Made by a program: the position numbers and the translations under genes
The notes under the pieces: model-generated
What the model was told of the DNA's origin: nothing
What the model saw: only the letters and a program-made list of their open reading frames with translations
Database searches by the model: none
Part shown: piece after piece, positions 1 through 64,000 of the stretch
How positions within the stretch are numbered: position 1 is the first letter of the stretch
Layout: the number at the start of each line of letters is the position of its first letter
NCBI GenBank assembly: GCA_017620915.1
Contig: JAFZSK010000014.1
Location: forward strand, 2,712 to 66,711
Direction: 5' to 3'
DNA length: 64,000 bases
From: Clostridia bacterium
Lineage (GTDB): Bacteria; Bacillota; Clostridia; UBA1212; UBA1255

Positions 1-347
1 GGCATCGAGAGCGCATGCTCGGTGGCTTCCTTGGCCTTCAGTACGTCGCCCTTGGCCTCTTCCCACGCTTTGCCGTTCTCGCGCGCCACGCTCATGGTCA
101 GCTCATCCATTTCTTCCACCAGCAGCCGGCGCACGTTGTGCAGCACCTGCATCCGTTTCAGCACCGGAGTGTCGCGCCAGGCGGGAAACGCGCGGTACGC
201 GGCTTCCACCGCTTTGAGCGCTTCGTCCTGCGTGCATTTTGGCGCGCGGGCAATGATCTCGCCCGTGCTGGGATTGTACACGTCGTAGTATTCCGCGGCG
301 GCGGACTCGACGTACCGGTTGTCAATAAACAAATTTAACTTTTCCAT
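1..347 (-). CDS. Aldehyde dehydrogenase family, CoA-acylating methylmalonate-semialdehyde dehydrogenase-like (N-terminal part only; the gene runs off the window start)
   Basis: Reverse-strand translation from the ATG at 347 gives MEKLNLFIDNRYVESAAAEYYDVYNPSTGEIIARAPKCTQDEALKAVEAAYRAFPAWRDTPVLKRMQVLHNV..., a typical MmsA/IolA-type ALDH N-terminus. It is not in the ORF track because it is truncated by the window edge. Confidence 0.7.
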   Translation of the reverse strand, partial: MEKLNLFIDNRYVESAAAEYYDVYNPSTGEIIARAPKCTQDEALKAVEAAYRAFPAWRDTPVLKRMQVLHNVRRLLVEEMDELTMSVARENGKAWEEAKGDVLKAKEATEHALSM

Positions 348-957
348 AATTATCGATCAGCTCCTTAAACGGTTTGTGAGAAAAGATTCGTTCTATAAGC
401 GCGGGGTCAATATCGCACAATATCGACTGAAAGTCCTTATGCGCGGACGCGCTGATGACCTTCAGTTTTTCGCGGCTCTGGGCCTGACTTTCGGCGCGGT
501 GGGGCGGATAACCGGCCCCCATCGGATCGGCAAACAGCTTCTCGAAAATGTATTTCAAATTGATATCCGCCGCCCAGCCGAAGCCTTTGTTGAGGGCGAG
601 GGAGATGCAGTTGCCGCCGTTGATCTGCGAAAACAGCCACGCGTCCAGCGAATCCAGTATCAGGCCGCAGAACACGTTGGGATACTGCATCGCGGAGATC
701 AGGAAGCCCTGGCCCGTGCCGCAGCCGCCGATCACGAGGTCTGCCGCGCCGGAATTCAGTGCGATCGCCGCCATCAGGCCGGTGTGGATGTACGTCAGCT
801 CGGGCTCATTGCCCGCGCCGGTCATGCCCACGTTGAACACTTCCGCCGGGACGTTCGCGAGCGCCTCCATGACTTTCGGGTTTTTGTCCTGTGAAGAAAC
901 TTCGTTGATTACTGCGATCCTCATAATTATCCTTTTCCACCCTTTCTTTCGATGCAT
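322..957 (-). CDS. RpiB/LacA/LacB-family sugar-phosphate isomerase
   Basis: 211-aa ORF containing a GGCGTGQG motif, and RIAVI...N.G, characteristic of the ribose-5-P isomerase B / galactose-6-P isomerase family. It is co-oriented with the transketolase genes. Confidence 0.7.
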   Translation of the reverse strand: MHRKKGWKRIIMRIAVINEVSSQDKNPKVMEALANVPAEVFNVGMTGAGNEPELTYIHTGLMAAIALNSGAADLVIGGCGTGQGFLISAMQYPNVFCGLILDSLDAWLFSQINGGNCISLALNKGFGWAADINLKYIFEKLFADPMGAGYPPHRAESQAQSREKLKVISASAHKDFQSILCDIDPALIERIFSHKPFKELIDNYGKVKFVY

Positions 958-1901
958 ATCTTAGCTTTGCGTGCGATCTCCGCCGCCGTCAGCTTGAAGC
1001 GCTCCTGCAGGAACGCCTGCGAGCCTACTTCGCCGAAAGATTCGAACACGCCTACGCGCTCCACCGGCACGGGATATTCTGCACACAGCAGTTCGCTCAC
1101 CGCGCTGCCCAGGCCGCCGGTGGCGTTGTGGTTCTCCGCGGTGACAATTGCGCCCGCGCGGCGCGCCGCGTCCAGCACGGCGTCGTTGTCCAGCGGCTTC
1201 AGCGTGTGCATATCGATCACGCCGGCGTCAATGCCCTCCGCCTTCAACAGCTCCCGCGCCTTCAGCGCTTCATATACCATAATACCGCAGGCGATGATGT
1301 ACACGTCTTTGCCCTCGTACAGCCGCATGGCTTTGCCGATCTTGAACTGCGTGCCGTCGCGGTACAGTTTCGTGGTCACGCGGCGGGAAGTGCGCAGGTA
1401 GATCACGCCGTACGTCTGCGCCATTTCATGCACCACGGACGCGTACATCGTGCTGTCCGCGGGCTCGATGACGGTGGTATGAGGGATCAGCCGCATCAGG
1501 CCCAGATCCTCGAAGGGCATGTGGGTGCCGCCGTTGGTGGCCGCCGTGACGCCCGGATCCGCGCCGATGATCTTAACGTTCAGATCCTGATACGCGCAGG
1601 ACAGGAACAGCTGGTCAAACACGCGCCGCGTGGCGAACACGCCGAACGCGTGGAAGAACGGCACCAGGCCCGTGGCGGACAATCCCGCGCTCATGCCTAC
1701 GGCCTGCGCTTCCATGATGCCGCAGTTGACCGCGCGCTCCGGGAAGGCGGCGTAGAACCGGCCCGTGCCTACCGAATGGCTGACGTCGGCGTCAACTACC
1801 ATAAGTTTATCGTTGACCTTCGCCTCCGCGATCAGCGCGTCGCAGTACGCCTGGCGCATCTCTACCGTATCCGGGGCGAAGCTATCCAGTAAAACACTCA
1901 T
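927..1901 (-). CDS. Transketolase, C-terminal (pyrimidine-binding) subunit
   Basis: 324-aa ORF. The MEAQAVGMSAGLSATGLVPFFHAFGVFATRR and TNGGTHMPFEDLGLMRLIP motifs match split-transketolase subunit B. Confidence 0.9.
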   Translation of the reverse strand: MSVLLDSFAPDTVEMRQAYCDALIAEAKVNDKLMVVDADVSHSVGTGRFYAAFPERAVNCGIMEAQAVGMSAGLSATGLVPFFHAFGVFATRRVFDQLFLSCAYQDLNVKIIGADPGVTAATNGGTHMPFEDLGLMRLIPHTTVIEPADSTMYASVVHEMAQTYGVIYLRTSRRVTTKLYRDGTQFKIGKAMRLYEGKDVYIIACGIMVYEALKARELLKAEGIDAGVIDMHTLKPLDNDAVLDAARRAGAIVTAENHNATGGLGSAVSELLCAEYPVPVERVGVFESFGEVGSQAFLQERFKLTAAEIARKAKICIERKGGKG

Positions 1902-2752
1902 ATTTCTGCCTCCAGTCTCCGGTCGATCTCCGCGATCGCGCGCTCCGCGTCCTCATGGGACACCGGCATGTAGTGGTTGAAACCGTCGATCTCAGCAAAG
2001 CAGCCGCCGTGGCCTTTTTCGGTGTCGCAGATGACCGCCGTGGGTCTGTCGCCGCTGCCCGCACTGATAAGCGCATTGTACAGCTGCGTCACGTCGTGAC
2101 CGTCAACGCGCCGGATCTCAAACCCGAACGCGGAGAGCTTGTTGCCCAAGTCTTCTTCGTTGCAGATATCTTTGACGTAGCCGTCCAGCTGGCGGCGGTT
2201 GTTGTCGATCAGCACTACCAGGTTGGTCAGCTTCCGGTGGGCGATGAACATGAACGCCTCCCAGTTCTGGCCTTCCTGCAGCTCGCCGTCGCCGAGGATC
2301 GCGTACACCTTGCCCGGGATGCCCTGCAGCCGTTTGCCCAGCGCCACGCCCGAGGCCAGGGACAATCCCTGCCCGAGCGATCCCGTACTGATGTCAACGC
2401 CCGTCGTTTTCAGACGGTCGCAATGGCTGGGCAGGTGCGTGCCGCCCTTGTTCAGCGTGAGCAGCTCCGCGGGGTCAAAATACCCTTTCAACGCCAGCGT
2501 CGCGTACAGCGCGGGACCGCAGTGCCCTTTGGACAACACCACCCAGTCCCGTTCTTCCCACTGCGGATCTGCGGGGTCAATATTCAGAATATCATTGTAC
2601 AGCACCGCCAGCATATCCGCGATGGACATGCTGCCGCCGATGTGCCCCGAGCCGGCCGCTTCCAGCGCGCGGATGCAGTTTTTGCGGATCTCCGCCGCGA
2701 AACGCTTAGTTTCCCGCGCGTCAAACGGTTTCTTCTGTGATGGCATGCTCAT
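1898..2752 (-). CDS. Transketolase, N-terminal (TPP-binding) subunit
   Basis: SMSIADMLAVLY...GHCGPALYATLALKGY...GDGELQEGQNWEAFMFIAHRKLTNLVVLIDNN. The start was chosen at MSMPSQKK (2752) rather than the longer track ORF. The gene overlaps the upstream TPP-enzyme stop. Confidence 0.9.
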   Translation of the reverse strand: MSMPSQKKPFDARETKRFAAEIRKNCIRALEAAGSGHIGGSMSIADMLAVLYNDILNIDPADPQWEERDWVVLSKGHCGPALYATLALKGYFDPAELLTLNKGGTHLPSHCDRLKTTGVDISTGSLGQGLSLASGVALGKRLQGIPGKVYAILGDGELQEGQNWEAFMFIAHRKLTNLVVLIDNNRRQLDGYVKDICNEEDLGNKLSAFGFEIRRVDGHDVTQLYNALISAGSGDRPTAVICDTEKGHGGCFAEIDGFNHYMPVSHEDAERAIAEIDRRLEAEI

Positions 2753-4508
2753 AAGCCTTTCTTCTTTCTTCCATGTAGCCCGGGATCGGCACATCCCACC
2801 AGCCGAACGCTTCGCCGCCGGACCAGGGGTGTACGGAAGATACGGGCACGTGGATCAGCGCGGGGCCGTTCTGCTTGAGGGCGTCGGTCAGCGCGGCTTT
2901 GAGGCTCGCGTTGTCCTCCGCGCGGTACGCTTTGATATGGAAGCCCTCGGCGATGGCGCGGAAGTCCGGCGTGTACATTTTGCCGTCCTGTTCGAAGTCG
3001 TTGCCGAAGGTGTTTTCTTTGCCCAGCACATCCACCTGGAGGTCTTTGATGGCCATCCAGCCGCGGTTGTCCGCCAGTATGATCACGATGGGGATATTGT
3101 ACTGCGCCGCCGTAGACAATTCCTGCATCACCATCATAAAGTCGCCGTCGCCCACGAGGGCAACCACCGGCCGCTCCGGCGCCGCCAGCTTCGCGCCCAG
3201 CGCCGCGGGGAACGCCCAGCCCATGGTGGAGAAGCCGCCTGTGGTCAGGTTGCAGCCGCGCTCTGCGTAGCAGTATTCCTGGAACAGCTGCGCCTGGGTG
3301 TTGCCCGAAGACGTAGCGATGATCGTATCTTTCGGCAGCGTATCCGCCAGCACGCCGATCATGCGAGAGATGGTCATCTCCTGCGTCTGCGCGTTCCATT
3401 TGTCATGCACGAATTTGAACCAGTCCGCGCGGCGCTGTTTGATCTCGTCCAGGTAAGCCTGGTTGACTGTGAAGTCCGGATCTTTTTCCAGCACGCGGGT
3501 GAGGAAGGCGTTGACATCGGAGAACACGCCTACATCCGCGGCGTAGTTCTTGCCGATCTCGTGGCCGTCCAGATCCACCTGGATCAGCTTGGTATCCGGG
3601 AAGTTGAACGCCACGCCCTTGCGGTACGAGCAGGTGGACTCGTCGGCAAACCGCGTGCCCAGCGCCAGTATCACGTCCGCGCTGCGGCTGATCTCGAGAC
3701 CGATCTTGGTGCCCTTGCTGCCCGTGTGGAAGCAGTACTGGTCGTGGGTCTCGCGCACGGTGCCTTTGGCCGCCAGCGTGGTGATGATCGCCGCACCCCA
3801 TTTTTCCGCCAGTTTTTCGATGAGCTCGCCGGATTTAGCGTGCAGCGCGCCGCCGCCCGCAAAGATCAGCGGCCGTTTGGCGGTCTTCATAAGTTCGATG
3901 GCTTTGTCCACGGCGCCTTCATCCGGGCCCGGGAGCGTCCAGACCGGCTGCTTGGCCAGCGGGATCGTTTTTTCGGTGGAATCCGCCTGCACGTCCATGG
4001 GCAATGTGATGGCGCACGGACCGCGCCGCCCGGACAACATCTCTTTGAACGCGTTGTTCATGATGCGGGGCAGCTGATCCGCGGTCTCGGCGCGCCAGCA
4101 GCGTTTTACCAGCGGCTCCAGCGCGCGCTGGATGTTGCTGTCGTGGTTCTTTTCCACTTCCTGCAGCACGCCCACGCCGTACATGTTTGTGTGGGTGTCT
4201 CCGCACAGCGCCAGGAACGGGGTGGAGTCAACGAACGCCGTTGCCAGCCCGATGGACAGGTTCAGCGTGCCGGGGCCAATGGAGGCAAACACTGCCAGCG
4301 GCTCGCCCTTGACGCGGTAGTAGCCGTCCGCGATAGCCGTTGCCGCCTGCTCGTGCTTGACCTGCATATACTTGATCTTGCCGTCTGCTTCCGCCTTGCG
4401 GATCGCGTCGAACAGTCCCAGCACGCCGTGGCCGGGGATGCCCAGAATGTACGGCACTTTTTCATTTATAAGTTTCTGTACGATAACTTCTCCGCCAGTC
4501 TTTTTCAT
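2721..4508 (-). CDS. Thiamine-pyrophosphate enzyme of the acetolactate-synthase-large-subunit superfamily (IolD-like or Xsc-like; specificity unresolved)
   Basis: 595 aa with three-domain TPP-enzyme architecture: N-terminal PYR domain HEQAA..ADGY, a central domain, and C-terminal GDGDFMM...ILADNRGW (the TPP-binding GDG...N motif). Confidence 0.8.
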   Translation of the reverse strand: MKKTGGEVIVQKLINEKVPYILGIPGHGVLGLFDAIRKAEADGKIKYMQVKHEQAATAIADGYYRVKGEPLAVFASIGPGTLNLSIGLATAFVDSTPFLALCGDTHTNMYGVGVLQEVEKNHDSNIQRALEPLVKRCWRAETADQLPRIMNNAFKEMLSGRRGPCAITLPMDVQADSTEKTIPLAKQPVWTLPGPDEGAVDKAIELMKTAKRPLIFAGGGALHAKSGELIEKLAEKWGAAIITTLAAKGTVRETHDQYCFHTGSKGTKIGLEISRSADVILALGTRFADESTCSYRKGVAFNFPDTKLIQVDLDGHEIGKNYAADVGVFSDVNAFLTRVLEKDPDFTVNQAYLDEIKQRRADWFKFVHDKWNAQTQEMTISRMIGVLADTLPKDTIIATSSGNTQAQLFQEYCYAERGCNLTTGGFSTMGWAFPAALGAKLAAPERPVVALVGDGDFMMVMQELSTAAQYNIPIVIILADNRGWMAIKDLQVDVLGKENTFGNDFEQDGKMYTPDFRAIAEGFHIKAYRAEDNASLKAALTDALKQNGPALIHVPVSSVHPWSGGEAFGWWDVPIPGYMEERRKAYEHAITEETV

Positions 4509-4557
4509 AGTAGCTCCTTAACTTAAAACTTAAAACTTATAACTTGCAACTTGCAAC

Positions 4558-5610
4558 TTATTTGAGTTCCAGGTACGGATACGTGTCATTGACCACGATC
4601 TCGACCTTCCGGTTCTCCTCGATGCTCTTGATGCTGGCCAGCACCATGGCGATGCTGTAAACGTTGTCCTTGCAGTCCGTGCCGGGCGTGCGGCCGGTGT
4701 CCAGCGCGTCGAACAGATCTTCCAGTGCGCCGTCATGCTGATCGCGCACGACCTCAGGCTTCTCGAACACGCCCTCTTTGTACCACTCGCCGTAGTGGAG
4801 GCCGTTGGTGTGCTCAAAGTATTGGTAGTGCACGTCGCCGAAGCCGTCCCAGACCACGGAGCCCTTGTCGCAGTCGATGCGCCATTCGTTGTCCCAGGAT
4901 GTCCAGCAGGCCTGCGCGCCGTTGTAGCCGCGGAACAGGTAGGTCACGCCGTTGTCGAACTCGAATACCGCGTCGCACGCGGAATCGCCGGTGTACATGG
5001 AGCCCTTCGGCCGGAAGCTGTGGTAGATGACCGACGTGGGCTTGCCGTCCACGAGGTAGCGCGCCATATCGAAGCTGTGGATGTTGTTGTCCTGCAGCTG
5101 CGGGTATTTGAGGTTGTTGCGGATGCTGCCCATATCGGCGTTGACGTAAATGCTGCCGCTCAGCAGGGTAGGTTCGCCCAGCAGGCCGGATTTGACCAGT
5201 TCGCGGATCTTGCCCACGCGGTCAATGAAGCGGCGGTTCTGCATCACGAAGTAGTGCTTGCCGGTCTCGTCCACGGTCTTGAGGATCTCGTTGACCTGGT
5301 CAACGGTGAACGCCATCGGCTTCTCGCCGAACACGTTGTAGCCCGCTTTCAGCGCAGTGGTGACGATCTCGCAGTGCGCGGTGACGAAGGTGAGGTCAAT
5401 GAGCAGATCGCCCTTTTCGTTCTCCAGCGCTTCTTTTTCGCTGGTGTAGATGCGGCAGTCGAGGCCGTAGCGGTCGCGGTATTTGATGGCGTTGTCAACG
5501 TTCCGGTCCACGAGCGCGAGTACTTTGCAGTCGTCGCGTTTGGTGATGTGATCCAGCCAGCGGAAGGTGATGGCGCCGCAGCCGACGATGATGATGTTGT
5601 GTTTGATCAT
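4558..5610 (-). CDS. Gfo/Idh/MocA-family NAD(P)-dependent oxidoreductase (inositol 2-dehydrogenase-like)
   Basis: MIKHNIIIVGCGAITFRWL Rossmann N-terminus. AAAGGAG RBS 7 nt upstream of the ATG at 5610. The longer track ORF start was rejected. Confidence 0.85.
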   Translation of the reverse strand: MIKHNIIIVGCGAITFRWLDHITKRDDCKVLALVDRNVDNAIKYRDRYGLDCRIYTSEKEALENEKGDLLIDLTFVTAHCEIVTTALKAGYNVFGEKPMAFTVDQVNEILKTVDETGKHYFVMQNRRFIDRVGKIRELVKSGLLGEPTLLSGSIYVNADMGSIRNNLKYPQLQDNNIHSFDMARYLVDGKPTSVIYHSFRPKGSMYTGDSACDAVFEFDNGVTYLFRGYNGAQACWTSWDNEWRIDCDKGSVVWDGFGDVHYQYFEHTNGLHYGEWYKEGVFEKPEVVRDQHDGALEDLFDALDTGRTPGTDCKDNVYSIAMVLASIKSIEENRKVEIVVNDTYPYLELK

Positions 5611-5664
5611 GGTGAGTTCTCCTTTATATATAGTTGTGTGTCGTTTCAATGATTTAAGTTCTGC

Positions 5665-6522
5665 TCACAGATACAGGTCCAGCAGTTTGCGCATGTCCGG
5701 CGCGGCGGGCGCGTGTTTGCCGCCGTACGTGGTCGCCCGGTAGCCCCAGGACTCGAATTCCACGCTGGCGCAGCCCTCGTAGCCGATCTCTTTGAGCGCG
5801 TCGAAAAAGGCTTTGAAGTTCACATTGCCCTCGCCGATGACGGGGAAGGTGAAGCGGCCGGGTTCCGCGATGCCCACGGCATCCTTCAGGTGCACGTGGA
5901 AGATCTTGTTTTTGCCCCAGCCCTTGACCAGGAACTCCATGTCGGTGTTGCCGTACAGTACTTCGTGGGACGGATCCAGGTTGACGCCCAGGAACGGCGA
6001 ATCGTAGCGGCTCTGCAGGTACTGATTGGTGTAGAAATCGTGAACGAGCATGCCCCAGACGTTCTCCACAGCCAGCTTCACGCCGCACTGTTCCGCCACG
6101 GGCAATATCTCGTCGAACGCTTCGAAGACCCACTTCCAGGCGGTGCCGGCGGATACGTGGCGACCAACGATCACCGGATCCGGATTCCACGGCACGGGGC
6201 CGGTGAACAGGTTCGCGGTGGTGACGCCGAGGTCGGCAACTTTCTTCAGATTGGTCTTGATGGTCTCTATCGAGGCGCGACGGGCGTCAACGTCGGGTAT
6301 GACCAGGTCGTGCTGCAGCAGCACTTCGGATATTTTGAGGCCGTTGTCCGCGAGCGCCTTTGTGAGCGCTTCGTTGTCCGCGGCGGTCTTGCCGGGCGCG
6401 AAAATGATGTCGTCGATCAATTCCACGCAGTCGTACCCCGATTCCCGCACGTAATGGCATAGTTTACCGTAGTCCCAGCCGAGCATTTCTCCGTTCGCCA
6501 AAAAGCCTAATTGGATCATGAT
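5665..6522 (-). CDS. Sugar phosphate isomerase/epimerase (xylose-isomerase-like TIM barrel; IolE/IolI-like)
   Basis: MIQLGFLANGEM...CVELID....VENVWGM...LDPSHE...FHVHLKD motifs typical of the AP-endonuclease-2 / xylose isomerase-like fold. AAAGGAGG RBS before the ATG at 6522. Confidence 0.85.
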   Translation of the reverse strand: MMIQLGFLANGEMLGWDYGKLCHYVRESGYDCVELIDDIIFAPGKTAADNEALTKALADNGLKISEVLLQHDLVIPDVDARRASIETIKTNLKKVADLGVTTANLFTGPVPWNPDPVIVGRHVSAGTAWKWVFEAFDEILPVAEQCGVKLAVENVWGMLVHDFYTNQYLQSRYDSPFLGVNLDPSHEVLYGNTDMEFLVKGWGKNKIFHVHLKDAVGIAEPGRFTFPVIGEGNVNFKAFFDALKEIGYEGCASVEFESWGYRATTYGGKHAPAAPDMRKLLDLYL

Positions 6523-6677
6523 GTTCCTCCTTTGCGCAGTTGAGATGCAGCGTTTTCGTTTCTTATTGTGCAACGCGTTTCTGCATCTATAATTATACCT
6601 TAAAACTGCTCAAAACGCAAGCGTTTGTCCTTTGCTTTGTACTCTGGGTTATCCTTGTCACCATTATAGAGCGTGAG

Positions 6678-6822
6678 TGTCAGCCACAATTCTATTTTTA
6701 GTTGATTGTGGCTGATGGATAGAAGGAGTGTGTCAGCCACAATCCGTCATTTTGCCAATTGTGGCTGATGGACAGAAGAAGTGCGTCAGCCACAATCCGT
6801 TGTTTTGCCAATTGTGGCTGAC
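6678..6822. repeat. Tandem palindromic repeat family A: 3 copies of about 53 bp, each TGTCAGCCACAAT-N14-ATTGTGGCTGA
   Basis: Read directly at 6678-6732, 6733-6785 and 6786-6822. The arms are perfect 11-bp inverted repeats. The array sits in the divergent intergenic region between the catabolic operon and the IclR gene. Confidence 0.9.
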
Positions 6823-6837
6823 AAATCATTCTGTTTT

Positions 6838-6978
6838 CCCAGAAATGCGGCGCCATCACCCGGTTCGCAGCCTTTGCCATCTTCCTCTTTTCCCGCCCTG
6901 CGAAGCCGAGTGAATGGCAAAGCATTTCGTTCCTCAGAAATGCGCCGCCATCACCCGGTTCGCAGCATTTGCCATTTG
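6838..6978. repeat. About 40-bp direct repeat x2 (AGAAATGCGGCGCCATCACCCGGTTCGCAGC(C/A)TTTGCCAT), spaced about 97 bp
   Basis: Copies at about 6838-6880 and 6936-6978 are nearly identical. They generate spurious small ORFs. Confidence 0.8.
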
Positions 6979-7027
6979 CCCTCCGGTATGTTATTATAGT
7001 CCCACTTCCCGAAGGGCGGTCATCAAC

Positions 7028-7789
7028 ATGGACAAACAAGTGCAGACGATCAATTCACTGGCGCGGGGGCTCGCGATCATTGACCTCATACACGAACATG
7101 GGCGGCTCGGCGTGACCGAGCTGGGCAAGCTGCTGGGCGTCAACAAAAGCAGCGCATACCGCCTCCTGAAAACGCTGGAGGAGCACGGCTACGTGGAGCA
7201 GATCGCCGAGAACGGCAAGTATACCCTGGGCCTTAAACTCTGCAAATTCCGGGAGCGCGTGCTGGACTCTTACGACATTCGGGCGGTGGCGCATCCATAT
7301 CTGGAAGAATTGACGCGGCTCACCGGCGAAGCGGCGGGACTCAGCGTGCGCAAAGGGGACGAAGTGTTCCTGATCGACTGCCTCAGCGCGCCGCATCATC
7401 TGGGCGTGATCCTGCAGATCGGCGACCGGGAGGAACTGCACTGCACCGCGCACGGGAAGGCAATGCTTTCTGCGCTCCCCGAAGACGAGCAGCGGCGGCT
7501 GCTGAAAAAAGAGAAATTGACCGCGCATACCGTGTATACCGTCACGGACCGGGAGCAGCTGCTGGCGGTGGCGAAGGCAGACAAGGCGCGGCGGTACGCC
7601 GTTGACAACGAAGAAACGACGCTCGGCATGCGCTGCGTCGCGGCCAATATATACGATTTCAGCGGCAACGTCGTCGCGGCCATCGGCATCTCCGGCCCCA
7701 CAGACCGGGTCACCGAAGAAAAGATCCCCGAGTATGCGGGGATCATAACGCGGATCGCGGAAACTATATCGCGGCGGCTGGGGTATTGA
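7028..7789 (+). CDS. IclR-family transcriptional regulator
   Basis: N-terminal HTH (INSLARGLAIIDLIHEHGRLGVTELGKLLGVNKSSAYRLLKTLEE) plus a C-terminal IclR effector domain. Divergent from the catabolic operon. The start was moved to MDKQVQ. Confidence 0.85.
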   Translation: MDKQVQTINSLARGLAIIDLIHEHGRLGVTELGKLLGVNKSSAYRLLKTLEEHGYVEQIAENGKYTLGLKLCKFRERVLDSYDIRAVAHPYLEELTRLTGEAAGLSVRKGDEVFLIDCLSAPHHLGVILQIGDREELHCTAHGKAMLSALPEDEQRRLLKKEKLTAHTVYTVTDREQLLAVAKADKARRYAVDNEETTLGMRCVAANIYDFSGNVVAAIGISGPTDRVTEEKIPEYAGIITRIAETISRRLGY

Positions 7790-7804
7790 CCCTGCGCCGT
7801 TTTT

Positions 7805-8812
7805 TTACAGCAGCGGGATGCCCGCGTTTTCGCAGGCGGCAACGGTTGCCTCGTCCCAGATACTCGACTGCACTTCGCCTATGTGGGCACAGCCCAGCAT
7901 CAGCATGCAGAGGCGGGATTGGCCGATGCCTCCGCCGATGGTGAGCGGGAGTTCCCCGGCCAGCAGCATCTTATGGAACGGCAGTTTGCGGCGGTCATCA
8001 CAGCCCGCGAGCGTGAGCTGGCGGTCCAGCGATTCGGGATCCACGCGGATGCCCATAGAGGAGATCTCCAGCGCGTTGTCCAGCACGGGATTCCAGAACA
8101 GGATATCGCAGTTGAGCGCCCAGTCGTCGTAGTCCGGCGCGCGGCCGTCGTGAGGAATGCCCGAGCGCAGGTTGCCTCCGATCTGCATGATGCACGCGGT
8201 GTGGTGGCGGCGCAGGAATTCGCGCTCGCGCTGCTTCGGCGTCAGTTCCGGATACATGTCCTCCAGTTCCTGCGAAGTGATGAACGTGACGTCGCGCTCC
8301 AGTTCGACGGTGAGCTGCGGAAAACGCACGTGCAGGCTGTCGTTGGTGTCGGCGATAGCGCCCACCACGGCGCGGACAATAAGTTTCAGATAGTCGAGAT
8401 CACGGTTCGCGGCGGTGATGATCTTTTCCCAGTCCCACTGGTCAACGTAAATGGAGTGGATGTTGTCCGGTTCCTCGTCCCGCCGGATGGCGTTCATGTC
8501 GGTGTACAGTCCGTTGCCCACGCTGAAATGATACCGCTTCAGTGCGAGCCGCTTCCATTTGGCCAGCGAATGCACGACCTGGGCGTCAACGCCGATCGCC
8601 GGCACGTCGAAATCCACCGGCCGCTCGTAGCCGTTGAGGTTGTCGTTGAGGCCGGAACTTTCGGTGACGAACAACGGCGCCGATACGCGCTTGAGGTTCA
8701 GCGCTTTGGCAAATTCGCGCTGGAATGTATCTTTTATGAACGCGATCGCGCGCTGCGTGTCGTATTCGTCGAGGATCGGCTTATAGCCGGCGGGGATGAT
8801 GAGTCTGTTCAT
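7805..8812 (-). CDS. asnA: Aspartate--ammonia ligase (asparagine synthetase A)
   Basis: 335 aa with ...YVDQWDWEKII... and full-length similarity to class-II aaRS-like AsnA. GAAAGGA RBS. Confidence 0.9.
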   Translation of the reverse strand: MNRLIIPAGYKPILDEYDTQRAIAFIKDTFQREFAKALNLKRVSAPLFVTESSGLNDNLNGYERPVDFDVPAIGVDAQVVHSLAKWKRLALKRYHFSVGNGLYTDMNAIRRDEEPDNIHSIYVDQWDWEKIITAANRDLDYLKLIVRAVVGAIADTNDSLHVRFPQLTVELERDVTFITSQELEDMYPELTPKQREREFLRRHHTACIMQIGGNLRSGIPHDGRAPDYDDWALNCDILFWNPVLDNALEISSMGIRVDPESLDRQLTLAGCDDRRKLPFHKMLLAGELPLTIGGGIGQSRLCMLMLGCAHIGEVQSSIWDEATVAACENAGIPLL

Positions 8813-8904
8813 ACGCGTATTCCTTTCGGCAGGGCGGAGGGCAATCGGAGCGCCGCGCGGTACCGGGCAATATTATAACAAACGGGAAGGGAAATGGCAA
8901 AAGC

Positions 8905-10689
8905 CTATTCGACCACAGTCACTTTGACCGTAAAGCTGTGGGTGCCGGCGATCGTGACGTTGACCTCCGCCGTGCCCGGAGCGTGGGGGTAGATCAGGCC
9001 GCGCTGATTGAGCGTGATCACGGACGGGTCGGACACCTCGTATGTGACGGGGAAGTTGCGGGCAGAGATCATGTTGCCCTCGTTGTACGCCTCGCCCCAG
9101 CTGTGGTCGGAAAAGCGCACCAGCCCGCGGATCTGCTGCCGGTGGACGTCCGTCAGCGACAATGTATACTCCGCGATCACCGGCGTAAACTCCACCACCG
9201 TTCGGGGCGAGGAGCCCTGAAACTCGGAGAACGTCTCCCGGATGTACACTTTGAACTCGTTCTCGAAATTGCCGTAGCGTACGGTCACCCGGGTCTCACC
9301 GGTCTTGCCTTTGGTGTAGACGCGGTTGCCCTTTATCGAGATCAGCGAGCTGTCGTAGCCGGAGTATTTGATCTTTTTCGTGTCGTTCAGCGCATGGGCG
9401 CCCAGCATCGGATCCAGCCACACGAAAGAGACCGTGCCGTAATCCTCGTTTTTCTGGATCTCCACGATCTTGACGTTGGGGGCAATGCCGATCATCGGCG
9501 GATCGCTCTCCCGCTCCTGCAGGTAGCCTTCTTTCAGCACGCCGCGGGCGTTGGGGTCAATTGCCTCCGGCTCGCCGGTATACAGCTCCAGCTTCACAGG
9601 CTGGAAGGCGGTGGCCCATTTGCCCCAGTTGCCCTCGGCGCCGTCGCTGAACGCGTACCCCACGAACACCGGGTCCTTCAGCTGGATGTGGCCATCCGGC
9701 CGCCGTGCCACGCCCATATTGTGACAATACTGATACAGTCCCGTGCGCAGCAGCCCGGTCTGGCGGAACGTCAATCCGTCCTCCGACTCCAGTATAGCGA
9801 TCCCGCTCTGTGCCGAGAACCGGTGCTGGGTACAGAAACCGATGAACTTGCCCGCATCCTCTAAATACGCCACGTCGCAGGAGTCCTGGCTGTTGATCTT
9901 TTCGTATGCCTGCCCCCGGAACTCCAGCCGCGCGGGCCAGTCCTCCGCCGTGTCCGACGTGGACACATACACGAAATTGCCCTCGGGGCAGATCCAGGTG
10001 TAGTACATGTATAAAACGTCGTCCACGATCACAAAACTGGGCTCGCCGGCGCCGTAACTCAGGTCATATTCGTCGTAATAGATGATCGGGGCCGGATCGC
10101 CGCCCCAGCCGCTGCCGTTCCACTTTTCGTACGGGCCGTCCGCCGATTTGGAGCGGGCAACGAACACGTTATTGTTGACTCCGCCGTTCGTGCTGACAAT
10201 GGTGGAAGTGTAGCCTAAATAATAATACCCGCCGAAATACACCGCACCGGGATCGCAGCAGGAGAATTTGTCCATGGAATCCGCGCAGGGGACCAGTGTG
10301 ACTTTTTCGCCGCTGAAATTGACGCCGTCAACAGAATGCTTCACCGACAGCCAGTCCCACTCGCCGCCGTACCCGTTGGTGGAGAACCAGGCATCGCACG
10401 TGCCGTCCGCATAATACATGATCGTGGGGCCGTAGCGGTATCCGGCGGCGTCCACCGGCGGCGCGTATATAATGTTGGGCTCTCCGGCGGCGGTGACTCG
10501 CACATGGGTGTCCGGATCGGGGTCAATGGCCGGCAGCGTGTCCGTAAACAACGCCGGCGGCTTCGGTCCTTTGCGGCAGCCGGAAAACAGCAGCGGAAGA
10601 CACAAAGCAATGCACAGCACGAGGCAAAAAGCCCTGCGCAGTGCATTGCGGGTCAATATGCTTTTTTGCTTTTCAGCGTGCTTTCCCAT
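8905..10689 (-). CDS. Secreted lipoprotein of unknown function (possible glycoside-hydrolase-like beta-propeller) with C-terminal bacterial Ig-like domain
   Basis: Signal peptide with lipobox LLFSGC. Long Trp/Tyr/Gly-rich central region. C-terminal GTAEVNVTIAGTHSFTVKVTVV Big_2-like strand pattern. Function not assignable from sequence alone. Confidence 0.5.
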   Translation of the reverse strand: MGKHAEKQKSILTRNALRRAFCLVLCIALCLPLLFSGCRKGPKPPALFTDTLPAIDPDPDTHVRVTAAGEPNIIYAPPVDAAGYRYGPTIMYYADGTCDAWFSTNGYGGEWDWLSVKHSVDGVNFSGEKVTLVPCADSMDKFSCCDPGAVYFGGYYYLGYTSTIVSTNGGVNNNVFVARSKSADGPYEKWNGSGWGGDPAPIIYYDEYDLSYGAGEPSFVIVDDVLYMYYTWICPEGNFVYVSTSDTAEDWPARLEFRGQAYEKINSQDSCDVAYLEDAGKFIGFCTQHRFSAQSGIAILESEDGLTFRQTGLLRTGLYQYCHNMGVARRPDGHIQLKDPVFVGYAFSDGAEGNWGKWATAFQPVKLELYTGEPEAIDPNARGVLKEGYLQERESDPPMIGIAPNVKIVEIQKNEDYGTVSFVWLDPMLGAHALNDTKKIKYSGYDSSLISIKGNRVYTKGKTGETRVTVRYGNFENEFKVYIRETFSEFQGSSPRTVVEFTPVIAEYTLSLTDVHRQQIRGLVRFSDHSWGEAYNEGNMISARNFPVTYEVSDPSVITLNQRGLIYPHAPGTAEVNVTIAGTHSFTVKVTVVE

Positions 10690-11050
10690 ATTTTTCCACG
10701 TGTTTTTTGATGGCGTCGAAGGTCTTGTCGCTCAGATAGTGTTCGATGCGGCAGGCGTCTTCCGCGGCGGTCGCTTCGTCAACGCCCAGATCGGTGAACA
10801 GCCGGCTGAGCAGCTGATGGCGCTCGTAAATGTGTTTTGCCCGGTTTTCGCCCGCTTCGGTGAGCGAAATGAATCCCTGCGCGTCGGTGACCACGAGCCC
10901 GTCCTTTTTCAGCAGCCCCAGCGCACGGCTGACGGAGGGCTTCGAGTAGCCCATGTACGTACCGACGTCAATGCTCCGCACCGCCGTTGACTTCTGTGAC
11001 AACACATATATGGTTTCGAGGTACATTTCTCCGGATTCGCGTAAAGTCAT
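10673..11050 (-). CDS. DtxR/MntR-family metal-dependent transcriptional regulator (short form, no SH3-like domain)
   Basis: MTLRESGEMYLETIYVLSQ...SVSRALGLLKKDGLV HTH and dimerisation region typical of MntR/IdeR. Divergent from the feo operon. Confidence 0.85.
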   Translation of the reverse strand: MTLRESGEMYLETIYVLSQKSTAVRSIDVGTYMGYSKPSVSRALGLLKKDGLVVTDAQGFISLTEAGENRAKHIYERHQLLSRLFTDLGVDEATAAEDACRIEHYLSDKTFDAIKKHVEKYGKAR

Positions 11051-11203
11051 ACTGCTGCCTCCTCCGTCTGCCTGCGGTCAATGCTCGCCCGGCCGCGGTT
11101 TGCGGCCACGTTCCGGCTGTGATTGCCCGGCTGTCAACCGAAATTATAGCGTAAACAGCGGCAAGTTGCAAATGGCGGCCGGCGCTTCGCCTCCTTTTCT
11201 GTT

Positions 11204-11520
11204 TTCGTCAGCCACAAAGTGCAAAAGTCCCGAGTTGTGGCTGACACCTCCTTGTGATTCGTCAGCCACAAAGTGCAAAAACCCCGGGTTGTGGCTGACA
11301 CCTTCCGCTGATTCGTCAGCCACAAAGTGCAAAAGCCCCGGGTTGTGGCTGACACCTCCTTGTGATCCGTCAGCCACAAAGTGCAAAAACCCTGGGTTGT
11401 GGCTGACACCTTCTTGTGATTCGTCAGCCACAAAGCGCAATATTCCCGGGGTGTGGCTGACACCTCCTTGTGATTCGTCAGCCACAAAGTGCAAAAGTCC
11501 CGGGTTGTGGCTGACACAAT
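11204..11520. repeat. Tandem palindromic repeat family A-prime: 6 copies of about 61 bp (TCGTCAGCCACAAAGTGCAAAAGTCCCGGGTTGTGGCTGACACCTCCTTGTGAT)
   Basis: The arms GTCAGCCACAA / TTGTGGCTGAC are the same as in family A at 6678 but with a different 17-bp spacer. The six copies are more than 90% identical. They explain the repeat-derived ORFs 11134..11517 and 11144..11743. Confidence 0.9.
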
Positions 11521-11760
11521 TCTTCGCGGAGGCCGAAAAGATGAAAAGAAAGGGGTTTCGGCCTACGTCCATCCTTGTTGCGGAGGCCGAAAAGGTGGAA
11601 AGAAATGGTTTTCGGCCTACGCTCCGCCTCTTCGCGGAGGCCGAAAAGATGGAAAGTAAAGGGTTTCGGCCTACGCTCCACCTCTTCGCGGAGGCCGAAA
11701 AGATGGAAAATAAAGGGTTTCGGCCTCCATCATCGGCCTCCAAACATTTTTCAAAAAAGC
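11521..11760. repeat. Tandem palindromic repeat family B: 4 copies of about 60 bp (CGCGGAGGCCGAAAAGATGGAAAG.AAAGGGTTTCGGCCTACGCTCC)
   Basis: Each unit has GAGGCCGAAA ... TTTCGGCCTC inverted arms. The same family occurs at 32380-32690. Confidence 0.9.
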
Positions 11761-11762
11761 TA

Positions 11763-11791
11763 TTGACAAGTTAGCGGCGGCTAATTATAAT
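11763..11791 (+). promoter_or_regulatory. Consensus sigma-A promoter TTGACA-N17-TATAAT upstream of feoA
   Basis: TTGACA at 11763-11768, 17-nt spacer, TATAAT at 11786-11791. The first DtxR-like box overlaps the spacer. Confidence 0.6.
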
Positions 11792-11884
11792 ATACGACGG
11801 TTAGCGACAGCTAACCTATTATTACGATGAATGGTTAGCATAAACTAACCAATAATTACGACCAAAAGTTAGCAAAAGCTAACT
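11769..11884. promoter_or_regulatory. Array of four 18-bp DtxR/IdeR-like palindromic operators (GGTTAGC-N4-GCTAACC), phased about 34 bp apart
   Basis: Boxes at 11769-11786 (AGTTAGCGGCGGCTAATT), 11799-11816 (GGTTAGCGACAGCTAACC), 11833-11850 (GGTTAGCATAAACTAACC) and 11867-11884 (AGTTAGCAAAAGCTAACT). The half-sites resemble the DtxR consensus TTAGGTTAGCCTAACCTAA but have a longer centre. Confidence 0.65.
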
Positions 11885-11918
11885 CAATCGACACATATCA
11901 CGGGGAGGGCAGGAAAAC

Positions 11919-12131
11919 ATGATACCGCTCTGTTACGCAGAAACAGGACAGCCGCAGATCATAAAGAAGATCGGCGGCAATCCGGAGACCAGACAGCACC
12001 TGGAGAACCTCGGGTTCAACATCGGGGGAGAGGTCGTTGTCATCAGCACCCTGGGCGAGAACATGATCATCAAAGTCAAGGAATGCCGTGTTGCCGTCAG
12101 CGACGAGCTGGCGCGGAAAATAATGGTCTGA
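11919..12131 (+). CDS. feoA: Ferrous iron transport protein A (FeoA domain)
   Basis: 70 aa, SH3-like FeoA (..TGQPQIIKKIGGNPETRQHLENLGFNIGGEVVVIS..). GGGGAGGG RBS. Confidence 0.85.
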   Translation: MIPLCYAETGQPQIIKKIGGNPETRQHLENLGFNIGGEVVVISTLGENMIIKVKECRVAVSDELARKIMV

Positions 12132-12153
12132 CAATATAAAGGAGGAATATCAC

Positions 12154-12384
12154 TTGAAAACACTCAGAGACGTAAAAATCGGCGAGACCGCCACAGTTGT
12201 GAAACTTCACGGAGAAGGCGCGGTAAAGCGGCGCATCATGGACATGGGCATCACCCGGAGAACTAAAGTATACGTGCGCAAAGTTGCCCCGCTCGGCGAC
12301 CCCATCGAAGTCACTGTCCGGAATTACGAGCTCTCAATCCGCAAAGCGGACGCGGAAATGGTCGAGGTCGAAGAAACCGAGTGA
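12154..12384 (+). CDS. feoA: Second FeoA-domain protein (TTG start)
   Basis: 76 aa, LRDVKIGETATVVKLHGEGAVKRRIMDMGI.. FeoA fold. AAAGGAGG RBS 7 nt before the TTG. Confidence 0.8.
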   Translation: MKTLRDVKIGETATVVKLHGEGAVKRRIMDMGITRRTKVYVRKVAPLGDPIEVTVRNYELSIRKADAEMVEVEETE

Positions 12385-12411
12385 GCAGATAAGCAGAAAG
12401 GAAGCATTTTT

Positions 12412-14937
12412 ATGGACATCAGAATCGCCCTCGCGGGCAATCCGAACAGCGGTAAAACGACGCTATTCAACGCGTTGACCGGCTCCAACCAGTTCGTGGG
12501 CAACTGGCCCGGCGTCACCGTGGAAAAGAAGGAGGGCAAGCTGAAGAAGCACGACGGCGTTATTGTCACCGACCTGCCCGGCATCTACTCGCTCTCGCCG
12601 TACACGCTGGAAGAAGTGGTGGCGCGCAACTACCTCATAGGCGAGCGGCCGGACGCGATACTGAACATCGTTGACGGCACAAACCTGGAACGAAACCTGT
12701 ACCTGACCACGCAATTGACGGAGCTGGGGATCCCGGTGGTAGTCGCCATCAATATGATCGACATCGTTAAAAAGGAAGGCGACAAGATCAACACCGCGGA
12801 ACTGTCGCGCCAGATCGGCTGCCCCGTGATCGAGATCTCCGCGCTGAAGGGCACCGGTATAATGGAGGCTGCGGAAGCGGCCATTGACGCCGCGCAGAAC
12901 GGCAAGACCATACCGCAGCACAAATTCTCCGGCCCCGTGGAGCACGCGCTGGCGCATATTGAGGAGGCCGTTGTCCACGACCTGCCCGAAGAGCAGCAGC
13001 GCTGGTACGCGGTGAAGATCTTCGAGCGCGACGAAAAAGTGCTGGAATCGGTCAAACTGGATCCCGACACGCTGGCGCACATCGAGAAGGATATCCAGGC
13101 TGCCGAGACCGAGCTGGATGACGACGCGGAAAGCATCATCACCAACGAGCGCTACATCTACATCGCGGAAGTCATCAAGGCCTGCTATAAAAAGAAGAAA
13201 GAGAATCAGCTGACGAAGAGCGACAATATCGACAAAGTCGTCACCAACCGGTGGCTTGGTCTGCCGATCTTTGCCATCGTAATGTTCCTGGTGTACTACA
13301 TCGCGATGGTGACGGTGGGTACCGCGGCTACCGACTGGGCCAACGACGGCCTGTTCGGCGACGGCTACCATCTGTTCGGCATTGGGTCAAAAAAATACGA
13401 GACGAAAGTCGAAGATTACGAAGCCGCGGTCAACGCCCTCGCCGCGTTCGAATTTGACGTGGATACCGAGGCGGAGGATTTTGACGCGGACAAACTCGCA
13501 ACGAAGATACAGAGTTTCACCACGGACAAGACGTCTGCCGAAGTTGATGTAACGGATGATGAGACGCTGGAAGAGACGACGCTGACGGTATATTATGACA
13601 CGGTCCCCGCGGATGCCGATGAGGAAACCACTAACGCTATGACATTTAAAGAAGCGGTGGAATACTTCAAGGGCAGGGACTTCAGTTTCGACGAGCCGGA
13701 TCCCGCGGACGACGGCGTCTGGGTGCCCGGTGTTCCCGCGCTGCTGGATAAGCTGCTCCTTGATGCGAATGGCGATCCTAAAGTTCCCGACTGGCTGTAC
13801 GGCCTGATCCAGAACGGTATCGTGGCCGGCGTCGGCGCGGTGCTCGGCTTCGTGCCGCAAATGCTGGTGCTGTTCTTCCTGCTGGCGATCCTGGAGGGCT
13901 GCGGCTACATGGCGCGTATTGCCTTCGTGCTGGACCGTATTTTCAGAAGATTTGGTCTTTCAGGCAAATCCTTCATACCGATGCTCGTGGGTACCGGCTG
14001 CGGCATCCCCGGCATAATGGCCTCGCGAACGATAGAAAATGAACGCGACCGCCGTATGACAATTATGACCACCACGTTCATTCCCTGCGGCGCCAAACTG
14101 CCCTTCATCGCGATGGTGGCCGGCGCACTGTTCGGCGGGTCTGCGTGGGTATCCGTTTCCGCATACTTTATCGGCATGGCGGCGATCATCATCTCCGGTG
14201 TGATGCTTAAGAAGACCAAGCGATTCGCGGGCGATCCCGCGCCCTTCGTAATGGAACTTCCGGCGTACCATCTGCCTACACTGAAAAACGTGCTGCGTTC
14301 CACCTGGGAGCGCGGCTGGTCCTTCATCAAAAAAGCCGGCACGATAATCCTGCTTTCCACTATTGTAGTCTGGTTCACGTCGTACTTCGGCTGGGTCGAC
14401 GGTTCGTTCCGGATGCTGGCGGAAGAGGAGATGGGCAACTCGATCCTGGCTTACATCGGCAAAGGCTTCGCCTGGCTCTTCGCACCGCTCGGCTGGGGCA
14501 ACTGGAAAGCTGCGGTCGCGTCCGTCACCGGACTGGTGGCCAAGGAAAATATTGTCGGTACGATGGGTATCCTGTACGGCAACTGGGCCGGCATTGCCGC
14601 CTCGTTCGCAACTAAATTCGCGGGCTTCTCGTTCCTGGTGTTCAACCTGCTCTGCGCCCCGTGCTTCGCGGCGATCGGCGCTATCCGGCGCGAGATGAAC
14701 AGCGCGAAGTGGACGTGGTTCGCGGTAGGCTATCAGTGCGGTTTCGCGTATGCGATCGCGCTCATGATCAACCAGTTCGGCAATCTGTTTACCGGCAAAC
14801 TCGCTTCCGGCGCCGGAGCCGCGGTCAATGTGATCAGTCTGATCGTTGCCTTCGCGGTGCTGGGTCTGATGATCTACATGTTGTTCTTCCGCAAATATAA
14901 GGAGGCAACGAAACTCACTCAGACTGTCAAAGTCTGA
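12412..14937 (+). CDS. feoB: Ferrous iron transporter FeoB (unusually long, 841 aa, with a large acidic insertion)
   Basis: N-terminal G-domain (IALAGNPNSGKTTLFNALTG ... DLPGIYSL), a GDI-like region and a polytopic C-terminal membrane domain. About 140 aa of D/E-rich sequence is inserted near residues 300-440. Confidence 0.9.
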   Translation: MDIRIALAGNPNSGKTTLFNALTGSNQFVGNWPGVTVEKKEGKLKKHDGVIVTDLPGIYSLSPYTLEEVVARNYLIGERPDAILNIVDGTNLERNLYLTTQLTELGIPVVVAINMIDIVKKEGDKINTAELSRQIGCPVIEISALKGTGIMEAAEAAIDAAQNGKTIPQHKFSGPVEHALAHIEEAVVHDLPEEQQRWYAVKIFERDEKVLESVKLDPDTLAHIEKDIQAAETELDDDAESIITNERYIYIAEVIKACYKKKKENQLTKSDNIDKVVTNRWLGLPIFAIVMFLVYYIAMVTVGTAATDWANDGLFGDGYHLFGIGSKKYETKVEDYEAAVNALAAFEFDVDTEAEDFDADKLATKIQSFTTDKTSAEVDVTDDETLEETTLTVYYDTVPADADEETTNAMTFKEAVEYFKGRDFSFDEPDPADDGVWVPGVPALLDKLLLDANGDPKVPDWLYGLIQNGIVAGVGAVLGFVPQMLVLFFLLAILEGCGYMARIAFVLDRIFRRFGLSGKSFIPMLVGTGCGIPGIMASRTIENERDRRMTIMTTTFIPCGAKLPFIAMVAGALFGGSAWVSVSAYFIGMAAIIISGVMLKKTKRFAGDPAPFVMELPAYHLPTLKNVLRSTWERGWSFIKKAGTIILLSTIVVWFTSYFGWVDGSFRMLAEEEMGNSILAYIGKGFAWLFAPLGWGNWKAAVASVTGLVAKENIVGTMGILYGNWAGIAASFATKFAGFSFLVFNLLCAPCFAAIGAIRREMNSAKWTWFAVGYQCGFAYAIALMINQFGNLFTGKLASGAGAAVNVISLIVAFAVLGLMIYMLFFRKYKEATKLTQTVKV

Positions 14938-14987
14938 CCGAAAAGTGTGCCGAACGTACGGCGGAACAGTGAAAGGAGCTGATCAAT

Positions 14988-15167
14988 ATGAAATGGTTTG
15001 CGGACAATGCGGTCACGCTCATCACGGTTGCCGCCGTCCTGGCGCTGGTGGCGCTGGCAATATGGTCGCTGATCCGGAGCAAAAAGCACCGCCCCACCTC
15101 CGGCGGTTCCGGCTGCTCCGGGAACTGCGCCTCCTGCGGCGCGGGCTGCCCGTATTGTAAAAAATAG
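14988..15167 (+). CDS. FeoB-associated Cys-rich small membrane protein (59 aa; absent from the ORF track)
   Basis: MKWFADNAVTLITVAAVLALVALAIWSLIRSKKHRPTSGGSGCSGNCASCGAGCPYCKK: one TM helix plus a C-terminal CxGxCxxCxxxCxxC cluster. GAAAGGAG RBS. Located immediately downstream of feoB. Confidence 0.7.
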   Translation: MKWFADNAVTLITVAAVLALVALAIWSLIRSKKHRPTSGGSGCSGNCASCGAGCPYCKK

Positions 15168-15182
15168 TCGGGTCTGACTGTT

Positions 15183-15227
15183 ATTCGGCCTCCGCTGCGC
15201 AGGGACGCCTTGCAGCGGAGGCCGAAC
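15183..15227. terminator. Bidirectional intrinsic-terminator hairpin (15-bp perfect stem TTCGGCCTCCGCTGC / GCAGCGGAGGCCGAA)
   Basis: Lies between the convergent feo operon and the surface-protein gene. The GC-rich stem was read directly. The flanking T-tract is weak. Confidence 0.55.
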
Positions 15228-15272
15228 TCATTCATATAATAACGGTTCTGCGCGCCTTAAGCGCTTTCGCCG

Positions 15273-16754
15273 TTATTTCTTTTTCTTTTTGGCGACAGCG
15301 ATGCCGATAGCCGCCGCAGCCACAACTGCGCAGCCGGCAGCGATTCCGATGATCGCCCCGGTGGGAAGGCCTTTCTTATTGTCCTTGTTGTCCTTTTGGT
15401 CGTTATTGCCGCTGTTGCCGGGATCCTGCGTAGCATTATCCTTCGGCGCTTCCGTGGCAGTCGCCTTGGGAGCATCCGTCACTTCCGGCGCTTCCGTCGG
15501 TTCGGGAGTGGCGGTCGGTTCGGGAGTAGCGGTCGGCGGAGGAGGATCGCCCGGCGCCTGATAATAGAACTGCATGTTGTTGCTGCTTTCATCCATATTC
15601 AGATATGCGTAGGAGATCTCGTCATCTTCCGACTTAAGCTCTACGACCGCTCTGATCTCGTGCATAAGGCCGTCCTGCAGGCCGGTAACGTCAACTTCGA
15701 TCTCGAGCCGGGAAGCATATCCGCCGCCCGCGCCTCTAACAGCTGCCTCGGTCGCCTTAAACGCGTTTTCAAGGAAGACCGGATCGCCGTCGTCGATCTG
15801 ATATCCGGCGCGGGTCATCTCCGCTTCGAAACCGGCCCAGCCGCGGAAAGTGAAGTTCTCGTACGGATCCGCCCGGCCGTCGATCTCTCTGCCGTATTCC
15901 TCAAGCTTTGCGCTGGCGCTGCCGTCCACGCCTTCCATAATAATATTATCCAGCTGAACTCTATTGACGAAGAACGTGTCAAAGCTCATGTTTTTGCCGC
16001 CCGCATCCAGGAAGTCTTCGATCTCTGCGCCTTCCACGACGGTGTGCTCACCGACATCCTCCGGGTCCTTCATTATCTTGACGTCGTTGTCGTTGATCCC
16101 GAGCGCCGAAACGGTCCATTCGGTGGGCGCTTTGGGCAGCGTCGTATAGCCATGTCCTTTAATGACCGCGAACAATCCCATCTTCATCGTTTCGGTAAAT
16201 TTGTAGCCTTCGCCTTCATCGTAATCATCGCCGATCGTGAAGAACGACTGCGGAAGCTTTACTTCGATGACAACATTTTCCTCGTCCTGTACATAGACCG
16301 CCTCCGGAATCAGGTCGGTAATATCCGCCCCGGCGGGATCAGAGTCGTCAAGAAGCTTGGTCTCCCAGTTATGCTGCAGAATCTTCAGCGCGTGATTTTC
16401 CACAACAAATGTGACGAACAGAGGCTGCTGGTCGTCGGCAATATTGCCCGGATTGAACGCGATCTGATACCGGTCGCCTTCGTTAAAACCGCTGTTCGGA
16501 ATAACGATACCCACGAAAAGGACCTGGAACAGCAGACCGTCTCTCGGGGTATTAAGATAGTACGTGATCGTCGTGTCCAGCGTTCCGCCCGTCCACGTTT
16601 GTACGTTGTCGGGCTTCATCTCGAACATGGTCGCGTACTCGCCTTCAGTGATAACGCCATCCACCATGGGATCGTCGTCCGCTGCGATCACCGGAAGGGT
16701 AAAGAGCGAAAGCAGCATTACGGCGGTAATTATGATCGCTAATACTTTTTTCAT
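15273..16754 (-). CDS. Secreted surface protein with Pro/Thr-rich linker and C-terminal LPxTG-like (GLPTGA) motif plus TM anchor and poly-Lys tail
   Basis: Signal peptide MKKVLAIIITAVMLLSLFTLPVIA. PPPTATPEPTATPEPTEAPEVTDAP linker. LPTGA followed by a hydrophobic stretch and KKKKK. AGGAGG RBS. Confidence 0.8.
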   Translation of the reverse strand: MKKVLAIIITAVMLLSLFTLPVIAADDDPMVDGVITEGEYATMFEMKPDNVQTWTGGTLDTTITYYLNTPRDGLLFQVLFVGIVIPNSGFNEGDRYQIAFNPGNIADDQQPLFVTFVVENHALKILQHNWETKLLDDSDPAGADITDLIPEAVYVQDEENVVIEVKLPQSFFTIGDDYDEGEGYKFTETMKMGLFAVIKGHGYTTLPKAPTEWTVSALGINDNDVKIMKDPEDVGEHTVVEGAEIEDFLDAGGKNMSFDTFFVNRVQLDNIIMEGVDGSASAKLEEYGREIDGRADPYENFTFRGWAGFEAEMTRAGYQIDDGDPVFLENAFKATEAAVRGAGGGYASRLEIEVDVTGLQDGLMHEIRAVVELKSEDDEISYAYLNMDESSNNMQFYYQAPGDPPPPTATPEPTATPEPTEAPEVTDAPKATATEAPKDNATQDPGNSGNNDQKDNKDNKKGLPTGAIIGIAAGCAVVAAAAIGIAVAKKKKK

Positions 16755-16836
16755 AGGTACCTCCTGTATATTGTTTTTGGTAGGTCAATTATATCAGGCG
16801 GCTCCGGCCGGTGTCAATGCTGACGGCGGCTTGACT

Positions 16837-17373
16837 GGGCTCTGCTCCCGATTTCGCAAAAACCACAGCCGCGCGACCGGCGGCGCCATGTCGGCTAGCA
16901 GGCGGATTAGGACAAAAATGCATATTTCTTTTCTTATTATACCATGGAAGGCGACTTCTAAGGCAATTTGTATGCTAATGCGTATTGCCTACTTGGGCAA
17001 TTTTATAATTCTAGGATTGTTTTATACCAGATTGGGCGCCTTCTCTCGATTATCGGCTCTATCGACTTTTAAGCGATTAGGATAAAATGACTTCAGATTA
17101 AAGTTTTTATACCACGATAGTCTCGGATGATAGGATTAATTTAATCTATATCAATGTTTCTATACCATTTTTTGAGTTTCGCGTTTTTGAAAATGAGCGG
17201 GAGCAAGAAAAAACTAGTATTAAACCATGTGGGTCAAGACTTTTTATACCAGATATGGCCCAAAAAATGAAAATGAGGCGGCCACAATGGAAAAAAACAG
17301 GCGGACAAGCAAAGCTGACCGAGCGCCGTCGGTCGCGCGACTTGACTCTGCTGCGAAATCGGGAGCAGAGCCC
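16837..17373. mobile_element. MITE-like / foldback element: about 50-bp imperfect terminal inverted repeats (GGGCTCTGCTCCCGATTTCGCA...GCGCGACCG(G/A)CGGCGC) flanking a 430-bp AT-rich core with 5 copies of a TTTTATACCA motif
   Basis: Left IR 16837-16888. The reverse complement of 17322-17373 has 22 perfect plus 17 near-perfect matching bases. The core holds TATACCA motifs at about 16930, 17020, 17110, 17160 and 17245. Only spurious small ORFs lie inside. Confidence 0.5.
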
Positions 17374-17451
17374 TTGCCCGCGGCCGCTTGCCAGCACCCG
17401 TTTATTTATGCTAAAATTCCATTGTCGAATTTCTGCTGAAAGGTGAGCGCC

Positions 17452-18270
17452 ATGGGAAAAAACTGGATAATACTCGGGGTAGTGCTGGTTGCCGTCGTTG
17501 TCGTCGTGGCGGTCACCGCGGTCATTATAATTGACCGGAAAAACAGCAAAGCCAAAACCGAAGACGCGGCCTTCGAGCCGGGCGGTAAATCGTTTGTCTG
17601 GGAAAAAGACGGCTTCGGCGGCGACTTCGTAATAACGCTGAATGAAGACAGCACGTATACGTATTACGAAGGCGGGCTCAGCAGCTATATCGGCACGGGC
17701 GCGTGGACGGTCAATGACGGGATATTGACCCTGACCGAAGCGACCGGTTATCAAAAAATATTTAATTTCAATGTTAAAACAAACGAACTGGTTTATATTG
17801 CCGACGGCTCGGATCGGTTCCTGTATGTCAATGTTGAGGACGGTGACAGATTCATCATGAGAAAAGATGCTAAAATCGAATTGCCCCCGGAAGCGGTAAA
17901 GCCCACCTGCGTGCTGGTGGTGGAAGCCGGCGGCAAATGCTTTTATGCGAACCTGGATGACAATCCCTCCGCAAAAGCCCTGATCGAAAAGCTTAACTCC
18001 GGCGGGATCACCGTAGAGATGCACGACTACGGCAATTTCGAAAAAGTCGGTGCGCTGCCGTGGGAACTGCCCCGCAGCGACACGCAGATCACGACCCGAC
18101 CGGGGGATATCATTCTTTATCAGGGCAACCAGATCACGCTCTACTACGATGAAAACACCTGGAATTTCACCCGGCTCGCCAATATCGGCAACGTAACGAA
18201 GGAAGCGCTGCTCTCCGTCCTCGGCGAGGGCGATGTCTCGGTCCGGTTTTCGCTCGAATGGGGGGAATGA
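17452..18270 (+). CDS. Membrane-anchored protein with C-terminal cyclophilin-like (DUF3830-type) domain
   Basis: N-terminal TM helix (WIILGVVLVAVVVVVAV). C-terminal VEAGGKCFYANLDDNPSAKALIEKLNSGGITVEMHDYGNFEKVGALPWELPRSD...GDIILYQGNQITLYYD, a typical cyclophilin-like-fold domain. Confidence 0.7.
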   Translation: MGKNWIILGVVLVAVVVVVAVTAVIIIDRKNSKAKTEDAAFEPGGKSFVWEKDGFGGDFVITLNEDSTYTYYEGGLSSYIGTGAWTVNDGILTLTEATGYQKIFNFNVKTNELVYIADGSDRFLYVNVEDGDRFIMRKDAKIELPPEAVKPTCVLVVEAGGKCFYANLDDNPSAKALIEKLNSGGITVEMHDYGNFEKVGALPWELPRSDTQITTRPGDIILYQGNQITLYYDENTWNFTRLANIGNVTKEALLSVLGEGDVSVRFSLEWGE

Positions 18271-18436
18271 CAAGGGCATTTTGATTCCGTCGAGCTGACG
18301 ATAAATAATTAGTACAGGATAATCCTATCGTACAAAAATGCGGATTCCGCATTTTTGGCTAATAAGACCTGCTGGTGGAAGAGTGAACTATGGTGAACCG
18401 AAGGGACATTTAAAAAAGGAAAGGAGCTGCCTCAAA

Positions 18437-19348
18437 ATGATACTTTCAATTTTAATAATAGCAATTTATGCGGCACTGCATGTCGTCCTGTTTATGTTCA
18501 TCGCGAAAGACATCCGGCTCATTGAAACCAATTACAGCCGCGCTGCCGGCTATGGAATGCGGCGCATGAAAATAATTTTGCTCGTATTGTCGCTGCTCCT
18601 GGTGCCGTTAACAATTGCGATTGGAGTGTTTCTGACCGCGGCTCCCATATTCGATCCGGGTGTATCGAGCGTTATCGCCATCGTTGTTCTGATCCTCGCG
18701 TGTGCGCTTACGGAGACAATACTCCTGAACCGCGGCGAAGAAAAACACCGTGTGCTTCCCTGGGCGCTGGCGGCGGTAAATCTGATTTCCGCTCTGCTGC
18801 TCTGGCTGACCTTGCTTGCGCTTCTAAGATTCAGCAATGGATTATCGGATTGGCTGTACAGTTATTACTATACGCCGCCTTATGATCCGTGGAAGATGAT
18901 CGACATTGTCCCGTTTGTCGCTTTGATGATCACTGCGCTGCAGCTGGTGCTCATGGCAAAACAACTGTTTTATGCGCTGCGTTTTCGGGTGGGAGCAAGT
19001 GTGATCCCCATGCATCTTGCGGTGATCGGTGCGAATCTGATTTCCTGCGGTATCGCTATGGTATTGCCCCGCGTGATCCCCGACCCTGAAGTGTACGCAA
19101 ACGTTAGTATTGCGGTCCTGATCCTCTTGAACTTAGGCGCCATTGCCGCCTCGATAGTTATTTATCTGCGTGATGACTACAGGATCAGGTTTTCCAAATA
19201 TCCGCCGCAGCCGAAGGAGTTGAGGCCCGGCGGCGTCGGAGCGATCTCCGACGGGCAGGCGATCTCGGAGCTGCCGATAGGCATTGACGGAGGGCTCGAC
19301 GGAGTGAGCGGCATCAGCGGCGATATGATAGTTACAACAAAAAAGTAG
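18437..19348 (+). CDS. Polytopic integral membrane protein, unknown function
   Basis: Multiple hydrophobic helices. AAAGGAG RBS before the ATG at 18437. Translationally coupled to the downstream GH3 gene. Confidence 0.6.
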   Translation: MILSILIIAIYAALHVVLFMFIAKDIRLIETNYSRAAGYGMRRMKIILLVLSLLLVPLTIAIGVFLTAAPIFDPGVSSVIAIVVLILACALTETILLNRGEEKHRVLPWALAAVNLISALLLWLTLLALLRFSNGLSDWLYSYYYTPPYDPWKMIDIVPFVALMITALQLVLMAKQLFYALRFRVGASVIPMHLAVIGANLISCGIAMVLPRVIPDPEVYANVSIAVLILLNLGAIAASIVIYLRDDYRIRFSKYPPQPKELRPGGVGAISDGQAISELPIGIDGGLDGVSGISGDMIVTTKK

Positions 19349-19351
19349 GTG

Positions 19352-21709
19352 ATGACATTGTCCGGATCGATCAGTAAGCTCGGGAGCGGGATACAGAAGA
19401 TCGTTGACAAATTCATGGGCTGCGGCCTGTCGCAGGAAGAGACGCGCGCCGAAGGGGAGCGATACGTCACGCCCGGAATCGGCGAAGTGGCCCGTAGAGT
19501 GGCGGCGGAGAGCGTTGTCCTCCTCAAAAACGACGGCATGCTGCCGCTCTCGAAGGAGAAGCCGGTGGCGGTGTTCGGGCGTTGTCAGTTCGACTGGTTT
19601 TACGTGGGATACGGCAGCGGCGGCAACGTCCACGCGCCCTATTATGTGAATCTGATGAAGGGGCTGGACAACGCGGGCGCGGCATACGACCGCGAACTGG
19701 CGGCGGAGTACCGCAGCTGGACAGAGAGTCCGAAATACAAGGCGAACCACGGCTGGTGGGGGCACTGGCCGTTCAGCCATCCGGAGATGGAAATCACGGA
19801 CGAGACGCTTAGGCGGGCGGCGGACAATACGGACACCGCACTGGTGGTCATCGGCCGCGCGGCCGGCGAGGATCGGGACAACCGCCTTATTCAGGGCAGC
19901 TACTATCTGACCGACGCGGAGCTCCGGCTGCTGGACCAGGTCACCGAGGCGTTTGCGCATGTTGCCGTCGTGCTCAACACCGGCAGCATCATCGATATGG
20001 CGTGGACGGAGCGGTACGGGAATAGATTGTCCGCGATCCTGATCGCGTGGCTGGGCGGCATGGAGAGCGGCAACGCGGTGGCCGACGTCCTGTACGGCGC
20101 CGTCGATCCATGCGGGAAGCTGCCGGACACCATCGCGCGGCGATACGAGGATTATCCGTCGGCGGCGAATTTCGGGGGCAAAAAGTTCAACGAATACCGC
20201 GAAGACGTGTTCGTGGGCTACCGGTATTTTGACGAGCATCCGGACCGGGTGCTGTGGCCGTTCGGGTTCGGATTGAGCTACGCGCAGTACGAGTTCGGGG
20301 CGCCGGAGGACAGCGTGCGCCTGCCGGAAGCGGACAACGCGCCGCTGCGGCTGCGCGCGGAAATTACAGTGAAGAATCTTGGCTTTTGTACAGGGGGACA
20401 GACCCCGTGTTCAAAAAGCCGGACGTCGGTGGCGCTGTATTGCCGCCGGCCGGAGGGCAATATCCGCAAGCCGCGCCGGGTGCTGGTCGCCTTCGCGATG
20501 ACGCAGGAACTGGCGCCGGGAGAGGCGGAGCGCGTGGTGCTGGAGGCGGATGCGAAGAGCATTGCCACCTTCGACGCAGACCGGAACGCGTTCGTGCTGG
20601 AAGCGGGTCAATACGAGTTTTACGCGGAATCCACCCCGATCGGCGGTTTTTCGACGGAGTTCCGCGTGCTGGAGCAGTGCACTGAGATTTGCACCTCGAG
20701 CGTCGCACTGCGCGAGCGTATCCTGTCTGATTTGAACAAGGGGACAGACCCCGTGTCAAAAGAAAGCGTGTCAGCTCACGCGGCGGAGATCTTAGACCGG
20801 CTCACGGACGCGGATATGGCGGCGTTGACCCGCGGCCACGGAATGATGAACTCCCCGCTGGGCACGAAGGGCAACGCCGGCGTTCTCGGCGGCATCACGC
20901 CGGCGCTCCGGGAAGCGGGTATTCCGCCCATTGTCACCTCCGACGGCCCCGCGGGCCTCAGGCTCGCCGCGTATTGTACGCTCTTGCCGTGCGGGACCGC
21001 CATTGCCGCCTGCCGGGACACGGCGCTGGCAGAGCAATTGTTCGCGCTGGTGGGGAATGAAATGGGGCACTACGGCATTGACATCTTCCTCGGCCCCGGC
21101 ATGAACCTGCACCGCAACCCGCTCTGCGGCCGGAATTTCGAGTATTTCGCGGAAGACCCCGTGGTCACCGGAACCATGGCGACGGCGGTGGTGCGCGGCA
21201 TACAGTCCGCGGGCAAAGCGGCCTGCCCGAAGCATTTCGCGTGCAACAACCAGGAGTTCAAGCGCAACACCAACGACTCGCGGCTGTCAACACGCGCCCT
21301 GCGCGAACTCTATCTCCGCGGCTTCGAGATCTGCGTAAAGACCGCAGCGCCCCTCGTGCTGATGACCTCGTACAACAAGGTCAACGGCGTCTGGGCCCAC
21401 TACAATTACGACCTGGCCACCGCGGTGCTGCGGGGCGAGTGGGGATTCGAGGGCCTGGTGATCACCGACTGGTGGATGCAGCGGTCAAAAAGCCCCGAAT
21501 TTCCGCGCCTCCGGGACAATGCGTACCGCGTCCGCGCGGGTGTTGACGTCCTGATGCCGGGCAACCTCGGCAAATCTGCCCACAAATACGTCCCCGACCG
21601 CTCGCTGACGAAGCGCCTCGACACGCCCGGCGGGCTTACGCGCGCCGAACTGCGCCGGACCGCGGCACGGGTGATAAGGCTGGGGGAGAAAATTAAAAGT
21701 GATAAGTGA
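19352..21709 (+). CDS. Glycoside hydrolase family 3 beta-glucosidase-like enzyme (domain order permuted; carries two in-frame palindromic element insertions)
   Basis: GH3 catalytic-domain motifs (KHFACNNQE..R, SYNKVNGVWAHYNYDL, GFEGLVITDWW) lie in the C-terminal half. The GH3 C-terminal alpha/beta domain lies in the N-terminal half. Confidence 0.8.
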   Translation: MTLSGSISKLGSGIQKIVDKFMGCGLSQEETRAEGERYVTPGIGEVARRVAAESVVLLKNDGMLPLSKEKPVAVFGRCQFDWFYVGYGSGGNVHAPYYVNLMKGLDNAGAAYDRELAAEYRSWTESPKYKANHGWWGHWPFSHPEMEITDETLRRAADNTDTALVVIGRAAGEDRDNRLIQGSYYLTDAELRLLDQVTEAFAHVAVVLNTGSIIDMAWTERYGNRLSAILIAWLGGMESGNAVADVLYGAVDPCGKLPDTIARRYEDYPSAANFGGKKFNEYREDVFVGYRYFDEHPDRVLWPFGFGLSYAQYEFGAPEDSVRLPEADNAPLRLRAEITVKNLGFCTGGQTPCSKSRTSVALYCRRPEGNIRKPRRVLVAFAMTQELAPGEAERVVLEADAKSIATFDADRNAFVLEAGQYEFYAESTPIGGFSTEFRVLEQCTEICTSSVALRERILSDLNKGTDPVSKESVSAHAAEILDRLTDADMAALTRGHGMMNSPLGTKGNAGVLGGITPALREAGIPPIVTSDGPAGLRLAAYCTLLPCGTAIAACRDTALAEQLFALVGNEMGHYGIDIFLGPGMNLHRNPLCGRNFEYFAEDPVVTGTMATAVVRGIQSAGKAACPKHFACNNQEFKRNTNDSRLSTRALRELYLRGFEICVKTAAPLVLMTSYNKVNGVWAHYNYDLATAVLRGEWGFEGLVITDWWMQRSKSPEFPRLRDNAYRVRAGVDVLMPGNLGKSAHKYVPDRSLTKRLDTPGGLTRAELRRTAARVIRLGEKIKSDK
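20384..20417. mobile_element. In-frame palindromic element copy (TTTTGTACAGGGGGACAGACCCCGTGTTCAAAAA) inside the GH3 gene
   Basis: Imperfect palindrome. It encodes the extra peptide FCTGGQTPCSKS within a GH3 beta-sandwich region. It has TGT where the consensus TGA would create an in-frame stop. Confidence 0.7.
20731..20762. mobile_element. Second in-frame palindromic element copy (TTTGAACAAGGGGACAGACCCCGTGTCAAAAG) inside the GH3 gene, in a different reading frame
   Basis: Encodes LNKGTDPVSKE. Same core, GGGGACAGACCCC. Confidence 0.7.
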
Positions 21710-21865
21710 TAAGTTATAAGTGATAAGTGATAAGGGAGGGACTTCCAACTTCTAACTTGAAACTTAAAACTTAAAACTTGAAACTTTACATTCTTCCGTG
21801 ACTGGGATATAATGCACATATGCAGCGAGCGCAAAACGCGCTCCGTAAAAAGGAGGAACGAAATC

Positions 21866-22255
21866 ATGGCAGACGTAAACGAAACCCTCAATAAACTCAA
21901 CGACACGAAAGATTTCACCGAAGAGTACGAGCAGGAAGATATCCAGAACAATAAAGTGATGGGTATCCTGGCGTATCTCGGCATTCTGGTGCTGATCCCG
22001 ATCTTCGCGGCGAAGGATTCCAAATTCGCGCGCTTCCATGCGAACCAGGGCCTTGTGCTGGCGATCGCCGGTATTGCACTCAGTATCATCGGCGGCGTGC
22101 TGAGCTGGATCCCGATCGTCAACATCATTGCCGGCATCGTATGCGGCCTTGCCGGTCTGGTGCTCTTTATTCTTATGATCCTGGGCATCGTCAACGTGGT
22201 CAACGGCCGCGCCAAAGAGCTTCCCATCGTGGGCAAGATCCGCATCCTGAAGTAA
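21866..22255 (+). CDS. DUF4870-family small membrane protein
   Basis: MADVNETLNKL... then ILAYLGILVLIPIFAAKDSKFARFHANQGLVLAI..., the characteristic DUF4870 motif. AAAGGAGG RBS. Confidence 0.75.
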   Translation: MADVNETLNKLNDTKDFTEEYEQEDIQNNKVMGILAYLGILVLIPIFAAKDSKFARFHANQGLVLAIAGIALSIIGGVLSWIPIVNIIAGIVCGLAGLVLFILMILGIVNVVNGRAKELPIVGKIRILK

Positions 22256-22300
22256 GACAGCGGGCGGCTTGTCACCGCCGGCAACACTGAAAAGCGCATT

Positions 22301-22352
22301 TGGAGCTGTTCAAAAACCTTGCCTGCTCTTGCGAGGCGGATGAACAGCTCCA
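22301..22352. terminator. Hairpin TGGAGCTGTTCA...TGAACAGCTCCA (12-bp stem, long loop) after the DUF4870 gene
   Basis: Read directly. It shares the GCTGTTCAAAAACCTGCC motif with the terminator at 45376. Confidence 0.4.
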
Positions 22353-22463
22353 TCTTATAACGGCTGTTAAAACAGGGACGGTGTTCAGGCAGCCTTTTCT
22401 TTTTGTTTTTTCCGTGGTTATATAGTGAAAAGGCAGTTGGGAATACTTCCGGCGCCATGGGTG

Positions 22464-22775
22464 GTATCCCTAATTTAGAAATATGAAAAACGGGATACCG
22501 CCAGCGCTCCGAACGGTATCCCTAATTTAGGTATATGTAAAATTAGGATACCGCCAACGCTCCGAGTGGTATCCCTAATTTATGGATATGGAAAAACGGG
22601 ATGCCGCCAGCGCTCCGAGCGTTATCCCTGATTTCGGTATATGAAAAATCGGGATACCGCCAGCGCTCCGAGTGGTATCCCTAATTTAGAGATATGGAAA
22701 AACGGGATACCGCCAATGCTCCGAGCGGTATCCCTGATTTAGAAATATGGAAAATCGGGATACCGTCAATGGATT
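22464..22775. repeat. Tandem palindromic repeat family C: 6 copies of about 52 bp (GGTATCCCTAATTTAGAAATATGGAAAAACGGGATACCGCCAGCGCTCCGAGC)
   Basis: Arms GGTATCCC / GGGATACC separated by about 21 nt. Six copies are phased 51-53 bp apart upstream of the GH2 gene. Confidence 0.9.
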
Positions 22776-22864
22776 CCAACAGGCTCCGGCGGGCTCCGGC
22801 GGATCCCGGGGAAGCGCGGCAGCGGCTTAGGCAGCGTCCGGCAGCGCCCGGATTCATTTTGTTG

Positions 22865-22893
22865 TCGACAATTTACCGCATAAATGGTAGAAT
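22865..22893 (+). promoter_or_regulatory. Putative sigma-A promoter (TCGACA-N17-TGgTAGAAT) for the GH2 gene
   Basis: TCGACA at 22865-22870 and extended -10 TGGTAGAAT at 22885-22893, about 95 nt upstream of the start codon. Confidence 0.4.
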
Positions 22894-22990
22894 TACCCCA
22901 AAGACCGCGGCCGAAGAGGCCGAAGAGACGGAAGAGACTGCAGAAGCAGGAGCTGCGCAGCCGCAGCAAACACGAAAGGACTCAGATACT

Positions 22991-24745
22991 ATGGTGCGAA
23001 GCGAATATCCCAGACCGCAGCTCCGGCGCAGCGATGACAGCTGGGTCAATCTGAACGGTAAGTGGGAGTTTGAAATTGACCACGGAAACAGCGGGGTGTC
23101 GCGCGGGATGTTCCGGGCGGATGCGAAATACAGCCGGGAGATCTTTGTCCCGTTCTGCCCGGAGAGCAAATTGTCCGGCATTGAGAATAAAGACTTCATG
23201 CGCTGTGTATGGTACCGGCGGCAATGTACGCTAAAGCCCGACTGGGACACGGCGAAAGGCCGCGTGCTGGTGCATTTCGGCGCGGTGGACTATTTCGCGC
23301 AGGTCTGGGTGGGTGATGAATACGCCGGCGGCCACAAAGGCGGCTACGCGCCGTTCCAATTGGATATAACCGACAAACTCAAAGGCGCGCGGGAGTTCCG
23401 GCTCACGGTGCGGGCGGAGGATGACGTACATTCGCCGGCGCAGCCGTCGGGCAAGCAGAGCTACGACTACTTCTCCGCGGGCTGCCACTACACGCGCACC
23501 ACGGGCATCTGGCAGACCGTGTGGCTCGAGTACGTGCCAAACTATTATATACGTCATGTGCTGTTGACGCCCGACGTGAAGAACGAAAAGCTTAACGTGC
23601 GCGTGCGGCCGGAGCGGTATCTCGCGGCGGGGTCAAAATTGACCTTCACCGTGCGCGACGGGGACAACATCCTCCGCACCCTCACTGTAGCGGCCAACTG
23701 GGGCGAGACCGAAATTGACATCCCGATGCCGGGGGCAACGCTCTGGGAGCCCGGAAAGCCGTACCTGTACGGGCTGGACGTAGTATTGACCGCGCCGAAC
23801 GAACCGGAAGACCGCGTCGAATCGTATTTCGGCATGCGCAGCGTGGAAGTGACGCCCAAATGCGTGCTGATCAACGGCAAGCCCGTGTTCCAGCGCCTGA
23901 TCCTGGATCAGGGTTTCTATCCCGACGGCATTTACACCGCGCCGGATGACAGCGAGCTCCGGGCGGATATCGAGCGGTCGATGGCAATGGGCTTCAACGG
24001 CGCCCGCCTCCACCAGAAAGTGTTCGAGCCCCGCTTCCTGTACTGGGCGGACATACTCGGCTACCTGTGCTGGGGCGAACACGCCAGCTGGGGCTTCGAC
24101 GTGTGCGATCCCGCGGTGTTCACTTCGTTCCTGAACGAATGGTGCGAGATCGTGGAGCGCGACTGCTCCAGCCCGGCGATAATCGGCTGGTGCCCGTTCA
24201 ACGAGACGCCCCGCGCCGAGGAGACGCTGGGGGCAATATACCGGCTCACTAAACGGCTGGATCCGTCGCGGCCGGTGATCGACACCAGCGGCTGGAGCCA
24301 CCATATTACACCGGACGGCAGACCGGGTACCGATGTGTACGACTTCCACGACTACGAGCAGAACGCCGCGGTGCTGGCGGAGCGGATCAGGCCGTATTCC
24401 GAGGGCAAAACGCCGCCGCACGCGCCGGTCACCGACCCGAAAGCCTGGCACCCGGACACCCCGTATTTCTGCAGCGAGTTCGGCGGCACGCGCTGGGCGG
24501 AGACGGACGCAGGCTGGGGCTACGGCGTGGGTCCGGCCAACGAGCAGGAATTCATAGACCGGTTCGGATCGCTGGTGACACTGCTATTGCAGGATCCGGA
24601 TATGTGCGCGTTCTGCTACACGCAGCTTACGGATGTGGAGCAGGAGAAGAACGGACTCTACACGTACGAGCGGCAGGCGAAGTTCCCGCCGGAGACGCTG
24701 CGGAAGTATGTGGCGGCGAAAGCGGCAATAGAATCAGGGAATTGA
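22991..24745 (+). CDS. Glycoside hydrolase family 2 protein (beta-galactosidase/beta-mannosidase-like)
   Basis: MVRSEYPRPQLRRSDDSWVNLNGKWEFEID matches the GH2 sugar-binding-domain N-terminus. This is followed by a TIM-barrel region (...FNGARLHQKV...WCPFNE...). The start was moved from the track ORF to 22991 (RBS GAAAGGA). Confidence 0.8.
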   Translation: MVRSEYPRPQLRRSDDSWVNLNGKWEFEIDHGNSGVSRGMFRADAKYSREIFVPFCPESKLSGIENKDFMRCVWYRRQCTLKPDWDTAKGRVLVHFGAVDYFAQVWVGDEYAGGHKGGYAPFQLDITDKLKGAREFRLTVRAEDDVHSPAQPSGKQSYDYFSAGCHYTRTTGIWQTVWLEYVPNYYIRHVLLTPDVKNEKLNVRVRPERYLAAGSKLTFTVRDGDNILRTLTVAANWGETEIDIPMPGATLWEPGKPYLYGLDVVLTAPNEPEDRVESYFGMRSVEVTPKCVLINGKPVFQRLILDQGFYPDGIYTAPDDSELRADIERSMAMGFNGARLHQKVFEPRFLYWADILGYLCWGEHASWGFDVCDPAVFTSFLNEWCEIVERDCSSPAIIGWCPFNETPRAEETLGAIYRLTKRLDPSRPVIDTSGWSHHITPDGRPGTDVYDFHDYEQNAAVLAERIRPYSEGKTPPHAPVTDPKAWHPDTPYFCSEFGGTRWAETDAGWGYGVGPANEQEFIDRFGSLVTLLLQDPDMCAFCYTQLTDVEQEKNGLYTYERQAKFPPETLRKYVAAKAAIESGN

Positions 24746-24763
24746 GAAATTGGAGGAATTCGG

Positions 24764-25111
24764 GTGTTGACAAGCAAGGCGAGAGCAGAACTCCGGGCGG
24801 AGGCCAACGAACTGCAGGCGATCTTTCAGATCGGCAAAGGCGGTGTGGAAGAAAACCTGATAAAGCAGGTGGACGATGCGCTGGAAGCCCGCGAACTGAT
24901 AAAAATAAAGGCGCTGGAAACGGCGCCGTTGTCCGCGAAAGAAGCGGCAGAAGCGCTGGCGGAGGCAACGGGCGCCGACGTGGTGCAGGTCGTCGGCCGC
25001 GCGATAGTGCTGTGGCGGAAATCAAATAAGTTGCAAGTTGCAAGTGATAAGTTGCAAATTAAGGGCGGCAAATTGCCGGCGGGAGGCAGAAAAAATGCAG
25101 CGAAACGCTAA
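24764..25111 (+). CDS. yhbY: YhbY/CRS1-type CRM-domain RNA-binding protein (ribosome assembly), with C-terminus extended through a low-complexity tract
   Basis: LTSKARAELRAEANELQAIFQIGKGGVEENLIKQVDDALEARELIKIK...VVQVVGRAIVLWRKS is canonical YhbY. The last about 28 aa are encoded by the AAGTTGCAAGTTGCAAGTGATAAGTTGCAAAT repeat. GTG start with GGAGGA RBS. Confidence 0.75.
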   Translation: MLTSKARAELRAEANELQAIFQIGKGGVEENLIKQVDDALEARELIKIKALETAPLSAKEAAEALAEATGADVVQVVGRAIVLWRKSNKLQVASDKLQIKGGKLPAGGRKNAAKR

Positions 25112-25964
25112 AAGCACGGCGGCGCTCCGCAAAGTGAAATACTTCCTGCTGGACATGGACGGCACTATCTACCTGGACACCACGCTGTTCGACGGTACGC
25201 TGGAATTTCTGGACATACTGAAGCAGCAGGGGCGGCGCGCGATATACATCACCAACAACTCCTCCAAAAGCGTGAAGGAGTACGTAAAAAAACTGCACAA
25301 CATCGGCATCGAGGTCCCGGCGGAAGATTTCTGCACCTCGGCGCAGGCGCTGGTGTATAATCTGGACAAGGTCAAGCCCGGCGCCCGCATCTACCTCGTA
25401 GGCACGCCGCCGCTGGCGGATTATCTGCGGGAATGCGGCTTTACGCTGCTGGATGACTACACCGATGATCCCGCACTCCGGCCGGATTACGTGGTGCTGG
25501 GTTTTGACACCACTGTCACGTACGAGAAGCTGCGGATCGCGTGCGACTACCTCACCGACGGCGTGGAGTTCTGGGCCACGCACCCCGACATGGTGTGTCC
25601 GATGCGGCCCGGTCATTCGGTGCCCGACGCCGGTGCGTTCATGCTGCTGTTTGAGGGGGCAACGGGCCGCCGTCCCTCATTTGTGGCAGGCAAACCGAAC
25701 CCGTGCATGATCCAGATGTGCATGGACAAATACGGATTGAAACCGGACGAAGTGGCGGTGGTGGGCGACCGGCTGAATACGGATATATTGTCCGCGAAAA
25801 ACGCCGGAGTGATCTCCGTGTGCGTGCTGACGGGAGAGGCAACGCTCGCGGATATTGACGCCACGCCCAAAGAGCGCAAGCCGGATTACGTGTTTGACAG
25901 CATAAAAGATATATACGAGATCTTGAAAGCGGCGCGCAGGCCGCGGGGAGGCAGACATGCATAA
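25095..25964 (+). CDS. HAD-superfamily hydrolase, subfamily IIA (NagD-like phosphatase)
   Basis: FLLDMDGTIY motif I (DxDGT). ...YITNNSSKS...GKPNP... and GDRLNTDI motif IV. GGGAGG RBS before the ATG at 25095. Confidence 0.8.
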   Translation: MQRNAKSTAALRKVKYFLLDMDGTIYLDTTLFDGTLEFLDILKQQGRRAIYITNNSSKSVKEYVKKLHNIGIEVPAEDFCTSAQALVYNLDKVKPGARIYLVGTPPLADYLRECGFTLLDDYTDDPALRPDYVVLGFDTTVTYEKLRIACDYLTDGVEFWATHPDMVCPMRPGHSVPDAGAFMLLFEGATGRRPSFVAGKPNPCMIQMCMDKYGLKPDEVAVVGDRLNTDILSAKNAGVISVCVLTGEATLADIDATPKERKPDYVFDSIKDIYEILKAARRPRGGRHA

Positions 25965-26655
25965 TCACGCATTTTCTACGATCAAAGTCACCGGCAAAGG
26001 CGTGCTCAGACTGCGCCCGGATACCACGCGGGTGAGCATCACGCTGAACGGCCGCCACAAAGATTACAGCGAGACGGTGCGCCGCAGCACGGAAGACAGC
26101 GAAAAGCTGAAGGACGTTCTGGAAAAGCTGGGCTTTAAGCGCACGGAGCTGAAGACGCTGAATTTCCGCGTTGACCCGCGCTACGAGAGCTACCGCGAGA
26201 ACGACGAATACAAACAGCGCCTGGTGGGATACGAGTTTTACCACGGCATGAAGCTGGAATTCCTTTCCGACAGCGCGCTGCTGGGCCGGGTGCTGTACGC
26301 GCTCGCCACTTCCGGACTGGATCCGGAGTTCAGCCTGAGCTACACCGTGCGCGATACCGAGGGGGCAAAGAATCAGCTCCTCAGCGCGGCGGTGGCGGAC
26401 GCCCGGGCGAAGGCGGAGGTGCTGTGCGCGGCGGCGGGCAATACGCTGGGCGACGTCCTGCACATCAACTACTCCATGGACGAACCGGATTTCGTGGTGC
26501 GGCCAATGGCGAAAGCGATGCTGCGCTCCGATATGGCGGCCAACGGCGCCGCGGAATCTTTTGACATGGACATCGAACCGGACAACATCGAAGTCAGCGA
26601 CACGGTGACGCTCGTCTGGACTACATGGAAAAACCGGGACGGCGAAATATATTGA
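25957..26655 (+). CDS. SIMPL-domain protein (DUF541; 26 kDa periplasmic immunogenic protein family)
   Basis: 232 aa. IKVTGKGVLRLRPDTTRVSITL...KDYSE architecture typical of SIMPL/YggE proteins. Confidence 0.7.
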   Translation: MHNHAFSTIKVTGKGVLRLRPDTTRVSITLNGRHKDYSETVRRSTEDSEKLKDVLEKLGFKRTELKTLNFRVDPRYESYRENDEYKQRLVGYEFYHGMKLEFLSDSALLGRVLYALATSGLDPEFSLSYTVRDTEGAKNQLLSAAVADARAKAEVLCAAAGNTLGDVLHINYSMDEPDFVVRPMAKAMLRSDMAANGAAESFDMDIEPDNIEVSDTVTLVWTTWKNRDGEIY

Positions 26656-26714
26656 CCGGAACGGCGGGAAACGCGAATTGACCGCCTGTAAGATATAAAG
26701 GAGGAAACGTTGAA

Positions 26715-29464
26715 ATGAAACGATTGATCGCACTGCTTCTGGCTTCCGCTATGCTGCTGGCAACGGCGGCCGGCTGCGCCGTGAAAAACAATGAAGGACC
26801 CACACAGGCGCCGGTCGTTACGGACGAGCCGGTCGTAGTCGAGCCTACCGATGAGCCCTTTGCCACCGACGCGCCAACTGAAGCGCCCGTTGTCACCGAT
26901 GCACCGACGAGCCGGCGACCACCGACGAGCCGGCAGCCACCGACGAGCCGGCGCTCACCGAAGAACCGGTAATCACCGGTCCGGCGACGGAAGGACCCGA
27001 AGTGACGGTCGAGCCTGCTACGGCAGAACCGGCTACCGGCGAACCCGCGACGAATGTTCCGGCCACGCAGGTGCCCGCGACAAATGTACCGACACCCACG
27101 AAAGTGCCGGCCACCGCTACGCCGAAACCTACCACCGCTGCGCCTACGCCCACGGCGGAACCGGGCCCCGATTCCAACATCCGGGTCACGTTCAAGTCGT
27201 CTAAAGCTGCAACATATTTCACGGGCGGCAACGCGGTCAAAGCCGAATCGGTCACCGACGCGGACTACGGCCGGGTGATCAAGCTCAGCACTACTTCCGC
27301 GACCAACGACCCGTTCATTTCGTTCAACTACAAGAAATACATGACAGACTACGGTCTGACGCAGGCGTCGGCCAGCACGTATAAGGTCGTGGTGATGAAG
27401 ATCAAGCAGGAGAAATGCTCCAGTACCCAGAGTGAGATCTTCTACATGGCGGGCAATATGGTTGGGGCTACACCGGGCTACAGCAAAACCTCCGTGTTCG
27501 ACAACTCCGATCCCGACTGGCAGTATGTGATATATGACCTGACCAACTCCACCGGCTGGAGCGGCAATATCAACGGCTTCCGATTTGACTACATGTACAC
27601 CGCGCAGGCCGCCGGCGAGTCTATCTACATCGGCGAGCTGATCTTCGCCAAGAACCTGGACGAAGTCGTCGAGCTGCTGGGCGGCGGCGGGGCGGATGCG
27701 CATGCGTTGTCCGCGGCGGACCAGCAGCGCGCAGAGCAGCTGATCAACAGCGCCTCCGATCCGGCACCCAGCGTATCCAACAAAAAGCTCAACGCGGCAC
27801 ACGAAGATTCGGACATCTCCCTGTGGTTCAACCATCCGTACGTAAAGACGCCCGAAGCCTCCACCAAGTCCACCGGCCTCAACACCTACCAGATCCGCAT
27901 GGCAAAGAACGAGATCGAGGGCGTGCAGTTCCTGCTGGCTTCCACCAAGGCCAAGACGGGGCTCACCGCCGAATTGACGCCGTTCACCGACGCGTCGGGC
28001 AATACGCTCCGCCACGTGATCTGCTATGGCTACTATTTTGATGACGTGGAAGGGCAGTCGATCGTTGACCCCATCCCCGAACTGGAAGGCAGCTTCGACC
28101 TGAAAGCCAATAAGAGCAAGACGTTCCTGATCAAAGTCTACACCGAAAAGACCACAAAAGCGGGTCAATACTCCGCGACCCTCACCATTAAAGACAGCGC
28201 GGGCAGAGAGATCAAGAAAGCCAAAGTTTACGTCTATGTGTGGAATTTCGCGCTGCCCGATGCCTGCAGCTGCAAGATCCAGGCGGACCTGTCCTGGTGG
28301 AATATTTATTCCGCGAACCCGCCCTGGACCTACTACGGCGATGACGGTGTGGCTTACGAGCGCTACTATGAATATCTGCTGGAGAACAAGGTCAACGCCT
28401 ACAACCTGCCGTATATGGATTCCAGTGCGGATAATGCGAACCCGTTCCCGGATCCCAGGGTCAACAAATACCTGAACGATCCCCGCGTGCAGTGCTTCAA
28501 CCCCGTGGGCTTCGGCACCGACCGCGTGACGCAGGCGCGCGTGCAGAACGCGTACAACTACCTCAAGCAGAACCCCGAGTGGCTGGCCAAAGCGTATTTC
28601 TATCCCGTGGACGAGCCGATAGTTGTTAAACATAATTCACAGATCCACAATCTTGAAGACCTCGTGAATCTGGGCAACATGATCAAAAGCATCTGGGGCA
28701 ACAATTACAAACTGATCGCGCCGATGCACATCAACCAGGCGCTGAACAGCTCCTCTACCGAGGACTTCTTCAGCTACGTGGCGGGCGTTGTCAACGTCTG
28801 GTGCCCCAAGACCTACTTCTTCAACACGATGGCGGATTACAAGAACAACCCGAAACTGATGTTCCAGTACTACACCGCGATGCTGGAGAAGAATCTGGGC
28901 ACGTTCGTTGACCGTATGGCGGCGGAACAGGCCGGCGGCGACGAAGTGTGGTGGTACGTGACGCGGTTTCCGCACCATCCCGAGATCACGTTGTCCATCT
29001 CCGACCCCGAAGTCGAGCACCGCATACTGTTCTGGCAGCAGAAGCTGTACAACGTGGACGGCTTCCTGTACTATCTGGTCAACGACTGGTGGCTGGACTA
29101 TATCTGGACCTCCAAACACGAGACGGACAATTCCTACCCGTACAATGTTTACGGCAACGGAGTGCTGGTGTACAACGGTTTCAAAGATGCCAACGGCGAT
29201 TTCTACATCAGCCGCGAACATTTCGATGAGATGGATGATCATTCGTTTACGGCGTACCCGGTAGGCTGTCTGCGGCTCGAATCCGTCCGCGACGGTGCCG
29301 AAGATTACGATTACTTCACGATCCTGGACCAGCTGTACGGCGAGGGCACGTCGGACCTGATCATCAAGCAGATCACCACGTCGCTGGGCAATTACAGCGA
29401 TGACGACGAACTGTTCAACTCGCTCCGCATCGCGGTGGGCAACCTGATCGCGGCGAGAAGCTGA
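26715..29464 (+). pseudogene. Lipoprotein with Pro/Thr/Glu-rich linker and DUF4091/GH123-like glycoside-hydrolase domain, interrupted by an apparent 1-nt frameshift near 26900-26912 (or a sequencing error)
   Basis: Frame 0 (26715..26972) has a signal peptide with lipobox LLATAAGC and the linker ...TEAPVVTDAPT, then decays into SRRPPTSRQPPTSRRS and a stop. Frame 2 is open from 26882 and continues the same (T)DEPATTDEPAATDEPALTEEP repeat into an 820-aa domain protein (27002..29464 in the track). The downstream part has IxFWQQKLYNVDGFLYY and WW...W motifs typical of DUF4091. Confidence 0.55.
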
Positions 29465-29478
29465 AAAGCTGATATGGA

Positions 29479-29507
29479 TTGACAGCGGTCCGCGTTAGCG
29501 TTATAAT
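29479..29507 (+). promoter_or_regulatory. Perfect consensus sigma-A promoter TTGACA-N17-TATAAT
   Basis: TTGACA at 29479-29484, spacer GCGGTCCGCGTTAGCGT (17 nt), TATAAT at 29502-29507. Confidence 0.6.
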
Positions 29508-29522
29508 ATTGACCGCAAAGGC

Positions 29523-29560
29523 AAAGGCGTCTTGGTTCATCCAAGGCGCCTTTTTGTTGT
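29523..29560 (+). terminator. Intrinsic-terminator-like hairpin (AAAGGCGTCTTGG-TTCAT-CCAAGGCGCCTTT, then TTTTGTTG) between the promoter and the RBS of the next gene
   Basis: 13-bp stem with one G·U pair, 5-nt loop and a U-tract. It serves either as the terminator of the upstream lipoprotein gene or as a leader attenuator of the 29572 gene. Confidence 0.55.
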
Positions 29561-29571
29561 GGAGGTCCGTT

Positions 29572-32154
29572 ATGGCAGCATTTGAAAAGACCTGTTCCGG
29601 CATTCCGGACATGGACGAGGCGCTTCAGTACATCCGGCTGGGGGACAACGTCGTATGGCACGTGCCCTCACTGGATGAGTTCCGGTACGTTGCCCGGAAG
29701 TTCGCGCAGCAGGCGATCAACGACCGCCGCAATCTCATATACGTCCGCTTTGCGGAGCACGCGCCGATCCTCGAGCCGCAGGAGGGATTGAAGATCGAGC
29801 ATGTGGAATTGTCCCACCGCTTCGAGACCTTCACAGTCAACATCCACAACCTGATCGAGCGGGAAGGGAAGGACGCGTTCTATGTGTTCGACTGCCTGTC
29901 GGAGCTCGAACAGGCGTGGTCCACCGACCTGATGATGGGCAACTTCTTCCACCTGACTTGCCCGTTCCTGTTCATTCTCGACACCGTCGCGTTTTTCCCG
30001 GTCATCCGCGGCCGCCATTCTTTTGACGCCATCGCTACGATACGCGACACTACGCAGCTGTTTCTGGACGTGTACACCGACGTCGGGGACATATACGTGC
30101 GCCCGGTCAAAGTCTGGAACCGCTATTCGCAGACAATGTTCCAGCCGTACCATCTGAGCACCGTGGACAACAGCTTCACCGTCCTCTCCGACGGCACGGA
30201 AGTCAGCCGGTTCTACAGTGTGATGAACAAGGCGGCGAGCCAGGCGGCGGATCAGAACGTGGACAGCTGGGAGCGCTTCTTTACCCGCACGAAGCTGCTG
30301 CACGAAAACGGCATTGACGTCTCGAATGAGTGCTCCAAGATCTGCAATATTATGTTGACCCGCGACGTAAAAATGCGGGAGCTGATCAAGCAGAACTTCA
30401 CGCCGGAGGATTATTTCGAGATCCATTCCCGCATGGTGGGCACCGGCATGATCGGCGGCAAAGCGTGCGGCATGCTGCTGGCGCGCAAGATCGTGGAGAA
30501 TCACCGCCCGGACATTTTCGCGCGCTTCGAGCCGCACGATTCGTACTACATCGGCTCGGACGTATTCTACGCGTATATCGTGGACAACGGCTTCTGGGAC
30601 CTCCGCATAAAACAGCGTACGTCGGAAGGCTATTTCACGCTGGCGAAGGAGTTTGAGCAGCGTATAATGGAGGGCAGATTCTCGCCGCGCATCGAGGCGG
30701 AATTCCGCCGGATACTCGACTATTACGGGGGCGATCCGGTGATCGTCCGCTCCAGCTCGATACTGGAGGATGGTTTCGGCAACGCGTTCGCGGGCAAATA
30801 CGAATCGGTCTTCTGCGGCAGCCAGGGTTCGCCTGAAGATCGCCTGCAGAAGTTCGAAGAGGCGGTGAAGACGGTCTATGCCAGCACGATGAGCCTGTCC
30901 GCCCTGGATTACCGGCGGCGGCGCGGGCTGGACAAGCGCGACGAACAGATGGCAATACTGGTGCAGCGCGTTTCCGGCTCCCGGTACGACGGCTTTTTCA
31001 TGCCCTGCGCCGCGGGTGTTGGATACTCCGCGAGTCCGTACCGCATCGGGTCCGAGCGGCCGAAATCCGGCATGCTGCGGCTGGTGATGGGGCTGGGGAC
31101 TGCGGCCGTTGACCGCCGGACCGGTTCGTATCCGCGCATTGTCCCCCTCGACGATCCGACGAAGCTGCTGCATTCCGCCGCGTCGGACCGGCAGCAATTT
31201 TCGCAGCGCATCGTGGACGCCGTGAGCGCCGCGGCCAACGACGTGGAAGGCTTCGACGCGCTGAAGCTCAGTAAAATCGTGCCGGACTACCTGAAACGAC
31301 TGATGTACACGCACAACTACGACACGGAACAGATCCTGCAGGAACGCGGCGCCTGGCGCGAGGTGCTGTTCGTGACCTGCGACGGATTGACCCGCAACGC
31401 GCAGCTGATGGCGGACATGCGGGACATGCTCGAACTGATCCAGACCCGCTACGAATACCCGGTGGATACGGAATACACGATCAACTTCGCGCCCGACGGC
31501 AGCTACGTGATCGATCTTTTGCAGTGCCGGCCGCTGCAGCTCACGGCGGAGGGGGACAAGGTCAATGTTCCTGATAATATCCCCGCAGGCAATATAATTC
31601 TGGAGACCAGGGGAGTGTCCATGGGCTTTTCGCGGGAACTGGCGCCGGACGCGGTGGTGTACATCGATCCGATCAAGTATTATCAGCTGCCGTACCGCCG
31701 TAAATACGAGGTCAAAACGGCACTTTCGGAGGTCAACTGGTCCTACCGCTCCCAGGGCAAACACCTGCTGCTCCTGACGCCGGGCCGGATCTGCACGTCG
31801 TCGCCGGAACTGGGCGTGCCGTCGGCGTTTGCGGATATCAGCGAGTTTTCGATGATCGCGGAGATCTCCGAGTCGCGCGCGGGCTACATTCCCGAACTGA
31901 GCTACGGCAGCCATATCTTCCAGGATCTGGTGGAGGCGGGGATATTGTACACTGCGGTCTTCGAGCAGGCGAGCACTGTGGCGTATTCGCCGGAACTGCT
32001 GGAGCGATTCCCGGACGCGGCGGCCGCGCTGTCAACGCTCCCCGACGACATCAAAGAAGTCTTCCACGTCTACGTGCCGCCGGCGGGGGCAATACGCCTT
32101 TACTATGACATGGGAGAGGAACACCTGCTCATGATGATTAGTTATAAGTTATAA
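29572..32154 (+). CDS. PEP-utilizing-enzyme family protein with C-terminal pyruvate-phosphate-dikinase/PEP-synthase-type nucleotide-binding (PPDK_N) domain and an about 290-aa N-terminal domain of unknown function
   Basis: ...HSRMVGTGMIGGKACGMLLARKI...YIGSDVFYAYIV... and DPVIVRSSSILEDGFGNAFAGKYESVFC match the PPDK_N ATP-grasp. There is no obvious swivel His domain. GGAGG RBS. Confidence 0.7.
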   Translation: MAAFEKTCSGIPDMDEALQYIRLGDNVVWHVPSLDEFRYVARKFAQQAINDRRNLIYVRFAEHAPILEPQEGLKIEHVELSHRFETFTVNIHNLIEREGKDAFYVFDCLSELEQAWSTDLMMGNFFHLTCPFLFILDTVAFFPVIRGRHSFDAIATIRDTTQLFLDVYTDVGDIYVRPVKVWNRYSQTMFQPYHLSTVDNSFTVLSDGTEVSRFYSVMNKAASQAADQNVDSWERFFTRTKLLHENGIDVSNECSKICNIMLTRDVKMRELIKQNFTPEDYFEIHSRMVGTGMIGGKACGMLLARKIVENHRPDIFARFEPHDSYYIGSDVFYAYIVDNGFWDLRIKQRTSEGYFTLAKEFEQRIMEGRFSPRIEAEFRRILDYYGGDPVIVRSSSILEDGFGNAFAGKYESVFCGSQGSPEDRLQKFEEAVKTVYASTMSLSALDYRRRRGLDKRDEQMAILVQRVSGSRYDGFFMPCAAGVGYSASPYRIGSERPKSGMLRLVMGLGTAAVDRRTGSYPRIVPLDDPTKLLHSAASDRQQFSQRIVDAVSAAANDVEGFDALKLSKIVPDYLKRLMYTHNYDTEQILQERGAWREVLFVTCDGLTRNAQLMADMRDMLELIQTRYEYPVDTEYTINFAPDGSYVIDLLQCRPLQLTAEGDKVNVPDNIPAGNIILETRGVSMGFSRELAPDAVVYIDPIKYYQLPYRRKYEVKTALSEVNWSYRSQGKHLLLLTPGRICTSSPELGVPSAFADISEFSMIAEISESRAGYIPELSYGSHIFQDLVEAGILYTAVFEQASTVAYSPELLERFPDAAAALSTLPDDIKEVFHVYVPPAGAIRLYYDMGEEHLLMMISYKL

Positions 32155-32379
32155 GTTTTAAGTTTTAAGTTGAGGAGTTTTAAGTTGAGGAGTTTTAAGT
32201 TATACGTTCGCTCCTCAACTTATCACTTATCACTTGAAACTTGCAACTTGAAACTTACAACGGAAGTAGTATAATACCGGCATCGGGGAGCGCAAAGAAA
32301 CGGCGCTCAATAATATTGTCCACTATTTGGAGGCAGACCATGAAAGTATGGAAATGCTGTCTGGCGGCGAAAACGCGGC

Positions 32380-32690
32380 TAATTGAGTTTTGGCCTCCGC
32401 TCTTTCTCATTGCGGAGGCTACAATCTCAAAATAGAGGAGTTTCGGCCTCCGCTTCAGCTCATTTGGGAGGCCGAAATCATTAAAAAAAGGAATTGCGGC
32501 CTCCGCTTCAGCTCGTTTGGGAGGCCGAAATCATGAAAAGAAGGAATTGCGGCCTCCGCTTCAGCTCGTTTGGGAGGCCGAAATCATGAAAAGAAGGAAT
32601 TGCGGCCTCCGCTTTAGCTCATTTGGGAGGCCGAAATCATGAAAAGAAGGAATTGCGGCCTCCGCTAGTGGTGGCCGCTTGTTTTTCAGG
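32380..32690. repeat. Tandem palindromic repeat family B-prime: about 5 copies of about 61 bp (GGAGGCCGAAATCATGAAAAGAAGGAATTGCGGCCTCCGCTTCAGCTCGTTTG)
   Basis: Same arm motif (GGAGGCCG / CGGCCTCC) as family B at 11521. Lies upstream of the beta-helix lipoprotein gene. Confidence 0.9.
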
Positions 32691-32743
32691 AGCCTCATGC
32701 GCTATTATATAAAACGAAATGAGGCGAAAGGAAGGCTGTTGAC

Positions 32744-34981
32744 ATGAATGCCGGGGCGCTGAAGCGTGCTATCCGAATATTGACCTTGCTCCTGGCGGGG
32801 TGCGTATTGACCGCGGCGGTGTGCGGCTGCACGAAACGGCGGGATAACAACGGCACTGCGACCGATGGAGGTCCGACAGACACGGTGGGTCCCGGTACTG
32901 TGCTGGTCCGGCTGGCGGAGGATGCGGGTGAGCCGGAGGGCGGGGTGTTGACCTTTGAAGGCTACCGCATTTACGCATGTAACGGCGGGCTCGTGATCGA
33001 AGGCGGCAGCGAGGAAGGCACCCGCGCCGCAGTCGAATACTATACAGAAAATCTGGAGCCGGCAGGAGTGGAAGCGTTGCCGCCGGACTATTATTACGCG
33101 TTCCATCCGTTTATGATGGCGCGCGGGCTGACGGTGTGCGGGCGTCCGATCTCGGATTATAAGATCCGTGTGGAGGCGGGGGACGAGTTGGCCGCCGTTG
33201 CCGCCGAATACATCCGAAAGTACGTATTCACGCACACCGGTGAAACGATGGAGTACGCCTCGGTCAACGAAGATCCGGCATCACCGGAACTCGTTTTTCA
33301 CTACTTTTCCGGCGTCGGCGGCAGCACCAAGGGATATGTAAACGTTGACGCGCAGCAGATCCTGATCTTATCAAACGAGACCCTCGGATTCTTCCGGCTG
33401 TTCCGGGACTTTTTAAACGAGGGAACAGACTTGCCGCCGGATCCGGACGCGGGACCGGCCCGGATAACTGAACCGGCCGCTTTCGTTAAAGACTATGGCG
33501 AGTTTTTGACCTACGAGGAATTCGGCGCGGCGGGCGACGGCGTCACAGACGACTCACAGGCGATATACAAGGCACATAAAGCCGCGAACGAAACAGGAAA
33601 ATTGATCCTGGCGCGTGAAGACGCCACATACTATATCGAAACCGGAATAAATGCGATGATCACCACCGGCATCGACTGGTCCGTTGCTCATTTTGTGATC
33701 GACGACAGCAATCTTGATCCCGGGCAGCTTTCGCTGTATTTGTTCCACGTACCGTACTCAGTGAAAGCCGGCAGCCTCGGCGGGGCTATTGGCACGCTTG
33801 CGGCGGGGCAGGAGCATATTGACGTCGGAGGGGAATTGCCGGGGAAGGCGCTGGTCACCGTTTTCAACGACCGCGTCCTCCAGTACATCCGCAAAGGCGT
33901 AAATCAGAACGATGGCACTCCCATGCGCGAAGTGATTCTGGTGGACGGGGAGGGGAATGTCGACCCGTCGACGCCGGTGATCTGGGACTATGCCAGTGTC
34001 ACATCGGCGACGTACAAACTGGTCGACGAACCGCCCCTTACGATACGCGGCGGGATATTCACCACCATTGCCAACCGCGCCAAAAGTGAATATAACTACT
34101 ACAGCCGTGGCATCGATATCCAGCGTTCGCAGCTGTTGATCGAGGACGTCTGCCACTATATCACCGGCGAAGGCAGCACCGGCGCACCGTACGCAGGCTT
34201 TTTCATGATCTCGCAGTGCTGCGGCGTCACCATGAAAAACTGCGTCATCACGCCGCACAAGACGTACTGGACCACCGGCTCCGGCGGCCTGCCTTCCGCC
34301 ATGGGTTCATACGAATGTCAGGCCAATTCGACCGTGGGGCTTTCGTGGATCAACGTCATCCAGTCCCGCAGCATCAACGACACCGCGTACTGGGGCACAT
34401 TTGCGTCAAGCTTTTCGCGCAATATCCTGTTTGACGGCTGCCGGCTGAGCCGTTTCGACGCGCACATGGGCGTATGCAACGTCACTCTCCGCAATTGCCA
34501 TTTGGGCCACCAGGGCATCAATCTCATCGGCCACGGCACGGCGCGCCTCGAAAACTGCGCGGTGTACGGCAGCAATCTGGTCAACCTGCGCTCCGACTAC
34601 GGCTCCTCCTGGAACGGCGACCTGATCATCCGCAACTGTTATTTCTATCCGAAAAACGGCAAATACGCCAATGCCGTGCTCATCGGCGGCGCGAACTCGT
34701 TTGACCACGATTTCGGGTACACGTGCTATCTGCCGCGGACGATCGACATCGACGGGCTGTATATTGACGACCGCAATCCGGGGGACAGCGAGCGCCCGCC
34801 GATGCTGTTCGCGGACTTCAACAGCAGATATGACTCGGCGGACTACACCGGGGCGTATCCGCTGGTGCTGCCGGAGAAAATAATAGTCAGCGGCCTGCGC
34901 ACGTACTCGGGCAAACCGCTGGCAATGTCAGTCAATGAGTTTATGTTCGCCGGCCTTGAGATCGAACAGCGGGGAGGGTGA
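32744..34981 (+). CDS. Secreted lipoprotein with right-handed parallel beta-helix (pectin-lyase-fold) domain
   Basis: Signal peptide with lipobox LLAGCVL. Repeated NxxxRNC / NCxxxG coils, e.g. NVTLRNCHLGHQGINLIGHGTARLENCAVYGSNLVNLRSD...LIIRNCYFY. GAAAGGAAGG RBS. Confidence 0.7.
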   Translation: MNAGALKRAIRILTLLLAGCVLTAAVCGCTKRRDNNGTATDGGPTDTVGPGTVLVRLAEDAGEPEGGVLTFEGYRIYACNGGLVIEGGSEEGTRAAVEYYTENLEPAGVEALPPDYYYAFHPFMMARGLTVCGRPISDYKIRVEAGDELAAVAAEYIRKYVFTHTGETMEYASVNEDPASPELVFHYFSGVGGSTKGYVNVDAQQILILSNETLGFFRLFRDFLNEGTDLPPDPDAGPARITEPAAFVKDYGEFLTYEEFGAAGDGVTDDSQAIYKAHKAANETGKLILAREDATYYIETGINAMITTGIDWSVAHFVIDDSNLDPGQLSLYLFHVPYSVKAGSLGGAIGTLAAGQEHIDVGGELPGKALVTVFNDRVLQYIRKGVNQNDGTPMREVILVDGEGNVDPSTPVIWDYASVTSATYKLVDEPPLTIRGGIFTTIANRAKSEYNYYSRGIDIQRSQLLIEDVCHYITGEGSTGAPYAGFFMISQCCGVTMKNCVITPHKTYWTTGSGGLPSAMGSYECQANSTVGLSWINVIQSRSINDTAYWGTFASSFSRNILFDGCRLSRFDAHMGVCNVTLRNCHLGHQGINLIGHGTARLENCAVYGSNLVNLRSDYGSSWNGDLIIRNCYFYPKNGKYANAVLIGGANSFDHDFGYTCYLPRTIDIDGLYIDDRNPGDSERPPMLFADFNSRYDSADYTGAYPLVLPEKIIVSGLRTYSGKPLAMSVNEFMFAGLEIEQRGG

Positions 34982-35009
34982 GCGCTGCCGCTTTTGCCGC
35001 CGCGCCGCC

Positions 35010-36293
35010 TCAGAACAAGTCGCTGATCGGATTAGGTTCGCGCAGCCACTGCTTGCGCACGTTCTCGAACGTTTCATCCGGAATATACACATCGCCGTGG
35101 GAGGTCTTGGGCAGTAACTGATCGCCGGCGACCTCCTTCGTGCAGCACGCGTTGTCGAACCGGAATTTGTCGCGGTCCGGCAGGTTGCGGAAGTCGGGGA
35201 TGTCCATCGGAGCGTTGCCCGCCAGCACCGAGCGCCAGGCCATTATGCCGCAGAGGCCCATGTTGGCCGCAGTGTAAACGTCAATGCACCAGTCCCCGTC
35301 CGGCCGCCCGAGGATCTTCTCGATGAAGCAGTGGGTGGTGTAGAAATCGCTGCCGCCGTGGCCCTGGGATCTGACGGCAATACTGCTGCCGATATCGTTG
35401 GACGGATCGTAATTGTCCCACGTGCCCTGGCAGACTTTATTGCCCTCGCGGTATATATTGAACTCCGCGCTGCCGTAGCGGCGTGACTGCATCATGCCTT
35501 TGGTGCCGTAGACCTGGTAGTTGACGCTGCCGGGCTCCATTTTGAGGCCGCCGTGGATGCTCTTGACGATGGCGCCGTTCTCCAGCGTGATCATTTCGAT
35601 GCCGGCGCGTTCGGGTATGCCTACGCGCAGCTGCTTTTCTTCAATGTTGAGGTTGGTCTCGAAGCCCACGACTTTGACCGCGCGCAGCCCGGAGATCGTG
35701 ATCAGCGGCCCGCACGAGTGGGTGCAGTAGAAGTTCGCGAACAGCCGGTTGCGCCAGTGATCCCGCTCGCCGTACGTTATGTCGGGCCAGATGGAGGTGC
35801 AGTCGTGGATGTACTCGCCCTCGGCGTACTGGATCTCGCCGATGTCGCCCGCGCGGTACCGCTTCCACATCTCGAACGGCGCCTTCATGTAGCAGTAATT
35901 CTCGGCGTATGAGTAGATCAGGCCGGTGCGCTCCACGGTCTCGATGAGCTTCACCAGCTGCGCGGGCGTCTCCGCGGGCAGCACCTCAGACATCACGTGC
36001 TTTCCCGCCTCCAGGCACTTCACTGCGTAGATCGCGTGCTCATGCGCGTAGTTGGCGAGGACAACGGCGTCCATATCGTGCTTTATGAATTCGTCAAACG
36101 AGGTGTAGACGTCAATTTGCGTGCCGGCTTCCTGCGCGGCGCGCTGACAATTTTCCAGCAGCGGTTCGTATTTGTCGCAGACGGCAACCAGCTCCGCGTC
36201 CGGGTGATTCAGCAGCTGATGGACCATCACCGACCCGCGTGCGCCGCCGAAAACACCGATCTTGACTTTCTTTGTGTTGTCACTGTTAGCCAT
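35010..36293 (-). CDS. Gfo/Idh/MocA-family oxidoreductase, long form (GH109-like NAD-dependent glycosidase architecture)
   Basis: VKIGVFGGARGS...LVAVCD Rossmann N-terminus, a dimerisation domain, and a C-terminal extension to 427 aa as in GH109 members. AAGGAGTGGG RBS. Confidence 0.7.
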   Translation of the reverse strand: MANSDNTKKVKIGVFGGARGSVMVHQLLNHPDAELVAVCDKYEPLLENCQRAAQEAGTQIDVYTSFDEFIKHDMDAVVLANYAHEHAIYAVKCLEAGKHVMSEVLPAETPAQLVKLIETVERTGLIYSYAENYCYMKAPFEMWKRYRAGDIGEIQYAEGEYIHDCTSIWPDITYGERDHWRNRLFANFYCTHSCGPLITISGLRAVKVVGFETNLNIEEKQLRVGIPERAGIEMITLENGAIVKSIHGGLKMEPGSVNYQVYGTKGMMQSRRYGSAEFNIYREGNKVCQGTWDNYDPSNDIGSSIAVRSQGHGGSDFYTTHCFIEKILGRPDGDWCIDVYTAANMGLCGIMAWRSVLAGNAPMDIPDFRNLPDRDKFRFDNACCTKEVAGDQLLPKTSHGDVYIPDETFENVRKQWLREPNPISDLF

Positions 36294-36394
36294 ATTATCT
36301 TCCCACTCCTTAGATGTAGGTTTTGTTTCCCCATGATTATATCGCAGACGTACTGCTTAAATCAATCGCTATGCAACTGGCACTGCCGACATCT

Positions 36395-36800
36395 AGCAAA
36401 AGTGGGAAATTTGGCGGTTTGCTAGACGTGGGCGCCTTCTCTCACTTTTAGGAGCAGCGGGATTTTCGCGAGCGTCTAGCAAAAGTGGTCAAATATAGCG
36501 GTTTGCTAGACGCGGGCTCCTTCTCTCGCTTTTAGGAGTAGCAGGATTTTCGCGAGCGTCTAGTAAAAGTGGTCAAATCAGGTGATTTGCCAGATGCAGG
36601 CTCTTTCTTCCCCTTGAGAAGCAGTAATAATCACAATCATCGTCTAGCAAATCACGAAAAGCAACCGTTTTGCTAGAAGCAGGAGCTTTAACAGTATTGA
36701 AAATGAGCGAGAATTGTAACTGTCGTCTAGCAAATCATAAAGAACAGCCGATTTGCTAGACGCAAGCACTCTTTCTGCTTGCAAAATGGGAATAATCAGT
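36395..36800. repeat. Tandem palindromic repeat family D: 5 copies of about 84 bp, each with GTCTAGCAAA-N20-TTTGCTAGAC
   Basis: Example: CGTCTAGCAAAAGTGGTCAAATATAGCGGTTTGCTAGACG. The array sits in the divergent region between the GH109-like and DUF3737 genes. Confidence 0.85.
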
Positions 36801-36941
36801 TCTAGTGTGGATGAAAGCCGCTCGATACGGACACTTTGACTTTGGCATTCAACTGTTGGTATAATATCATTAGTTGTAAATGTGCAGAATGCGGGCAACG
36901 CCTCGCGAAGCCTGCAGTGGCACCCGGAAAGGATGATCGAC

Positions 36942-37832
36942 ATGGGCGAACAAAAAGAAGTATACACACAGATGTCCTTTGCGGGCGAACGCGCGCTGTT
37001 CGGGAAGAGCGGGATCAAAGTAGTTGACAGCGTGTTCGACAACGGCGAATCGCCGCTCAAGGAATGCCGCGACGTGGAATTGTCCTGTTGCCTTTTCCGC
37101 TGGAAATATCCGCTGTGGTACTGTGATAACGTGTACGCCGACAACTGCACCTGGTTCGAAATGGCGCGCGCCGGCGTGTGGTATTCCAAAAACATCCATA
37201 TCAAAAATACCTCCATCGAGGCGCCCAAAAACTTCCGGCGCTGCGACGGGGTCAAACTCGAGAACGTAACGTTCCACAAAGCCGAGGAGACGTTCTGGAG
37301 CTGCGAAAACATCACGCTCAATAAAGTCACTGCCTCCGGGGCGCCGTATTTCGGCATGAACAGTCGGAATATTGATATTGACGACCTGACGCTGGACGGG
37401 AATTACGCTTTTGACGGCGCCGAAAACATCGTTATCCGCAATTCGCGGCTGCTCACGAAAGACGCGTTCTGGAACAGCAAAAACGTGACCGTGTACGATT
37501 CGTTCATTTCCGGCGAATATCTGGGCTGGAATTCGCAGGACCTCACGTTTGTCAACTGCACCATCGAGAGCCTGCAGGGGATGTGCTACATTGACCGCCT
37601 GAAAATGGTCAATTGCAAGCTCATTAATACTACGCTGGCGTTCGAGTATTCGAACGTTGACGCCGGGCTCACCGGCAAAGTGGACAGCGTGTTCAACCCC
37701 GCAAGCGGCCGCATCGAAGCGGACAGCATAGGCGAACTGATCATAGAAAAGGACAAGGTCGATCCGGCCCGCACCGTGATCCTCGCCAAAGACATCGTCA
37801 AAAGATCCGACAGACCGGAGTGGATAGCATGA
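36942..37832 (+). CDS. DUF3737-family protein (parallel beta-helix repeats)
   Basis: MGEQKEVYTQMSFAGERALFGKSGIKVVDSVFDNGESPLKE... with repeated NxxxxNS/NC coils. GGAAAGG RBS. Start moved to 36942. Confidence 0.7.
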   Translation: MGEQKEVYTQMSFAGERALFGKSGIKVVDSVFDNGESPLKECRDVELSCCLFRWKYPLWYCDNVYADNCTWFEMARAGVWYSKNIHIKNTSIEAPKNFRRCDGVKLENVTFHKAEETFWSCENITLNKVTASGAPYFGMNSRNIDIDDLTLDGNYAFDGAENIVIRNSRLLTKDAFWNSKNVTVYDSFISGEYLGWNSQDLTFVNCTIESLQGMCYIDRLKMVNCKLINTTLAFEYSNVDAGLTGKVDSVFNPASGRIEADSIGELIIEKDKVDPARTVILAKDIVKRSDRPEWIA

Positions 37833-38992
37833 AGTACGATTTTGACACCGTGCATGACCGGAGAAGCACCGACAGTATCAAGTGGGCGGTCAAAGAAAAC
37901 GAGCTTCCCATGTGGGTCGCGGACATGGATTTTGCCACCGCGCCGGAGATCATAGAGGCCCTCGAAAAGCGCGCGGCACATGGCATTTTCGGGTATTCCG
38001 ACATAACCGATGAGTGGTACGGCGCATATATCGGCTGGTGGAAAAAACGGCACGGAATCGAAATGGATAAAGACGCGCTGATGTTCTGTACGGGAGTCGT
38101 GGCCGCCATATCCAGCATCGTGCGTAAATTGACCACACCCAATGAAAACGTCGTGATCCAGACCCCGGTGTACAATATCTTTTTCAACAGTATCCTCAAC
38201 AACGGCTGCCGCGTCTGCGAAAGTCCGCTGGTATATAAAGACGGTGAGTACAGCATCGATTTCGACGATCTGGACGCGAAGCTGGCCGACCCGCAGACCA
38301 CGCTGATGATCCTCTGCAACCCTCACAACCCCATCGGCAAGATCTGGGACGCCGCGACGCTCTCCCGTATCGGCGAACTGTGCAAAAAACATCACGTCAC
38401 GGTGATCTCCGACGAGATCCACTGCGATATAACCGCGCCGGGGACGGAGTATGTGCCGTTTGCATCGGTCTCCAAAACGTGCCGGGATATCAGCATCACA
38501 TGCATCGCGCCGACAAAAACGTTCAATCTCGCGGGGCTGCATACGGCGGCAATATACGTGCCCGATCCCGTGCTGCGGCATAAAGTATGGCGCGCGGTCA
38601 ATACCGACGAGGTCGCCGAGCCCAACGCGTTTGCCACCGTGGGCGCCATTGCCGCGTTTGAAAAGGGCGGGGAGTGGCTGGACGAGCTGCGGGCGTATAT
38701 TGACGGCAACCGCAATACCGTGGAAGCGTACCTGCGCGAATTCGTGCCGGAGGTCAGGCTCGTGCCCGGCGACGCCACGTACCTGCTGTGGCTGGATATC
38801 AGCGCCGTGGGGAGCAGTGCGGAGGTGGCCCGGTTCCTTCGCGAAAAGACCGGCCTTTTCATAACTGCCGGGACGGTGTACGGCCGCAGCGGCGAAGGCT
38901 TCCTGCGCATGAATATTGCCTGCCCGAAAATGCTGCTCAAAGACGGGCTCGAACGGTTTTCCGCGGGGATACGCGCTTATCTTCACAGGTGA
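37829..38992 (+). CDS. MalY/PatB-type PLP-dependent C-S lyase (aminotransferase class I/II fold; cystathionine beta-lyase-like)
   Basis: MKYDFDTVHDRRSTDSIKW...MWVADMDF...NPHNP.G..W... and a conserved PLP-lysine region SVSKT/SKTFN. ATGA overlap with the upstream gene. Confidence 0.8.
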   Translation: MKYDFDTVHDRRSTDSIKWAVKENELPMWVADMDFATAPEIIEALEKRAAHGIFGYSDITDEWYGAYIGWWKKRHGIEMDKDALMFCTGVVAAISSIVRKLTTPNENVVIQTPVYNIFFNSILNNGCRVCESPLVYKDGEYSIDFDDLDAKLADPQTTLMILCNPHNPIGKIWDAATLSRIGELCKKHHVTVISDEIHCDITAPGTEYVPFASVSKTCRDISITCIAPTKTFNLAGLHTAAIYVPDPVLRHKVWRAVNTDEVAEPNAFATVGAIAAFEKGGEWLDELRAYIDGNRNTVEAYLREFVPEVRLVPGDATYLLWLDISAVGSSAEVARFLREKTGLFITAGTVYGRSGEGFLRMNIACPKMLLKDGLERFSAGIRAYLHR

Positions 38993-39012
38993 AGCGAGGA
39001 GGCACGGCGGCG

Positions 39013-40539
39013 TTGGCCGGGGAGACAGGAAAGCAATACGAGGCCGTGATCGGCCTGGAGATACATATCGAGGTCAAAGGCGCCGGCAAGATGTTCTGCG
39101 GGTGTCCGGCGGAGTTTTCGTTGACGCCCAACGTCAACGTCTGCCCGATCTGCATGGGCTACCCCGGGGCGCTGCCGCGGTTCAACCGGCGCGTGTTGGC
39201 CCCGGCGGTGCGCGAAGGGCTGATGCTGGGCGCGGAGATCGCGCGGGAGGTCCGGTTCGACCGCAAACACTATTTTTATCCCGACCTGCCGAAGGGCTAC
39301 CAGATCACTCAGGCCGAACTGCCGCTGGCATCCGGCGGCGCGATCTTTGTGCACGGGGACAGACCCGCTTTTGAACACGGGGACAGACCAGTGTTCAAAA
39401 ACGAGGACGAAGTTGCGATCCGCATCCGCCGCATGCACATGGAGGAGGACGCCGCGAAGGTCAATTACGGCGCGGACGGCGCAATGCGCATCGACTACAA
39501 CCGCGCGGGGGTGCCGCTGCTGGAGATCGTCACCGAACCCGACCTGCGGAGCGGCGCGGAAGCGGCGGAATTCGCGGAAAAGCTGCGGCTGTACACGGTG
39601 TACGCGGGGGTCTCGGACTGCCGGATGAACGAGGGCAGTATGCGCATTGACGTCAACGTCTCCGTTCACCGCCCCGGCGATCCGCCCGGCAGCCGGGTGG
39701 AACTGAAAAACATCAATTCCTTTGCGTTCATGCGGGCGGCGATCGATTTCGAAGTCCGGCGCCAGACCGCGCTGCTGGAGGCGGGAGAGGCCGTGCCCCA
39801 GGAGACCCGGCGGTTCTCCGAGGAGACGGGGGAGACGCTCCCGATGCGAGCTAAAGAAAATTCAGCGGAGTACCGGTATCTGCCGGAGCGGGATATTGTC
39901 CCCGTGCCGGTGAGCGCGGAACTGATCGAAGCGGAACGCAAAGCATTGCCGGAAAGACCGGAGGCGAAACTCGCGCGGTATATTGAATCGTTCGGGCTGC
40001 GGGCCGCGGACGCGGAACTGATCGCCTCGGAACCGGCGCGGGCGGCGTATTATGAAGCGGTGTGCGGCGCGGCGGAAATCGCGAGGCGGTATGAGGCGGA
40101 AGCGGCCAAGTTCTGTATCTCCCGGGTGTTTCCCGGCAAGGCGTTGCTGACAACAGCGCAGACCGCGGCGATCGTACGGCTCATTGCGGAAGGCGAACTG
40201 GGCAGCGCGAATGTGGTAAAACTGATCGAGGCGGTGAGCGGCAGACCGGACGCGGATCCGGCCGCGGAGCTGGCCGCGCGGGAACTGGGGCTGATCCGGG
40301 ACGAGGCGGTACTGGCCGAGGCGGCGGACAACGCCATTCGTGATAACCCCGAGGCAGTGCGGCAATACCTGAACGGCAAAACGGCGGCGCTGCAGGCGCT
40401 GAAGGGCGCGTGCATGAAGGCGACGCGGGGGAGAGCGGAACCGATGCGACTTGATTCGGTGCTTAAAAGCAAGTTGCAAATGTCAAATGGCAAAGGGCAA
40501 GTTGCAAATGGCAAGTTGCAAATGGCAAAGGGAAAATGA
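39013..40539 (+). CDS. gatB: Asp-tRNA(Asn)/Glu-tRNA(Gln) amidotransferase subunit B, with in-frame palindromic insertion and low-complexity C-terminal tail
   Basis: YEAVIGLEIHIEVKGAGKMFCGCPAEF...CPICMGYPGALP... then the cradle domain and C-terminal YqeY-like domain. TTG start chosen at 39013 with GAGGAGG RBS. The track ORF extends spuriously upstream. Confidence 0.8.
   Translation: MAGETGKQYEAVIGLEIHIEVKGAGKMFCGCPAEFSLTPNVNVCPICMGYPGALPRFNRRVLAPAVREGLMLGAEIAREVRFDRKHYFYPDLPKGYQITQAELPLASGGAIFVHGDRPAFEHGDRPVFKNEDEVAIRIRRMHMEEDAAKVNYGADGAMRIDYNRAGVPLLEIVTEPDLRSGAEAAEFAEKLRLYTVYAGVSDCRMNEGSMRIDVNVSVHRPGDPPGSRVELKNINSFAFMRAAIDFEVRRQTALLEAGEAVPQETRRFSEETGETLPMRAKENSAEYRYLPERDIVPVPVSAELIEAERKALPERPEAKLARYIESFGLRAADAELIASEPARAAYYEAVCGAAEIARRYEAEAAKFCISRVFPGKALLTTAQTAAIVRLIAEGELGSANVVKLIEAVSGRPDADPAAELAARELGLIRDEAVLAEAADNAIRDNPEAVRQYLNGKTAALQALKGACMKATRGRAEPMRLDSVLKSKLQMSNGKGQVANGKLQMAKGK
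39345..39402. mobile_element. Tandem (about 2 copies) in-frame palindromic element inside gatB (CTTTGTGCACGGGGACAGACCCGCTTTTGAACACGGGGACAGACCAGTGTTCAAAAAC)
   Basis: Encodes the inserted peptide VHGDRPAFEHGDRPVFKN between conserved GatB segments. Confidence 0.7.
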
Positions 40540-40583
40540 TAAAGGGCAAATTGAAAATGGTGAGCGGAGAAGGGAAGAAAAAG

Positions 40584-42125
40584 ATGAGTAATGGATACGT
40601 AAACACCGGACTGCGGGAATTCACCGCGCGGCTGCCGGAGCAGAAGATCGCTGTGCTGGGCTTCGGCGTCAGCAACCGCGCGCTGCTGCGGTTTTTGAAG
40701 GCCAACGGCGCGAAAAAAGTGTTTCTGCTGGAACTGAAGGACAGCGCGGAGGCGCGGGCAGAGGCGGAGGCGCTGGCGGCGGACGGCACGCTGGCGGGAT
40801 TTACGTTCGGGGAGGGGTATCTGGACGGATTGCCCGCAGGCGGCTTCGACCTGATCTTCCGGTCGCCGATAATACGGCCGGACGAGGCGCATATTGACGC
40901 CGCCGTGCGGAACGGAGCGGTATTGACCTCCGAAATGGAAGTGTTCATGGAGCATTGCCCCTGCCCGATGTACGCCATCACCGGCAGCGACGGCAAGACC
41001 ACCACGACCACGCTCACCGCGCGCCTGCTGGAGGAACATTATAAGGACACGGACGTGCGGATCTGGCTCGGCGGCAACATCGGCACCCCCCTCATCGACA
41101 AACTCGACCTGATCCGGCCCCGCGACCGCGTGGTGCTGGAGCTGTCCAGTTTCCAGCTGATGCACACGCGCGTTTCGCCCGAAGCGTCCGCGATCACCAA
41201 CATCACGCCCAACCACCTGAACGTGCACAAGGACTATCAGGAATATATCGATGCCAAAAAGGCCATTTTCAACCGGCCGCTTTTGAACAGGGGACAGACC
41301 CCGATTTTAAACGGGGGACAGACCCGTGTTCAAAAAAAGCGGGTGGTGCTGAACGCAGGCAACGCAGTCACCGCCGGCATCGCGCGCGACCTGGCGGAAA
41401 ACAATGCGGGGGATATGATCGTTGACGTCTTTACCGCCAAATCCGCGAAGGAGACCGCGTTGACGCTGGCGCACAACGGCGCCACGGCGTATTTTGACGA
41501 CGGCAAACTCGTGTTCACCGGCTTCTGCGCGGGCTGCGGCGCCTGCGCGGGACAGCGCTTCGAACTGGCGCGGGAAAACGTGCAGCTTCCGGGCATGCAC
41601 AATGTGGAAAACCTCATGACCGCGGCGCTGCTGCTCCGGACGGAGATCAGCCCGGAGGACGTGCGCGCAGTTGCCGCCCGCTTCGGCGGCGTCGAGCACC
41701 GGCTCGAAAAAGTGCGAGAGCTGGACGGCGTGACGTACATCAACAGTTCTATTGACAGCAGCCCCGAACGCACGATCAACGCGCTCTCGGTATTTCCCGA
41801 CCGCAGCCTAGTGATGATCGCCGGAGGCAAGGACAAAAACCTCGACTACTCGCCGCTGGGCGCGCATCTGGTGCGCAAGGTCAAAACGCTGATCCTCACC
41901 GGTCCCACCGCGGACAAGATCGAGGCGTCGCTGAATGCCGCCGGAGGCGCGGATATTGTCAACGTCGTTCACGCTTCTTCGTATCCCGAGGCGGTTGCCG
42001 CCGCGCGGCGGTGCGCCGTGGCCGGAGATGTTGTCCTCCTGTCGCCCGCCAGCACCAGCTTCGACATGTTCAAAAATTTTGAAGAGCGGGGCAATACGTT
42101 CAAACGGCTGGTGAACGAGCTATAA
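40584..42125 (+). CDS. murD: UDP-N-acetylmuramoyl-L-alanine--D-glutamate ligase, carrying an in-frame palindromic insertion
   Basis: KIAVLGFGVSNRAL Rossmann-like N-terminus, Mur ligase P-loop TGSDGKTTTTTL, and ...GGNIGTPL..., ..NSSIDSSPERT.. MurD motifs. RBS GGAGAAGGG before the ATG at 40584. Confidence 0.85.
   Translation: MSNGYVNTGLREFTARLPEQKIAVLGFGVSNRALLRFLKANGAKKVFLLELKDSAEARAEAEALAADGTLAGFTFGEGYLDGLPAGGFDLIFRSPIIRPDEAHIDAAVRNGAVLTSEMEVFMEHCPCPMYAITGSDGKTTTTTLTARLLEEHYKDTDVRIWLGGNIGTPLIDKLDLIRPRDRVVLELSSFQLMHTRVSPEASAITNITPNHLNVHKDYQEYIDAKKAIFNRPLLNRGQTPILNGGQTRVQKKRVVLNAGNAVTAGIARDLAENNAGDMIVDVFTAKSAKETALTLAHNGATAYFDDGKLVFTGFCAGCGACAGQRFELARENVQLPGMHNVENLMTAALLLRTEISPEDVRAVAARFGGVEHRLEKVRELDGVTYINSSIDSSPERTINALSVFPDRSLVMIAGGKDKNLDYSPLGAHLVRKVKTLILTGPTADKIEASLNAAGGADIVNVVHASSYPEAVAAARRCAVAGDVVLLSPASTSFDMFKNFEERGNTFKRLVNEL
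41280..41338. mobile_element. Tandem in-frame palindromic element inside murD (CTTTTGAACAGGGGACAGACCCCGATTTTAAACGGGGGACAGACCCGTGTTCAAAAAAA)
   Basis: Encodes LLNRGQTPILNGGQTRVQKK, inserted in the central domain. Confidence 0.7.
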
Positions 42126-42166
42126 TAAATGTAAACGGGCGCAATAAGAATATTAACAATATAATA

Positions 42167-42196
42167 TTGAAAATACGGTATTAACTGTGTTATAAT
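42167..42196 (+). promoter_or_regulatory. Putative sigma-A promoter TTGAAA-N18-TGtTATAAT for surface-protein gene 1
   Basis: Lies in the AT-rich 42126-42250 region. -10 at 42191-42196 with an upstream TG. Confidence 0.5.
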
Positions 42197-42251
42197 CCGA
42201 ATATACTTTGGCCGGACTATGGCCACAAGTAAAATATAGGAGGTTTTTCAG

Positions 42252-45200
42252 ATGAAGAAAATCGTTTCAATAGCACTGGCGATCGTTTTAATTGCATCGC
42301 TGTGCTTGCTGAGCGTATTCGCGGACGGCACGGAAGTGACCAACCTGGCGCTCGGCAGACCGGTGGACGTGTCCATCGATTCCGGAAACGGCAATCTCGG
42401 CAGCGGATTCTGGGATAAAGACTACCTTACCGACGGTCAGGTCCCGGTATTCGGCGGCGAAGGCGATCAGTCCAGACTGGGCTGGTATGCGCAGACCATG
42501 GTCGAAGCCATCGATTGCAAGATCACCATCGATCTGGGCGGCCTGTGCGCGGTAAGCAAAGTTGTGCTTTCTCCGCAGACGTTCCTTGACGGTGCGCAGT
42601 TCCCCACGGATTATACGATCCAGGTCTCTACCGACGGTTCCGCCTGGACAAACGTTGCCGGCGAGACCGGTCACACCGCGTCCTCTACCGCAAACGTTGT
42701 ATTGACGTTTGACGAAGTAGACGCGCGTTATGTCCGCATGGCTATAACCAAAGCCGGCGTTGCCCCGGGCGACGGCACGTATCATACCGGTTTTGCCGAG
42801 TTCGAGATCTACGGCTATGCAAAAGGCGAGATCGCGGAACCCGATACCGAAGTGTACACTGCGGCGGGCGGCGGTATCGTTTGGGATGCCGGTGTATGGC
42901 TTGCCAACGAAACCGATGTCGACGGACACGGTGGCCGTACTTTCGGCGCAATGGTCAATACCAGCGCTCCCATCCTTGAAGCCGGTGTTCCCAACTACTG
43001 GGCCAGCAATCCCAACAACAACGCGGCACAGGCCAGAGCCACAGTACATATTAATGTATACAAATTTGACACCAACTATGCCGCGACCAAGAAGATCGCT
43101 CCGGTCGCTTCCGGAGAAGTGGAACTTGCCGGTGACTCGGGTGTAGGCGAAGTAACGGAAGTCGCGGGCACGAACTGCAAGATCGTGGCCAACGGCAGCG
43201 CCGGTGCAAAACTTGTATTTAACACTCCGCTCGAAGCCGGCCAGTACCTGATCGAGATCAGCCAGGTTACGCAGCAGGAAGCATCTCACTATCTTGTTCT
43301 GCCCATGACGCAGGAAGCTCCCGGTTCTAAGGCTACTTACTACCTGAACGATGTGCTTCAGGACAACCTGACCTGCAGAGTGCGTCTGCTGCTGAAGGGC
43401 TCCGGCGAACTGCTGGATGTGACCGCGGACTCTGAAGCCGAGTTCAAACATTCGCTTGACGCGCTTGCGGTTAACGAGAACAAATATCCTGTCTCCTCTA
43501 ACCAGAACGAGGCGACCACGATCACTATCAATGAAGGCGATAAGCTTTATATCCTCGGCTGGACCGCCAAGACCGGTACGAACCTTGATAAGATCATCTG
43601 GCAGTACATTGAAGGCGACCACAAGTTCAATGAGGACGGCGTGGAGATCATCACAAAAGATTGCTCCGACACGTACAGACCCAGAACGGAGATCTCTCCG
43701 TATATTGGCGTCAACGAAGCGTTCCTTACCAACGCCGGTTTCGGTCTGGACAACAGCCTGATGGAACTGGTGGGCGTTGACGAACTGGCTCCCGGAACGT
43801 ATTCTCTGAGAATCCGTGCCCAGTTTGATGACGGCTCCGACGGCGCGATAAAAAAGAAATTCGTGCTGAATGTTGTCGAGACTCCGAAGGTCAAAGTTAT
43901 CCTTGGCACCGAAGAGACCGCTGTCAAACCCGACGCGGTATCTCAGGTCGCACTGTCCATGGACGAAGGCAGCATGGTCGTTGCCACCAATTCGGATGCT
44001 TCCGATCCCTGGGTCTCCATCCCGCTGAACAACATCGACACTTCCGTGTACACTTCGTTCACGGTCAAGTACAGACTGGTAGGCGAGAGCGCGTTCGCAG
44101 CCAACAACGTCTACTTGCGCGACACCGAAGTCAACAAGGGTTACTCCGGCGTGGGCGGCACCTGGCATGCTCCGGAAATGGACGGCAAGACCGAGAGAAC
44201 ATTCGTTATTGCCGATGACTTCCCGACCATGGCCGGCACGCTTCTTACCGGTGTGCGCTTTGTGGCCTGCAAGCCCGGCCAGACGTTCATAATCGACTCC
44301 ATCACCTTCAACAAGGCGGAAGAGCCGCACACTCCCGTAACGCGCAGCTTTGACTCCGCTACGGACAATCAGTACTTTGACGCCATCTTCATCAACGACG
44401 AAGAAGGCCCGAGAGCTAACGGCAACGACGCGGTGGCGGCCCTCAAAGCCCTCATCGACGGCAGCGCCGAAGAGATCAACAAGATCGGTCTGTACGGCTG
44501 GTTCGCCTCCGATTCTCCGATCGTGCAGTTCGGTTATATCCTTGACGACGCTGATCCTGTGTTTGACGACTCGTTCGTTGCTCCCTTCGGCAGCCCCGAA
44601 GAGGAAGCTACCATCACCGGCACCAGAGCGGGCGGCAAGAGATACCGCGTCAACGTTGACGTCTCCGGCCTGAAGGACGGTGCGACTCACGTTATTAAAG
44701 TAGTTGCCAAACTCGAGAACGGCGACATCGTTATCTTCGACAGACCGAATAGAGAAGCTATCGTGAACTATCAGGCTCCCGCACCGGCGGAGACCCCGTT
44801 CGTGGAATATATGTCCCGCGACCAGGTCACCATCGACGGCGTTGACAAAGCGAGCTTCGGCGGCAACGCTGAAGTCACCGATATCGCGGACAATCTGTAC
44901 GCTGACTTCGGCAAGCAGCTGCGCTTCTGGGGCTGGTACGGCAACAACAAATCGCTGGAGAAATACGGCGTGAGAGTTGACGGCGGCGAGGCTCAGTATT
45001 TCGACAGATACGAGGCTGAGGACATTGTCAACCACTTCAAAGCCAACCTGATCAAAGACGACGACGTGTACGCGTCCCGCTTTGAGATCTTCGTTGACAT
45101 CACCGAAGGTCAGCACACCGCGGAAGTGTTCGCGGTCGTGAACGGCGAAGAGCACCTGATCTGGACGATCAACTACAACTGCATGCCTGAGGAAGTTCCT

Positions 45201-45323
45201 CAGACGACCAAGCCCGGGACCGAGCCTCCGCAGACCGGCGACGCGCTGCTTGCGATGTTCGCGGTCATCGCTGTGCTGGCCATGAGCGCTGCTGTGGTGT
45301 TCGCCCGCAGAAAGTCTCACTGA
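42252..45323 (+). CDS. Large cell-wall-anchored surface protein: N-terminal F5/8 type C (discoidin/CBM32-like) domain, repeated about 110-aa modules of unknown function, C-terminal PPQTGD sorting motif plus TM and positively charged tail
   Basis: Signal peptide MKKIVSIALAIVLIASLCLLSVFA. F5/8-C-like block DYLTDGQV...YTIQVSTDGSAWTNVAG...ARYVRMAI. C-terminal ...PPQTGDALLAMFAVIAVLAMSAAVVFARRKSH. AGGAGG RBS. Confidence 0.8.
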   Translation: MKKIVSIALAIVLIASLCLLSVFADGTEVTNLALGRPVDVSIDSGNGNLGSGFWDKDYLTDGQVPVFGGEGDQSRLGWYAQTMVEAIDCKITIDLGGLCAVSKVVLSPQTFLDGAQFPTDYTIQVSTDGSAWTNVAGETGHTASSTANVVLTFDEVDARYVRMAITKAGVAPGDGTYHTGFAEFEIYGYAKGEIAEPDTEVYTAAGGGIVWDAGVWLANETDVDGHGGRTFGAMVNTSAPILEAGVPNYWASNPNNNAAQARATVHINVYKFDTNYAATKKIAPVASGEVELAGDSGVGEVTEVAGTNCKIVANGSAGAKLVFNTPLEAGQYLIEISQVTQQEASHYLVLPMTQEAPGSKATYYLNDVLQDNLTCRVRLLLKGSGELLDVTADSEAEFKHSLDALAVNENKYPVSSNQNEATTITINEGDKLYILGWTAKTGTNLDKIIWQYIEGDHKFNEDGVEIITKDCSDTYRPRTEISPYIGVNEAFLTNAGFGLDNSLMELVGVDELAPGTYSLRIRAQFDDGSDGAIKKKFVLNVVETPKVKVILGTEETAVKPDAVSQVALSMDEGSMVVATNSDASDPWVSIPLNNIDTSVYTSFTVKYRLVGESAFAANNVYLRDTEVNKGYSGVGGTWHAPEMDGKTERTFVIADDFPTMAGTLLTGVRFVACKPGQTFIIDSITFNKAEEPHTPVTRSFDSATDNQYFDAIFINDEEGPRANGNDAVAALKALIDGSAEEINKIGLYGWFASDSPIVQFGYILDDADPVFDDSFVAPFGSPEEEATITGTRAGGKRYRVNVDVSGLKDGATHVIKVVAKLENGDIVIFDRPNREAIVNYQAPAPAETPFVEYMSRDQVTIDGVDKASFGGNAEVTDIADNLYADFGKQLRFWGWYGNNKSLEKYGVRVDGGEAQYFDRYEAEDIVNHFKANLIKDDDVYASRFEIFVDITEGQHTAEVFAVVNGEEHLIWTINYNCMPEEVPQTTKPGTEPPQTGDALLAMFAVIAVLAMSAAVVFARRKSH

Positions 45324-45375
45324 GCATGATCAACCGGCCGCGCCGCAGGGCGTGACCCGGGAATAAGCAAAACTA

Positions 45376-45432
45376 AAAGAGGCTGTTCAAAAACCTGCCG
45401 ACGCGGGGGCTTGAACAGCCTCTTTATTAATT
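45376..45432 (+). terminator. Intrinsic terminator (15-bp stem AAAGAGGCTGTTCAA / TTGAACAGCCTCTTT, then T-rich tail)
   Basis: Read directly downstream of the 45323 stop. Confidence 0.7.
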
Positions 45433-45605
45433 AATTAATCTATTGAAACCGCATAAAAACGGGCAGGAAATAGTAAAATGAAAAAAATGCAGTAAAGTCA
45501 AAAAACTGTTGCGGCATTTGATTTTTTATGTTATACTGACAACGACTTGGTTTTTATGGAAAACGAAACATAAACCAAACAAAAAGAATAATTGGAGGAG
45601 TAAAC

Positions 45606-48600
45606 ATGAAGAAGCTGACAATCGCGTTGATCGTAGTATTGACGCTGGTTCTGGGACTTGGCGTTCTGACGGTCGTCGGAATGGATGCCATGTATGCTGA
45701 CGTTAATACACTTCAGTGGGACGGCACGACCCCGGATTCCGGCCTTGTCGGAGCATCAACTGTTAAGATCGATCCCGGACAGAAACTTTATATTCTCGGC
45801 TGGTTTGCAGAGCATGGAAAAACTGTCGATAAAGTAGTCTGGACGCTTGACGGCGTTGAAAAAGAATGCGCTGATAACTACAGAGACAGGGGCGAGATCG
45901 CGGGAATATTTGGCTCACCGTGGGTCGCGGAAGATTTCAATAGAGCAGGCTACGGAAAAGACGCTGACATGATGGAACTGCTCGGCGTTGACGAACTTGC
46001 AGAAGGCATTTACACCGTTTCGATCATAGGTAAATTTACGGACGGTTCTTCGCAAACGCTTAAAAGCGATTTTACCCTTGCCGTCGGCAACGTCGCTACC
46101 CTGTCTGATCATCCTATCAGAAACGGCGGCGAGAGCATCGGTACCTGGATCCAGAAAGGCAGTGTTTCCAACTATGTAGAATTCACTACTGCAGGGAAGG
46201 TAAGCGGCTTTAACTTCCATTACTGGGCTTCCAACCCGGCCGGAACCGGTCCCAAAGCTACGTGGAAAGCAGAACTTTACAAATTCGTGAACAATCCGGA
46301 TTATTCGTTCACAAAAGACCCGCTTAAAACTGTGACTGTCACGTCTAATGGTGACAACGATCCTGTCGTTAACGTTAAGTGGGACGAAGCTCTGGATGCC
46401 GGAACTTATCTCATTAAATTCACGATCCTGAATCCGGATTACACCGAGGAGATCGGCGGCGAAATGAAGCGTCCTTACTTGGTTCTGCCTAAGATCACCA
46501 ATCCTGACGCTGCTAAATTCGCATACGGTGCAGATGCTTTCAATCTCTCGGTATACGGCGAAGACGTTGACGGCGACTTCTTCCTGGAAAATCCCGCGAA
46601 TGTTGATTCAAAAGAAATTTTACAGATCGACTACGTATGGCTTCATACATCAGGCGAAGTGATTGAAAATGTAGGCACAGGACCCGATATCGGTAATATA
46701 AAGACCGCAGTTGACAAGGGTGCTTCGCTTTTCTCGATTATCGGATGGTATTATCCGCAGAAACCGATCGACCACTTTGAGATCCAGGTTGACGACGGTG
46801 AACGCATCGCTGTCGAGGGCACCTATAATGCCGATACAGCTGCGGTCATCGGCGGATGGGACGGATGCTCCGATTATGAATGGTACAGAAATTATACTGC
46901 TACAGTTCAGCTCCTTGAAGGCGAGCACAATGTTAAATTATATGTCAAATCTTACGATGGAACTGAGAAATTGCTCTATTCGGGACGCTACCTGAATGAC
47001 GATTCCAATATTGCGTATGGAAAGAGAACAGTCGTAGGTTATACTGCAGGATCGCCTTACGGTTCTCCCTACTGGAGCGAAGGCTACCTCACGGACGGAA
47101 CAAAATGGAAATTCAGCGACGGCACAGTTAAAAACCCGGTCCCGCTGGGCTGGTACGTTCAGGATCCTGCAGACAACATGATCTACATCGACCTTGAAGA
47201 TGTGTACGATCTGACGGAGATCAAACTCTATCCTATGGGCTTCGCTTACGGCACGTTCCCGAATACGTTCACCGTATATACTTCTCTCGATATGGCGGCC
47301 TGGGATGTGGTCGGCGGCGAGACCGGCCTGACGGGTGCTTTTGACTCTGCAGCTCCGTTCTCATATACCACGACCAACCGTGCAAGATATATCTGTGTTG
47401 TTATTAACACGGGCAACAACGGTCAAGTAAGTTTAGGCGAGATCGAAGCTTACGGTACTTTCGTTGAGGAAGGAACCGGGCTTCCGGCATATCTGCCTTA
47501 TTATTCCAACTATGGCGGCGGTGTAAGATATGACGATCCGTGGAACGATTCCTCCTGGACCGGCTTTAACACCGGTTCGCTTGAGAACAAGATAGTATTC
47601 AATACCGATGTTCCGATCAGCGCAATACAGTTCCCTGCGGCATGGGCGGCGGAGGATACTCCTGTGACCTTCACGTTTAAGAAAGACGGCGCGGTCGTCG
47701 CGACAGTCGAAAAGGTGTTCACAGGCGACGGCGGATTTATTCTTGAGTTTGCCGAGGAACTTCCGGCGGGTGAATATGTATTAGATATCAAGATAACGGA
47801 TGATAAGGTCAATCCCGAGAATGGCGCCTATGCGTACTATCTTGCCCTTGGTTACGCGGATGCTGCTCCGTACGGCAAAGAATATGTTGACCAGCTGCGC
47901 GGCCGCAATGTTGCTATTAACCTCTATTCCAGCGACACGACCGGCGAAGGCTTCATCAAGCGTAATTACAAAGAGGGAATGTCCCGCGATCAGGTAAGAG
48001 TTGACGGCGTGGACAAAGCGAGCGTCGGCGGCAATGCTGCTGTAACGGACATTGCAGAAAACCTTTACGACTCCATCGGCAAAAACATCAACTTCTGGGG
48101 CTGGTACGGAAACAATATGGGCCTCGATAAGTTCGGCGTCAAAGTTGACGGCGGAGAAATGGTCTACTCTGACAGATACTCCGATCCCAGCATCGCGGCG
48201 CATCTTACCAACAACGTATTCAATGGCGATATTGCGTACAGCGATCGCTTCAATATCGATGTCGAGATCACCGAAGGCGAACATACCGCTGAGGTTTACG
48301 CTATCACCAACGACGGCGAAGTGCTTGTCTGGACGATCAACTACAAAGCGACTGCTCCGGAGGAGGAACACGGCCTGCGCGATTTCGACAAGAACAAAGG
48401 CGACGCTCTGTCCTATGACAACATTTTCGTCAACGGCGAACAGGTGGCCGAAGGCAACAGCCAGGTCATCGCGACCAAGAAGCTGATCGACGGTTCTGAC
48501 GGCTCTGTTGAAAACATCGCTATGCGCGGCTGGTACGGCAACGCGAACGCGAGCGTAGTAAGCTACGGATACCGGATCGACGGCGGAGAGCCGGTATACG

Positions 48601-49382
48601 GCGATTTCGCGTCCGAAGCAGAGCAGCCTGTAATTGAATCGGGCGGCGAGTCCAGATTCCTGGTCACCGTTGACGTGACCGGACTTAAAGACGGCAAGGA
48701 GCATAAGATCGAAGTCGTGGCCAAGCTGGACAACGGCGACATCGTTATCCTCAACAGATACGACGTTGATACCGATAAGGATCGCGAAGTCTACGTGAAC
48801 TACAAAGCGCCGGAAGCTCCGGAAGAAGAGCTGAAGTGGCATGTCAATATTGACGCCATCACCGCGGGCGGAGCCGCTCAGGATAAGACCGATCCGCTTG
48901 CGCTCGAAGTTGCCAACGACGTTGACAGCATCAACTTCCACGGCTGGGTCGCTTCCAACAAGCCTATCACGAAATACGGATACAGAGTTGACGGCGGGGA
49001 AGTCGTTTACTTCGACGGAACGCTCGGCGGAGAAGACGCTGATTCTGTGGCGATCATGAACGCCGCGAAGGGCATGTACGGCGAGAACGGCAACGGCTAC
49101 CGCTACAGCAAGGATATCCCGCTTGATGAAGGTGAGCATACGCTCGAGATCATCGCGCTGTGCGGCGATACCGATGTTGCGGTCTTCACGATCAACTACA
49201 AGAGAGCTCAGGCTGAGACTCAGCCTACCACCGAGCCCACCACCGAACCTACCACCGAGCCCGGGACCGAACCCGGAACCGAGCCGCCGCAGACCGGCGA
49301 CGCGCTGATCGCGATGTTCGCGGTCATCGTGGTGCTGGCAATGGGTGCCGCTGTGGTATTCGCGAAGAAAAGATCGTTCTGA
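45606..49382 (+). CDS. Large cell-wall-anchored surface protein paralog (1258 aa): central F5/8 type C-like domain, multiple copies of the same about 110-aa repeat module, PPQTGD anchor
   Basis: Signal peptide. F5/8-C-like block around residues 480-640 (YLTDGTKWKF...FTVYTSLDMAAWDVVGGETG...ARYICVVI...GEIEAYG). Modules with GWYGN...YG(Y/V)(R/K)VDGGE...EGEHT. C-terminal ...PPQTGDALIAMFAVIVVLAMGAAVVFAKKRSF. GGAGGAG RBS. Confidence 0.8.
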   Translation: MKKLTIALIVVLTLVLGLGVLTVVGMDAMYADVNTLQWDGTTPDSGLVGASTVKIDPGQKLYILGWFAEHGKTVDKVVWTLDGVEKECADNYRDRGEIAGIFGSPWVAEDFNRAGYGKDADMMELLGVDELAEGIYTVSIIGKFTDGSSQTLKSDFTLAVGNVATLSDHPIRNGGESIGTWIQKGSVSNYVEFTTAGKVSGFNFHYWASNPAGTGPKATWKAELYKFVNNPDYSFTKDPLKTVTVTSNGDNDPVVNVKWDEALDAGTYLIKFTILNPDYTEEIGGEMKRPYLVLPKITNPDAAKFAYGADAFNLSVYGEDVDGDFFLENPANVDSKEILQIDYVWLHTSGEVIENVGTGPDIGNIKTAVDKGASLFSIIGWYYPQKPIDHFEIQVDDGERIAVEGTYNADTAAVIGGWDGCSDYEWYRNYTATVQLLEGEHNVKLYVKSYDGTEKLLYSGRYLNDDSNIAYGKRTVVGYTAGSPYGSPYWSEGYLTDGTKWKFSDGTVKNPVPLGWYVQDPADNMIYIDLEDVYDLTEIKLYPMGFAYGTFPNTFTVYTSLDMAAWDVVGGETGLTGAFDSAAPFSYTTTNRARYICVVINTGNNGQVSLGEIEAYGTFVEEGTGLPAYLPYYSNYGGGVRYDDPWNDSSWTGFNTGSLENKIVFNTDVPISAIQFPAAWAAEDTPVTFTFKKDGAVVATVEKVFTGDGGFILEFAEELPAGEYVLDIKITDDKVNPENGAYAYYLALGYADAAPYGKEYVDQLRGRNVAINLYSSDTTGEGFIKRNYKEGMSRDQVRVDGVDKASVGGNAAVTDIAENLYDSIGKNINFWGWYGNNMGLDKFGVKVDGGEMVYSDRYSDPSIAAHLTNNVFNGDIAYSDRFNIDVEITEGEHTAEVYAITNDGEVLVWTINYKATAPEEEHGLRDFDKNKGDALSYDNIFVNGEQVAEGNSQVIATKKLIDGSDGSVENIAMRGWYGNANASVVSYGYRIDGGEPVYGDFASEAEQPVIESGGESRFLVTVDVTGLKDGKEHKIEVVAKLDNGDIVILNRYDVDTDKDREVYVNYKAPEAPEEELKWHVNIDAITAGGAAQDKTDPLALEVANDVDSINFHGWVASNKPITKYGYRVDGGEVVYFDGTLGGEDADSVAIMNAAKGMYGENGNGYRYSKDIPLDEGEHTLEIIALCGDTDVAVFTINYKRAQAETQPTTEPTTEPTTEPGTEPGTEPPQTGDALIAMFAVIVVLAMGAAVVFAKKRSF

Positions 49383-49440
49383 TCTCTGATCTCCGATCGA
49401 TCCGGCCATTTAAGCGGCTGAAATAGCTTAAACAATACGG

Positions 49441-49489
49441 GGCTGTTTGCAGACCTTGCTTTTGCGGGGCGAACAAACAGCCCTTTTGA
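49441..49489 (+). terminator. Intrinsic terminator hairpin (GGGCTGTTTG...CAAACAGCCC, then TTTTGA) immediately before the third paralog
   Basis: 10-bp stem, 23-nt loop, U-tract. The next start codon follows 10 nt later. Confidence 0.55.
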
Positions 49490-49498
49490 GGAAACGGT

Positions 49499-51955
49499 AT
49501 GAAAAAGATCATTATTTCAACGATATTGGTGCTGGCGATGTTATTGTCGCTGTGCAGCTTTGCCGGTGCCGCGGAAACGCCGTGGGAATACTGCCAGATG
49601 GATTTTGTACTGCTCTGGAACAAAGACGTGGCATTCATCGAGAACATGGGCAAGGGCAGTGATCTCGGCCAGATCAAACCGGCCGTTGACGCCGGGGCCA
49701 ACGGCATCTGCCTGATGGGCTGGTATTATCCGCCAACGACAGATGAGATCGTTGACTACGGTTATCAGGTGGATGACGGCGAGATCGTGTACGATTCCAT
49801 TGCCTGTATTTACGACGCGAATCTGGCGCCTGCGCTCGTGTCCTTTGGCGGCGACTGGGTCGATCGTGCCGACTATGCCCGTAACTTCAACGGCAACATC
49901 CCGATCCAGGAAGGCAGCCACACGGTCAAACTGATCGCCAGGTTCGCGGACGGTTCCACAAAAGCCATTTATCAGACCCGTTACGCCAACGACGATTCCG
50001 ACCTCGCGCTGAACAAGCCGGTCTATATCGAGCTGAAGAACGGTGTCCGCAACGGTTCGGGCTACTGGGACGATTCGTTCATCAACGACGGCTACAATCC
50101 CGTGCACAAGCCTGATGTGGTTCCGGATCCGGTGCCGCTGGGCTTTTATCCGATCGCCGCCGGACACGTGGTCGCGGATATATACATTGACCTCGAAGGC
50201 GAGTACGACCTGGAAAAAGTCACGCTCCACTCCCAGGGCTTCTATAGTGACTCCTTCCCGAACACATACAATGTGTATACGTCCAAAGACGGCGCCAGCT
50301 GGGATAAGATCGGCGGCGAAAGCGGACGGACCGGTGAAGTCGATACCGCCGAGCCCTTCGTGTATGCCACCACCAACCGTGCGCGCTTTATCAAAGTAGA
50401 GGTGCTCTCGGGCAATATCGTTGACGACAGCGGCTTCGAATACATGGGCATCGGCGAGATCGAGGCGTACGGCAAATACGCCGGCAAATCCACCGTGGTC
50501 AAACCCGGCTACATTCCTTACTCGAACTATTCGGGCGGCGTGGCGTTCGGCGACGCGGGCGGCAATTCCGCCTGGACCGGCTTCACTACCGGCACGCTTA
50601 CTTATAAATTTATGTTCAACACCGATGTGTCGTTCTACAAGATCGGCTTCCCGGTGGCGTGGGGCCTTGCGGGCACGCCGCTGAAGTTCGAGTTTAAGAA
50701 GGACGGGGAGGTCGTTGCCACCCAGACGTACACGGCAGTCGGCGACGCGCCGTTCACGCTGGACATCGGCAAGACGCTCGAAGCGGGCGAGTATGAGGTC
50801 ATTGTCACCATCACGGACGATGAGCTCCGGCCGGAAGGCGACCCGAACGCCGGCGCCTACCTGTATTACATGGTATTCGGCTACGCGACCGAAGGCGTGC
50901 TGGACAACACATACTTCGCCCAGGAGCGCGGCCAGATCGCCTTCGATCTATACTCGAACGAAACGAATGGCCAGGGCTTCATCAAGCGCGAATACAAGCA
51001 GCACGCCAACATTGACGCGGTCTCGCTGGACGGGGAGAGCAAGGGCAATGAGAACGGCCTGGCGATCACAGTAAGCGAGAACAGCCAGAACATCCTGGTG
51101 CACGGCTGGCTGGCGGCCAACTATCCGATCGAAAAGTACGGGTACAAAGTTGACGGCGGCGCGGCGGTGTACGACGACAGCTTCCTCAACCGGGATTACG
51201 GTACGGCGGAAGCGCCCAACGCGGACTATTTCGCGATCCTCGGCGTGGCGCAGGATCTGTACAGCGTCGCGGGCAACGGTTTCCGTGCCAACGTTCTTGT
51301 CCCCGTGACCGAAGGCGGCCACTCTGTGGAGATCGTGGCGATGGTCGCCGGTGAAGAGAAAGTGTTCTACACCTTCACGTACGCGCCGGAAGGCGTGCAT
51401 GTGCCGGTGACGCGCAGTTTTGACGCGGATACGGACAATCAGTACTTCGACGCTATCTTCTACAACAACGAGGACGCTCCCCGGGCCAACGGCAACGATG
51501 AAGTGGCGGCGCTGAAGACGCTCATTGACGGCTCGGCCGGTGACATCGAAGTGCTGGGTCTGTACGGCTGGTTCTCTTCCGATTCCCCGATCGTGCAGTT
51601 TGGTTATGTGCTGGACGGCAGGGATCCGGTATTTGACGACGCGTTCACGGCGCCGCTAAACGCCGGGGAAGAGGAGGCGATCGGCGGTTCCAGAGCGGGC
51701 GGCAAGCGGTACCGCGTGAATATTGACGTCACCCGCCTGAACGACGGCAATACCCACGAGATCAAAGTCGTGGCAAAACTGGAAAACGGCGACACGGTCA
51801 TCTTCGACCGGGCCAACCGGGAAGCGATCGTATACTACAAGGCGCCCGGCGCTGAACTGCCCGGTACCGGTGACGCAGTGATCCTCGTGCTCGCCGCGAT
51901 CGCGCTGCTGGCAATGACCGCCGCAGTGATATTCATTCGCAAAAAAGCGCATTGA
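49499..51955 (+). CDS. Cell-wall-anchored surface protein paralog (818 aa): F5/8 type C-like domain, shared C-terminal module, canonical LPGTG anchor
   Basis: Signal peptide MKKIIISTILVLAMLLSLCSFAGA. F5/8-C-like block around residues 165-320. The C-terminal 150 aa are about 75% identical to protein 1. Ends ...LPGTGDAVILVLAAIALLAMTAAVIFIRKKAH. Confidence 0.8.
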   Translation: MKKIIISTILVLAMLLSLCSFAGAAETPWEYCQMDFVLLWNKDVAFIENMGKGSDLGQIKPAVDAGANGICLMGWYYPPTTDEIVDYGYQVDDGEIVYDSIACIYDANLAPALVSFGGDWVDRADYARNFNGNIPIQEGSHTVKLIARFADGSTKAIYQTRYANDDSDLALNKPVYIELKNGVRNGSGYWDDSFINDGYNPVHKPDVVPDPVPLGFYPIAAGHVVADIYIDLEGEYDLEKVTLHSQGFYSDSFPNTYNVYTSKDGASWDKIGGESGRTGEVDTAEPFVYATTNRARFIKVEVLSGNIVDDSGFEYMGIGEIEAYGKYAGKSTVVKPGYIPYSNYSGGVAFGDAGGNSAWTGFTTGTLTYKFMFNTDVSFYKIGFPVAWGLAGTPLKFEFKKDGEVVATQTYTAVGDAPFTLDIGKTLEAGEYEVIVTITDDELRPEGDPNAGAYLYYMVFGYATEGVLDNTYFAQERGQIAFDLYSNETNGQGFIKREYKQHANIDAVSLDGESKGNENGLAITVSENSQNILVHGWLAANYPIEKYGYKVDGGAAVYDDSFLNRDYGTAEAPNADYFAILGVAQDLYSVAGNGFRANVLVPVTEGGHSVEIVAMVAGEEKVFYTFTYAPEGVHVPVTRSFDADTDNQYFDAIFYNNEDAPRANGNDEVAALKTLIDGSAGDIEVLGLYGWFSSDSPIVQFGYVLDGRDPVFDDAFTAPLNAGEEEAIGGSRAGGKRYRVNIDVTRLNDGNTHEIKVVAKLENGDTVIFDRANREAIVYYKAPGAELPGTGDAVILVLAAIALLAMTAAVIFIRKKAH

Positions 51956-52039
51956 GATTGCTGTTGAATGAGGACTTGCGCATAAACTCGCAGCTGTTGC
52001 AGTTCATGAGCCGTGTCTTCAAAAAAGTAAGAGGAATTT

Positions 52040-52215
52040 GTTCAAACGAGCGCGTTTGTCTTACATTCTCGCTCATTTGACCGGGTAATCAACGTGACTG
52101 ATAAGACAAGATTTCTCAAATGAGTGATCTTGTCTTATTTTGTTCTCTCCAGGTCTTCAAAATGTAAGACAATATGCCTCAAACGGGCAAAAATGTCTTA
52201 CTTTTCGCCTTTTGG
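52040..52215. repeat. Tandem palindromic repeat family E: 3 copies of about 65 bp with (G)TAAGACAA-N22-TTGTCTTA(C)
   Basis: Example: GATAAGACAAGATTTCTCAAATGAGTGATCTTGTCTTAT. Lies upstream of ldh. Confidence 0.8.
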
Positions 52216-52409
52216 GCAGGTCACAGACGCAGCCGACCTTTGCCATTTGCCCTTTGTCATTTACCCCCTGTCCCTTGCCCTTTGCCCCTTGCGCCAAGGC
52301 TGTCTTCGTGGTACAATACTATGAGGTGCTTTGGCCGCAGGCCCGAACGCCGCCAAATGGCAATTTGCAAACAGCAAGTTGCATGAAATAATTCAGAAGG
52401 TGAAATTCA

Positions 52410-53357
52410 ATGGGAAGAAAGATCACAGTTATTGGCGCCGGCAGCGTGGGATCCACGATAACGTATACGCTGGCGGTGGATAAAATTGCCTCCGAGATCG
52501 TGATGATCGACGTCAACGAAGAAAAAGCGCGCGGCGAAGCGATGGACATACTGCAGGGCATGCCGTTCAGCTCGCCGACGAATATATATGCGGGCACGTA
52601 CAGCGATGCCGCGGGATCGGATATTGTCATCATCACCTGCGGGCTGCCGCGGAAGGCGGGGCAGTCGCGTATTGACCTCGCGCAGACCAACGTCAACATT
52701 ATAAAGCAGATCGCGCCGGAGATCGCGAAGTACGCGCCGGATGCGATATATATCATTGTCAGCAATCCCGTTGACATCCTGACGTACGTGTTCATGCGCG
52801 TGTCCGGCATCCCCGAAAAGCACATCATCGGTTCCGGCACGATCCTGGACACCTCGCGCCTGCGTTCGCGCATTGCCGAATATGTGGGCATCAGCGAGCA
52901 GAACATCCACGCGTACGTGCTGGGCGAACACGGCGACAGTTCGTTCGTGCCCTGGTCCATCGCGCAGGTGGGGTGCGTCAATCTGTTCGATTACCGCAAA
53001 GATTTCCACTTTTACGATTCGCTGCGGCCTGAACTGGACACCGACGAGATCGAGGAGTACATCAAGACCTCCGGCGGCCAGATCATCAAGCGCAAGGGGG
53101 CCACGTTCTACGCCGTCTCCATTTCCGTCTGCCACATCGTCAAATGCCTGCTGGGCAGCGCCAACAACGCGCTCACCGTGTCGTCAATGATGCACGGCGA
53201 ATACGACATCGAAGACGTTTGCCTGAGCATCCCGTTTATTATCGGGCCTCACGGCGTGTGCGGCCATCTGCTGCCCAACCTTACCGGGCCGGAGATCGGC
53301 AAGCTGCAGAACAGCGCCAACGTGCTCAAAAACGTTATCCGCCAGGTCAATATCTGA
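52410..53357 (+). CDS. ldh: L-lactate dehydrogenase (NAD-dependent LDH/MDH family)
   Basis: KITVIGAGSVGSTITYTL...DIVIITCGLPRKAGQSRIDL...IVSNPVDILTYV...GSGTILDTSRLR..HAYVLGEHGDS. Canonical LDH motifs, including the active-site region. Confidence 0.9.
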   Translation: MGRKITVIGAGSVGSTITYTLAVDKIASEIVMIDVNEEKARGEAMDILQGMPFSSPTNIYAGTYSDAAGSDIVIITCGLPRKAGQSRIDLAQTNVNIIKQIAPEIAKYAPDAIYIIVSNPVDILTYVFMRVSGIPEKHIIGSGTILDTSRLRSRIAEYVGISEQNIHAYVLGEHGDSSFVPWSIAQVGCVNLFDYRKDFHFYDSLRPELDTDEIEEYIKTSGGQIIKRKGATFYAVSISVCHIVKCLLGSANNALTVSSMMHGEYDIEDVCLSIPFIIGPHGVCGHLLPNLTGPEIGKLQNSANVLKNVIRQVNI

Positions 53358-53432
53358 GCGCGCCGGAATCGCGCGCAAACACGGGCCGTCGCCCAGACCG
53401 ACTGCCCGTTTGTTATGTAAGGAGAGAAACTG

Positions 53433-54236
53433 ATGAATTACAGCTATTATCCGGGCTGCACGCTGAAGACCAAAGCGCAGGAGCTGGATCGTTACGGCCG
53501 CGAGAGCGCGAAGGCGCTGGGCATCGGGCTGGAGGAAATTGACGACTGGCAGTGCTGCGGCGCCGTGTATCCCATGGTGCGGGACGAGATCGCTACGAAA
53601 TTGTCCGCGGTGCGCACGCTGATGGCGGCGCGGGACAAAGGGCAGAAGCTCGTCACGCTGTGTTCGGCGTGCCATAACGTGTTGACGCGGGTCAACAACG
53701 ACATGCGCACCGATGAATACATCCGCTCCCGGGCGAACAATTATCTTGACCCCGCGGTGCCCTACGCCGGCGAGACGCAGGTGATCCACTACCTGCAGCT
53801 GCTGCGGGACGAACTGGGCTTCGAGCAGCTGGCCCAAGCGGTCAAAAACCCGCTCAAAGGACGCAAGATCGGCGCGTACTACGGCTGCCTGCTGCTGCGC
53901 CCCTCTAAAGTGATGGCCTTCGACGACCCCGAAAATCCGCGTATCATCGAAGATTTCGTGCGCGCGCTGGGCGGGACGCCGGTGGTATACGGCATGCGCA
54001 ACGAATGCTGCGGCGCGTATGTGACGCTGAAGGACGAGGCGCAGGCGCGGGTCAACGTGGAGCGCATCATCGCCAACGCCCGCAGCCAGGGCGCGGAAGA
54101 AATTATCACCGCGTGCCCGCTGTGCATGTACAATCTTAAAAAGCATCAGGACGGCAGCATGCCGGTGCGCTACATTACCGAGCTGCTGTACGAGGCGCTG
54201 GGGCTGAAGGAGGCGGACGCAAATGCAGATGAGTGA
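53433..54236 (+). CDS. hdrB: Heterodisulfide-reductase subunit B-like protein (two CCG domains)
   Basis: MNYSYYPGCTL...WQCCGAVYPM and ...YYGCLLLRP...NECCGAYV...ITACPLCMYNL: duplicated Cys-rich CCG motifs. Confidence 0.85.
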   Translation: MNYSYYPGCTLKTKAQELDRYGRESAKALGIGLEEIDDWQCCGAVYPMVRDEIATKLSAVRTLMAARDKGQKLVTLCSACHNVLTRVNNDMRTDEYIRSRANNYLDPAVPYAGETQVIHYLQLLRDELGFEQLAQAVKNPLKGRKIGAYYGCLLLRPSKVMAFDDPENPRIIEDFVRALGGTPVVYGMRNECCGAYVTLKDEAQARVNVERIIANARSQGAEEIITACPLCMYNLKKHQDGSMPVRYITELLYEALGLKEADANADE

Positions 54237-54621
54237 GAAGGACGTTGCCGCCCTCGTAAAAGAGATCAGCGGTTCCGACGTGAAAAAATGCATGAAATGC
54301 GGCAAGTGCTCCGCCACCTGTCCCGCGTACGGCGAGATGCGGTTCCATCCGCATCAGTTCGTGGCGATGGTTGCCCGCGGCCGGGTGGAAGAGCTGCTGA
54401 AGGACCCCACCGTGACGCGTTGCCTCAGCTGTTTCGCGTGCGTGGAACGTTGTCCCCGGGGCGTGGAACCCGCCAATGTGGTGGCGGCAATACGCGTACT
54501 GGCGGAACGTGAGCAGGAGGGCAACAACTTCTCTCCCGCCGACGTGCCGAAACTGCTCTCGCAGGACCCGGAGATCCCACAGCAGGCGCTGGTCAGCGCC
54601 TTCCGCAAGTACAGAAAATGA
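54223..54621 (+). CDS. hdrC: Heterodisulfide-reductase subunit C-like 2x[4Fe-4S] protein
   Basis: CMKCGKCSATCP and CLSCFACVERCP ferredoxin motifs. Overlaps the hdrB stop. Confidence 0.85.
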   Translation: MQMSEKDVAALVKEISGSDVKKCMKCGKCSATCPAYGEMRFHPHQFVAMVARGRVEELLKDPTVTRCLSCFACVERCPRGVEPANVVAAIRVLAEREQEGNNFSPADVPKLLSQDPEIPQQALVSAFRKYRK

Positions 54622-54641
54622 GATGGGCGGTGTGATCAGAT

Positions 54642-56627
54642 TTGCATAAGATCGGAGTATTTGTTTGCTGGTGCGGCAGCAATATAGCCGCGACTGTGGA
54701 CGTTGACCGAGTGGTGGCGGAGGCCAAAGTGCAGCCCGGCGTGGTGTTCGCGCAGGACTACCAGTATATGTGCTCGGAAGCGGGCCAGAATATAATAAAA
54801 GACGCAATTAAAACGCATGGACTCACAGGCGTGGTGGTGTGCTCCTGCTCGCCGCGCATGCACGAAGCGACGTTCCGCAAAGCCGCGGCGCAGGCCGGGC
54901 TCAACCCGTTCATGGTGGAGATCGCCAACATCCGCGAGCACTGTTCCTGGATCCACAAGGACAAGGAAGAAGGCACGGAGAAGGCGTGCGTGCTGATGCG
55001 GGCGGCGGTGGCAAAAGTAACCCTGAACGCGCCCCTGAAAGCGGGGGAGAGCAAAGTCGTGAAACGCGCGCTGGTGATCGGCGGCGGTATCGCGGGCATA
55101 CAGACGGCGCTGGATATTGCCGACGCCGGATTCCCGGTGGATATCGTGGAAAAGAACGCCACCATCGGCGGGCGCATGGCGCAGCTGGATAAAACGTTCC
55201 CGACGCTGGACTGCTCGTCGTGCATATTGACCCCGAAAATGGTGGAGGCCAAGGCCAACGAGAACATCCGCCTCATTACCTACGCGGAAGTGGAGGAAGT
55301 GAGCGGCTTCGTGGGCAGCTTCAAAGCGAAGATCCGCAAAAAAGCGCGCTTCGTCAAAGAAGACGTCTGCACCGGCTGCGGCGTGTGCATGTCCAAATGC
55401 CCCTCCAAGAAGGGCCTCAACGAGTTCAACATGGGGCTGAACAACCGTTCCGCCATCTATATCCCGTTCGCCCAGGCGATCCCCAACGTGGCGGTGATCG
55501 ATAAAGAGCAGTGCATCAAGCTGAAGACCGGCAAATGCGGGCTGTGCCAGAAAGTGTGCACCGCGGGGGCGATCGACTACACCCAGCAGGACGAGTTCAT
55601 CGAAGAAGAGTACGGCGCGATCGTGATGGCAACGGGGTTCCGGCCCATTGACGCCTCAAAATTCGACGAGTATTCCTACTCCACCTGCAAGGACGTTGTC
55701 ACCTCGCTGGAACTGGAGCGCATAATGAACGCGGCGGGACCTACCGGCGGCGTACTGCTCCGGCCTTCCGACGGCAAGCATCCGCACTCCATCGTATTTA
55801 TCCAGTGCGTGGGCTCCCGCGACGTTTCCGGCCGCGGCAAACCCTACTGCTCCAAGATCTGCTGCATGTACACCGCCAAGCACGCCATGCTGATCCGGGA
55901 CAAATATCCGGACGTGGAAGTGCATGTGTTCTACATTGACGTCCGCACGCCGGGCAAGAACTTCGACGAGTTCTACCGCAGGGCGGCGGAGCAGTACGAC
56001 GTTGACTACATCAAAGGCCAGGTGGGCAAAGTATACGAGGAGAACGGGCAGCTGGTGGTGCGGGGCGTTGACCTCATCTCCAACGAACAGATCGTGCTGA
56101 ACGCCGACATGGTAGTGCTGGCCACGGCCATCGAGCCGGATCCCACCGCGCGCAAAGTGGCCAACATGCTCACCGCCAGCATCGACACCAACGATTTCAT
56201 CACCGAAGCGCACCCCAAACTGCGCCCGGTGGAGAGCCCCACGGCGGGCATCTTCCTGTCCGGCGTGTGCCAGGGCCCGAAAGACATACCCGAGACCGTG
56301 TCCCAGGCGGGCGCGGCGGCCTCCAAGGTCATCGGTCTGCTGGCGAAGGACAAACTCACAACAAACCCGTGCGTGGCTCATTCCGACGAGCTTTTGTGCA
56401 ACGGCTGCTCGTGCTGCGAAAAAGTCTGCCCGTACAGCGCGATCTCCTATGAGACCAAACTGATCAACGACCACGGCGTCAAAGAGACCCGGCGCGTGGC
56501 GATGGTCAACGAAGCGCTCTGCCAGGGCTGCGGCGCCTGCACGGTGGTGTGCCCCTCCGGCGCTATGGACCTCAAGGGCTTCTCGAATAAACAGATCATG
56601 GCGGAGGTGGATGCGATATGTCTGTAA
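54642..56627 (+). CDS. hdrA: Heterodisulfide-reductase subunit A-like FAD/FeS flavoprotein (candidate bifurcating subunit); TTG start
   Basis: KIGVFVCWCGSNI N-terminal Cys cluster. FAD-binding VIGGGIAGIQTALDIADAG. An inserted ferredoxin domain (CTGCGVCMSKCP, CGLCQKVCTAGA) and C-terminal CxGCxxCxxxCP motifs. Confidence 0.85.
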   Translation: MHKIGVFVCWCGSNIAATVDVDRVVAEAKVQPGVVFAQDYQYMCSEAGQNIIKDAIKTHGLTGVVVCSCSPRMHEATFRKAAAQAGLNPFMVEIANIREHCSWIHKDKEEGTEKACVLMRAAVAKVTLNAPLKAGESKVVKRALVIGGGIAGIQTALDIADAGFPVDIVEKNATIGGRMAQLDKTFPTLDCSSCILTPKMVEAKANENIRLITYAEVEEVSGFVGSFKAKIRKKARFVKEDVCTGCGVCMSKCPSKKGLNEFNMGLNNRSAIYIPFAQAIPNVAVIDKEQCIKLKTGKCGLCQKVCTAGAIDYTQQDEFIEEEYGAIVMATGFRPIDASKFDEYSYSTCKDVVTSLELERIMNAAGPTGGVLLRPSDGKHPHSIVFIQCVGSRDVSGRGKPYCSKICCMYTAKHAMLIRDKYPDVEVHVFYIDVRTPGKNFDEFYRRAAEQYDVDYIKGQVGKVYEENGQLVVRGVDLISNEQIVLNADMVVLATAIEPDPTARKVANMLTASIDTNDFITEAHPKLRPVESPTAGIFLSGVCQGPKDIPETVSQAGAAASKVIGLLAKDKLTTNPCVAHSDELLCNGCSCCEKVCPYSAISYETKLINDHGVKETRRVAMVNEALCQGCGACTVVCPSGAMDLKGFSNKQIMAEVDAICL

Positions 56628-57055
56628 ACGCTGATTGGAAGCCGCGTATCGTGGCATTCTGCTGCAACTGGTGCAGTTACGCCGGCGCGGATCTGGCGGG
56701 TTCCTCCCGTCTCGCGTATCCCGCGGACGTGAAGATCATCCGCGAGCCCTGCTCCTGCCGGGTCAATCCCATGTTCATCCTCAAAGCCTTCGAACGCGGC
56801 GCGGACGGCGTGATCCTGTGCGGCTGTCACCCCGGCGACTGCCACTACAGCACGGGCAACTACTACACCCGCCGCCGTATGGCGCTCCTGTTCAGCATGC
56901 TGGACTACATCGGTGTGGAACGCGGCCGCACCCGCGTGGAGTGGGTCTCCGCCGCGGAAGGCGCCAAATTCTCCCGCGTCATGAACGACTTCGTGGCGCA
57001 GATCCGCGAACTGGGCGAAAATGTGAAAGTAGGTGACCTGAGATGCAAAGAGTGA
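56618..57055 (+). CDS. mvhD: MvhD/FlxD-type hydrogenase delta-subunit-like [2Fe-2S] protein
   Basis: RIVAFCCNWCSYAGADLAG...REPCSCRVNP...VILCGCHPGDCHY: the characteristic MvhD cysteine pattern. Confidence 0.8.
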   Translation: MSVNADWKPRIVAFCCNWCSYAGADLAGSSRLAYPADVKIIREPCSCRVNPMFILKAFERGADGVILCGCHPGDCHYSTGNYYTRRRMALLFSMLDYIGVERGRTRVEWVSAAEGAKFSRVMNDFVAQIRELGENVKVGDLRCKE

Positions 57056-58041
57056 GCGAGAGAGTGATCGCACGCGCCCGCGAGCTGATGCGCGAGGGTA
57101 CCGTCAATAAGGTTGCCGGCTGGAAGGCAGGCGAGTTTTTCTACGACTGCGCGCCGTACGTGTTCGAGAGCGAGGAATCGCTTAAAGATCTGGTATACGA
57201 CCGCTTCTGCGCCGCCAACCTCAGCAAATACATGATCAAAAACAGCGTTGCCGCCGGTGCGGAAGGCGGTAAAGTGCTGGTGCTGCTGAAGCCGTGCGAC
57301 ACGTACAGCTTCAACCAGCTGCTCACAGAACATCGCATTGCCCGCGAGAACGTATACGTTCTGGGCGTGGGGTGCGAGGGGATGTGCGACATTGACCGCA
57401 TCCGCGAAAAAGGCTTTAAAGGCATCACCGGCGTGGATGAGAACGCGGACGGCAAAACGCTCACCGTGCACACGCTGTACGGCGACGGCGAGGTCGCCAT
57501 CGACGACGTGCTGGTCAATAAATGTGAGTTCTGCAAAGGCAAGGCTCACATGATCTTTGACGAACTGATCTCGGACAACGAAGACGAAGGCCCCCGCGGC
57601 GACCGCTTCGCCGGCGTGCGGGAACTGGAGGCAATGTCTCCCGCGGACCGCTTTGCGTTCTGGCAGTCGGAGCTGTCCAAATGCATCCGCTGCAACGCGT
57701 GCCGCAACGCCTGTCCCGCCTGCTCCTGCCGCAAGTGCGTGTTCGACAACGACGCTTCCGGCATCGCGTCTAAGGCCAACACCGACAGCTTCGAAGAGAA
57801 AATGTTCCACATCATCCGCGCTTTCCACGTAGCCGGACGCTGCACGGACTGCGGCGAGTGCACGCGCGTATGTCCGCAGGGCATACCGCTCCACCTGTTC
57901 AACCGCAAATATATAAAAGACATCAACGAATTCTACGGCGAGTATGCCGCCGGCGCGGAAGCGGGACAGCGCGGGCCGCTGATCAACTATACCGTTGACG
58001 ACATCGAGCCTGCGGCTGTGAGCGACAAAGGAGGGAACTGA
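57043..58041 (+). CDS. FrhB/FdhB-like iron-sulfur protein with two [4Fe-4S] motifs (Flx-type electron-transfer subunit)
   Basis: N-terminal about 200-aa F420-hydrogenase-beta-like domain (..LLKPCDTYSFNQL..VLGVGCEGMCDI..). C-terminal CIRCNACRNACPACSC and CTDCGECTRVCP. Confidence 0.55.
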   Translation: MQRVSERVIARARELMREGTVNKVAGWKAGEFFYDCAPYVFESEESLKDLVYDRFCAANLSKYMIKNSVAAGAEGGKVLVLLKPCDTYSFNQLLTEHRIARENVYVLGVGCEGMCDIDRIREKGFKGITGVDENADGKTLTVHTLYGDGEVAIDDVLVNKCEFCKGKAHMIFDELISDNEDEGPRGDRFAGVRELEAMSPADRFAFWQSELSKCIRCNACRNACPACSCRKCVFDNDASGIASKANTDSFEEKMFHIIRAFHVAGRCTDCGECTRVCPQGIPLHLFNRKYIKDINEFYGEYAAGAEAGQRGPLINYTVDDIEPAAVSDKGGN

Positions 58042-58043
58042 CC

Positions 58044-59096
58044 ATGGCAATGAAGAAGATAGCATTGACCCAATTGGAACAGTTGTTCGCCGCGCTGTCG
58101 CTCACCCGTAAAGTGTATCTCCCCGTGGAGAAAGCGGGTCAATACGACTACGCCCCCTGGCAGCCCGGTCTCACATACCATCCTGAAGTGCTGCACACGG
58201 TCAAAAGCGCCAAGAGCGTATTCTTCCCCCAGAGCGAGGACCTGATCCGCTACAAGCGCGCGGGCCTCAGCCTGGAGATCAGTCAGCAGGCGCCGGAGGA
58301 CGAGGAATTCGTAGTGTTCGGCGTGCACGCATGCGACGTTGCCGGCTTTGAAGTGCTGGACCGGGTGTTCCTGTCGGAGCCTGTGGACAGCTATTATAAG
58401 GCGCGGCGGGAGCACGGCACCGTGTTCTCCGTGATGTGCGCAAAGCCCGAAGAGACGTGCTTCTGCGGTACGTTCGGGATTGATGCCGAAGCCCCCGGCG
58501 GCGACGTGCAGTCGTGGCTCGCGGACGGCGTGCTGTATATGGAGGCGCTCACCGAAAAGGGTGAGGCGCTGCTGGCGGCGGTATCGGGGATCGTCAGCGA
58601 GGTTGACGACGCCGGCACGCAGGCGGCAGCGGAGACCCGGGCGGCGCACAAAGCAATAATGGAAAGATTGCCCCTGGCGGACCTCACCACCGACGGCTTC
58701 GGCGCGGACGCGGAACTGCTCCCGCTGTTCAACCGGCCCGAGTGGAAAGAACTGGCTTCGTCGTGCCTGGGCTGCGGCACCTGCACTTATGTGTGTCCCA
58801 CCTGCCAGTGCTACGACATCCGCGAATATAACACGGGCAAGGAGATCCGCCGCTTCCGCGTCTGGGATTCCTGCATGTACTCCGACTTCACGATGATGGC
58901 GGCGGGCACGCCCCGGCCGGATCAGATGCAGCGGTTCCGTCAGCGCTTCATGCACAAACTGAAATACTATCCGGACAATTACGGCGGCGCGTTTTCGTGC
59001 GTTGGCTGCGGCCGCTGCCTGCAGAAGTGTCCAATCTCGATGAATATCGTTAAAGTTATGCGTAAACTGGGAGGTGCGAACCACAATGATAAATGA
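58044..59096 (+). CDS. AsrA-like (anaerobic sulfite reductase subunit A / sulfhydrogenase beta-like) 2x[4Fe-4S] protein
   Basis: 350 aa. CLGCGTCTYVCPTCQC and CVGCGRCLQKCP clusters. Architecture of the AsrA/HydB family. Confidence 0.65.
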   Translation: MAMKKIALTQLEQLFAALSLTRKVYLPVEKAGQYDYAPWQPGLTYHPEVLHTVKSAKSVFFPQSEDLIRYKRAGLSLEISQQAPEDEEFVVFGVHACDVAGFEVLDRVFLSEPVDSYYKARREHGTVFSVMCAKPEETCFCGTFGIDAEAPGGDVQSWLADGVLYMEALTEKGEALLAAVSGIVSEVDDAGTQAAAETRAAHKAIMERLPLADLTTDGFGADAELLPLFNRPEWKELASSCLGCGTCTYVCPTCQCYDIREYNTGKEIRRFRVWDSCMYSDFTMMAAGTPRPDQMQRFRQRFMHKLKYYPDNYGGAFSCVGCGRCLQKCPISMNIVKVMRKLGGANHNDK

Positions 59097-59913
59097 CACG
59101 CTTACGCCGCGGCTGGCGGTGGTGACGCAGATCCGCACCGAGACGCCCGACGTCAAGACCTTCCGCGTGGAAAGCGCGGACGGCACGCCGCTGTTCGACC
59201 ATATGCCGGGTCAATGCGCGATGCTCACGCTGCCCGGCGCAGGGGAGGCAATGTTCTCCATCACCTCTTCGCCTACAGTCGGCGGATATAAAGAGTTCAG
59301 CATCAAGCGGTGCGGGCGGCTGACCGACGCGCTGCACGCCATGGAGCCCGGCCAGCAGATCGGCATACGCGGCCCCTACGGCAAACCGTTCCCGGTGGAC
59401 ACGGAGTTCCGCGGAAAGAACCTGCTGTTTATTGCCGGCGGCATCGGCCTGGCGCCGCTGCACTCGGTGATCGAGTACGTGCGCGCGCACCGGGAAGCGT
59501 ACGGGCATATCGATATACTGTACGGCTCGCGGAGCGCCGCGGACCTCGTTGACCTCGACCGCATCCAGAACGAATGGATGCAGGAGCGGGATACCGGGGT
59601 GTATCTGACCATTGACCGCCCGCAGGACGGCTGGGACGGCCACGTGGGATTTGTCCCCGCGTACCTCAAAGAGCTGGCCTTTAAGCCCGACTGCACCGCC
59701 ATCATCTGCGGCCCGCCGATCATGATCAAATTCGTGCTGGCGGCGCTGATCGAAATGGGCTTCGACAAAACGCAGGTGTACACCACGCTGGAGCTCAAGA
59801 TGAAGTGCGGCGTGGGCAAATGCGGCCGCTGCAACATAGGATCGAAATTCGTGTGCAAAGACGGACCGGTGTTCCGCTGCGACGAGATCGACGAGCTGCC
59901 CAATGAGTATTGA
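59086..59913 (+). CDS. AsrB/FlxA/NfnA-like FAD- and NAD(P)H-binding oxidoreductase with C-terminal [2Fe-2S] (CGxGxCGxC) motif
   Basis: Ferredoxin-NADP-reductase-like fold (..RCGRLTDALH.., LLFIAGGIGLAPL) plus the C-terminal MKCGVGKCGRC cluster. ATG at 59086 with GGGAGGTG RBS, overlapping the upstream stop. Confidence 0.7.
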   Translation: MINDTLTPRLAVVTQIRTETPDVKTFRVESADGTPLFDHMPGQCAMLTLPGAGEAMFSITSSPTVGGYKEFSIKRCGRLTDALHAMEPGQQIGIRGPYGKPFPVDTEFRGKNLLFIAGGIGLAPLHSVIEYVRAHREAYGHIDILYGSRSAADLVDLDRIQNEWMQERDTGVYLTIDRPQDGWDGHVGFVPAYLKELAFKPDCTAIICGPPIMIKFVLAALIEMGFDKTQVYTTLELKMKCGVGKCGRCNIGSKFVCKDGPVFRCDEIDELPNEY

Positions 59914-59935
59914 CGCATCAGGAGGAGACGACAAC

Positions 59936-60610
59936 ATGGAAGAAATGGTAAACATATATTTTGCCGGCAAGTTATACACGGTGCCCGCGGGCATGACCAT
60001 CATGAACGCGCTGGAATACGCCGGGTACAAGCATATCCGCGGCTGCGGCTGCCGCGCGGGTTTCTGCGGCGCGTGCGCCACGATCTACCGGATCAAAGGG
60101 GAGCCGGAGCTGAAGTTCTGCCTGGCGTGCCAGACGCGGGTGCAGGAGGGAATGTACATTGCCAGCCTGCCGTTTTTCCCCACGCAGAAGCAGCGCTACG
60201 ATATCGAGGAAGTCAAACCGGATCAGAGCGTGATGATGGAGCTCTACCCCGAGATATACAGCTGCATCGGCTGCAACGCCTGCACCAAAGCGTGCCCCCA
60301 GGGCCTGCCGGTCATGCAGTACATCGCGTACGCCCAGCGGGGCGAGTATGAGAAGTGCGCAGAGGCGTCGTTCGACTGCATTGCCTGCGGCATGTGCTCG
60401 GCGCGCTGCCCGGCGGGGATCACGCACCCGATGGTGTCGCTGCTGGCGCGCCGGCTGAACGGCAAGTATATTGCTCCCCGGAGCGCGCATGTTGACAATC
60501 GCGTTCAGGAAGTACTGAACGGCGATTACGACGCGCTGATCAAAGAGCTGGCGGACAAGCCCGAAGCCGAGCTCCGCGACATGTACGACCACCGCGAGAT
60601 CGAGAAATAA
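59936..60610 (+). CDS. Succinate-dehydrogenase/fumarate-reductase iron-sulfur-subunit-like protein ([2Fe-2S] plant-ferredoxin domain plus two CxxCxxCxxxCP motifs)
   Basis: GCGCRAGFCGACAT...C (Cx4CxxC...C), then CIGCNACTKACP and CIACGMCSARCP. AGGAGGA RBS before the ATG at 59936. Confidence 0.7.
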   Translation: MEEMVNIYFAGKLYTVPAGMTIMNALEYAGYKHIRGCGCRAGFCGACATIYRIKGEPELKFCLACQTRVQEGMYIASLPFFPTQKQRYDIEEVKPDQSVMMELYPEIYSCIGCNACTKACPQGLPVMQYIAYAQRGEYEKCAEASFDCIACGMCSARCPAGITHPMVSLLARRLNGKYIAPRSAHVDNRVQEVLNGDYDALIKELADKPEAELRDMYDHREIEK

Positions 60611-60625
60611 GGGAGGAACGGTAAC

Positions 60626-62293
60626 ATGGCATTTGAGATCAAAGAACTGCCCGGTGTGTTCACCGGCGAAATGCTGGAATCCATAAAGAAAGTGGAAGCG
60701 ACCCGTCCGTCCCGTATCGGCGCGGAGCTCCGCCGCATGAGCGCGGAGGAAAAGGAAAAAGTGCTGCGGGACTTCCATCCCGACTATCGCGCGGACGGAT
60801 TTACCGTGCTGGAAGCGGGCCCCAACAAAGGCGAAAAAGTGCCCTCCGAACTGGCGGACCTGCTGGAAGGCCGGAGCCGCGTGCTGGGTGTGGCCGTTGA
60901 CCTGCAGCATCCGGATTACGATACCGACGTGCTGATCATCGGCGGCGGCGGCGCGGGCGCATCGGCGGCTATCGAAGCGAGCCAGGCGGGCGCGCGGGCA
61001 ATGATCGTCACCAAGCTCCGCCTCGGCGACGCCAACACCATGATGGCGGAAGGCGGCATACAGGCGGCGGACAAACCCAACGACTCACCGCTGATCCACT
61101 ACCTGGACGCGCTGGGCGGCGGTCACTTCACCAACAAACCCGAACTGCTCAAGAAGCTGGTCATGGAGGCGCCGGAGGCCATTCAGTGGCTGAACGGCCT
61201 GGGCGTCATGTTCGACAAAGACAAAGACGGCACGATGATCACCACCCACGGCGGCGGCACGTCCCGGAAACGCATGCACGCGTGCGCGGACTACTCCGGC
61301 GCGGAGATCATGCGGGTGCTGCGGGATGAGGTGCTGAACCGGGGGATAGAGGTCGTTGACTTCACCGCCGCCATCGAGCTGGTGCTGGACGATAAAGGTC
61401 AATGCGCCGGCGCCGTGCTCCGCAACATGGAGACCGGCGAGTTGCGCGTGGCGCGGGCGAAGGCGGTCATCATTGCCACCGGCGGCGCGGGGCGGCTGCA
61501 CTACCAGGGCTTCCCGACGTCAAACCATTACGGCGCCACGGCGGACGGCCTGGTGCTGGGCTACCGGGCGGGTGCGAAGCTGCTGTACGCGGATACGATC
61601 CAGTACCATCCGACGGGCGTTGCCTACCCGGCGCAGATGCTCGGCGCGCTGGTCACCGAGAAAGTGCGGTCCTGCGGGGCGCAGCTGGTCAACGTTGACG
61701 GCGTGGCCTTTATGAACCCCCTGGAGACCCGCGACGTGACCGCGGCCTCCATCATCCGCGAGTGCAAAGAGCGCGGCAAAGGCGTCCCCACGCCCATCGG
61801 CAGCGCGATCTGGCTGGATACCCCGATGATCGACGAGATCGGCGGCAAAGGCACCATCGAAAAACGCATCCCCGGCATGCTGCGCATGTACTCCAAATTC
61901 GGCATGGATATGCGCAAGACGCCTATATTGATATATCCCACGCTGCACTATCAGAACGGCGGCCTCGACGTGAGCGCGGACAGCATGACCGGCATCCCCG
62001 GCCTGTTCGTGGCGGGCGAGGCGGCGGGCGGCGTGCACGGACGCAACCGGCTGATGGGCAATTCCCTCCTGGACGTCATCGTATTCGGCCGCAACGCGGG
62101 CAAATACGCCGCGGCATACGTTCCGGGCGTGCGGCTCGGCGCGCCTACGCTCTCCCACGTGGAGAAGTTCGAGGCGGAACTCAAGGCTGCGGGCGTGGTG
62201 TCCAAAGTGGAATCGCCGCTGCTGCTGCCGGCGTACACCCACGGCAATCCCAAATTTGCCGGCACTGTGAAATGGGGGCATCCTGACTTATGA
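60626..62293 (+). CDS. Fumarate-reductase/succinate-dehydrogenase-type FAD flavoprotein (FrdA/SdhA/L-aspartate-oxidase/AprA superfamily) with an about 100-aa N-terminal extension
   Basis: FAD motif DVLIIGGGGAGASAAIEA. Active-site region ADTIQYHPTGVAYP...LVTEKVRSCGAQLVN aligns with the E. coli FrdA VQYHPTG...LMTEGCRGEGG (His-Pro-Thr and catalytic Arg retained). C-terminal SLLDVIVFGRNAG. AAGGGAGG RBS. Confidence 0.8.
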   Translation: MAFEIKELPGVFTGEMLESIKKVEATRPSRIGAELRRMSAEEKEKVLRDFHPDYRADGFTVLEAGPNKGEKVPSELADLLEGRSRVLGVAVDLQHPDYDTDVLIIGGGGAGASAAIEASQAGARAMIVTKLRLGDANTMMAEGGIQAADKPNDSPLIHYLDALGGGHFTNKPELLKKLVMEAPEAIQWLNGLGVMFDKDKDGTMITTHGGGTSRKRMHACADYSGAEIMRVLRDEVLNRGIEVVDFTAAIELVLDDKGQCAGAVLRNMETGELRVARAKAVIIATGGAGRLHYQGFPTSNHYGATADGLVLGYRAGAKLLYADTIQYHPTGVAYPAQMLGALVTEKVRSCGAQLVNVDGVAFMNPLETRDVTAASIIRECKERGKGVPTPIGSAIWLDTPMIDEIGGKGTIEKRIPGMLRMYSKFGMDMRKTPILIYPTLHYQNGGLDVSADSMTGIPGLFVAGEAAGGVHGRNRLMGNSLLDVIVFGRNAGKYAAAYVPGVRLGAPTLSHVEKFEAELKAAGVVSKVESPLLLPAYTHGNPKFAGTVKWGHPDL

Positions 62294-63597
62294 GCCTGTT
62301 CGGAGGAGTTATATCGGTCACCGGCATCGGGTTTCTGATGCTGTGCGTGCTGGCCGTTGCCGCCGTGGGCTACGCGCTCGGGCGGATCACGGTCAAAGGC
62401 GTATCGCTGGGCACGGCGGGGGTGTTCATTGTCGCCCTGGTGTTCGGCGCGCTGTGTTTTAAGTATATTGACACTCAGCTCGTGATGAAGGTGACAATGC
62501 CCGCGGCAGAGACCGCAGAGGCGGGGGCGGAAGCGGCGGCAACGACCGTCACCAAAAGCTACGCCTCGAACGCCCTAAAGATCATCGAGAACCTGGGCCT
62601 GATCCTGTTCGTGACCTCGGTGGGCTTCATTGCCGGTCCCAACTTTTTCAAGAACCTGAAAAAGAACTTCAAGTCGTACATTTTGCTGGGCCTGATCATT
62701 ATCCTGGCGGGCGCGGGAGCGTGCGCGGCGTGCTTCTTTATCGGCCGCGGCGGCGAGAGCGACTCCAAGGAGTTTGTGGCGATGCTGGTAGGGATATTGT
62801 CCGGTTCGCTCACCAGTACACCGGCGTTTTCCGCGGCGAAAGCGACGGTATTGCCCCAGTATGAAGACGCGGTAACCGTGGGCCACGGCATTGCGTACCT
62901 GTTCGGCGTGATCGGCGTGGTGCTGTTCGTGCAGCTGATCCCGAAGCTTACCAAAGCCAACATGGAAGAAGAACGCGCGAAACTGGCCGGTTCATCGGCC
63001 GCGGCTGAAGAGAAGACCGCCGAAAAAGCGCCCGAAAAGCTGTTTTCGCTGGACAAATTCGGCATCGGCATATTCGCGCTGGCGGCGGCGCTGGGCGTGA
63101 TCCTCGGCGCGATCCGCATACCGCTCAGCAGCAAAGGGCTTGACGGCACCACGTTCTCGCTGACGACTACCGGCGGCGCGCTGATCGTGTCGCTGCTGTT
63201 CGGGCATTTCCGCCGCATCGGCCGGCTGAACATCACGCCGGACAAAAAGACGCTGGAAGTGTTCCGGGAGACCGGGCTGATGCTGTTTCTGATCGGCGCG
63301 GGCATCGCGGGCGGCGCCAATTTCGTCAAATACTTCAAAGCCGTGTACTTCCTGTACGGGGTGGCAATGACGGTCATTCCGATGATCATCGGCTTCTTCT
63401 TCGCGAAATACGTGCTGAAGCTGAGCCTGCTCAACAACCTCGGGTCGATCACCGGCGGCATGACGTCGACGCCCGCGCTGGGCACGCTGATCAACGTGGC
63501 GGGGACGGATGACGTTGCCAGCGCGTATGCGGCAACGTATCCCATTGCCCTCATCGCGGTGGTACTGGCGTCGCAGTTCCTGGTGCTGCTGCTGTGA
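62290..63597 (+). CDS. AAE-family (aspartate:alanine exchanger / YidE-YbjL-like) putative dicarboxylate or amino-acid transporter, short form without TrkA-C domains
   Basis: N-terminal ...VAAVGYALGRITVKGVSLGTAGVFIVALVFG matches the AAE repeat signature, duplicated in the C-terminal half (...GIGIFALAAALGVILGAIRIP...). ATGA overlap with the upstream gene. Confidence 0.7.
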   Translation: MSLFGGVISVTGIGFLMLCVLAVAAVGYALGRITVKGVSLGTAGVFIVALVFGALCFKYIDTQLVMKVTMPAAETAEAGAEAAATTVTKSYASNALKIIENLGLILFVTSVGFIAGPNFFKNLKKNFKSYILLGLIIILAGAGACAACFFIGRGGESDSKEFVAMLVGILSGSLTSTPAFSAAKATVLPQYEDAVTVGHGIAYLFGVIGVVLFVQLIPKLTKANMEEERAKLAGSSAAAEEKTAEKAPEKLFSLDKFGIGIFALAAALGVILGAIRIPLSSKGLDGTTFSLTTTGGALIVSLLFGHFRRIGRLNITPDKKTLEVFRETGLMLFLIGAGIAGGANFVKYFKAVYFLYGVAMTVIPMIIGFFFAKYVLKLSLLNNLGSITGGMTSTPALGTLINVAGTDDVASAYAATYPIALIAVVLASQFLVLLL

Positions 63598-63718
63598 GCG
63601 GCAGGCGCGCTACTGATGCGTTTTGTCACTTGTTAACGAAAAAAGCATACGATATAATGAGTCCGGCAAAGGCAATTGCCGGACTTTTATTTGTAAGATT
63701 GCAGGGACGGAGGACCGG

Positions 63719-64000
63719 ATGGACACGGGGAGCAGGATCGCCGCACTGCGCGGGCAGGCGGGATTGACGCAGGAACAGCTGGCAGAGCGGCTGTTCGTAT
63801 CGCGCGAACTGATATCGAAGTGGGAGCACGGCGTGCGCCGTCCGGATCATCGCGAGGCGGCGGAACTCGCGCGCGTGCTGGGCGTCGGCATCTCCGAGAT
63901 CATTGACGAGACCGAACTTATAAAAGAAGAACTTGCCGAATGTATCCCGGAAGATTCCGGACCCGACGGGCAGGATATTGCCGGCATGCTGAATCTGTTT
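63719..64000 (+). CDS. XRE-family (Cro/C1-type HTH) transcriptional regulator, 3'-truncated by the window end
   Basis: IAALRGQAGLTQEQLAERLFVSRELISKWEHGVRRPD HTH_3 motif. GGAGG RBS. Confidence 0.7.
   Translation, partial: MDTGSRIAALRGQAGLTQEQLAERLFVSRELISKWEHGVRRPDHREAAELARVLGVGISEIIDETELIKEELAECIPEDSGPDGQDIAGMLNLF

Follow-up and report, generated by a model that had tools for sequence, protein, structure and literature searches.

Intragenic palindromes in bacteria

REP sequences are imperfect palindromes of 20-40 nt which, together with their RAYT transposases, make up the so-called REPtrons. They occur as many dispersed copies and in local clusters, flank the RAYT gene on both sides, lie mainly outside genes, usually at their 3' side, and are typically found as inverted doublets (REPINs). 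Two large superfamilies are defined by a GTAG or a CGTC tag (Di Nocera et al. 2013, PMC3733652). Palindromes also sit in-frame inside functional genes, housekeeping genes among them, in Rickettsia (RPE-1 to RPE-8) and in Opitutus terrae (intragenic REPs). Frequently dimeric, they specify 20-30 residues, and loops and linkers are believed to be where proteins tolerate them (PMC3733652). The same survey, in which Firmicutes are not mentioned, distinguishes the TIRYT genes, Y1 transposase genes between long terminal inverted repeats ("TIRtron"; PMC3733652). Among the RAYTs, subclass 2.6 is found mostly in Bacteroidetes and is "flanked by atypical secondary structures" (Quentin et al. 2018, PMC6006769).

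The element described here is a hairpin of 33 nt in a lineage of rumen Clostridia. Its length and its stem-loop form are those of a REP, it shares the habit of many dispersed copies and local clusters, and in Prevotella-like contigs its apex stands on both sides of a Y1/HUH gene, as REPs do beside RAYT. In other respects it departs from REPs. About 75% of the copies in the Clostridia lineage are intragenic, as are 4/4 sites in the window, that is, the whole stretch of 64,000 nucleotides that was analysed. The arrays are mostly direct repeats of arm and core, with some inverted doublets; the canonical arms TTTTGAACAC and GTGTTCAAAA lack the GTAG and CGTC tags, CGTC occurring only in a variant right arm (GCGTCAG); and no RAYT was found in the searched loci of this lineage. 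Furthermore, the apex is common to two phyla, whereas REP/RAYT pairs are described as usually lineage-specific and vertically inherited.

With the RPEs, the element has in common the in-frame, stop-free insertion into functional genes. RPE-1 is about 100-150 nt long and the unit described here 24-33 nt; RPE-4 and RPE-6 carry the CGTC tag and the element does not; and the hosts of the RPEs and the Opitutus REPs are an obligate intracellular alphaproteobacterium and a verrucomicrobium, whereas the element resides in a free-living gut Firmicute. No sequence relationship to the RPEs is apparent, and an exact-pattern scan of 185,579 species representatives with the pattern of the element matched no Rickettsiales genome.

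Correia elements are about 100-155 bp long and have 26-bp inverted repeats and a TA duplication. The element is reminiscent of such MITEs in being small and non-autonomous, with palindromic ends and an occasional promoter or terminator. It differs in that the whole unit of 32-33 nt is one hairpin, that no duplication is seen at gatB and that the apex is the conserved part. An earlier note on this DNA had likened the palindromes to both RPEs and Correia repeats. The first likeness can be upheld and widened to REP/RAYT systems, including the short intragenic REPs RPE-4 and RPE-6, while the second fails: for a Correia-type MITE the element is too short and without long terminal inverted repeats or a TA duplication. 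A literature search by the exact sequence of three core variants retrieved no paper.

The hairpin unit and its copies in the window

The unit TTTTGAACAC-GGGGACAGACCCC-GTGTTCAAAA occurs six times at four sites in the window, in a GH3 gene, gatB and murD (Table 1). Its consensus is 33 nt long (32-33 nt in individual units) and consists of 10-nt A/T-rich arms of the TTGAACAC type that are perfect inverted repeats around a core with a GGGG/CCCC clamp and an ACAGA loop, giving a stem of 13 bp. As RNA, the consensus hairpin has a predicted fold energy of -21.9 kcal/mol, and predicted stabilities range from -11 to -27 kcal/mol. At least 7/10 arm positions are paired in 34 of 100 unique copies from the lineage.

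Table 1. Hairpin elements in the window and the genes that carry them
Feature	Position	Strand	Unit structure	Encoded residues	Support
Element copy 1 in GH3 gene	20384..20417	+	cTTTTGTACAG-GGGGACAGACCCC-GTGTTCAAAAag	FCTGGQTPCSK	nhmmer E=1.7e-11
Element copy 2 in GH3 gene	20731..20762	+	ATTTGAACAA-GGGGACAGACCCC-GTGTCAAAAG, right arm 1 nt short	LNKGTDPVSKE	nhmmer E=7.5e-9
Two-unit array in gatB, 24-nt period	39345..39402	+	TTTGTGCAC-GGGGACAGACCC-GC / TTTTGAACAC-GGGGACAGACC-A-GTGTTCAAAAAC	FVHGDRPAFEHGDRPVFKN	
Two-unit array in murD, 24-nt period	41280..41338	+	TTTTGAACA-GGGGACAGACCCC-GA / TTTTAAACG-GGGGACAGACCC-GTGTTCAAAAAAA	LLNRGQTPILNGGQTRVQKK	
Host gene 1: circularly permuted family-3 glycoside hydrolase (GH3_C, Fn3-like, GH3_N)	19349..21709	+			Pfam; PDB homolog 5wug_A
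Host gene 2: gatB, Asp/Glu-tRNA amidotransferase subunit B	39013..40539	+			Pfam; source-contig gene call; homologs
Host gene 3: murD, UDP-N-acetylmuramoylalanine-D-glutamate ligase	40536..42125	+			Pfam; gene call; PDB matches

A chance origin of these copies is excluded. The 13-mer core, with up to 2 mismatches, has 8 matches in the window against 1.48 expected; 8 was reached in 0/100 shuffles. With nhmmer, a profile built from non-window copies only returns the six units (E 1.7e-11 to 3.6e-5) and no further significant match in the 64 kb. Elements occupy the same sites in independent assemblies (ENA, NCBI, JGI and the RUG set) and are therefore not assembly artefacts. Arm-like matches at 22307, 42067 and 45384 proved unrelated: they belong to ordinary terminators and to a motif conserved at the C-terminus of MurD. 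A repeated left flank, "CGAACCATCTGAGCTCACAC", looks tRNA-like, yet ARAGORN predicts no tRNA in 8 loci, so that a tRNA-linked element was rejected.

All six units are on the + strand, in the sense orientation of their host genes. Their cores are read in three frames (GQT, GTD and GDR), without a stop and without breaking an ORF; the peptides at the four sites are FCTGGQTPCSKS, LNKGTDPVSKE, HGDRPAFEHGDRPVFKN and LLNRGQTPILNGGQTRVQKK, and IFVHGDRPAFEHGDRPVFK is an example of an element-spanning peptide from the GatB, MurD and GH3 set. In the first GH3 copy, the arm reads TGT where the consensus would give TGA. The murD copy has its core in the same frame and escapes TGA through an arm that is shorter by 1 nt. 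On the following points the earlier note had been correct: a family of palindromes of about 32 bp with its four positions, the three frames and their peptides, the uninterrupted ORFs and the TGT substitution.

Insertion into host proteins

In the GH3 enzyme, the first copy adds about 7 residues relative to the solved structure 5wug_A, in an NTG..G loop where the Fn3-like domain begins, and the second lies in the linker between the Fn3-like domain and GH3_N, where the Pfam domains stop at residue 426 and resume at 519. Both are also present in the RUG12823 ortholog (L010). The gatB array, for which TRF shows the 24-nt period as it does for murD, encodes extra residues near residue 110 of Aquifex GatB (3h0l_B). 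In an AlphaFold model of GatB, it forms a low-confidence coil (pLDDT 54-70, residues 115-127) flanked by strands 110-114 and 128-145. In murD, the alignment with solved MurD structures ends just before the element, after AKKAIFNR, and one or two units are found at this site in 4/4 relatives examined. Judged from the PDB alignments and the GatB model, the copies appear to fall in protein loops; mapping onto structures, which the earlier note had proposed as a check on surface-loop insertion, agrees with this for GatB and for the GH3 loop.

The gatB site is polymorphic. Relatives that are 81-93% identical carry 0, 1, 2 or 3 units of 24 nt: none in L018 and L019 (about 90-91% nucleotide identity), one in L020, two in the window and L045, and three in RUG12823 and L021. 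GatB proteins at 57% identity or less are without the segment, and relative to empty alleles and orthologs the copies add 8-12 codons. On these comparisons, the elements are insertions and not ancestral sequence, as the earlier note had held: orthologs outside the lineage have no such segments, whether in GatB or in the PDB alignments, and two relatives of about 90% identity have an empty gatB site. Since indels of 36-nt units distinguish contigs that are 96-97% identical, activity has been recent.

The only empty/filled pair is that of gatB. No clean insertion can be derived from the junction at this site: the left arm and host sequence overlap, with 4-5 substitutions, and a further indel of 3 nt is present. 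A target-site duplication, TA or other, is not seen at the junction of this one pair, and gain cannot be separated from loss because the outgroup at 81% identity is filled.

Copies across the lineage

The element has proliferated within a single lineage of uncultured Clostridia from the rumen. A scan of 185,579 species, with one genome each, located the pattern in 15 stretches of a single rumen MAG, RUG12823; the only other match, a single copy in an unrelated Saprospiraceae MAG, is read as chance. The RUG12823 loci hold 47 exact cores in about 85 kb, and metagenome loci hold up to 14 cores in 14.6 kb. The motif is thus dense in a related genome and in metagenomes, and the recurrence beyond chance on which the earlier note had made its proposal depend is borne out. 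The apex had no match in any of 2.9 million viral contigs, and a viral origin was rejected.

Among 100 unique copies of the lineage, a count that takes in orthologous and tandem copies which are not independent, 58 are genic in sense, 17 genic in antisense and 25 intergenic; the ratio of sense to antisense inside genes is 3.4:1. The 75 intragenic copies lie inside ORFs with coding-type GC3, and the element-bearing ORFs are real genes. Elsewhere in the lineage, they encode a P-type ATPase, an asparagine synthase, a U32 peptidase, a rhamnosidase and others. The host proteins are unrelated and the positions non-homologous. Copies are found in loops and linkers, in signal peptides and in a pair of fused ORFs (TadA-LuxS and dUTPase-IspF). 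GC skew indicates that the + strand of the window is probably the leading strand. Replication strand might account for the sense bias, but the RUG12823 loci show both orientations side by side.

Most copies with several units form direct arrays, (arm-core)n-arm, that repeat every 24 nt, and some are inverted doublets (L015 2301/2339 and 3309/3357; L028 10151/10207). The array period is divisible by three in 16/17 intragenic arrays against 3/8 intergenic ones, where periods of 22, 25 and 35 nt also occur. The core frame that places TGA in an arm is scarcer (11 copies, against 24 and 23 in the other frames); all intragenic copies are stop-free, the would-be TGA arms being altered. Selective survival, and not a designed property, would appear to explain the avoidance of TGA and the lengths that preserve the frame. 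Outside genes, some copies look exapted, for in L011 and L028 the arm and core of the element supply a perfect 12/12 sigma-70 promoter (TTGACA-17-TATAAT).

The same apex beside RayT-type genes

The earlier note had proposed insertions specific to the lineage and a search for a cognate transposase. The first point needs to be qualified. The insertions belong to the lineage, but the element is not confined to it: the same 13-nt apex occurs with different arms in Prevotella-like contigs, where it flanks RayT-like genes. In the searched loci of the lineage, no Y1 transposase was found. The hairpins in the Prevotella-like contigs are mostly intergenic, as in lower-GC Bacteroidales-like contigs; lower-GC contigs also show terminator-like contexts.

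One such contig, L046, contains a 261-aa Y1_Tnp ORF (Pfam PF01797, E=4.5e-12), with the hairpin CTGCACAC-GGGGACAGACCCC-GTGTGCAC 27 nt past its stop codon; a further three cores lie upstream. P0122, a homolog of this transposase at 83% identity, has GTGCACAG-GGGGACAGTCCCC-CTGTGCAC on both sides in six contigs, and GGGGACAGACCCC-core hairpins lie near the P0122-type gene in L061 and L062. Altogether, the apex flanks Y1 transposase genes in seven Prevotella-like contigs (L046 and L060-L065). Members of the family bear the JGI name "REP element-mobilizing transposase RayT". The only NCBIfam match of the L046, P0122 and P0398 proteins is NF047646, the equivalog for REP-associated tyrosine transposases, with scores of 57, 55.7 and 68.6 bits that are below the cut-off of 80. 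The translation of L046 contains NHVHLLV (HxH) and YIHQNP (YxxxNP, with the catalytic Tyr), and the NHVH and YIHQNP motifs of this type of transposase fit subclass 2.6 (PMC6006769).

In about 250 kb of lineage loci, including the window, HMM, tblastn and motif regex searches revealed no Y1 transposase, and a cognate enzyme of this lineage may not exist. One ORF of L028 (10294-11316), situated between inverted clusters, was considered as a transposase and rejected, resembling by eye an ordinary phosphoesterase-type protein. A wider hunt used P0122 against a representative library of 1.84 billion proteins, with candidates selected by amino-acid composition, which stood in for GC content, and with names and contigs inspected. 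All Clostridia-type or GC-rich homologs examined are flanked by a GGGACGGTTCT-type inverted repeat and not by the element. In L066, L068 and L071 these are 27-nt inverted repeats, AGAC(A/G)CGGGGACGGTTCTTTTGTCTTG, with variants in L067, L069 and L070; TTTTTGACACGGGGAACAGAC abuts the repeat in L066 and GTGTTCAAAAA in L071. The arrangement in L066-L071 is reminiscent of TIRYT, and the repeats contain GACACGGGGAC, which is also present in the element, but they are not the dispersed element itself and are absent from the window and the element-rich loci. Many of the Y1 transposase genes that were found sit on contigs of about 1 kb.

Mode of propagation

Taken together, the element is probably a short, non-autonomous, selfish hairpin of the REP/RPE kind, moved in trans by a RayT-type transposase and surviving within genes when in-frame. 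Copying would be catalysed by a RayT-type HUH tyrosine (Y1) transposase, which would recognize the folded single-stranded hairpin by its GGGGACAG apex. This mechanism is suggested by the same apex on both sides of such genes in Prevotella-like genomes and by the GACACGGGGAC contained in the inverted repeats of the related Clostridia homologs; it is only inferred, since the lineage's own transposase was not found in the loci searched. Copies do land in coding and non-coding DNA alike, and they grow and shrink locally by one arm and one core (24 nt, sometimes 36 nt), giving rise to the (arm-core)n-arm arrays. Inside genes, to judge from the statistics of length and frame, the survivors would be those that add a multiple of three, contain no stop and lie in a tolerant place such as a loop tip, an inter-domain linker, the n-region of a signal peptide or a gene terminus. 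They would then be translated into loops rich in Gly, Pro, Asp, Thr and Arg (F-x-H-GDRP-VFK, LN-x-GTDP-VFK and LN-R-GQT-P/R). Counting against this reading are the failure to find a Y1 transposase in the searched loci of the lineage, the absence of a GTAG or CGTC tag, the sub-cut-off RayT scores, the mostly direct arrays in place of REPINs and the gatB junction, which is not that of a clean insertion.

It could be imagined that no dedicated enzyme is involved and that host processes spread and homogenize the copies: template switching or slippage as hairpins are replicated, gene conversion among copies, or biased uptake and recombination like that of DNA uptake sequences. Slippage or unequal recombination yields exact copy-number steps such as those of 24 and 36 nt, the left arm at gatB looks partly host-derived, and CGGGG, which follows the right arm in about 10/47 terminal copies against a background of 1.4%, suggests partial or templated units. 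These processes are nevertheless rather unlikely. More than 100 unrelated loci share an identical 13-nt core, which slippage could not have placed there, nor would it account for the recurrence of the apex with other arms in a second phylum. Uptake sequences (USS/DUS) accumulate through substitutions that leave the length unchanged, whereas here 8-12 codons are inserted, and the physical association with Y1 transposase genes in seven contigs would be a coincidence.

Cut-and-paste movement of a Correia-like MITE, by a classical DDE transposase reading the A/T-rich arms as terminal inverted repeats, would fit the perfect 10-nt repeats of the arms and the dispersed, polymorphic copies, and the loci without a cognate Y1 enzyme leave room for another one. 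We consider it unlikely, since the apex is conserved across phyla and the arms are not, which is the opposite of terminal-repeat recognition. In addition, the 33-nt unit has no internal segment between its inverted repeats, growth proceeds by 24-nt units of arm plus core, and no target-site duplication is visible at the gatB pair. In the loci examined, whose systematic screen was for Y1 transposases, no DDE transposase that has such ends came to notice, and the one other transposase, an IS110 in L046, has simply inserted among the hairpins.

A signal that the host has recruited repeatedly, whether an RNA structure for pausing or stabilization, a protein-binding DNA site or a useful peptide module, is quite improbable, even if the sigma-70 promoters, the terminator-like contexts in the lower-GC contigs and the sense bias inside genes speak for it. 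The host proteins and positions have nothing in common, the presence of the element in essential genes varies among near-identical strains, and the model of the GatB loop is a coil of low confidence. In the stems, G:T mismatches are as common as A:C mismatches (18 vs 16), so that there is no sign of an RNA-level, strand-specific structure; within the lineage, covariation offers no informative double changes, the arms amounting in essence to a single family in which pair 6 is often an A-C mismatch. At gathering thresholds, Rfam has 0 matches in the window and 16 loci, by which a known RNA family is ruled out. Finally, bypassed palindromic inserts are known in yeast mitochondria and the RNA hairpin is stable, but a mini-intron or bypass element, skipped at the level of RNA or translation with the proteins unaffected, is hardly credible, as it would leave frame and stops unselected, in disagreement with the in-frame arrays, the stop-free copies and the altered TGA arms.

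Implications

Intragenic REPs are already known from the Rickettsia RPEs and from Opitutus, and the element is a variant of them. Records of in-frame selfish DNA inside functioning genes come for the most part from Rickettsia and from a few Proteobacteria and Verrucomicrobia. The present case is useful in that most copies are intragenic, close strains differ by whole units in essential genes, and a candidate enzyme family and its hairpin can be named. Questions about the movement of REPs, their possible jumps between phyla, the tolerance of proteins to random loops and the possible birth of linkers, fusions and regulatory signals from such insertions thereby become testable by sequence analysis and simple biochemistry. 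Such repeats would also break short-read assemblies, and we attribute the contigs of about 1 kb with Y1 genes to the repeats that flank these genes; moreover, they inflate the apparent divergence of proteins in rumen MAGs.

A more far-reaching reading, which we put forward tentatively, is that a REP/RayT-type system with one conserved apex (GGGGACAG[A/T]CCCC) has crossed between Bacteroidales and the rumen Clostridia lineage. There it might be mostly intragenic and still active, continually remodelling proteins, adding polymorphic 8-residue units to loops of essential enzymes, providing signal-peptide n-regions and promoters, and joining adjacent genes into fusion ORFs (TadA-LuxS and dUTPase-IspF). 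If so, it would be a free-living counterpart of the RPE phenomenon in Rickettsia, denser and with an identifiable transposase family.

The repeat unit and its four sites

One unit of the element, TTTTGAACAC-GGGGACAGACCCC-GTGTTCAAAA, consists of two 10-nt inverted A/T-rich arms around a 13-nt core (clamp GGGG/CCCC, loop ACAGA), and folds as RNA with an energy of -21.9 kcal/mol. The four sites reported in the earlier note are all present, exactly as described there. Host genes (table) were identified by Pfam and from the genes called on the source contig (a 70-kb MEGAHIT contig, ENA sample ERZ27256909). As the same note had stated, the units are read in three frames, the core giving GQT, GTD or GDR, and no window unit contains a stop codon. 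In the GQT frame the consensus left arm yields TGA; the GH3 copy read in this frame indeed has TGT instead, while the arm of the corresponding murD copy is shorter by 1 nt.

A chance origin of these matches is excluded. At up to two mismatches the core occurs 8 times in the window, against 1.48 expected and a count reached by no shuffle, and a profile made from non-window copies only retrieves exactly the six window units, at E 1.7e-11 to 3.6e-5, and no other sequence.

The GH3 enzyme is itself circularly permuted (GH3_C, Fn3-like, GH3_N with respect to the usual order), a domain order shared by 5wug_A and 5k6l_A, the best homologs with a solved structure.

Host genes of the element and other repeat arrays in the window
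Feature	Position	Description
GH3 gene	19349-21709	two single element units
gatB gene	39013-40539	two-unit array, 24-nt period, arm-core-arm-core-arm'
murD gene	40536-42125	two-unit array, 24-nt period, arm-core-arm-core-arm'
Intergenic array	6705-6821	53-54 bp period
Intergenic array	11204-11517	53-54 bp period
Intergenic array	11521-11726	53-54 bp period
Intergenic array	22463-22769	53-54 bp period
Intergenic array	32436-32666	53-54 bp period
Heptamer repeat	4513-4560	
Heptamer repeat	21693-21786	
Heptamer repeat	25024-25075	
Heptamer repeat	32140-32257	
Heptamer repeat	40469-40560	translated in GatB and murD ORFs
Heptamer repeat	52237-52383	
Tandem array	36392-36608	84-bp period, 2.6 copies

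Distribution

The motif recurs beyond the window, as the insertion hypothesis had presumed. In one genome per species of 185,579 species, an exact-pattern scan (core plus right arm) matched 15 stretches, all in the rumen MAG RUG12823 ('uncultured Ruminococcus sp.'); the sole other match, a single copy in an unrelated Saprospiraceae MAG, is read as chance. The RUG12823 stretches contain up to 14 cores in 8 kb, and the GH3, gatB and murD orthologs carry elements there as well, with both copies in GH3 and three units in gatB. A metagenome scan, in which the apex and only 4 nt of each arm were specified, gave 38 loci. About half are high-GC and Clostridia-like, with dense copies and the same arms. 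The remaining loci (33-55% GC) combine the same apex with different, mutually complementary arms (for instance GAGCTCACAC...GTGTGAGC, GCAGACAC...GTGTCTGC, AAGATACAC...GTGTATCTT), and these hairpins lie mostly between genes, in terminator-like contexts. Intragenic in-frame copies are not exclusive to the Clostridia lineage, since the 55%-GC contig L024 (5330-5380; also L032), from outside it, contains an 858-aa ORF with an in-frame inverted pair of units (…GHMGTDPRVSSVADYTGSVPVCP…). The apex was found in no viral contig, and the element has no match in Rfam.

In Clostridia-like loci, CGGGG directly follows the A-run of the right arm in about 10 of 47 terminal copies, against a background of 1.4% (for instance L020 4500, L006 1644, L009 154, L014 7680 and L056 1128); the mirror motif CCCCG is rare 5' of the left arm (about 3 of 52). 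CGGGG may mark a target or a cleavage site, or may be what is left of an additional, truncated unit.

Insertion and site polymorphism

Five GatB homologs are 81-93% identical to the window protein, after which identity drops steeply, first to 57% and below that to at most 47%; the lineage is therefore isolated. At the gatB site the protein alignment gives no unit in the homologs P0003 and P0004, one in P0002, two in the window and three in P0005, and the DNA alignment agrees. Every more distant GatB aligns without a unit at this site, which disposes of the alternative that the segments are ancestral sequence. The empty alleles read ATCTCTGTGGGCGGGAAC-GCGATC and the one-unit allele ATCTTTGTACACGGGGACAGACCCGTGTTCAAAAACGGGGGTGAAGTCGCGATC, with no target-site duplication visible in the alignment of empty and filled DNA. 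The exact junction is not reconstructable, since the host sequence overlapped by the left arm shows several differences and since there is an additional 3-nt indel; gain and loss are inseparable at this site, as units are also present in the outgroup of 81-82% identity. At murD, all relatives that cover the site have one or two units. Clean 36-nt unit indels separate contigs of 96-97% identity (L015 and L033, L017 and L042). As judged from these alignments, the units are insertions at dynamic sites.

In the RUG12823-like contig L021, murD has an in-frame TAG (~3020-3030) where the window has CAG (KDY*EY vs KDYQEY), and the gene is called as two pieces; possible explanations are a sequencing error, a pseudogene and recoding.

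Placement in proteins and selection within genes

That the inserts lie in loops or linkers, as had been expected earlier, is supported in three ways. Structural alignment puts the extra sequence of GatB at a hairpin around residue 110 in the Aquifex protein. In GH3, the first copy lengthens the NTG..G loop of the Fn3-like domain by about 7 residues (compared with 5wug_A), and the second lies in the linker joining the Fn3-like and GH3_N domains. In the AlphaFold model of the window GatB (mean pLDDT 82) the element residues are modelled as a coil of low confidence (pLDDT 54-70) that connects strands 110-114 and 128-145.

Coding context was assigned by criteria calibrated on window genes, namely GC3 > GC1, GC3-GC2 > 0.18 and 100 or more codons without a stop. 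Among 100 unique copies of the Clostridia lineage, which include orthologous and tandem copies and are thus not independent, 58 are genic-sense, 17 genic-antisense and 25 intergenic, an intragenic sense to antisense bias of 3.4:1. In sense copies the frames GDRP (24) and GTDP (23) prevail over GQT (11), where the canonical arm would read TGA; no antisense copy uses the GVCP frame, though it is stop-free. Array periods are divisible by three in 16 of 17 intragenic cases (mostly 24), whereas intergenic periods vary (22, 24, 24, 25, 25, 30, 35, 35), so that in-frameness appears as a selection filter and not as a built-in property. Removal at the RNA level would leave length and stops unconstrained; the constraint on both argues for translated inserts. 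The host ORFs are ordinary genes according to Pfam (P-type ATPase, asparagine synthase, U32 peptidase, rhamnosidase, DUF1015). Very probably we are dealing with a proliferating DNA repeat whose in-frame insertion is tolerated by selection.

Candidate transposases

The proposed search for a cognate transposase gave candidates in Bacteroidales-like contigs with the same apex and none in the window's own lineage: a Y1 domain is absent from the window and from all Clostridia-like loci examined. The contig L046 (45% GC) contains an ORF of 261 aa that has a Y1_Tnp (IS200-like) domain and the motifs NHVHLLV and YIHQNP. A hairpin CTGCACAC-GGGGACAGACCCC-GTGTGCAC lies 27 nt past its stop codon, and three more cores lie upstream, past an inserted IS110. 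Its homologs are Prevotella/Bacteroidales proteins, named 'REP element-mobilizing transposase RayT' by JGI; many come from contigs about 1 kb long, which is what repeats at either end of a gene would lead one to expect. The gene of one homolog, P0122 (83% identical), has GTGCACAG-GGGGACAGTCCCC-CTGTGCAC on either side in all six of its contigs, which have Bacteroidales-type neighbours (Mfa-like fimbrial genes), and hairpins ATCTATCAG-GGGGACAGACCCC-xTGATAGAT occur nearby in L061 and L062. This layout corresponds to what Di Nocera et al. 2013 (PMC3733652) call a REPtron. By its motifs the protein fits RAYT subclass 2.6, mostly from Bacteroidetes and 'flanked by atypical secondary structures' (Quentin et al. 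2018, PMC6006769); the sole NCBIfam match is the REP-associated tyrosine transposase model, with a score below cut-off. On sequence grounds, the element has its apex in common with hairpins that flank RayT genes in rumen Bacteroidales.

L039 (11050-12350) encodes another Y1 transposase of a different type (147 aa, motifs DHVH and YIINQKEHH, fitting subclass 1.2 of PMC6006769), bracketed by arrays of 75-bp repeats in which there are two hairpins (TGACCGCAACGCGGTCA, CCGTAGGACCTACGG) and followed, after about 600 bp, by a GGGGACAGACCCC hairpin.

The Y1 family comprises 789 clusters at E<=1e-30 among 1.84 billion representative proteins searched. Its Clostridia-type or GC-rich members examined (L066-L071) are all flanked by an inverted repeat and not by the element, the 'TIRYT' arrangement of Di Nocera et al. 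(PMC3733652). The repeat is the 27-nt AGAC(A/G)CGGGGACGGTTCTTTTGTCTTG in L066, L068 and L071, with variants in L067, L069 and L070. These inverted repeats share GACACGGGGAC with the element; adjoining them are TTTTTGACACGGGGAACAGAC in L066, which equals the left arm and core with one extra base, and GTGTTCAAAAA in L071. GGGGAC(A/G)G is thus shared by the ends that this transposase clade recognises, which supports, but does not prove, that one of its members moves the element. There is moderate confidence that the element is mobilized by a RayT-type enzyme.

Other repeat families

The window holds several repeat families unrelated to the element. Five intergenic arrays of unrelated sequence share one period, each unit having its own hairpin with a 10-14 bp stem (for instance GTCAGCCACAA/TTGTGGCTGAC, GGAGGCCGAAA/TTTCGGCCT, GGTATCCC/GGGATACC), which suggests a common generating mechanism; an apparently similar array, its period judged by eye, directly follows an element doublet in RUG12823 (L016 2700-2830). 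Heptanucleotide repeats (GCAAGTT, GCAAATG, AAGTGAT, AACTTAA) occur at gene boundaries, and similar runs lie upstream of the Y1 gene in L067 (~560-700). One is translated as the N-terminus of the murD ORF and as the C-terminal GatB tail SKLQMSNGKGQVANGKLQMAKGK, which relatives lack and which has pLDDT <50. The 84-bp-period array separates a GFO_IDH-type gene from a DUF3737 gene; the latter and the aminotransferase gene after it are absent in RUG12823.

Relation to known elements and effects on genes

Intragenic REPs are documented for Rickettsia (RPE-4/-6, RPE-1) and for the GTAG repeats of Opitutus terrae; they are often dimers, encode 20-30 residues and are thought to lie in loops or linkers (PMC3733652). 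The present family behaves alike, so that the likeness to RPEs drawn earlier stands for behaviour, but it is not a Correia-type MITE. Unlike REPs it is not mainly extragenic, has no GTAG/CGTC tag and forms mostly direct arrays; it is probably unrelated in sequence to Rickettsia RPEs. The supposed rarity in Firmicutes agrees with the REP survey, which does not mention this phylum (PMC3733652), and an exact-sequence search for the core found no paper in the literature library covered. We classify the element as a REP/RPE-like, predominantly intragenic hairpin of a rumen Clostridia lineage, intragenic REPs as such being already known.

Some copies occupy special positions. In L017 (~960-1060, minus strand) a lipoprotein-like signal peptide (M..KKLTRGQTRFQKLTRGQTRFQKNRSQKR...LMPTFSGC) contains two 30-nt units, each encoding KLTRGQTRFQ, within its positively charged n-region. 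In L011 (2035-2065) and identically in L028 (269-297), a unit gives a perfect sigma-70-type promoter, TTGACA-17-TATAAT: the arm contributes TTGACA, the core serves as the 17-nt spacer, and TATAAT comes next. Further downstream lie a leader hairpin ending in a T-run and, after it, a gene. Finally, the element forms the linker in continuous ORFs that join a TadA-type deaminase to LuxS (L002 1128-2186) and dUTPase to IspF (L013 4505-5737), enzymes that are normally separate; IspF starts right after the linker, without its own start codon. Judging from these ORFs, the element may have replaced a stop codon and intergenic spacer and so have created gene fusions.

Follow-up and report, generated by a model that had tools for sequence, protein, structure and literature searches.

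MITEs such as Correia/NEMIS, RUP, and ERIC are 70–300 bp long and have terminal inverted repeats and target-site duplications, and in a REPIN/RAYT system the genome that harbors the repeats also encodes a RAYT, a Y1 HUH transposase, in a gene that the repeats flank. In the GTAG- and CGTC-tagged REP super-families, an unpaired GTAG or CGTC (TGTC/CCTC) is located at one end of the hairpin, and the CGTC families additionally have a short CCA-like tail (PMC3733652). Some of these tagged REPs lie within the genes of known proteins, tRNA synthetases among them (Di Nocera, De Gregorio and Rocco 2013; PMC3733652), and intragenic REPs are often dimers or groups that encode 20–30 amino acids (PMC3733652). 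As summarized in two subsequent accounts, the Rickettsia palindromic elements (RPEs) of Ogata et al. (2000) are selfish palindromic repeats that are inserted in frame in housekeeping genes, undergo translation, and are presumably tolerated because they sit where the protein fold has room for them; in the same summaries the RPE-1 type measures ~100–150 bp and encodes a conserved peptide in one frame (PMC10969869, PMC3733652).

We analyzed a 64,000-nucleotide stretch of Clostridia DNA (hereafter the window) in which gatB carries an insertion, and we favor, with a probability of roughly 0.7, the hypothesis that this insertion consists of two head-to-tail units of a lineage-restricted REP/RPE-like hairpin repeat that spread at the DNA level, is translated as a tolerated loop, and varies through slippage. 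On our best reading the hairpin repeat was previously undescribed, and Rickettsia and REP elements already provide examples of the phenomenon itself. The gatB gene encodes subunit B of the Asp/Glu-tRNA amidotransferase and is essential for translation. Its identity is secure in the window: the product matches the NCBIfam equivalogs NF004012 (496 bits; cutoff 338) and TIGR00133 (421 bits) over its full length, matches GatB chains in the PDB (E = 1e-100), and retains H18, E144, D146, R164, K85, and other invariant residues in an alignment of 120 sequences. The AF2 model has an overall pLDDT of 92 and superposes on the solved GatB structures 3ip4_B and 3h0l_B with TM scores of 0.8–0.9 in Foldseek. 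The gene is under purifying selection, with dN/dS values of 0.15–0.22 in every allele pair regardless of element copy number.

An earlier note on this DNA had reported a tandem in-frame palindromic element in gatB, and this is borne out at positions 39346–39402, its start having been placed at 39345, one base before the first T. The segment reads TTTGTGCAC-GGGGACAGACC-CGC|TTTTGAACAC-GGGGACAGACC-AGTGTTCAAAAAC, that is, two head-to-tail 24-nt units of the hairpin repeat (table 1). Relative to the empty alleles of L001 and L003 the net gain is the 18 amino acids that had been claimed, numbered in the frame from the TTG start at 39013; PAFEHGDRPVFK is an example of a peptide that spans the insert. 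The 14-mer CACGGGGACAGACC occurs exactly twice, 24 nt apart, and with up to two mismatches it has 4 matches in the window, where 0.37 are expected and none of 100 shuffles reaches 4. Covariance model R1 scores unit 2 at 51.6 bits on the plus strand and 26.3 bits on the minus strand. The 86-nt insert region folds as RNA with −30.7 kcal/mol (z = −2.4), and both arms of unit 2 are paired in the RNA fold and in the DNA fold alike. The degeneracy of the first left arm, also pointed out previously, is real, and it is the second copy that forms the complete hairpin. This degenerate arm (TTTGTG) agrees at five of six positions with TCTGTG in the empty alleles, so the target, and not the element, may be its source. 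The exact insertion boundaries at gatB are ambiguous; inference of boundaries and target motif draws on gatB as the one informative empty site, the second pair (L006 vs. L034) being too diverged. Comparison of filled and empty sites at gatB and in L006/L034 reveals no visible target-site duplication.

Table 1. Host gene and element copies in the window.
Feature	Position	Strand	Description
gatB CDS	39013..40539	+	508 aa, host of the insertion; TTG start 10 nt after GAGGAGG
gatB tandem unit 1 (24 nt)	39346..39369	+	Degenerate left arm TTTGTGCAC, core GGGGACAGACC, then CGCT; own right arm absent
gatB tandem unit 2	39370..39402	+	Complete hairpin TTTGAACAC-GG-GGACAG-ACC-A-GTGTTCAAA, then AAC
Net gain vs. 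empty alleles	39349..39402	+	54 nt = 18 codons, V113-N130 = VHGDRPAFEHGDRPVFKN
Second tandem in-frame pair	41281..41337	+	Inside murD (40536-42125, TIGR01087); encodes LLNRGQTPILNGGQTRVQK; frame differs from the gatB copies
GH3 single in-frame copy	20385..20415	+	In GH3-family glycosidase gene (19349-21709); left arm TTTGTACAG; canonical in-frame TGA reads TGT
Second GH3 single in-frame copy	20731..20761	+	Same gene (19349-21709), third frame, LNKGTDPVSK

The element to which these units belong has the consensus T5-GAACAC-GGGG-ACAGA-CCCC-GTGTTC-A5, in which a conserved inner hairpin (GGGG-ACAGA-CCCC) is enclosed by the outer arms TTTGAACAC/GTGTTCAAA and by a flanking T-run and A-run. At 31–37 nt, with a stem of 13–16 bp and the 5-nt loop ACAGA, it falls within the 20–40 bp of generic REP palindromes. 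Across 47 copies ~80% of the arm positions pair, compared with at most 57% after sliding the partner. The 11-nt core GGGGACAGACC occurs exactly six times in the window, always on the plus strand, and 122 times in related contigs (~310 kb), where it marks 47 distinct sites. Of 185,579 species genomes scanned for the exact pattern, only RUG12823, a rumen MAG (CACZOW01), matched, with 17 matches on 10 contigs, and 19 metagenome contigs contain the exact pattern. Thus, within the one MAG and the ~310 kb of contigs sampled, the copies are many, dispersed, and lineage specific, as is generic for REPs. Viral contigs scanned for both arm variants gave 0 matches, and in the literature the core 11-mer was encountered only within unrelated primers or promoters of eukaryotes. 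The arms themselves vary, and individual variants exist in which both are changed (TTAAGCAC/GTGCTTAA at L009:6054). We nonetheless make no claim of compensatory evolution, since covariation over an explicit 14-pair structure was no higher than in shuffled alignments (0.104 vs. 0.099; 123 of 500 shuffles as high); from the 47 copies RNAalifold retrieved no more than the 3 innermost pairs.

The strongest evidence on how the gatB insertion behaves comes from its alleles. Among close relatives the element is absent from gatB in L001 and L003, present once in L002, twice in the window and in the independent metagenome contig L032, and two or three times in RUG12823, and in all alleles that have it the copies lie at one shared nucleotide position. 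The distance between anchors is 40 nt in the empty alleles, 70 nt with one copy, 94 nt in the window and L032, and 109 and 133 nt in the RUG12823 lineage; all differences among these five length classes are multiples of 3. The alleles of L035 and L008, both of the RUG12823 lineage, are one exact 24-nt unit apart, and the single-copy allele of L002 equals the two-copy allele of L032 minus 24 nt between direct repeats. Copy number (0, 1, 2, or 3) would thus appear to shift by one 24-nt unit at a time, probably through replication slippage or unequal recombination between units. The encoded peptides vary as well (HGDRPVFKN, HGDRPAFEHGDRPVFKN, and HRERPVFEQGDRPVFEQGDRPGVQKSG). In the alignment of 120 GatB orthologs, which the earlier note had proposed as a check, the insert is confined to the window, P0002, and P0005, and the two closest relatives that lack it read GGAISVGGNAIRIRR. 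The degenerate arm TT(C/T)GTGCAC is shared by the outgroup-like RUG12823 allele, which suggests an old insertion that was subsequently lost in L001 and L003. Repeated insertion at a single hot spot or recombination would explain the five alleles equally well, so either gain or loss of the element at gatB is compatible with them; the divergence of the window from L001 is highest at the insertion site (0.13).

These alleles also bear on whether the segment is removed from the product, as an intron, an intein, or a translational bypass, or is an artefact of assembly. The sole point in favor of this is that a stable hairpin in an essential gene appears hazardous. The insert of 54 nt is far smaller than an intron or intein and corresponds to no known structured RNA, the window having 0 Rfam matches at the gathering threshold. 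The frame is kept in every length variant of gatB and murD, which argues against splicing or bypass, as a removed segment needs no frame, and where a copy would place a TGA in frame, the TGA has been lost. Removal, which the earlier note had proposed to rule out, is therefore unlikely from the sequences. An artefact is contradicted by the identical 508-aa protein (P0001), found on two assemblies, and by the two-copy allele of L032, which differs from the window at two element positions; two-copy alleles thus come from three independent assemblies or samples. Taken together, we consider removal or artefact extremely improbable.

Under the hypothesis of a tolerated hairpin repeat, the gatB copies would be transcribed and would appear in the protein as an additional disordered loop, and the landing site would be the distal turn of a β-hairpin in the cradle domain. 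The prediction that the insert occupies a surface loop of the N-terminal catalytic domain agrees with the structural model, which puts it at the tip of a β-hairpin in the N-terminal cradle domain: a strand at residues 106–114 is followed by coil at 115–127 (pLDDT 62–79) and by a strand at 133–145 that runs into the H142-E144-E145-D146 motif. Of the 120 GatBs in the alignment, 115 are free of the element, and their segment from G109 to H142 comprises 10–27 residues (mode 18); the insertion site is, judging from alignment and model, a permissive and naturally variable loop that the element has lengthened. The tRNA-recognition parts of GatB are a 3-10 turn at residues 183–186 and the tail domain (PMC2811023), and the insert lies elsewhere in the sequence. 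It could be argued that the insert is a new functional loop of GatB, for example a contact within GatCAB or the transamidosome, that was fixed for its function; it lies in the catalytic cradle domain, and three or more diverged lineages have kept it, possibly from before a split at dS ~0.59. However, its copy number and sequence vary freely, it is absent from the two closest alleles, it is modeled as low-confidence coil, and identical DNA gives unrelated peptides in other proteins. We therefore regard a selected function in GatB as very improbable, and the element probably has none there.

The earlier note had further reasoned that the element is either tolerated or selected to be protein-compatible. 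Tolerance is supported by the intact open reading frame and by the dN/dS values; selection for compatibility is not, given that open frames arise by composition, which alone leaves two of the three frames open in either orientation. In the third frame, the copies carry arm variants that lack the in-frame TGA (it is TGT in the GH3 copy, and the arm is shorter by 1 nt in murD), and these variants are the expected residue of a survival filter rather than evidence for design. In an essential gene such a filter would restrict survival to in-frame, stop-free variants.

The remaining copies tell us how the element is distributed. All four sites in the window are intragenic, and copies occur in all three frames with peptides that differ accordingly (GDRP, GQT, GTD). 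The murD array has a period of 24 and 2.0 copies, and its length variants are indels of 12 and 24 nt that preserve the frame. In L004 murD is split; we considered the element as the cause and rejected it, the split being due to a CAG-to-TAG change ~70 nt upstream. The GH3 copy at 20385 is identical over 32 nt to its RUG12823 ortholog. In the related contigs the element is found in ~20 other genes and at cistron junctions; in-frame copies, frequently at domain linkers, are present in a P-type ATPase, an asparagine synthase, a DinG-like helicase, GH95, GH2, an ABC transporter, and a NUDIX-GNAT fusion. Unlike generic REPs, which are predominantly extragenic, the element is intragenic at about 27 of its 47 sampled sites, and at a coding density of 0.89 genes are nonetheless hit less than random insertion would predict. 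These calls come from a gene finder that scores codon log-odds and was trained on the window; it replaced two frame classifiers (GC3 alone and GC1-GC2) that put gatB on the antisense strand.

Two features of these copies are not predicted by pure neutral junk, namely a sense-strand bias and the slow decay of terminal copies. The element lies in sense orientation at 22 intragenic sites and antisense at 4, and between co-directional genes at ~9 and 1, respectively, though both orientations are equally stop-free. Terminal copies at orthologous sites are conserved at 152 of 161 positions, compared with 0.76 for the coding flanks, and the GH3 copies at 63 of 66, compared with 0.68 at fourfold sites; the conservation is possibly inflated by the requirement for an exact core. 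Both features could indicate that the hairpin is kept for a role in the transcript, within or between cistrons, through recognition of the ACAGA loop by a protein or RNase, slowing of the ribosome, or protection of upstream mRNA, the gatB copy then being selected at the RNA level. Nearly every cistron junction of a his operon is occupied, and a relative with just 57% identity in GatB has the inner hairpin between different outer arms. With a U-run before it and an A-run after it, the hairpin is a terminator in neither direction, and a terminator scan found nothing terminator-like on the element. Against a transcript role, close relatives have 0 to 3 gatB copies at no apparent cost, positions within genes look haphazard (loops and linkers), arm covariation was not detected, and older units within arrays decay. 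Moreover, sense coincides with the apparent leading strand in the window (from GC skew and gene-strand bias), and strand-specific insertion explains the bias equally well. We consider maintenance for the transcript quite unlikely.

It is possible, although we think it unlikely, that the inner hairpin is what a dedicated hairpin-binding enzyme or an RNA-binding factor recognizes and that the whole is a new kind of actively maintained, coding-compatible system rather than decaying junk. If so, this would account for the bias toward the direction of transcription, for the decay-resistant terminal copies in open reading frames, and for the gain of fresh 24-nt units. Under the favored hypothesis of a tolerated repeat, the element would spread, or have formerly spread, at the DNA level across genomes of an uncultured clade of rumen Clostridia, and the original spread may have been driven by an enzyme that recognizes hairpins in single-stranded DNA, either a RAYT or an IS200/IS605-type HUH transposase. 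This is the weakest step of the proposal, as the searches yielded no such gene: phmmer with E. coli RayT as the query against open reading frames of at least 60 aa in ~325 kb, a small part of any genome, gave nothing below E = 2.7, and Pfam identified only housekeeping genes among 20 neighboring proteins (the element-dense his operon and 10 host genes).

The gatB alleles amount to a natural experiment in which one essential translation enzyme carries 0, 1, 2, or 3 copies of a hairpin-encoded unit of 8 residues in the same loop in close strains. They show in-frame lengthening of a protein by small palindromic repeats and extend to uncultured rumen Clostridia a phenomenon documented mainly in Rickettsia and Proteobacteria. 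For annotation and MAG quality control, such inserts resemble errors yet are real. The element can serve as a strain-level marker, and it indicates a permissive insertion site in GatB.

Among the known systems, MITEs resemble the rumen element in being small, non-coding, dispersed, and sometimes intragenic; at 31–37 nt and with no duplication, the rumen element is distinct from them. The REPIN/RAYT systems and the ends of IS200/IS605 (HUH Y1) elements have in common with it a hairpin recognizable in single-stranded DNA, a lack of duplication, strand bias, and vertical persistence in a clade. REPIN/RAYT systems are defined by their partner enzyme and by an architecture of inverted pairs (REPINs), and inverted pairs of the rumen element occur at few sites (L016, L026). 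Tagged REPs and the rumen element are both GC-rich hairpins of 20–40 nt that are multicopy and lineage restricted, generate no target duplication, and lie mostly between co-directional or convergent genes with a subset inside open reading frames. The rumen element differs from tagged REPs in its Clostridia rather than proteobacterial host, in its longer stem (13–16 bp when the T/A runs are included), in the predominance of arrays that share arms head to tail, where head-to-head dimers prevail in the published REP families, in the intragenic position of more than half of its sampled sites, and in that no RAYT was seen with it in the ~325 kb examined. It does not belong to the tagged super-families, as no unpaired GTAG or CGTC stands beside the hairpin; position frequencies from 92 distinct copies show T- and A-runs with CG beyond and neither tag outside the stem, and the CGTC in some arm variants is base-paired within the stem. 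Compared with RPEs, its unit is shorter (24–37 nt), it encodes three peptides in three frames instead of one conserved peptide, and it forms 24-nt tandem arrays whose copy number differs between strains. It shares with RPEs the in-frame insertion in housekeeping genes.

The tandem in-frame element insert in gatB is real and well supported by a series of alleles carrying zero, one, two, or three copies. Both the observation of the earlier note, that an essential translation enzyme carries two element copies in frame, and its interpretation that such an insertion is tolerated by the protein are upheld. The open reading frame around the insert encodes GatB (NCBIfam equivalogs above cutoff; PDB GatB chains at E = 1e-100), and public data contain an identical 508-aa GatB that starts at TTG 39013. 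Translation from this TTG confirms the 18-aa sequence previously given, with 39349-39402 encoding V113-N130 = VHGDRPAFEHGDRPVFKN. The sequence of 39346-39402 is TTTGTGCAC GGGGACAGACC CGC TTTTGAACAC GGGGACAGACC AGTGTTCAAAAAC, and the 14-mer CACGGGGACAGACC occurs twice at a spacing of 24 nt. With up to two mismatches, this 14-mer has four matches in the window, compared with 0.37 expected and with 0 of 100 shuffles reaching four. The 11-nt core GGGGACAGACC has six exact occurrences in the window, all on the plus strand. A covariance model from 47 element copies, run on the window with filters off, finds exactly four complete hairpins, each scoring ~50 bits on the plus strand and 16-26 bits on the minus strand.

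Measured as the distance between two conserved anchors in the DNA of the closest public GatBs, the nearest relatives form a ladder of insert lengths. The distance is 40 nt in contigs L001 and L003, which have no element (...GCGATC TCTGTG GGCGGGAAY GCGATC...), 70 nt in L002, which has one copy, and 94 nt in the window, L005, and the independent metagenome contig L032, which have two. It reaches 109 nt in L035, where a decayed first unit is followed by one 24-nt unit, and 133 nt in L004 and L008 (rumen MAG RUG12823), where the decayed unit is followed by two identical 24-nt units. The length differences (30, 54, 69, and 93 nt) are all divisible by 3. Since a single unit is the whole difference between L035 and L008 and the L002 allele equals the L032 allele minus 24 nt between direct repeats, copy number changes unit by unit, as from slippage or unequal recombination; slippage is the probable cause. 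An assembly artefact, the refutation envisaged earlier, is excluded by two element positions at which L032 and the window have different bases. The dN/dS of gatB is 0.15-0.22 in all pairwise comparisons at any copy number (dS up to 0.6), and the gene is under purifying selection regardless of copy number. The insert is probably neutral for GatB.

The filled alleles have TTTGTR where the empty allele has TCTGTG; thus, what had been described as a degenerate left arm may belong to the target, in which case the insertion starts at CAC. Comparing filled and empty gatB reveals no target-site duplication. The window shares the degenerate first arm TT(C/T)GTGCAC with RUG12823, the farthest removed of the five alleles, which suggests an old insertion that was later lost in the L001/L003 haplotype. 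Near the insert, L002 clusters with the window and L003 with L001, and the window and L001 diverge most at the insert site (0.13 vs. 0.01-0.05 elsewhere); recombination, or insertion more than once at a single hot spot, is equally compatible with the data.

Alignment to 3h0l_B, 2df4_B, and 3al0_B places the extra residues between the strand after the conserved PLxxxG motif and the strand into the HxEED motif. In an AlphaFold2 model computed from an alignment of 120 sequences (mean pLDDT 92, pTM 0.88; TM 0.8-0.9 on solved GatB structures), a strand at 106-114 is followed by coil at 115-127, a short bridge at 128-130, and a strand at 133-145, with pLDDT blocks of 79 and 62 for residues 111-130 and then 93. 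The insert, expected in the earlier note to be a surface loop, is thus modeled as a lengthened β-hairpin tip in the cradle domain, which comprises residues 1-294 in S. aureus GatB (PMC2811023). Eleven strand residues lie between the tip and the metal-binding E144, from which we infer that the tip would be remote from the active site. The known tRNA-recognition elements of GatB are the 3-10 turn at 183-186 and the tail domain (PMC2811023), and the insert lies elsewhere in the sequence. The ortholog alignment contains 115 of 120 GatBs without the element; the G109-H142 segment has 18 residues in 85 of the 120, 10 to 27 in the 115 element-free ones, 32 in the window GatB, and 45 in the public protein P0005. 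The site is naturally length-tolerant.

A second essential gene, murD, also carries a tandem in-frame pair, which encodes LLNRGQTPILNGGQTRVQK. It is present in all relatives examined, among which there are 12- and 24-nt in-frame indels, and its first unit is decayed in RUG12823; the murD insertion is older than the gatB polymorphism. In L004, one assembly of the RUG12823-like strain, the murD gene call is split at ~3026 by a change of CAG, present in L008 and L035, to TAG, which points to a sequencing error or else to a strain-level pseudogene. The change lies ~70 nt upstream of the element and was not caused by it. The gene for a GH3-family glycosidase has two single in-frame copies, 346 nt apart and in different frames.

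Positions of repeats and other features in the window
Feature	Position	Strand
GH3-family glycosidase gene	19349-21709	
Element copies in GH3 gene	20385-20415, 20731-20761	
Complete hairpins (covariance model)	20379-20420, 20725-20766, 39364-39404, 41299-41339	+
gatB	39013-40539	+
murD	40536-42125	
Element pair in murD	41281-41337	
Heptamer repeats, gatB 3' end/murD 5' end	40469-40560	
Similar heptamer arrays	4513-4570, 21690-21790, 25017-25075, 32135-32257, 52237-52292	
53-54 nt arrays	6705-6821, 11204-11726, 22461-22769, 32436-32666	
84-nt tandem repeat	36392-36608	
Three paralogous genes	42252-51955	

The consensus of 92 distinct element copies is CG-T5-GAACAC-GGGG-ACAGA-CCC(C)-GTGTTC-A5-CG. 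In arrays, left arm plus core is repeated n times before a single right arm; periods are 24 nt in genes and 22-25 nt outside them, and some are 30, 33, and 45. The exact pattern GGGGACAGACC-N(1,2)-GTGTTCAAA occurs in one of 185,579 species-representative genomes, namely RUG12823 (annotated as uncultured Ruminococcus sp., 17 hits), and in 19 metagenome contigs, with no match in viral contigs. Approximately 310 kb of related contigs hold 122 exact cores at 47 non-orthologous sites, about 27 of which are intragenic according to a codon-usage gene finder made for this analysis (coding density 0.89). Pfam-verified hosts include a P-type ATPase, asparagine synthase, a DinG-like helicase, GH95, GH2, an ABC transporter (at the membrane/ATPase domain linker), and a NUDIX-GNAT fusion (at the linker). 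The element is read in all three frames, giving different peptides (GDRP, GQT, GTD). One frame of the canonical element contains TGA, and copies in that frame have TGT in GH3 and an arm shortened by one base in murD; this loss is the expected outcome of a survival filter and no demonstration of design. The hairpin has no match in Rfam, and a terminator is ruled out by the T's before and A's after it on both strands. In a relative with a 57% identical GatB (contig L038), gatB is without the element, but a sister hairpin, GCAAC(C/G)GGGG-ACAGA-CCC(C/G)GGTTGC, is present in 11 copies in two intergenic regions (2870-3320 and 8960-9260). As this hairpin keeps the inner stem and loop with other arms, the inner hairpin is older and more widespread than the arms. 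The L038 copies cluster among short repeats of the GGAAATA(A/C)C type.

Other repeats accompany the element in the window. The ~12 heptamers (GCAAGTT/GCAAATG and relatives) at the gatB-murD junction encode the GatB C-terminal tail (...LQMSNGKGQVANGKLQMAKGK) and the MurD N-terminus; relatives are hypervariable here, with 30-40% divergence and different GatB C-termini. Most heptamer repeats of this type occupy gene ends or intergenic spacers. Four or five intergenic arrays share a constant period of 53-54 nt and have different stems, each array forming a separate 9-11 bp hairpin such as GTCAGCCACAA...TTGTGGCTGAC, GGAGGCCGAAA...TTTCGGCCT, and GGTATCCC...GGGATACC. The 84-nt repeat (2.6 copies, 85% matches) occupies the spacer upstream of a DUF3737 gene. 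The three large paralogous genes (~1024, 1259, and 819 aa; F5/8 type C domains in public gene calls) have common repeated segments that are 75-87% identical, one being a C-terminal hydrophobic, anchor-like stretch. Predicted genes are mostly on the minus strand in ~1-12000 and almost all on the plus strand in 12000-64000. The switch near 11-12 kb, which adjoins the large 54-nt arrays and from which cumulative GC skew climbs, could be a replication origin/terminus boundary or merely an operon boundary.

The best-supported account has three parts: a REP/RPE-like hairpin repeat would insert into gatB at the DNA level without target duplication, would be transcribed and translated as an additional GatB loop, and would grow and shrink by 24-nt steps. 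Of this account, the analysis shows that the element forms a family, that gatB alleles form a ladder with the frame kept, where the loop lies, and that gatB is under purifying selection. The main rival explanation, that the hairpin functions at the RNA level, draws on the orientation of the element, which has the direction of the host gene at 22 intragenic sites and the opposite direction at 4 (two-sided binomial p ~5e-4) and is sense by about 9 to 1 between co-directional genes. Because both orientations are equally stop-free, this bias stems from the insertion mechanism or from RNA, two causes that are not separable in the window since its coding strand is also the strand of positive GC skew. 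Positions at operon junctions likewise favor an RNA-level function; in the his operon (hisZ-G-D-C-B-H-A/F; L018 and L031), single or tandem elements lie at nearly every cistron junction, mostly in sense, which resembles REP placement in enterobacterial operons. So does the slow decay of copies. Terminal copies at orthologous sites are conserved at 152 of 161 positions vs. 0.76 in coding flanks, a figure biased upward by the exact-core requirement, and the GH3 copies are identical to the RUG12823 ortholog at 63 of 66 nt vs. 0.68 at fourfold-degenerate sites of the same gene; inner array units decay. However, gatB is polymorphic at 0-3 copies, positions within genes are haphazard, and arm covariation is not above controls, all of which argue against an RNA-level function. 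We favor DNA-level insertion with a translated loop. The element may have been spread by an enzyme that recognizes hairpins in single-stranded DNA; a RayT phmmer search of all ORFs of the collected contigs, which are a fraction of any genome, and Pfam scans of 20 proteins near the element found no mobilizing enzyme.

In-frame palindromic repeats are known from Rickettsia housekeeping genes as RPEs, and GTAG- and CGTC-tagged REPs are also intragenic, including in tRNA synthetase genes, often as dimers encoding 20-30 residues (PMC3733652; PMC10969869). The element behaves like both. It does not, however, fit the specific families. It carries neither a GTAG nor a CGTC tag, falls well below RPE-1 and every MITE in length, and shows no target-site duplication. 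Its arrays are mostly head-to-tail rather than head-to-head, more than half of its sampled sites are intragenic, and it is hosted by a Clostridia lineage. A literature search for the core sequence found no occurrence in a bacterial context. The gatB insert is, in kind, an instance of an already known phenomenon.

Follow-up and report, generated by a model that had tools for sequence, protein, structure and literature searches.

A stretch of the murD gene in an uncultured rumen Clostridia lineage carries two tandem units of a REP-like hairpin family that is specific to this lineage, probably mobilised by a Y1 transposase, kept inside genes only where reading frame and protein fold survive, and altered in unit number by slippage. 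The array lies in a 64-kb stretch of DNA (hereafter the window), within an open reading frame (40536..42125, + strand) that matches the murD model TIGR01087 with 299.6 bits (cut-off 212). The gene and the parts of the array are as follows.

40584..42125, + strand: murD, annotated 513-aa form (longest ORF from 40536)
41277..41300, + strand: murD unit 1, left arm TTTTGAACA (41281-41289) and core GGGGACAGACCCC (41290-41302)
41301..41324, + strand: murD unit 2, left-arm variant TTTTAAAC (41305-41312) and core GGGGGACAGACCC (41313-41325)
41326..41339, + strand: single right arm, GTGTTCAAAA followed by an A-run, coding for V-Q-K-K
41272..41347, + strand: extended quasi-palindrome, the whole murD dimer with its GC flanks (GCCGC...GCGGG)

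Positions 41277-41339 can be written as [CCGC-TTTTGAACA-GGGGACAGACC][CCGA-TTTTAAAC-GGGGGACAGACC]-CGTGTTCAAAAAAAG, that is, as two 24-nt units, each consisting of a left arm and a core, closed by one right arm and in frame with murD. A preliminary description of the window had reported a tandem, in-frame, palindromic element here, and the sequence is exactly as it claimed, with the murD frame open throughout the repeat. In a direct-repeat search, unit 2 was 88% identical to unit 1 at an offset of 24 nt, or 8 codons. Unit 1, which translates to P-L-L-N-R-G-Q-T, is a partial unit and was recovered with an nhmmer E-value of 2e-5, and unit 2 together with the right arm reached 1.3e-10. The Lys-Lys encoded by the right arm may be partly native sequence, because it aligns with a conserved K/K of clade relatives. 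A repeat search further resolved the quasi-palindrome into 36-nt arms (41272-41307 against 41309-41344) that are 72% complementary, and when folded as single-stranded DNA the 76-nt stretch gave -24.7 kcal/mol, compared with -10.6 +/- 2.1 in shuffled sequences (z = -6.6), an energy equalled by none of 200 shuffles.

At the protein level, the insert occupies about 13 residues (236-248 of the 513-aa form), and in an AlphaFold model with a mean pLDDT of 84 and a pTM of 0.83 these residues form a loop with pLDDT <50 joining a helix to a strand; the only other segment below 50 comprises residues 490-498, near the C-terminus. By sequence and model, the insert (RGQTPILNGGQTR) is predicted to be a disordered, hydrophilic loop of the central domain, and the repeat appears simply to be translated. 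Neither of the two outcomes that the preliminary description named as refuting its reading was found: distant MurD proteins lack the element, with outgroup sequences of 480 aa running from AKxRIYA straight into RVVLNAG, and sister genomes are not identical at the site: two cores are found in the window and in the near-identical strain L025, and a single core, preceded by CTGAACGCGTTTGCGTCCGG, in RUG12823 (L003), L001 and L028.

The murD element is one member of a family built on the basic hairpin TTTTGAACAC-GGGG-ACAGA-CCCC-GTGTTCAAAA, about 33-36 nt long, in which AT-rich arms surround an invariant core. A profile made from 36 members found only four significant loci, comprising six units, in the window, and all four are intragenic. 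Besides murD, the window holds the following copies.

39346..39402, + strand: gatB array, TTTGTGCAC-GGGGACAGACCC-GC-TTTTGAACAC-GGGGACAGACCA-GTGTTCAAAAAC, a dimer in the same 24-nt register as in murD
20381..20420, + strand: GH3 hairpin 1, single and complete, GGC-TTTTGTACA-GGGGGACAGACCCC-GTGTTCAAAAA-GCC, in a GH3 glycosidase ORF (19349..21709)
20730..20762, + strand: GH3 hairpin 2, single, in an inter-domain linker of the same GH3 gene, peptide LNKGTDPVSK
33407..33430, + strand: probable decayed copy, TTTTTAAACGAGGGAACAGAC, in a 745-aa ORF (32744..34981), a weak match (profile E=0.09)

The frames of murD, gatB and the GH3 gene are intact across all of their hairpin copies. The peptide of the gatB array (HGDRPAFEHGDRPVFKN) sits in a beta-hairpin turn ahead of RIRRMHMEEDA, where GatB proteins in the PDB lack the 11-14 aa present here, and that of GH3 hairpin 1 (FCTGGQTPCSKS) falls within the Fn3-like motif 'KNTG..G.E..LY', which in the GH3 protein of the relative L033 is uninterrupted at this site. 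Between them the three genes translate the core in three frames, giving GQT, GDRP and GTDP, so the hairpin family has no conserved peptide. Allowing at most one mismatch, the core GGGACAGACCC occurs seven times in the window, against an expectation of 0.86, and none of 100 shuffles reached seven. Rfam 15 returned no match to any covariance model at the gathering threshold over the whole window, and only chance-level matches (E about 0.6-0.9) at an E-value threshold around the murD element; a known structured RNA family was rejected on this basis.

Outside the window, the family was recovered from RUG12823, a rumen MAG, with 40 cores in 11 stretches (about 57 kb of loci), and from one metagenome project, with 59 cores in 18 stretches; these amount to about 47 unique loci, some within genes and others in spacers. 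The family is lineage-specific: the exact pattern was present in one of 185,579 species-representative genomes (RUG12823) and in a single metagenome project. It had no match among the viral contigs of IMG/VR, and a phage origin was rejected accordingly; a literature search with the core word returned only unrelated eukaryotic primer matches. The consensus, CCnTTTTTGAACAnGGGGACAGACCCCGTGTTCAAAAA, has the invariant part GGGGACAGA-CC and carries neither a GTAG nor a CGTC tag. Across copies, fold z-scores ranged from -3 to -6.6. In 30 copies a 15-bp helix had 85% of cells paired, and six of its pairs were changed on both sides, as only two of 500 shuffles were (e.g. GAACAC/GTGTTC, AAGCAC/GTGCTT, GAACGC/GCGTCC); these copies had been pre-selected for pairing, and the covariation lends modest support to the view that a paired hairpin is maintained in the family. 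Roughly 22 of the 47 unique loci, about half, run through an open, coding-like frame, and whichever way the hairpin is oriented, two of its three frames are free of stops. Arrays within genes always have a period of 24 nt (8 codons), and those between genes have periods of 22, 24, 25, 30, 33, 35, 36 and 45 nt. Translational bypass or removal of the repeat is not favoured, since copies within genes never break the frame and only in-gene periods are consistently multiples of three.

Comparison among relatives indicates how the number of units changes. At gatB, two loci of one species (L003 and L028) differ by a clean 24-nt unit indel with flanks 99.3% identical; L010 and L020 differ by a whole-element, 36-nt indel bounded by CGTGTTCAAAAA on each side, with flanks 99-100% identical; and L012 and L024 have two and three units, respectively. 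Unit number shifts in 24-nt steps, probably by slipped-strand events or by unequal exchange among direct repeats. At a tadA-luxS linker site L002 and L027 differ by 42 nt, L027 being the shorter, although at 81% identity their alignment is ambiguous and the junctions cannot be placed. A cleanly empty site from which a target could be defined was not recovered, nor was a target-site duplication visible at the filled and variant sites that were compared. This length difference, and the absence of the segments from outgroup MurD proteins, from GatB proteins in the PDB and from site 1 of the L033 GH3 protein, speak for insertion rather than native sequence. The insertions in murD and gatB, and the two in the GH3 gene, occupy the same sites in a species at only 82-88% nucleotide identity; these copies are old, with no sign of recent transposition.

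The preliminary description had read the central GATTTTAAAC of the murD element as a junction of a right arm and a left arm left by a deletion. We do not favour this reading, as TTTTAAAC is an ordinary left-arm variant: the form TTTT(T)AAAC(A) is also borne by single, complete copies (L026+2395, L008+2008 and L009-7689). Duplication of a 24-nt unit of left arm and core is the simpler account, because gatB and at least eight other loci repeat the layout left arm-core-left arm-core-right arm in a 24-nt register, and because gatB shows the clean 24-nt indel. Complete head-to-tail dimers with periods of 33-36 nt do exist elsewhere (L012+2550, L030+2676), and an older collapse of such a full dimer keeps a small likelihood as the source of the murD array. 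Duplication alone does not fully explain the history of the murD dimer, because in RUG12823 the left unit has no recognisable core, although the locus comes within 3 nt of the same total length; one has to assume, in addition, that one lineage underwent decay or the other conversion. A template-switch 'palindrome correction' as the origin of the second unit was rejected, as the cores are direct repeats and the ACAGA loop lies on one strand in both.

The candidate enzyme comes from relatives. L033, from a relative with 64% identity in MurD, contains two Y1_Tnp genes with a best NCBIfam match to NF047646, the REP-associated tyrosine transposase, at 78.3 bits, just short of the curated cut-off of 80, and the IS200 model scored only 23.9 bits. 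These genes are bordered by GCAAC-GGGGGACAGACCCC-GGTTGC and GGAAC-GGGGGACAGGTACCC-GTTCC hairpins, some of which form perfect inverted pairs. Homologous Y1 genes are bordered by ggaacaGGGGACAGGC... in L034-L037 and by aacacaGGGGACGGttctgtgtt in organisms with 35% GC, and in L040/L041 the latter hairpins stand upstream on the + strand and just downstream of the Y1 gene on the - strand. The window family shares its GGGGACRG head with the hairpins beside RAYT-like genes in organisms from 35% to 60% GC. On this evidence, the hairpins of the window would be part of a wider set with the head 'stem-GGGGAC(A/G)G' that flanks RAYT-like HUH/Y1 genes in both related and more distant Clostridia, and because of this association single-strand dispersal by a Y1 transposase is the most likely origin. 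Copies landing in genes would then last only where the frame is kept and a permissive loop or linker is hit, as the sites described above in part illustrate. When the window and some 190 kb of loci from its lineage (L001-L030), a sample of loci and not of whole genomes, were searched by tblastn with the L033 Y1 queries, no Y1 transposase was found, and for that reason the transposase link of the window hairpin rests on relatives and not on its own genome. On the contigs of seven RAYT homologues (the five closest, P0122-P0126, with P0133 and P0188) the genes were accompanied by related heads only, and none was flanked by the AT-rich arms of the window type.

An unlikely but serious alternative is that the hairpins are relics that Y1 enzymes never moved here, or move no longer, shaped by slippage, hairpin-promoted rearrangement or conversion, or that they are what is left of MITEs of another IS type. 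The fixation of orthologous copies at equal sites across species 82-88% identical agrees with it, as do the bounding of every observed polymorphism, a gain or loss of units, by direct repeats and the lack of a transposase in the sampled DNA; moreover, at orthologous sites the 11-nt core is identical amid flanks that differ by 12-18%, which would fit homogenisation by conversion. Slippage, however, cannot have carried one 33-nt hairpin to dozens of places, in spacers and in unrelated genes read in three frames, and unless some protein recognises it, a GGGGACRG head shared from 35% to 60% GC is difficult to account for.

We consider it improbable that the hairpin acts in mRNA, for example by pausing ribosomes at domain boundaries or by protecting against 3' exonucleases as proposed for intercistronic REPs. 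This role would suit the strong excess of sense copies within genes (about 19, with 3 antisense), the placement of intergenic copies mostly between co-directional genes, the invariance of orthologous cores and the stability of the fold. The bias is explained equally well by strand-specific insertion, or if hydrophilic peptides (GDRP, GTDP and GQT) are preferred to GVCP and GSVP, and a GC-skew comparison found gene orientation, GC skew and element orientation confounded on these short contigs. In addition, Rfam families are unmatched, the genes that host insertions have no common function, and relatives manage without the element.

Less probable still is selection on the 11-12-nt core as a DNA word, for instance an uptake signal or a chromosome-organiser site comparable to the uptake sequences of Haemophilus and Neisseria. 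The core is short and invariant in AT-rich surroundings, it often falls in permissive intragenic regions in several frames, and it is confined to one lineage; against this, its density is low (6 cores per 64 kb), its copies come with co-varying paired arms and tandem arrays, relatives have the motif next to their Y1 transposase genes, and no evidence here touches on competence. An ordinary lineage-specific MurD loop with a chance palindrome, or an assembly artefact, is refuted: the loop from AKKxIF to RVVLNAGN does vary in length among clade relatives, but one 33-nt hairpin recurs in unrelated genes and spacers, its core count exceeds all 100 shuffles, and independent assemblies (NCBI, ENA, RUG12823 and the JAEEGL metagenome) carry the element.

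Taking the REP-like, probably Y1-mobilised family as the preferred reading, we tentatively suggest that the hairpins with a GGGGAC(A/G)G head and the clade of RAYT-like Y1 proteins, some with a C-terminal HTH match, might form an undescribed REP-type system in rumen and gut Clostridia, one that in a single lineage has colonised coding sequence genome-wide, with a sense bias, and persists there as translated loops of essential enzymes (MurD, GatB) with a core that is invariant between species; we regard this broader proposal as possible though doubtful. The shared head makes for a concrete candidate enzyme and substrate, namely the L033-type RAYT-like protein and the single-stranded GGGGACAG hairpin, with GGGGTCTG as its loop-swap counterpart. 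If sense bias and core conservation reflect activity and not history, they may mean that single-stranded DNA, transcribed or of the lagging strand, is still being targeted, or that the RNA hairpin has a role; in either case the system would offer a tractable model for the entry of REP-like elements into genes and for the making of new protein loops. The insertions are also natural examples of loops tolerated by MurD and GatB, and there are practical consequences, as such repeats inflate and fragment MAG assemblies and the lineage-specific indels that they leave in marker genes can lead both alignment and annotation astray.

The best-known cases of palindromic 'selfish DNA' lying in frame within housekeeping genes are the RPEs of Rickettsia and those of a few REP-rich Proteobacteria and Verrucomicrobia, and to our knowledge the route by which such palindromes enter genes, and the enzyme that moves them, have for the most part not been settled. 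The phenomenon is now seen in an uncultured rumen Clostridia lineage, with a very small element, a 24-nt (8-codon) step and a unit-number polymorphism visible among close strains. In being an imperfect palindrome of 33-36 nt with many copies, the family agrees with the definition of a REP; that definition also includes an extragenic location, and here all four window loci lie within ORFs. The GTAG and CGTC super-families are palindromes of 20-40 nt, present in high copy number and mostly intergenic, and the GTAG REPs are associated with RAYT genes; some REPs, frequently dimeric or grouped, fall entirely within the ORFs of known proteins, at sites argued to be loops or linkers (Di Nocera et al. 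2013, PMC3733652). Our family differs in having, in place of either tag, the conserved word GGGGAC(A/G)G, which covers the top of the 5' arm and the loop, and in its AT-rich arms with T- and A-runs. Its arrays are head-to-tail, with a truncated 24-nt unit and one right arm, unlike the head-to-head or tail-to-tail dimers of intragenic REPs, its in-gene share is very high (four of four loci in the window, about half overall), and its host is a rumen Clostridia lineage, the Firmicutes not being mentioned in that paper (PMC3733652).

The RPEs are selfish palindromic repeats found in frame in unrelated housekeeping genes, where they are translated at fold-compatible positions (Ogata et al. 2000, summarised in PMC10969869), and they measure about 100-150 bp, add 30-50 residues (PMC10969869) and comprise the Rickettsia sequence families RPE-1 to RPE-10. 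The hairpins described here likewise enter in frame at fold-compatible sites (MurD loop, GatB turn, GH3 linker), but they span 33-36 nt, with 24 nt per extra unit, and add 8-21 residues; they share no sequence similarity with RPEs and encode no conserved peptide, their host is a free-living, gut-associated Clostridia lineage and not an obligate intracellular one, and relatives point to a candidate family of enzymes that could mobilise them. As in the REPtrons and REPINs of Proteobacteria, a Y1/HUH gene stands between inverted hairpins (in L033 and L040/L041) and its best protein-family match is a REP-associated tyrosine transposase; the homologues differ in being about 250-260 aa long, several with a C-terminal HTH_23 match, and one of them (P0133) occurs twice on one contig in an IS-like manner. 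Abundant REPs have been linked to RAYT groups 2 and 3, and group 1 alone has been noted in Clostridia (PMC5581495). With PATEs and MITEs derived from IS200/IS605 the family would share the character of small, repeated, non-autonomous hairpins recognised by a Y1 enzyme; those elements span 70-400 bp (MITEs 70-300 bp) and have distinct ends, or terminal inverted repeats with target duplications, whereas the whole element here is one hairpin of <40 nt with no evident target-site duplication. The phenomenon is not new, since intragenic REPs have been described before (Di Nocera 2013, PMC3733652); the hairpin in murD is a Clostridial case of the known, uncommon selfish palindromes that are translated as surface loops of essential proteins.

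The tandem, in-frame palindromic element that the preliminary description placed in murD is borne out by two 24-nt direct units (left arm plus core, 88% identical, offset by exactly 24 nt in a repeat search), by a quasi-palindrome with 36-nt arms that takes in the entire stretch, and by an uninterrupted reading frame. Folded as single-stranded DNA, the 76-nt region reaches -24.7 kcal/mol, against -10.6 +/- 2.1 in shuffles (z = -6.6). The array lies inside ORF 40536..42125(+), which is MurD by TIGR01087 (299.6 bits, cut-off 212) and by PDB MurD matches, and which stays open across the array with the peptide P-LLNRGQT-PILNGGQT-RVQKK; the protein is 100% identical to that of one NCBI 'Clostridia bacterium' MAG. 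The hairpin is a repeat family and no peculiarity of murD, with the following copies in the window:

41277-41339, + strand, murD array: CCGC-TTTTGAACA-GGGGACAGACC, then CCGA-TTTTAAAC-GGGGGACAGACC, then CGTGTTCAAAAAAAG
39346-39402, gatB array: TTTGTGCAC-GGGGACAGACCC-GC-TTTTGAACAC-GGGGACAGACCA-GTGTTCAAAAAC, or 'arm-core-arm-core-right arm', in the same 24-nt register as in murD
20381-20420, single complete hairpin in the GH3 glycosidase gene, site 1
20730-20762, single complete hairpin in the GH3 glycosidase gene, site 2
33407-33430, sense, inside a 745-aa ORF (32744..34981), marginal and likely decayed copy of left arm plus core: TTTTTAAACGAGGGAACAGAC; nhmmer E = 0.09

The complete unit of the family is the hairpin TTTTGAACAC-GGGG-ACAGA-CCCC-GTGTTCAAAA, and its core, GGGACAGACCC, occurs seven times in the window (0.86 expected). 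A profile of 36 family members recovered only four window loci, in murD, gatB and GH3 (twice), all four of them intragenic. Across these three genes the core is translated in three frames, as GQT, GDRP and GTDP, so that no peptide is conserved. Changes in the lower stem compensate each other (GAACAC/GTGTTC, AAGCAC/GTGCTT, TGACAC/GTGTCA, GAACGC/GCGTCC), and GGGGACAGA-CC is invariant among copies whose lower stem varies. Among 30 copies, 85% of cells were paired and both-side changes were found in 6 of 15 pairs, a value reached by 2 of 500 shuffles, covariation support that is modest because these copies had been pre-selected for pairing. Among 185,579 genomes that each represent a species, only that of the rumen MAG RUG12823 had the exact pattern GGGGACAGACC-N(0-3)-GTGTTCAAAA (14 matches on 10 contigs); the exact hairpin pattern was present in 18 stretches, all from one metagenome project, and had no match in IMG/VR. 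Listing all cores across the fetched DNA gave about 47 unique hairpin loci.

RUG12823, at 82-88% nucleotide identity to the window, shares the hairpin insertions of murD, gatB and GH3 (twice) site for site, so they are old; all four orthologous sites keep an unchanged 11-nt core, in surrounding coding sequence that is 12-18% different. At gatB there are two units in L003 (RUG12823) and one in the related stretch L028, a clean 24-nt indel with 99.3% identical flanks, L010 and L020 differ by one entire 36-nt element with flanks 99-100% identical, and the unit count is two in L012 against three in L024 at the equivalent place. As had been anticipated, murD is polymorphic among sister genomes, with two cores in the window and in L025, a near-identical strain, and one in RUG12823, L001 and L028, preceded by CTGAACGCGTTTGCGTCCGG, which is coreless and keeps arm-like GAACGCG/GCGTCC inverted repeats; total length differs by only 3 nt between one-core and two-core genomes. 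So either one lineage let its left unit decay, or the other renewed it.

Tandem duplication of left arm plus core is a simpler reading of the murD array than a junction, and 'G-N-TTTTGAACA' follows the first core in nearly all 24-25-nt arrays. Since full head-to-tail dimers with 33-36-nt periods do occur, the array may also be the ancient collapse of such a dimer. The proposal that the central GATTTTAAAC joins a right arm to a left arm after deletion is unsupported, TTTT(T)AAAC(A) being a normal left-arm variant carried by single complete copies (L026+2395, L008+2008, L009-7689).

The element is absent from distant MurD proteins, as 480-aa outgroups join AKxRIYA directly to RVVLNAG with no insert, and clade relatives have unrelated inserts of varied lengths at the point of the window's array. 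In an AlphaFold model that is confident overall (mean pLDDT 84, pTM 0.83), residues 236-248 (RGQTPILNGGQTR) fall below pLDDT 50, between a helix (218-230) and a strand (252-257); the further low-confidence segment, 490-498, is close to the C-terminus. The gatB array sits at a beta-hairpin turn before RIRRMHMEEDA, where 11-14 residues are missing in solved GatB structures. In L033, a contig of a relative whose MurD is 64% identical, the GH3 homologue has a canonical, uninterrupted KNTGKFVGKEAVLVY at site 1, and its inter-domain linker at site 2 is again occupied, by a hairpin array distinct from the window's copy (45-nt tandem period, opposite orientation). The tadA-luxS linker is 42 nt longer in L002 than in L027, a filled versus a shorter site. 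The element has two stop-free frames per orientation, and array periods are 24 nt in all intragenic arrays and 22, 24, 25, 30, 33, 35, 36 or 45 nt in intergenic ones. At GH3 site 1 of RUG12823-type genomes (L007 1979-2020 / L015 2198-2240) the right arm alone is doubled (CCGTGTTCAAAAAGC x2), a 15-nt duplication that adds PCSKS, so sub-element pieces also expand in frame.

With frames called by a model of codon usage that was trained on window sequence, the ACAGA strand is sense in about 19 intragenic loci and antisense in 3; intergenic copies have a weaker bias, roughly 10 to 5, and element orientation tends to track the sign of GC skew. The sense bias may come from insertion that prefers one strand where replication exposes single-stranded DNA, from selection in favour of peptides that are hydrophilic and form turns (GDRP, GTDP, GQT versus GVCP, GSVP), or from an RNA-level effect. 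Within one frame of L020 that scores as continuous coding (1470-1560), a pair of hairpins with GAACGC/GCGTCC arms is inverted about 55 nt apart (REPIN-like).

L033 carries two Y1_Tnp genes, with a best NCBIfam match to NF047646 (REP-associated tyrosine transposase, RAYT) at 78.3 bits, below the cut-off of 80, and 23.9 bits against the IS200 model. Hairpins abound on this contig, in the forms GCAAC-GGGGGACAGACCCC-GGTTGC and GGAAC-GGGGGACAGGTACCC-GTTCC; they have their core in common with the window element, are mainly intergenic, form some perfect inverted pairs and adjoin the Y1 genes. Homologous Y1 genes of other metagenomes (L034-L037) are flanked by ggaacaGGGGACAGGC..., and those in organisms of only 35% GC by aacacaGGGGACGGttctgtgtt; in L040/L041 the flanking hairpins lie on the + strand upstream of the Y1 gene and on the - strand just past its stop codon. 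Because hairpins with a common head flank Y1 genes in several relatives, this RAYT-like Y1 clade is accompanied by one signature, a stem that ends in ACAC followed by GGGGAC(A/G)G; the window element has the form GAACAC-GGGGACAG-ACCCC-GTGTTC and fits it. A tblastn search of the window and ~190 kb of DNA from the same lineage turned up no Y1 transposase gene, so mobilisation in the window's own genome is something we infer. In L033, twelve tandem copies of the 10-nt unit TTTCGACNTT (17627-17790) come directly after the stop codon that ends the RAYT-like gene. On the low-GC (35%) contigs of the homologues P0133 and P0188 (L040-L049), Y1 transposase homologues alternate with RHS/YD-shell toxin-tip cassettes, and one identical copy is present twice, 2.7 kb apart, an arrangement suggestive of RHS-tip shuffling in which the transposase or its hairpins play a part.

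Arrays of the 7-nt unit (G/T)GCAAA(T/G) are a second repeat family of the genome, unrelated to the hairpin, and lie at 40470-40560 of the window and also at 6873-6980, 8889, 11160, 52239-52290 and 52352-52371. About 12 units run across the 3' end of gatB and the leader of murD and are translated as a Lys/Gly-rich GatB tail; a 13-nt probe gave 20 matches (2.3 expected). In the intergenic stretch 52010-52205, downstream of the gene whose end is at 51955, TGTCTTA(C/T) is present five times, in both orientations, and GTCTTCAAAA twice, which resembles a cluster of operators or of other short repeats; in RUG12823 (L011) the spacer orthologous to it has a hairpin-element dimer of 22-nt period instead. 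At L008 2030-2075 (= L017 265-310), the hexamer TTGACA, supplied by a TTGACAC-arm variant, stands upstream of TATAAT at a spacing of exactly 17 nt, by which the repeat can create a promoter-like intergenic site.

We consider it fairly probable that a REP-like hairpin was dispersed, probably by a Y1 transposase, that the inserted copies would have been retained as translated surface loops, and that unit number would then change through slippage; the initial interpretation holds for a tandem, in-frame, polymorphic element of mobile type and fails in its deletion-junction detail. Intragenic REPs are already known: GTAG-/CGTC-tagged REPs have intragenic copies, often as loop or linker dimers, in hosts that include Opitutus terrae and Rickettsia conorii (PMC3733652), Rickettsia palindromic elements are the classic in-frame palindromic repeats (PMC10969869), and Clostridia are on record as having RAYT group 1, with abundant REPs tied to groups 2 and 3 (PMC5581495). 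Differing from these, the window family has neither the GTAG nor the CGTC tag, its conserved word lying in the loop and upper stem, and it has AT-rich arms, truncated head-to-tail 24-nt arrays, a marked sense-strand bias, a very high intragenic share and a Clostridia lineage as host.
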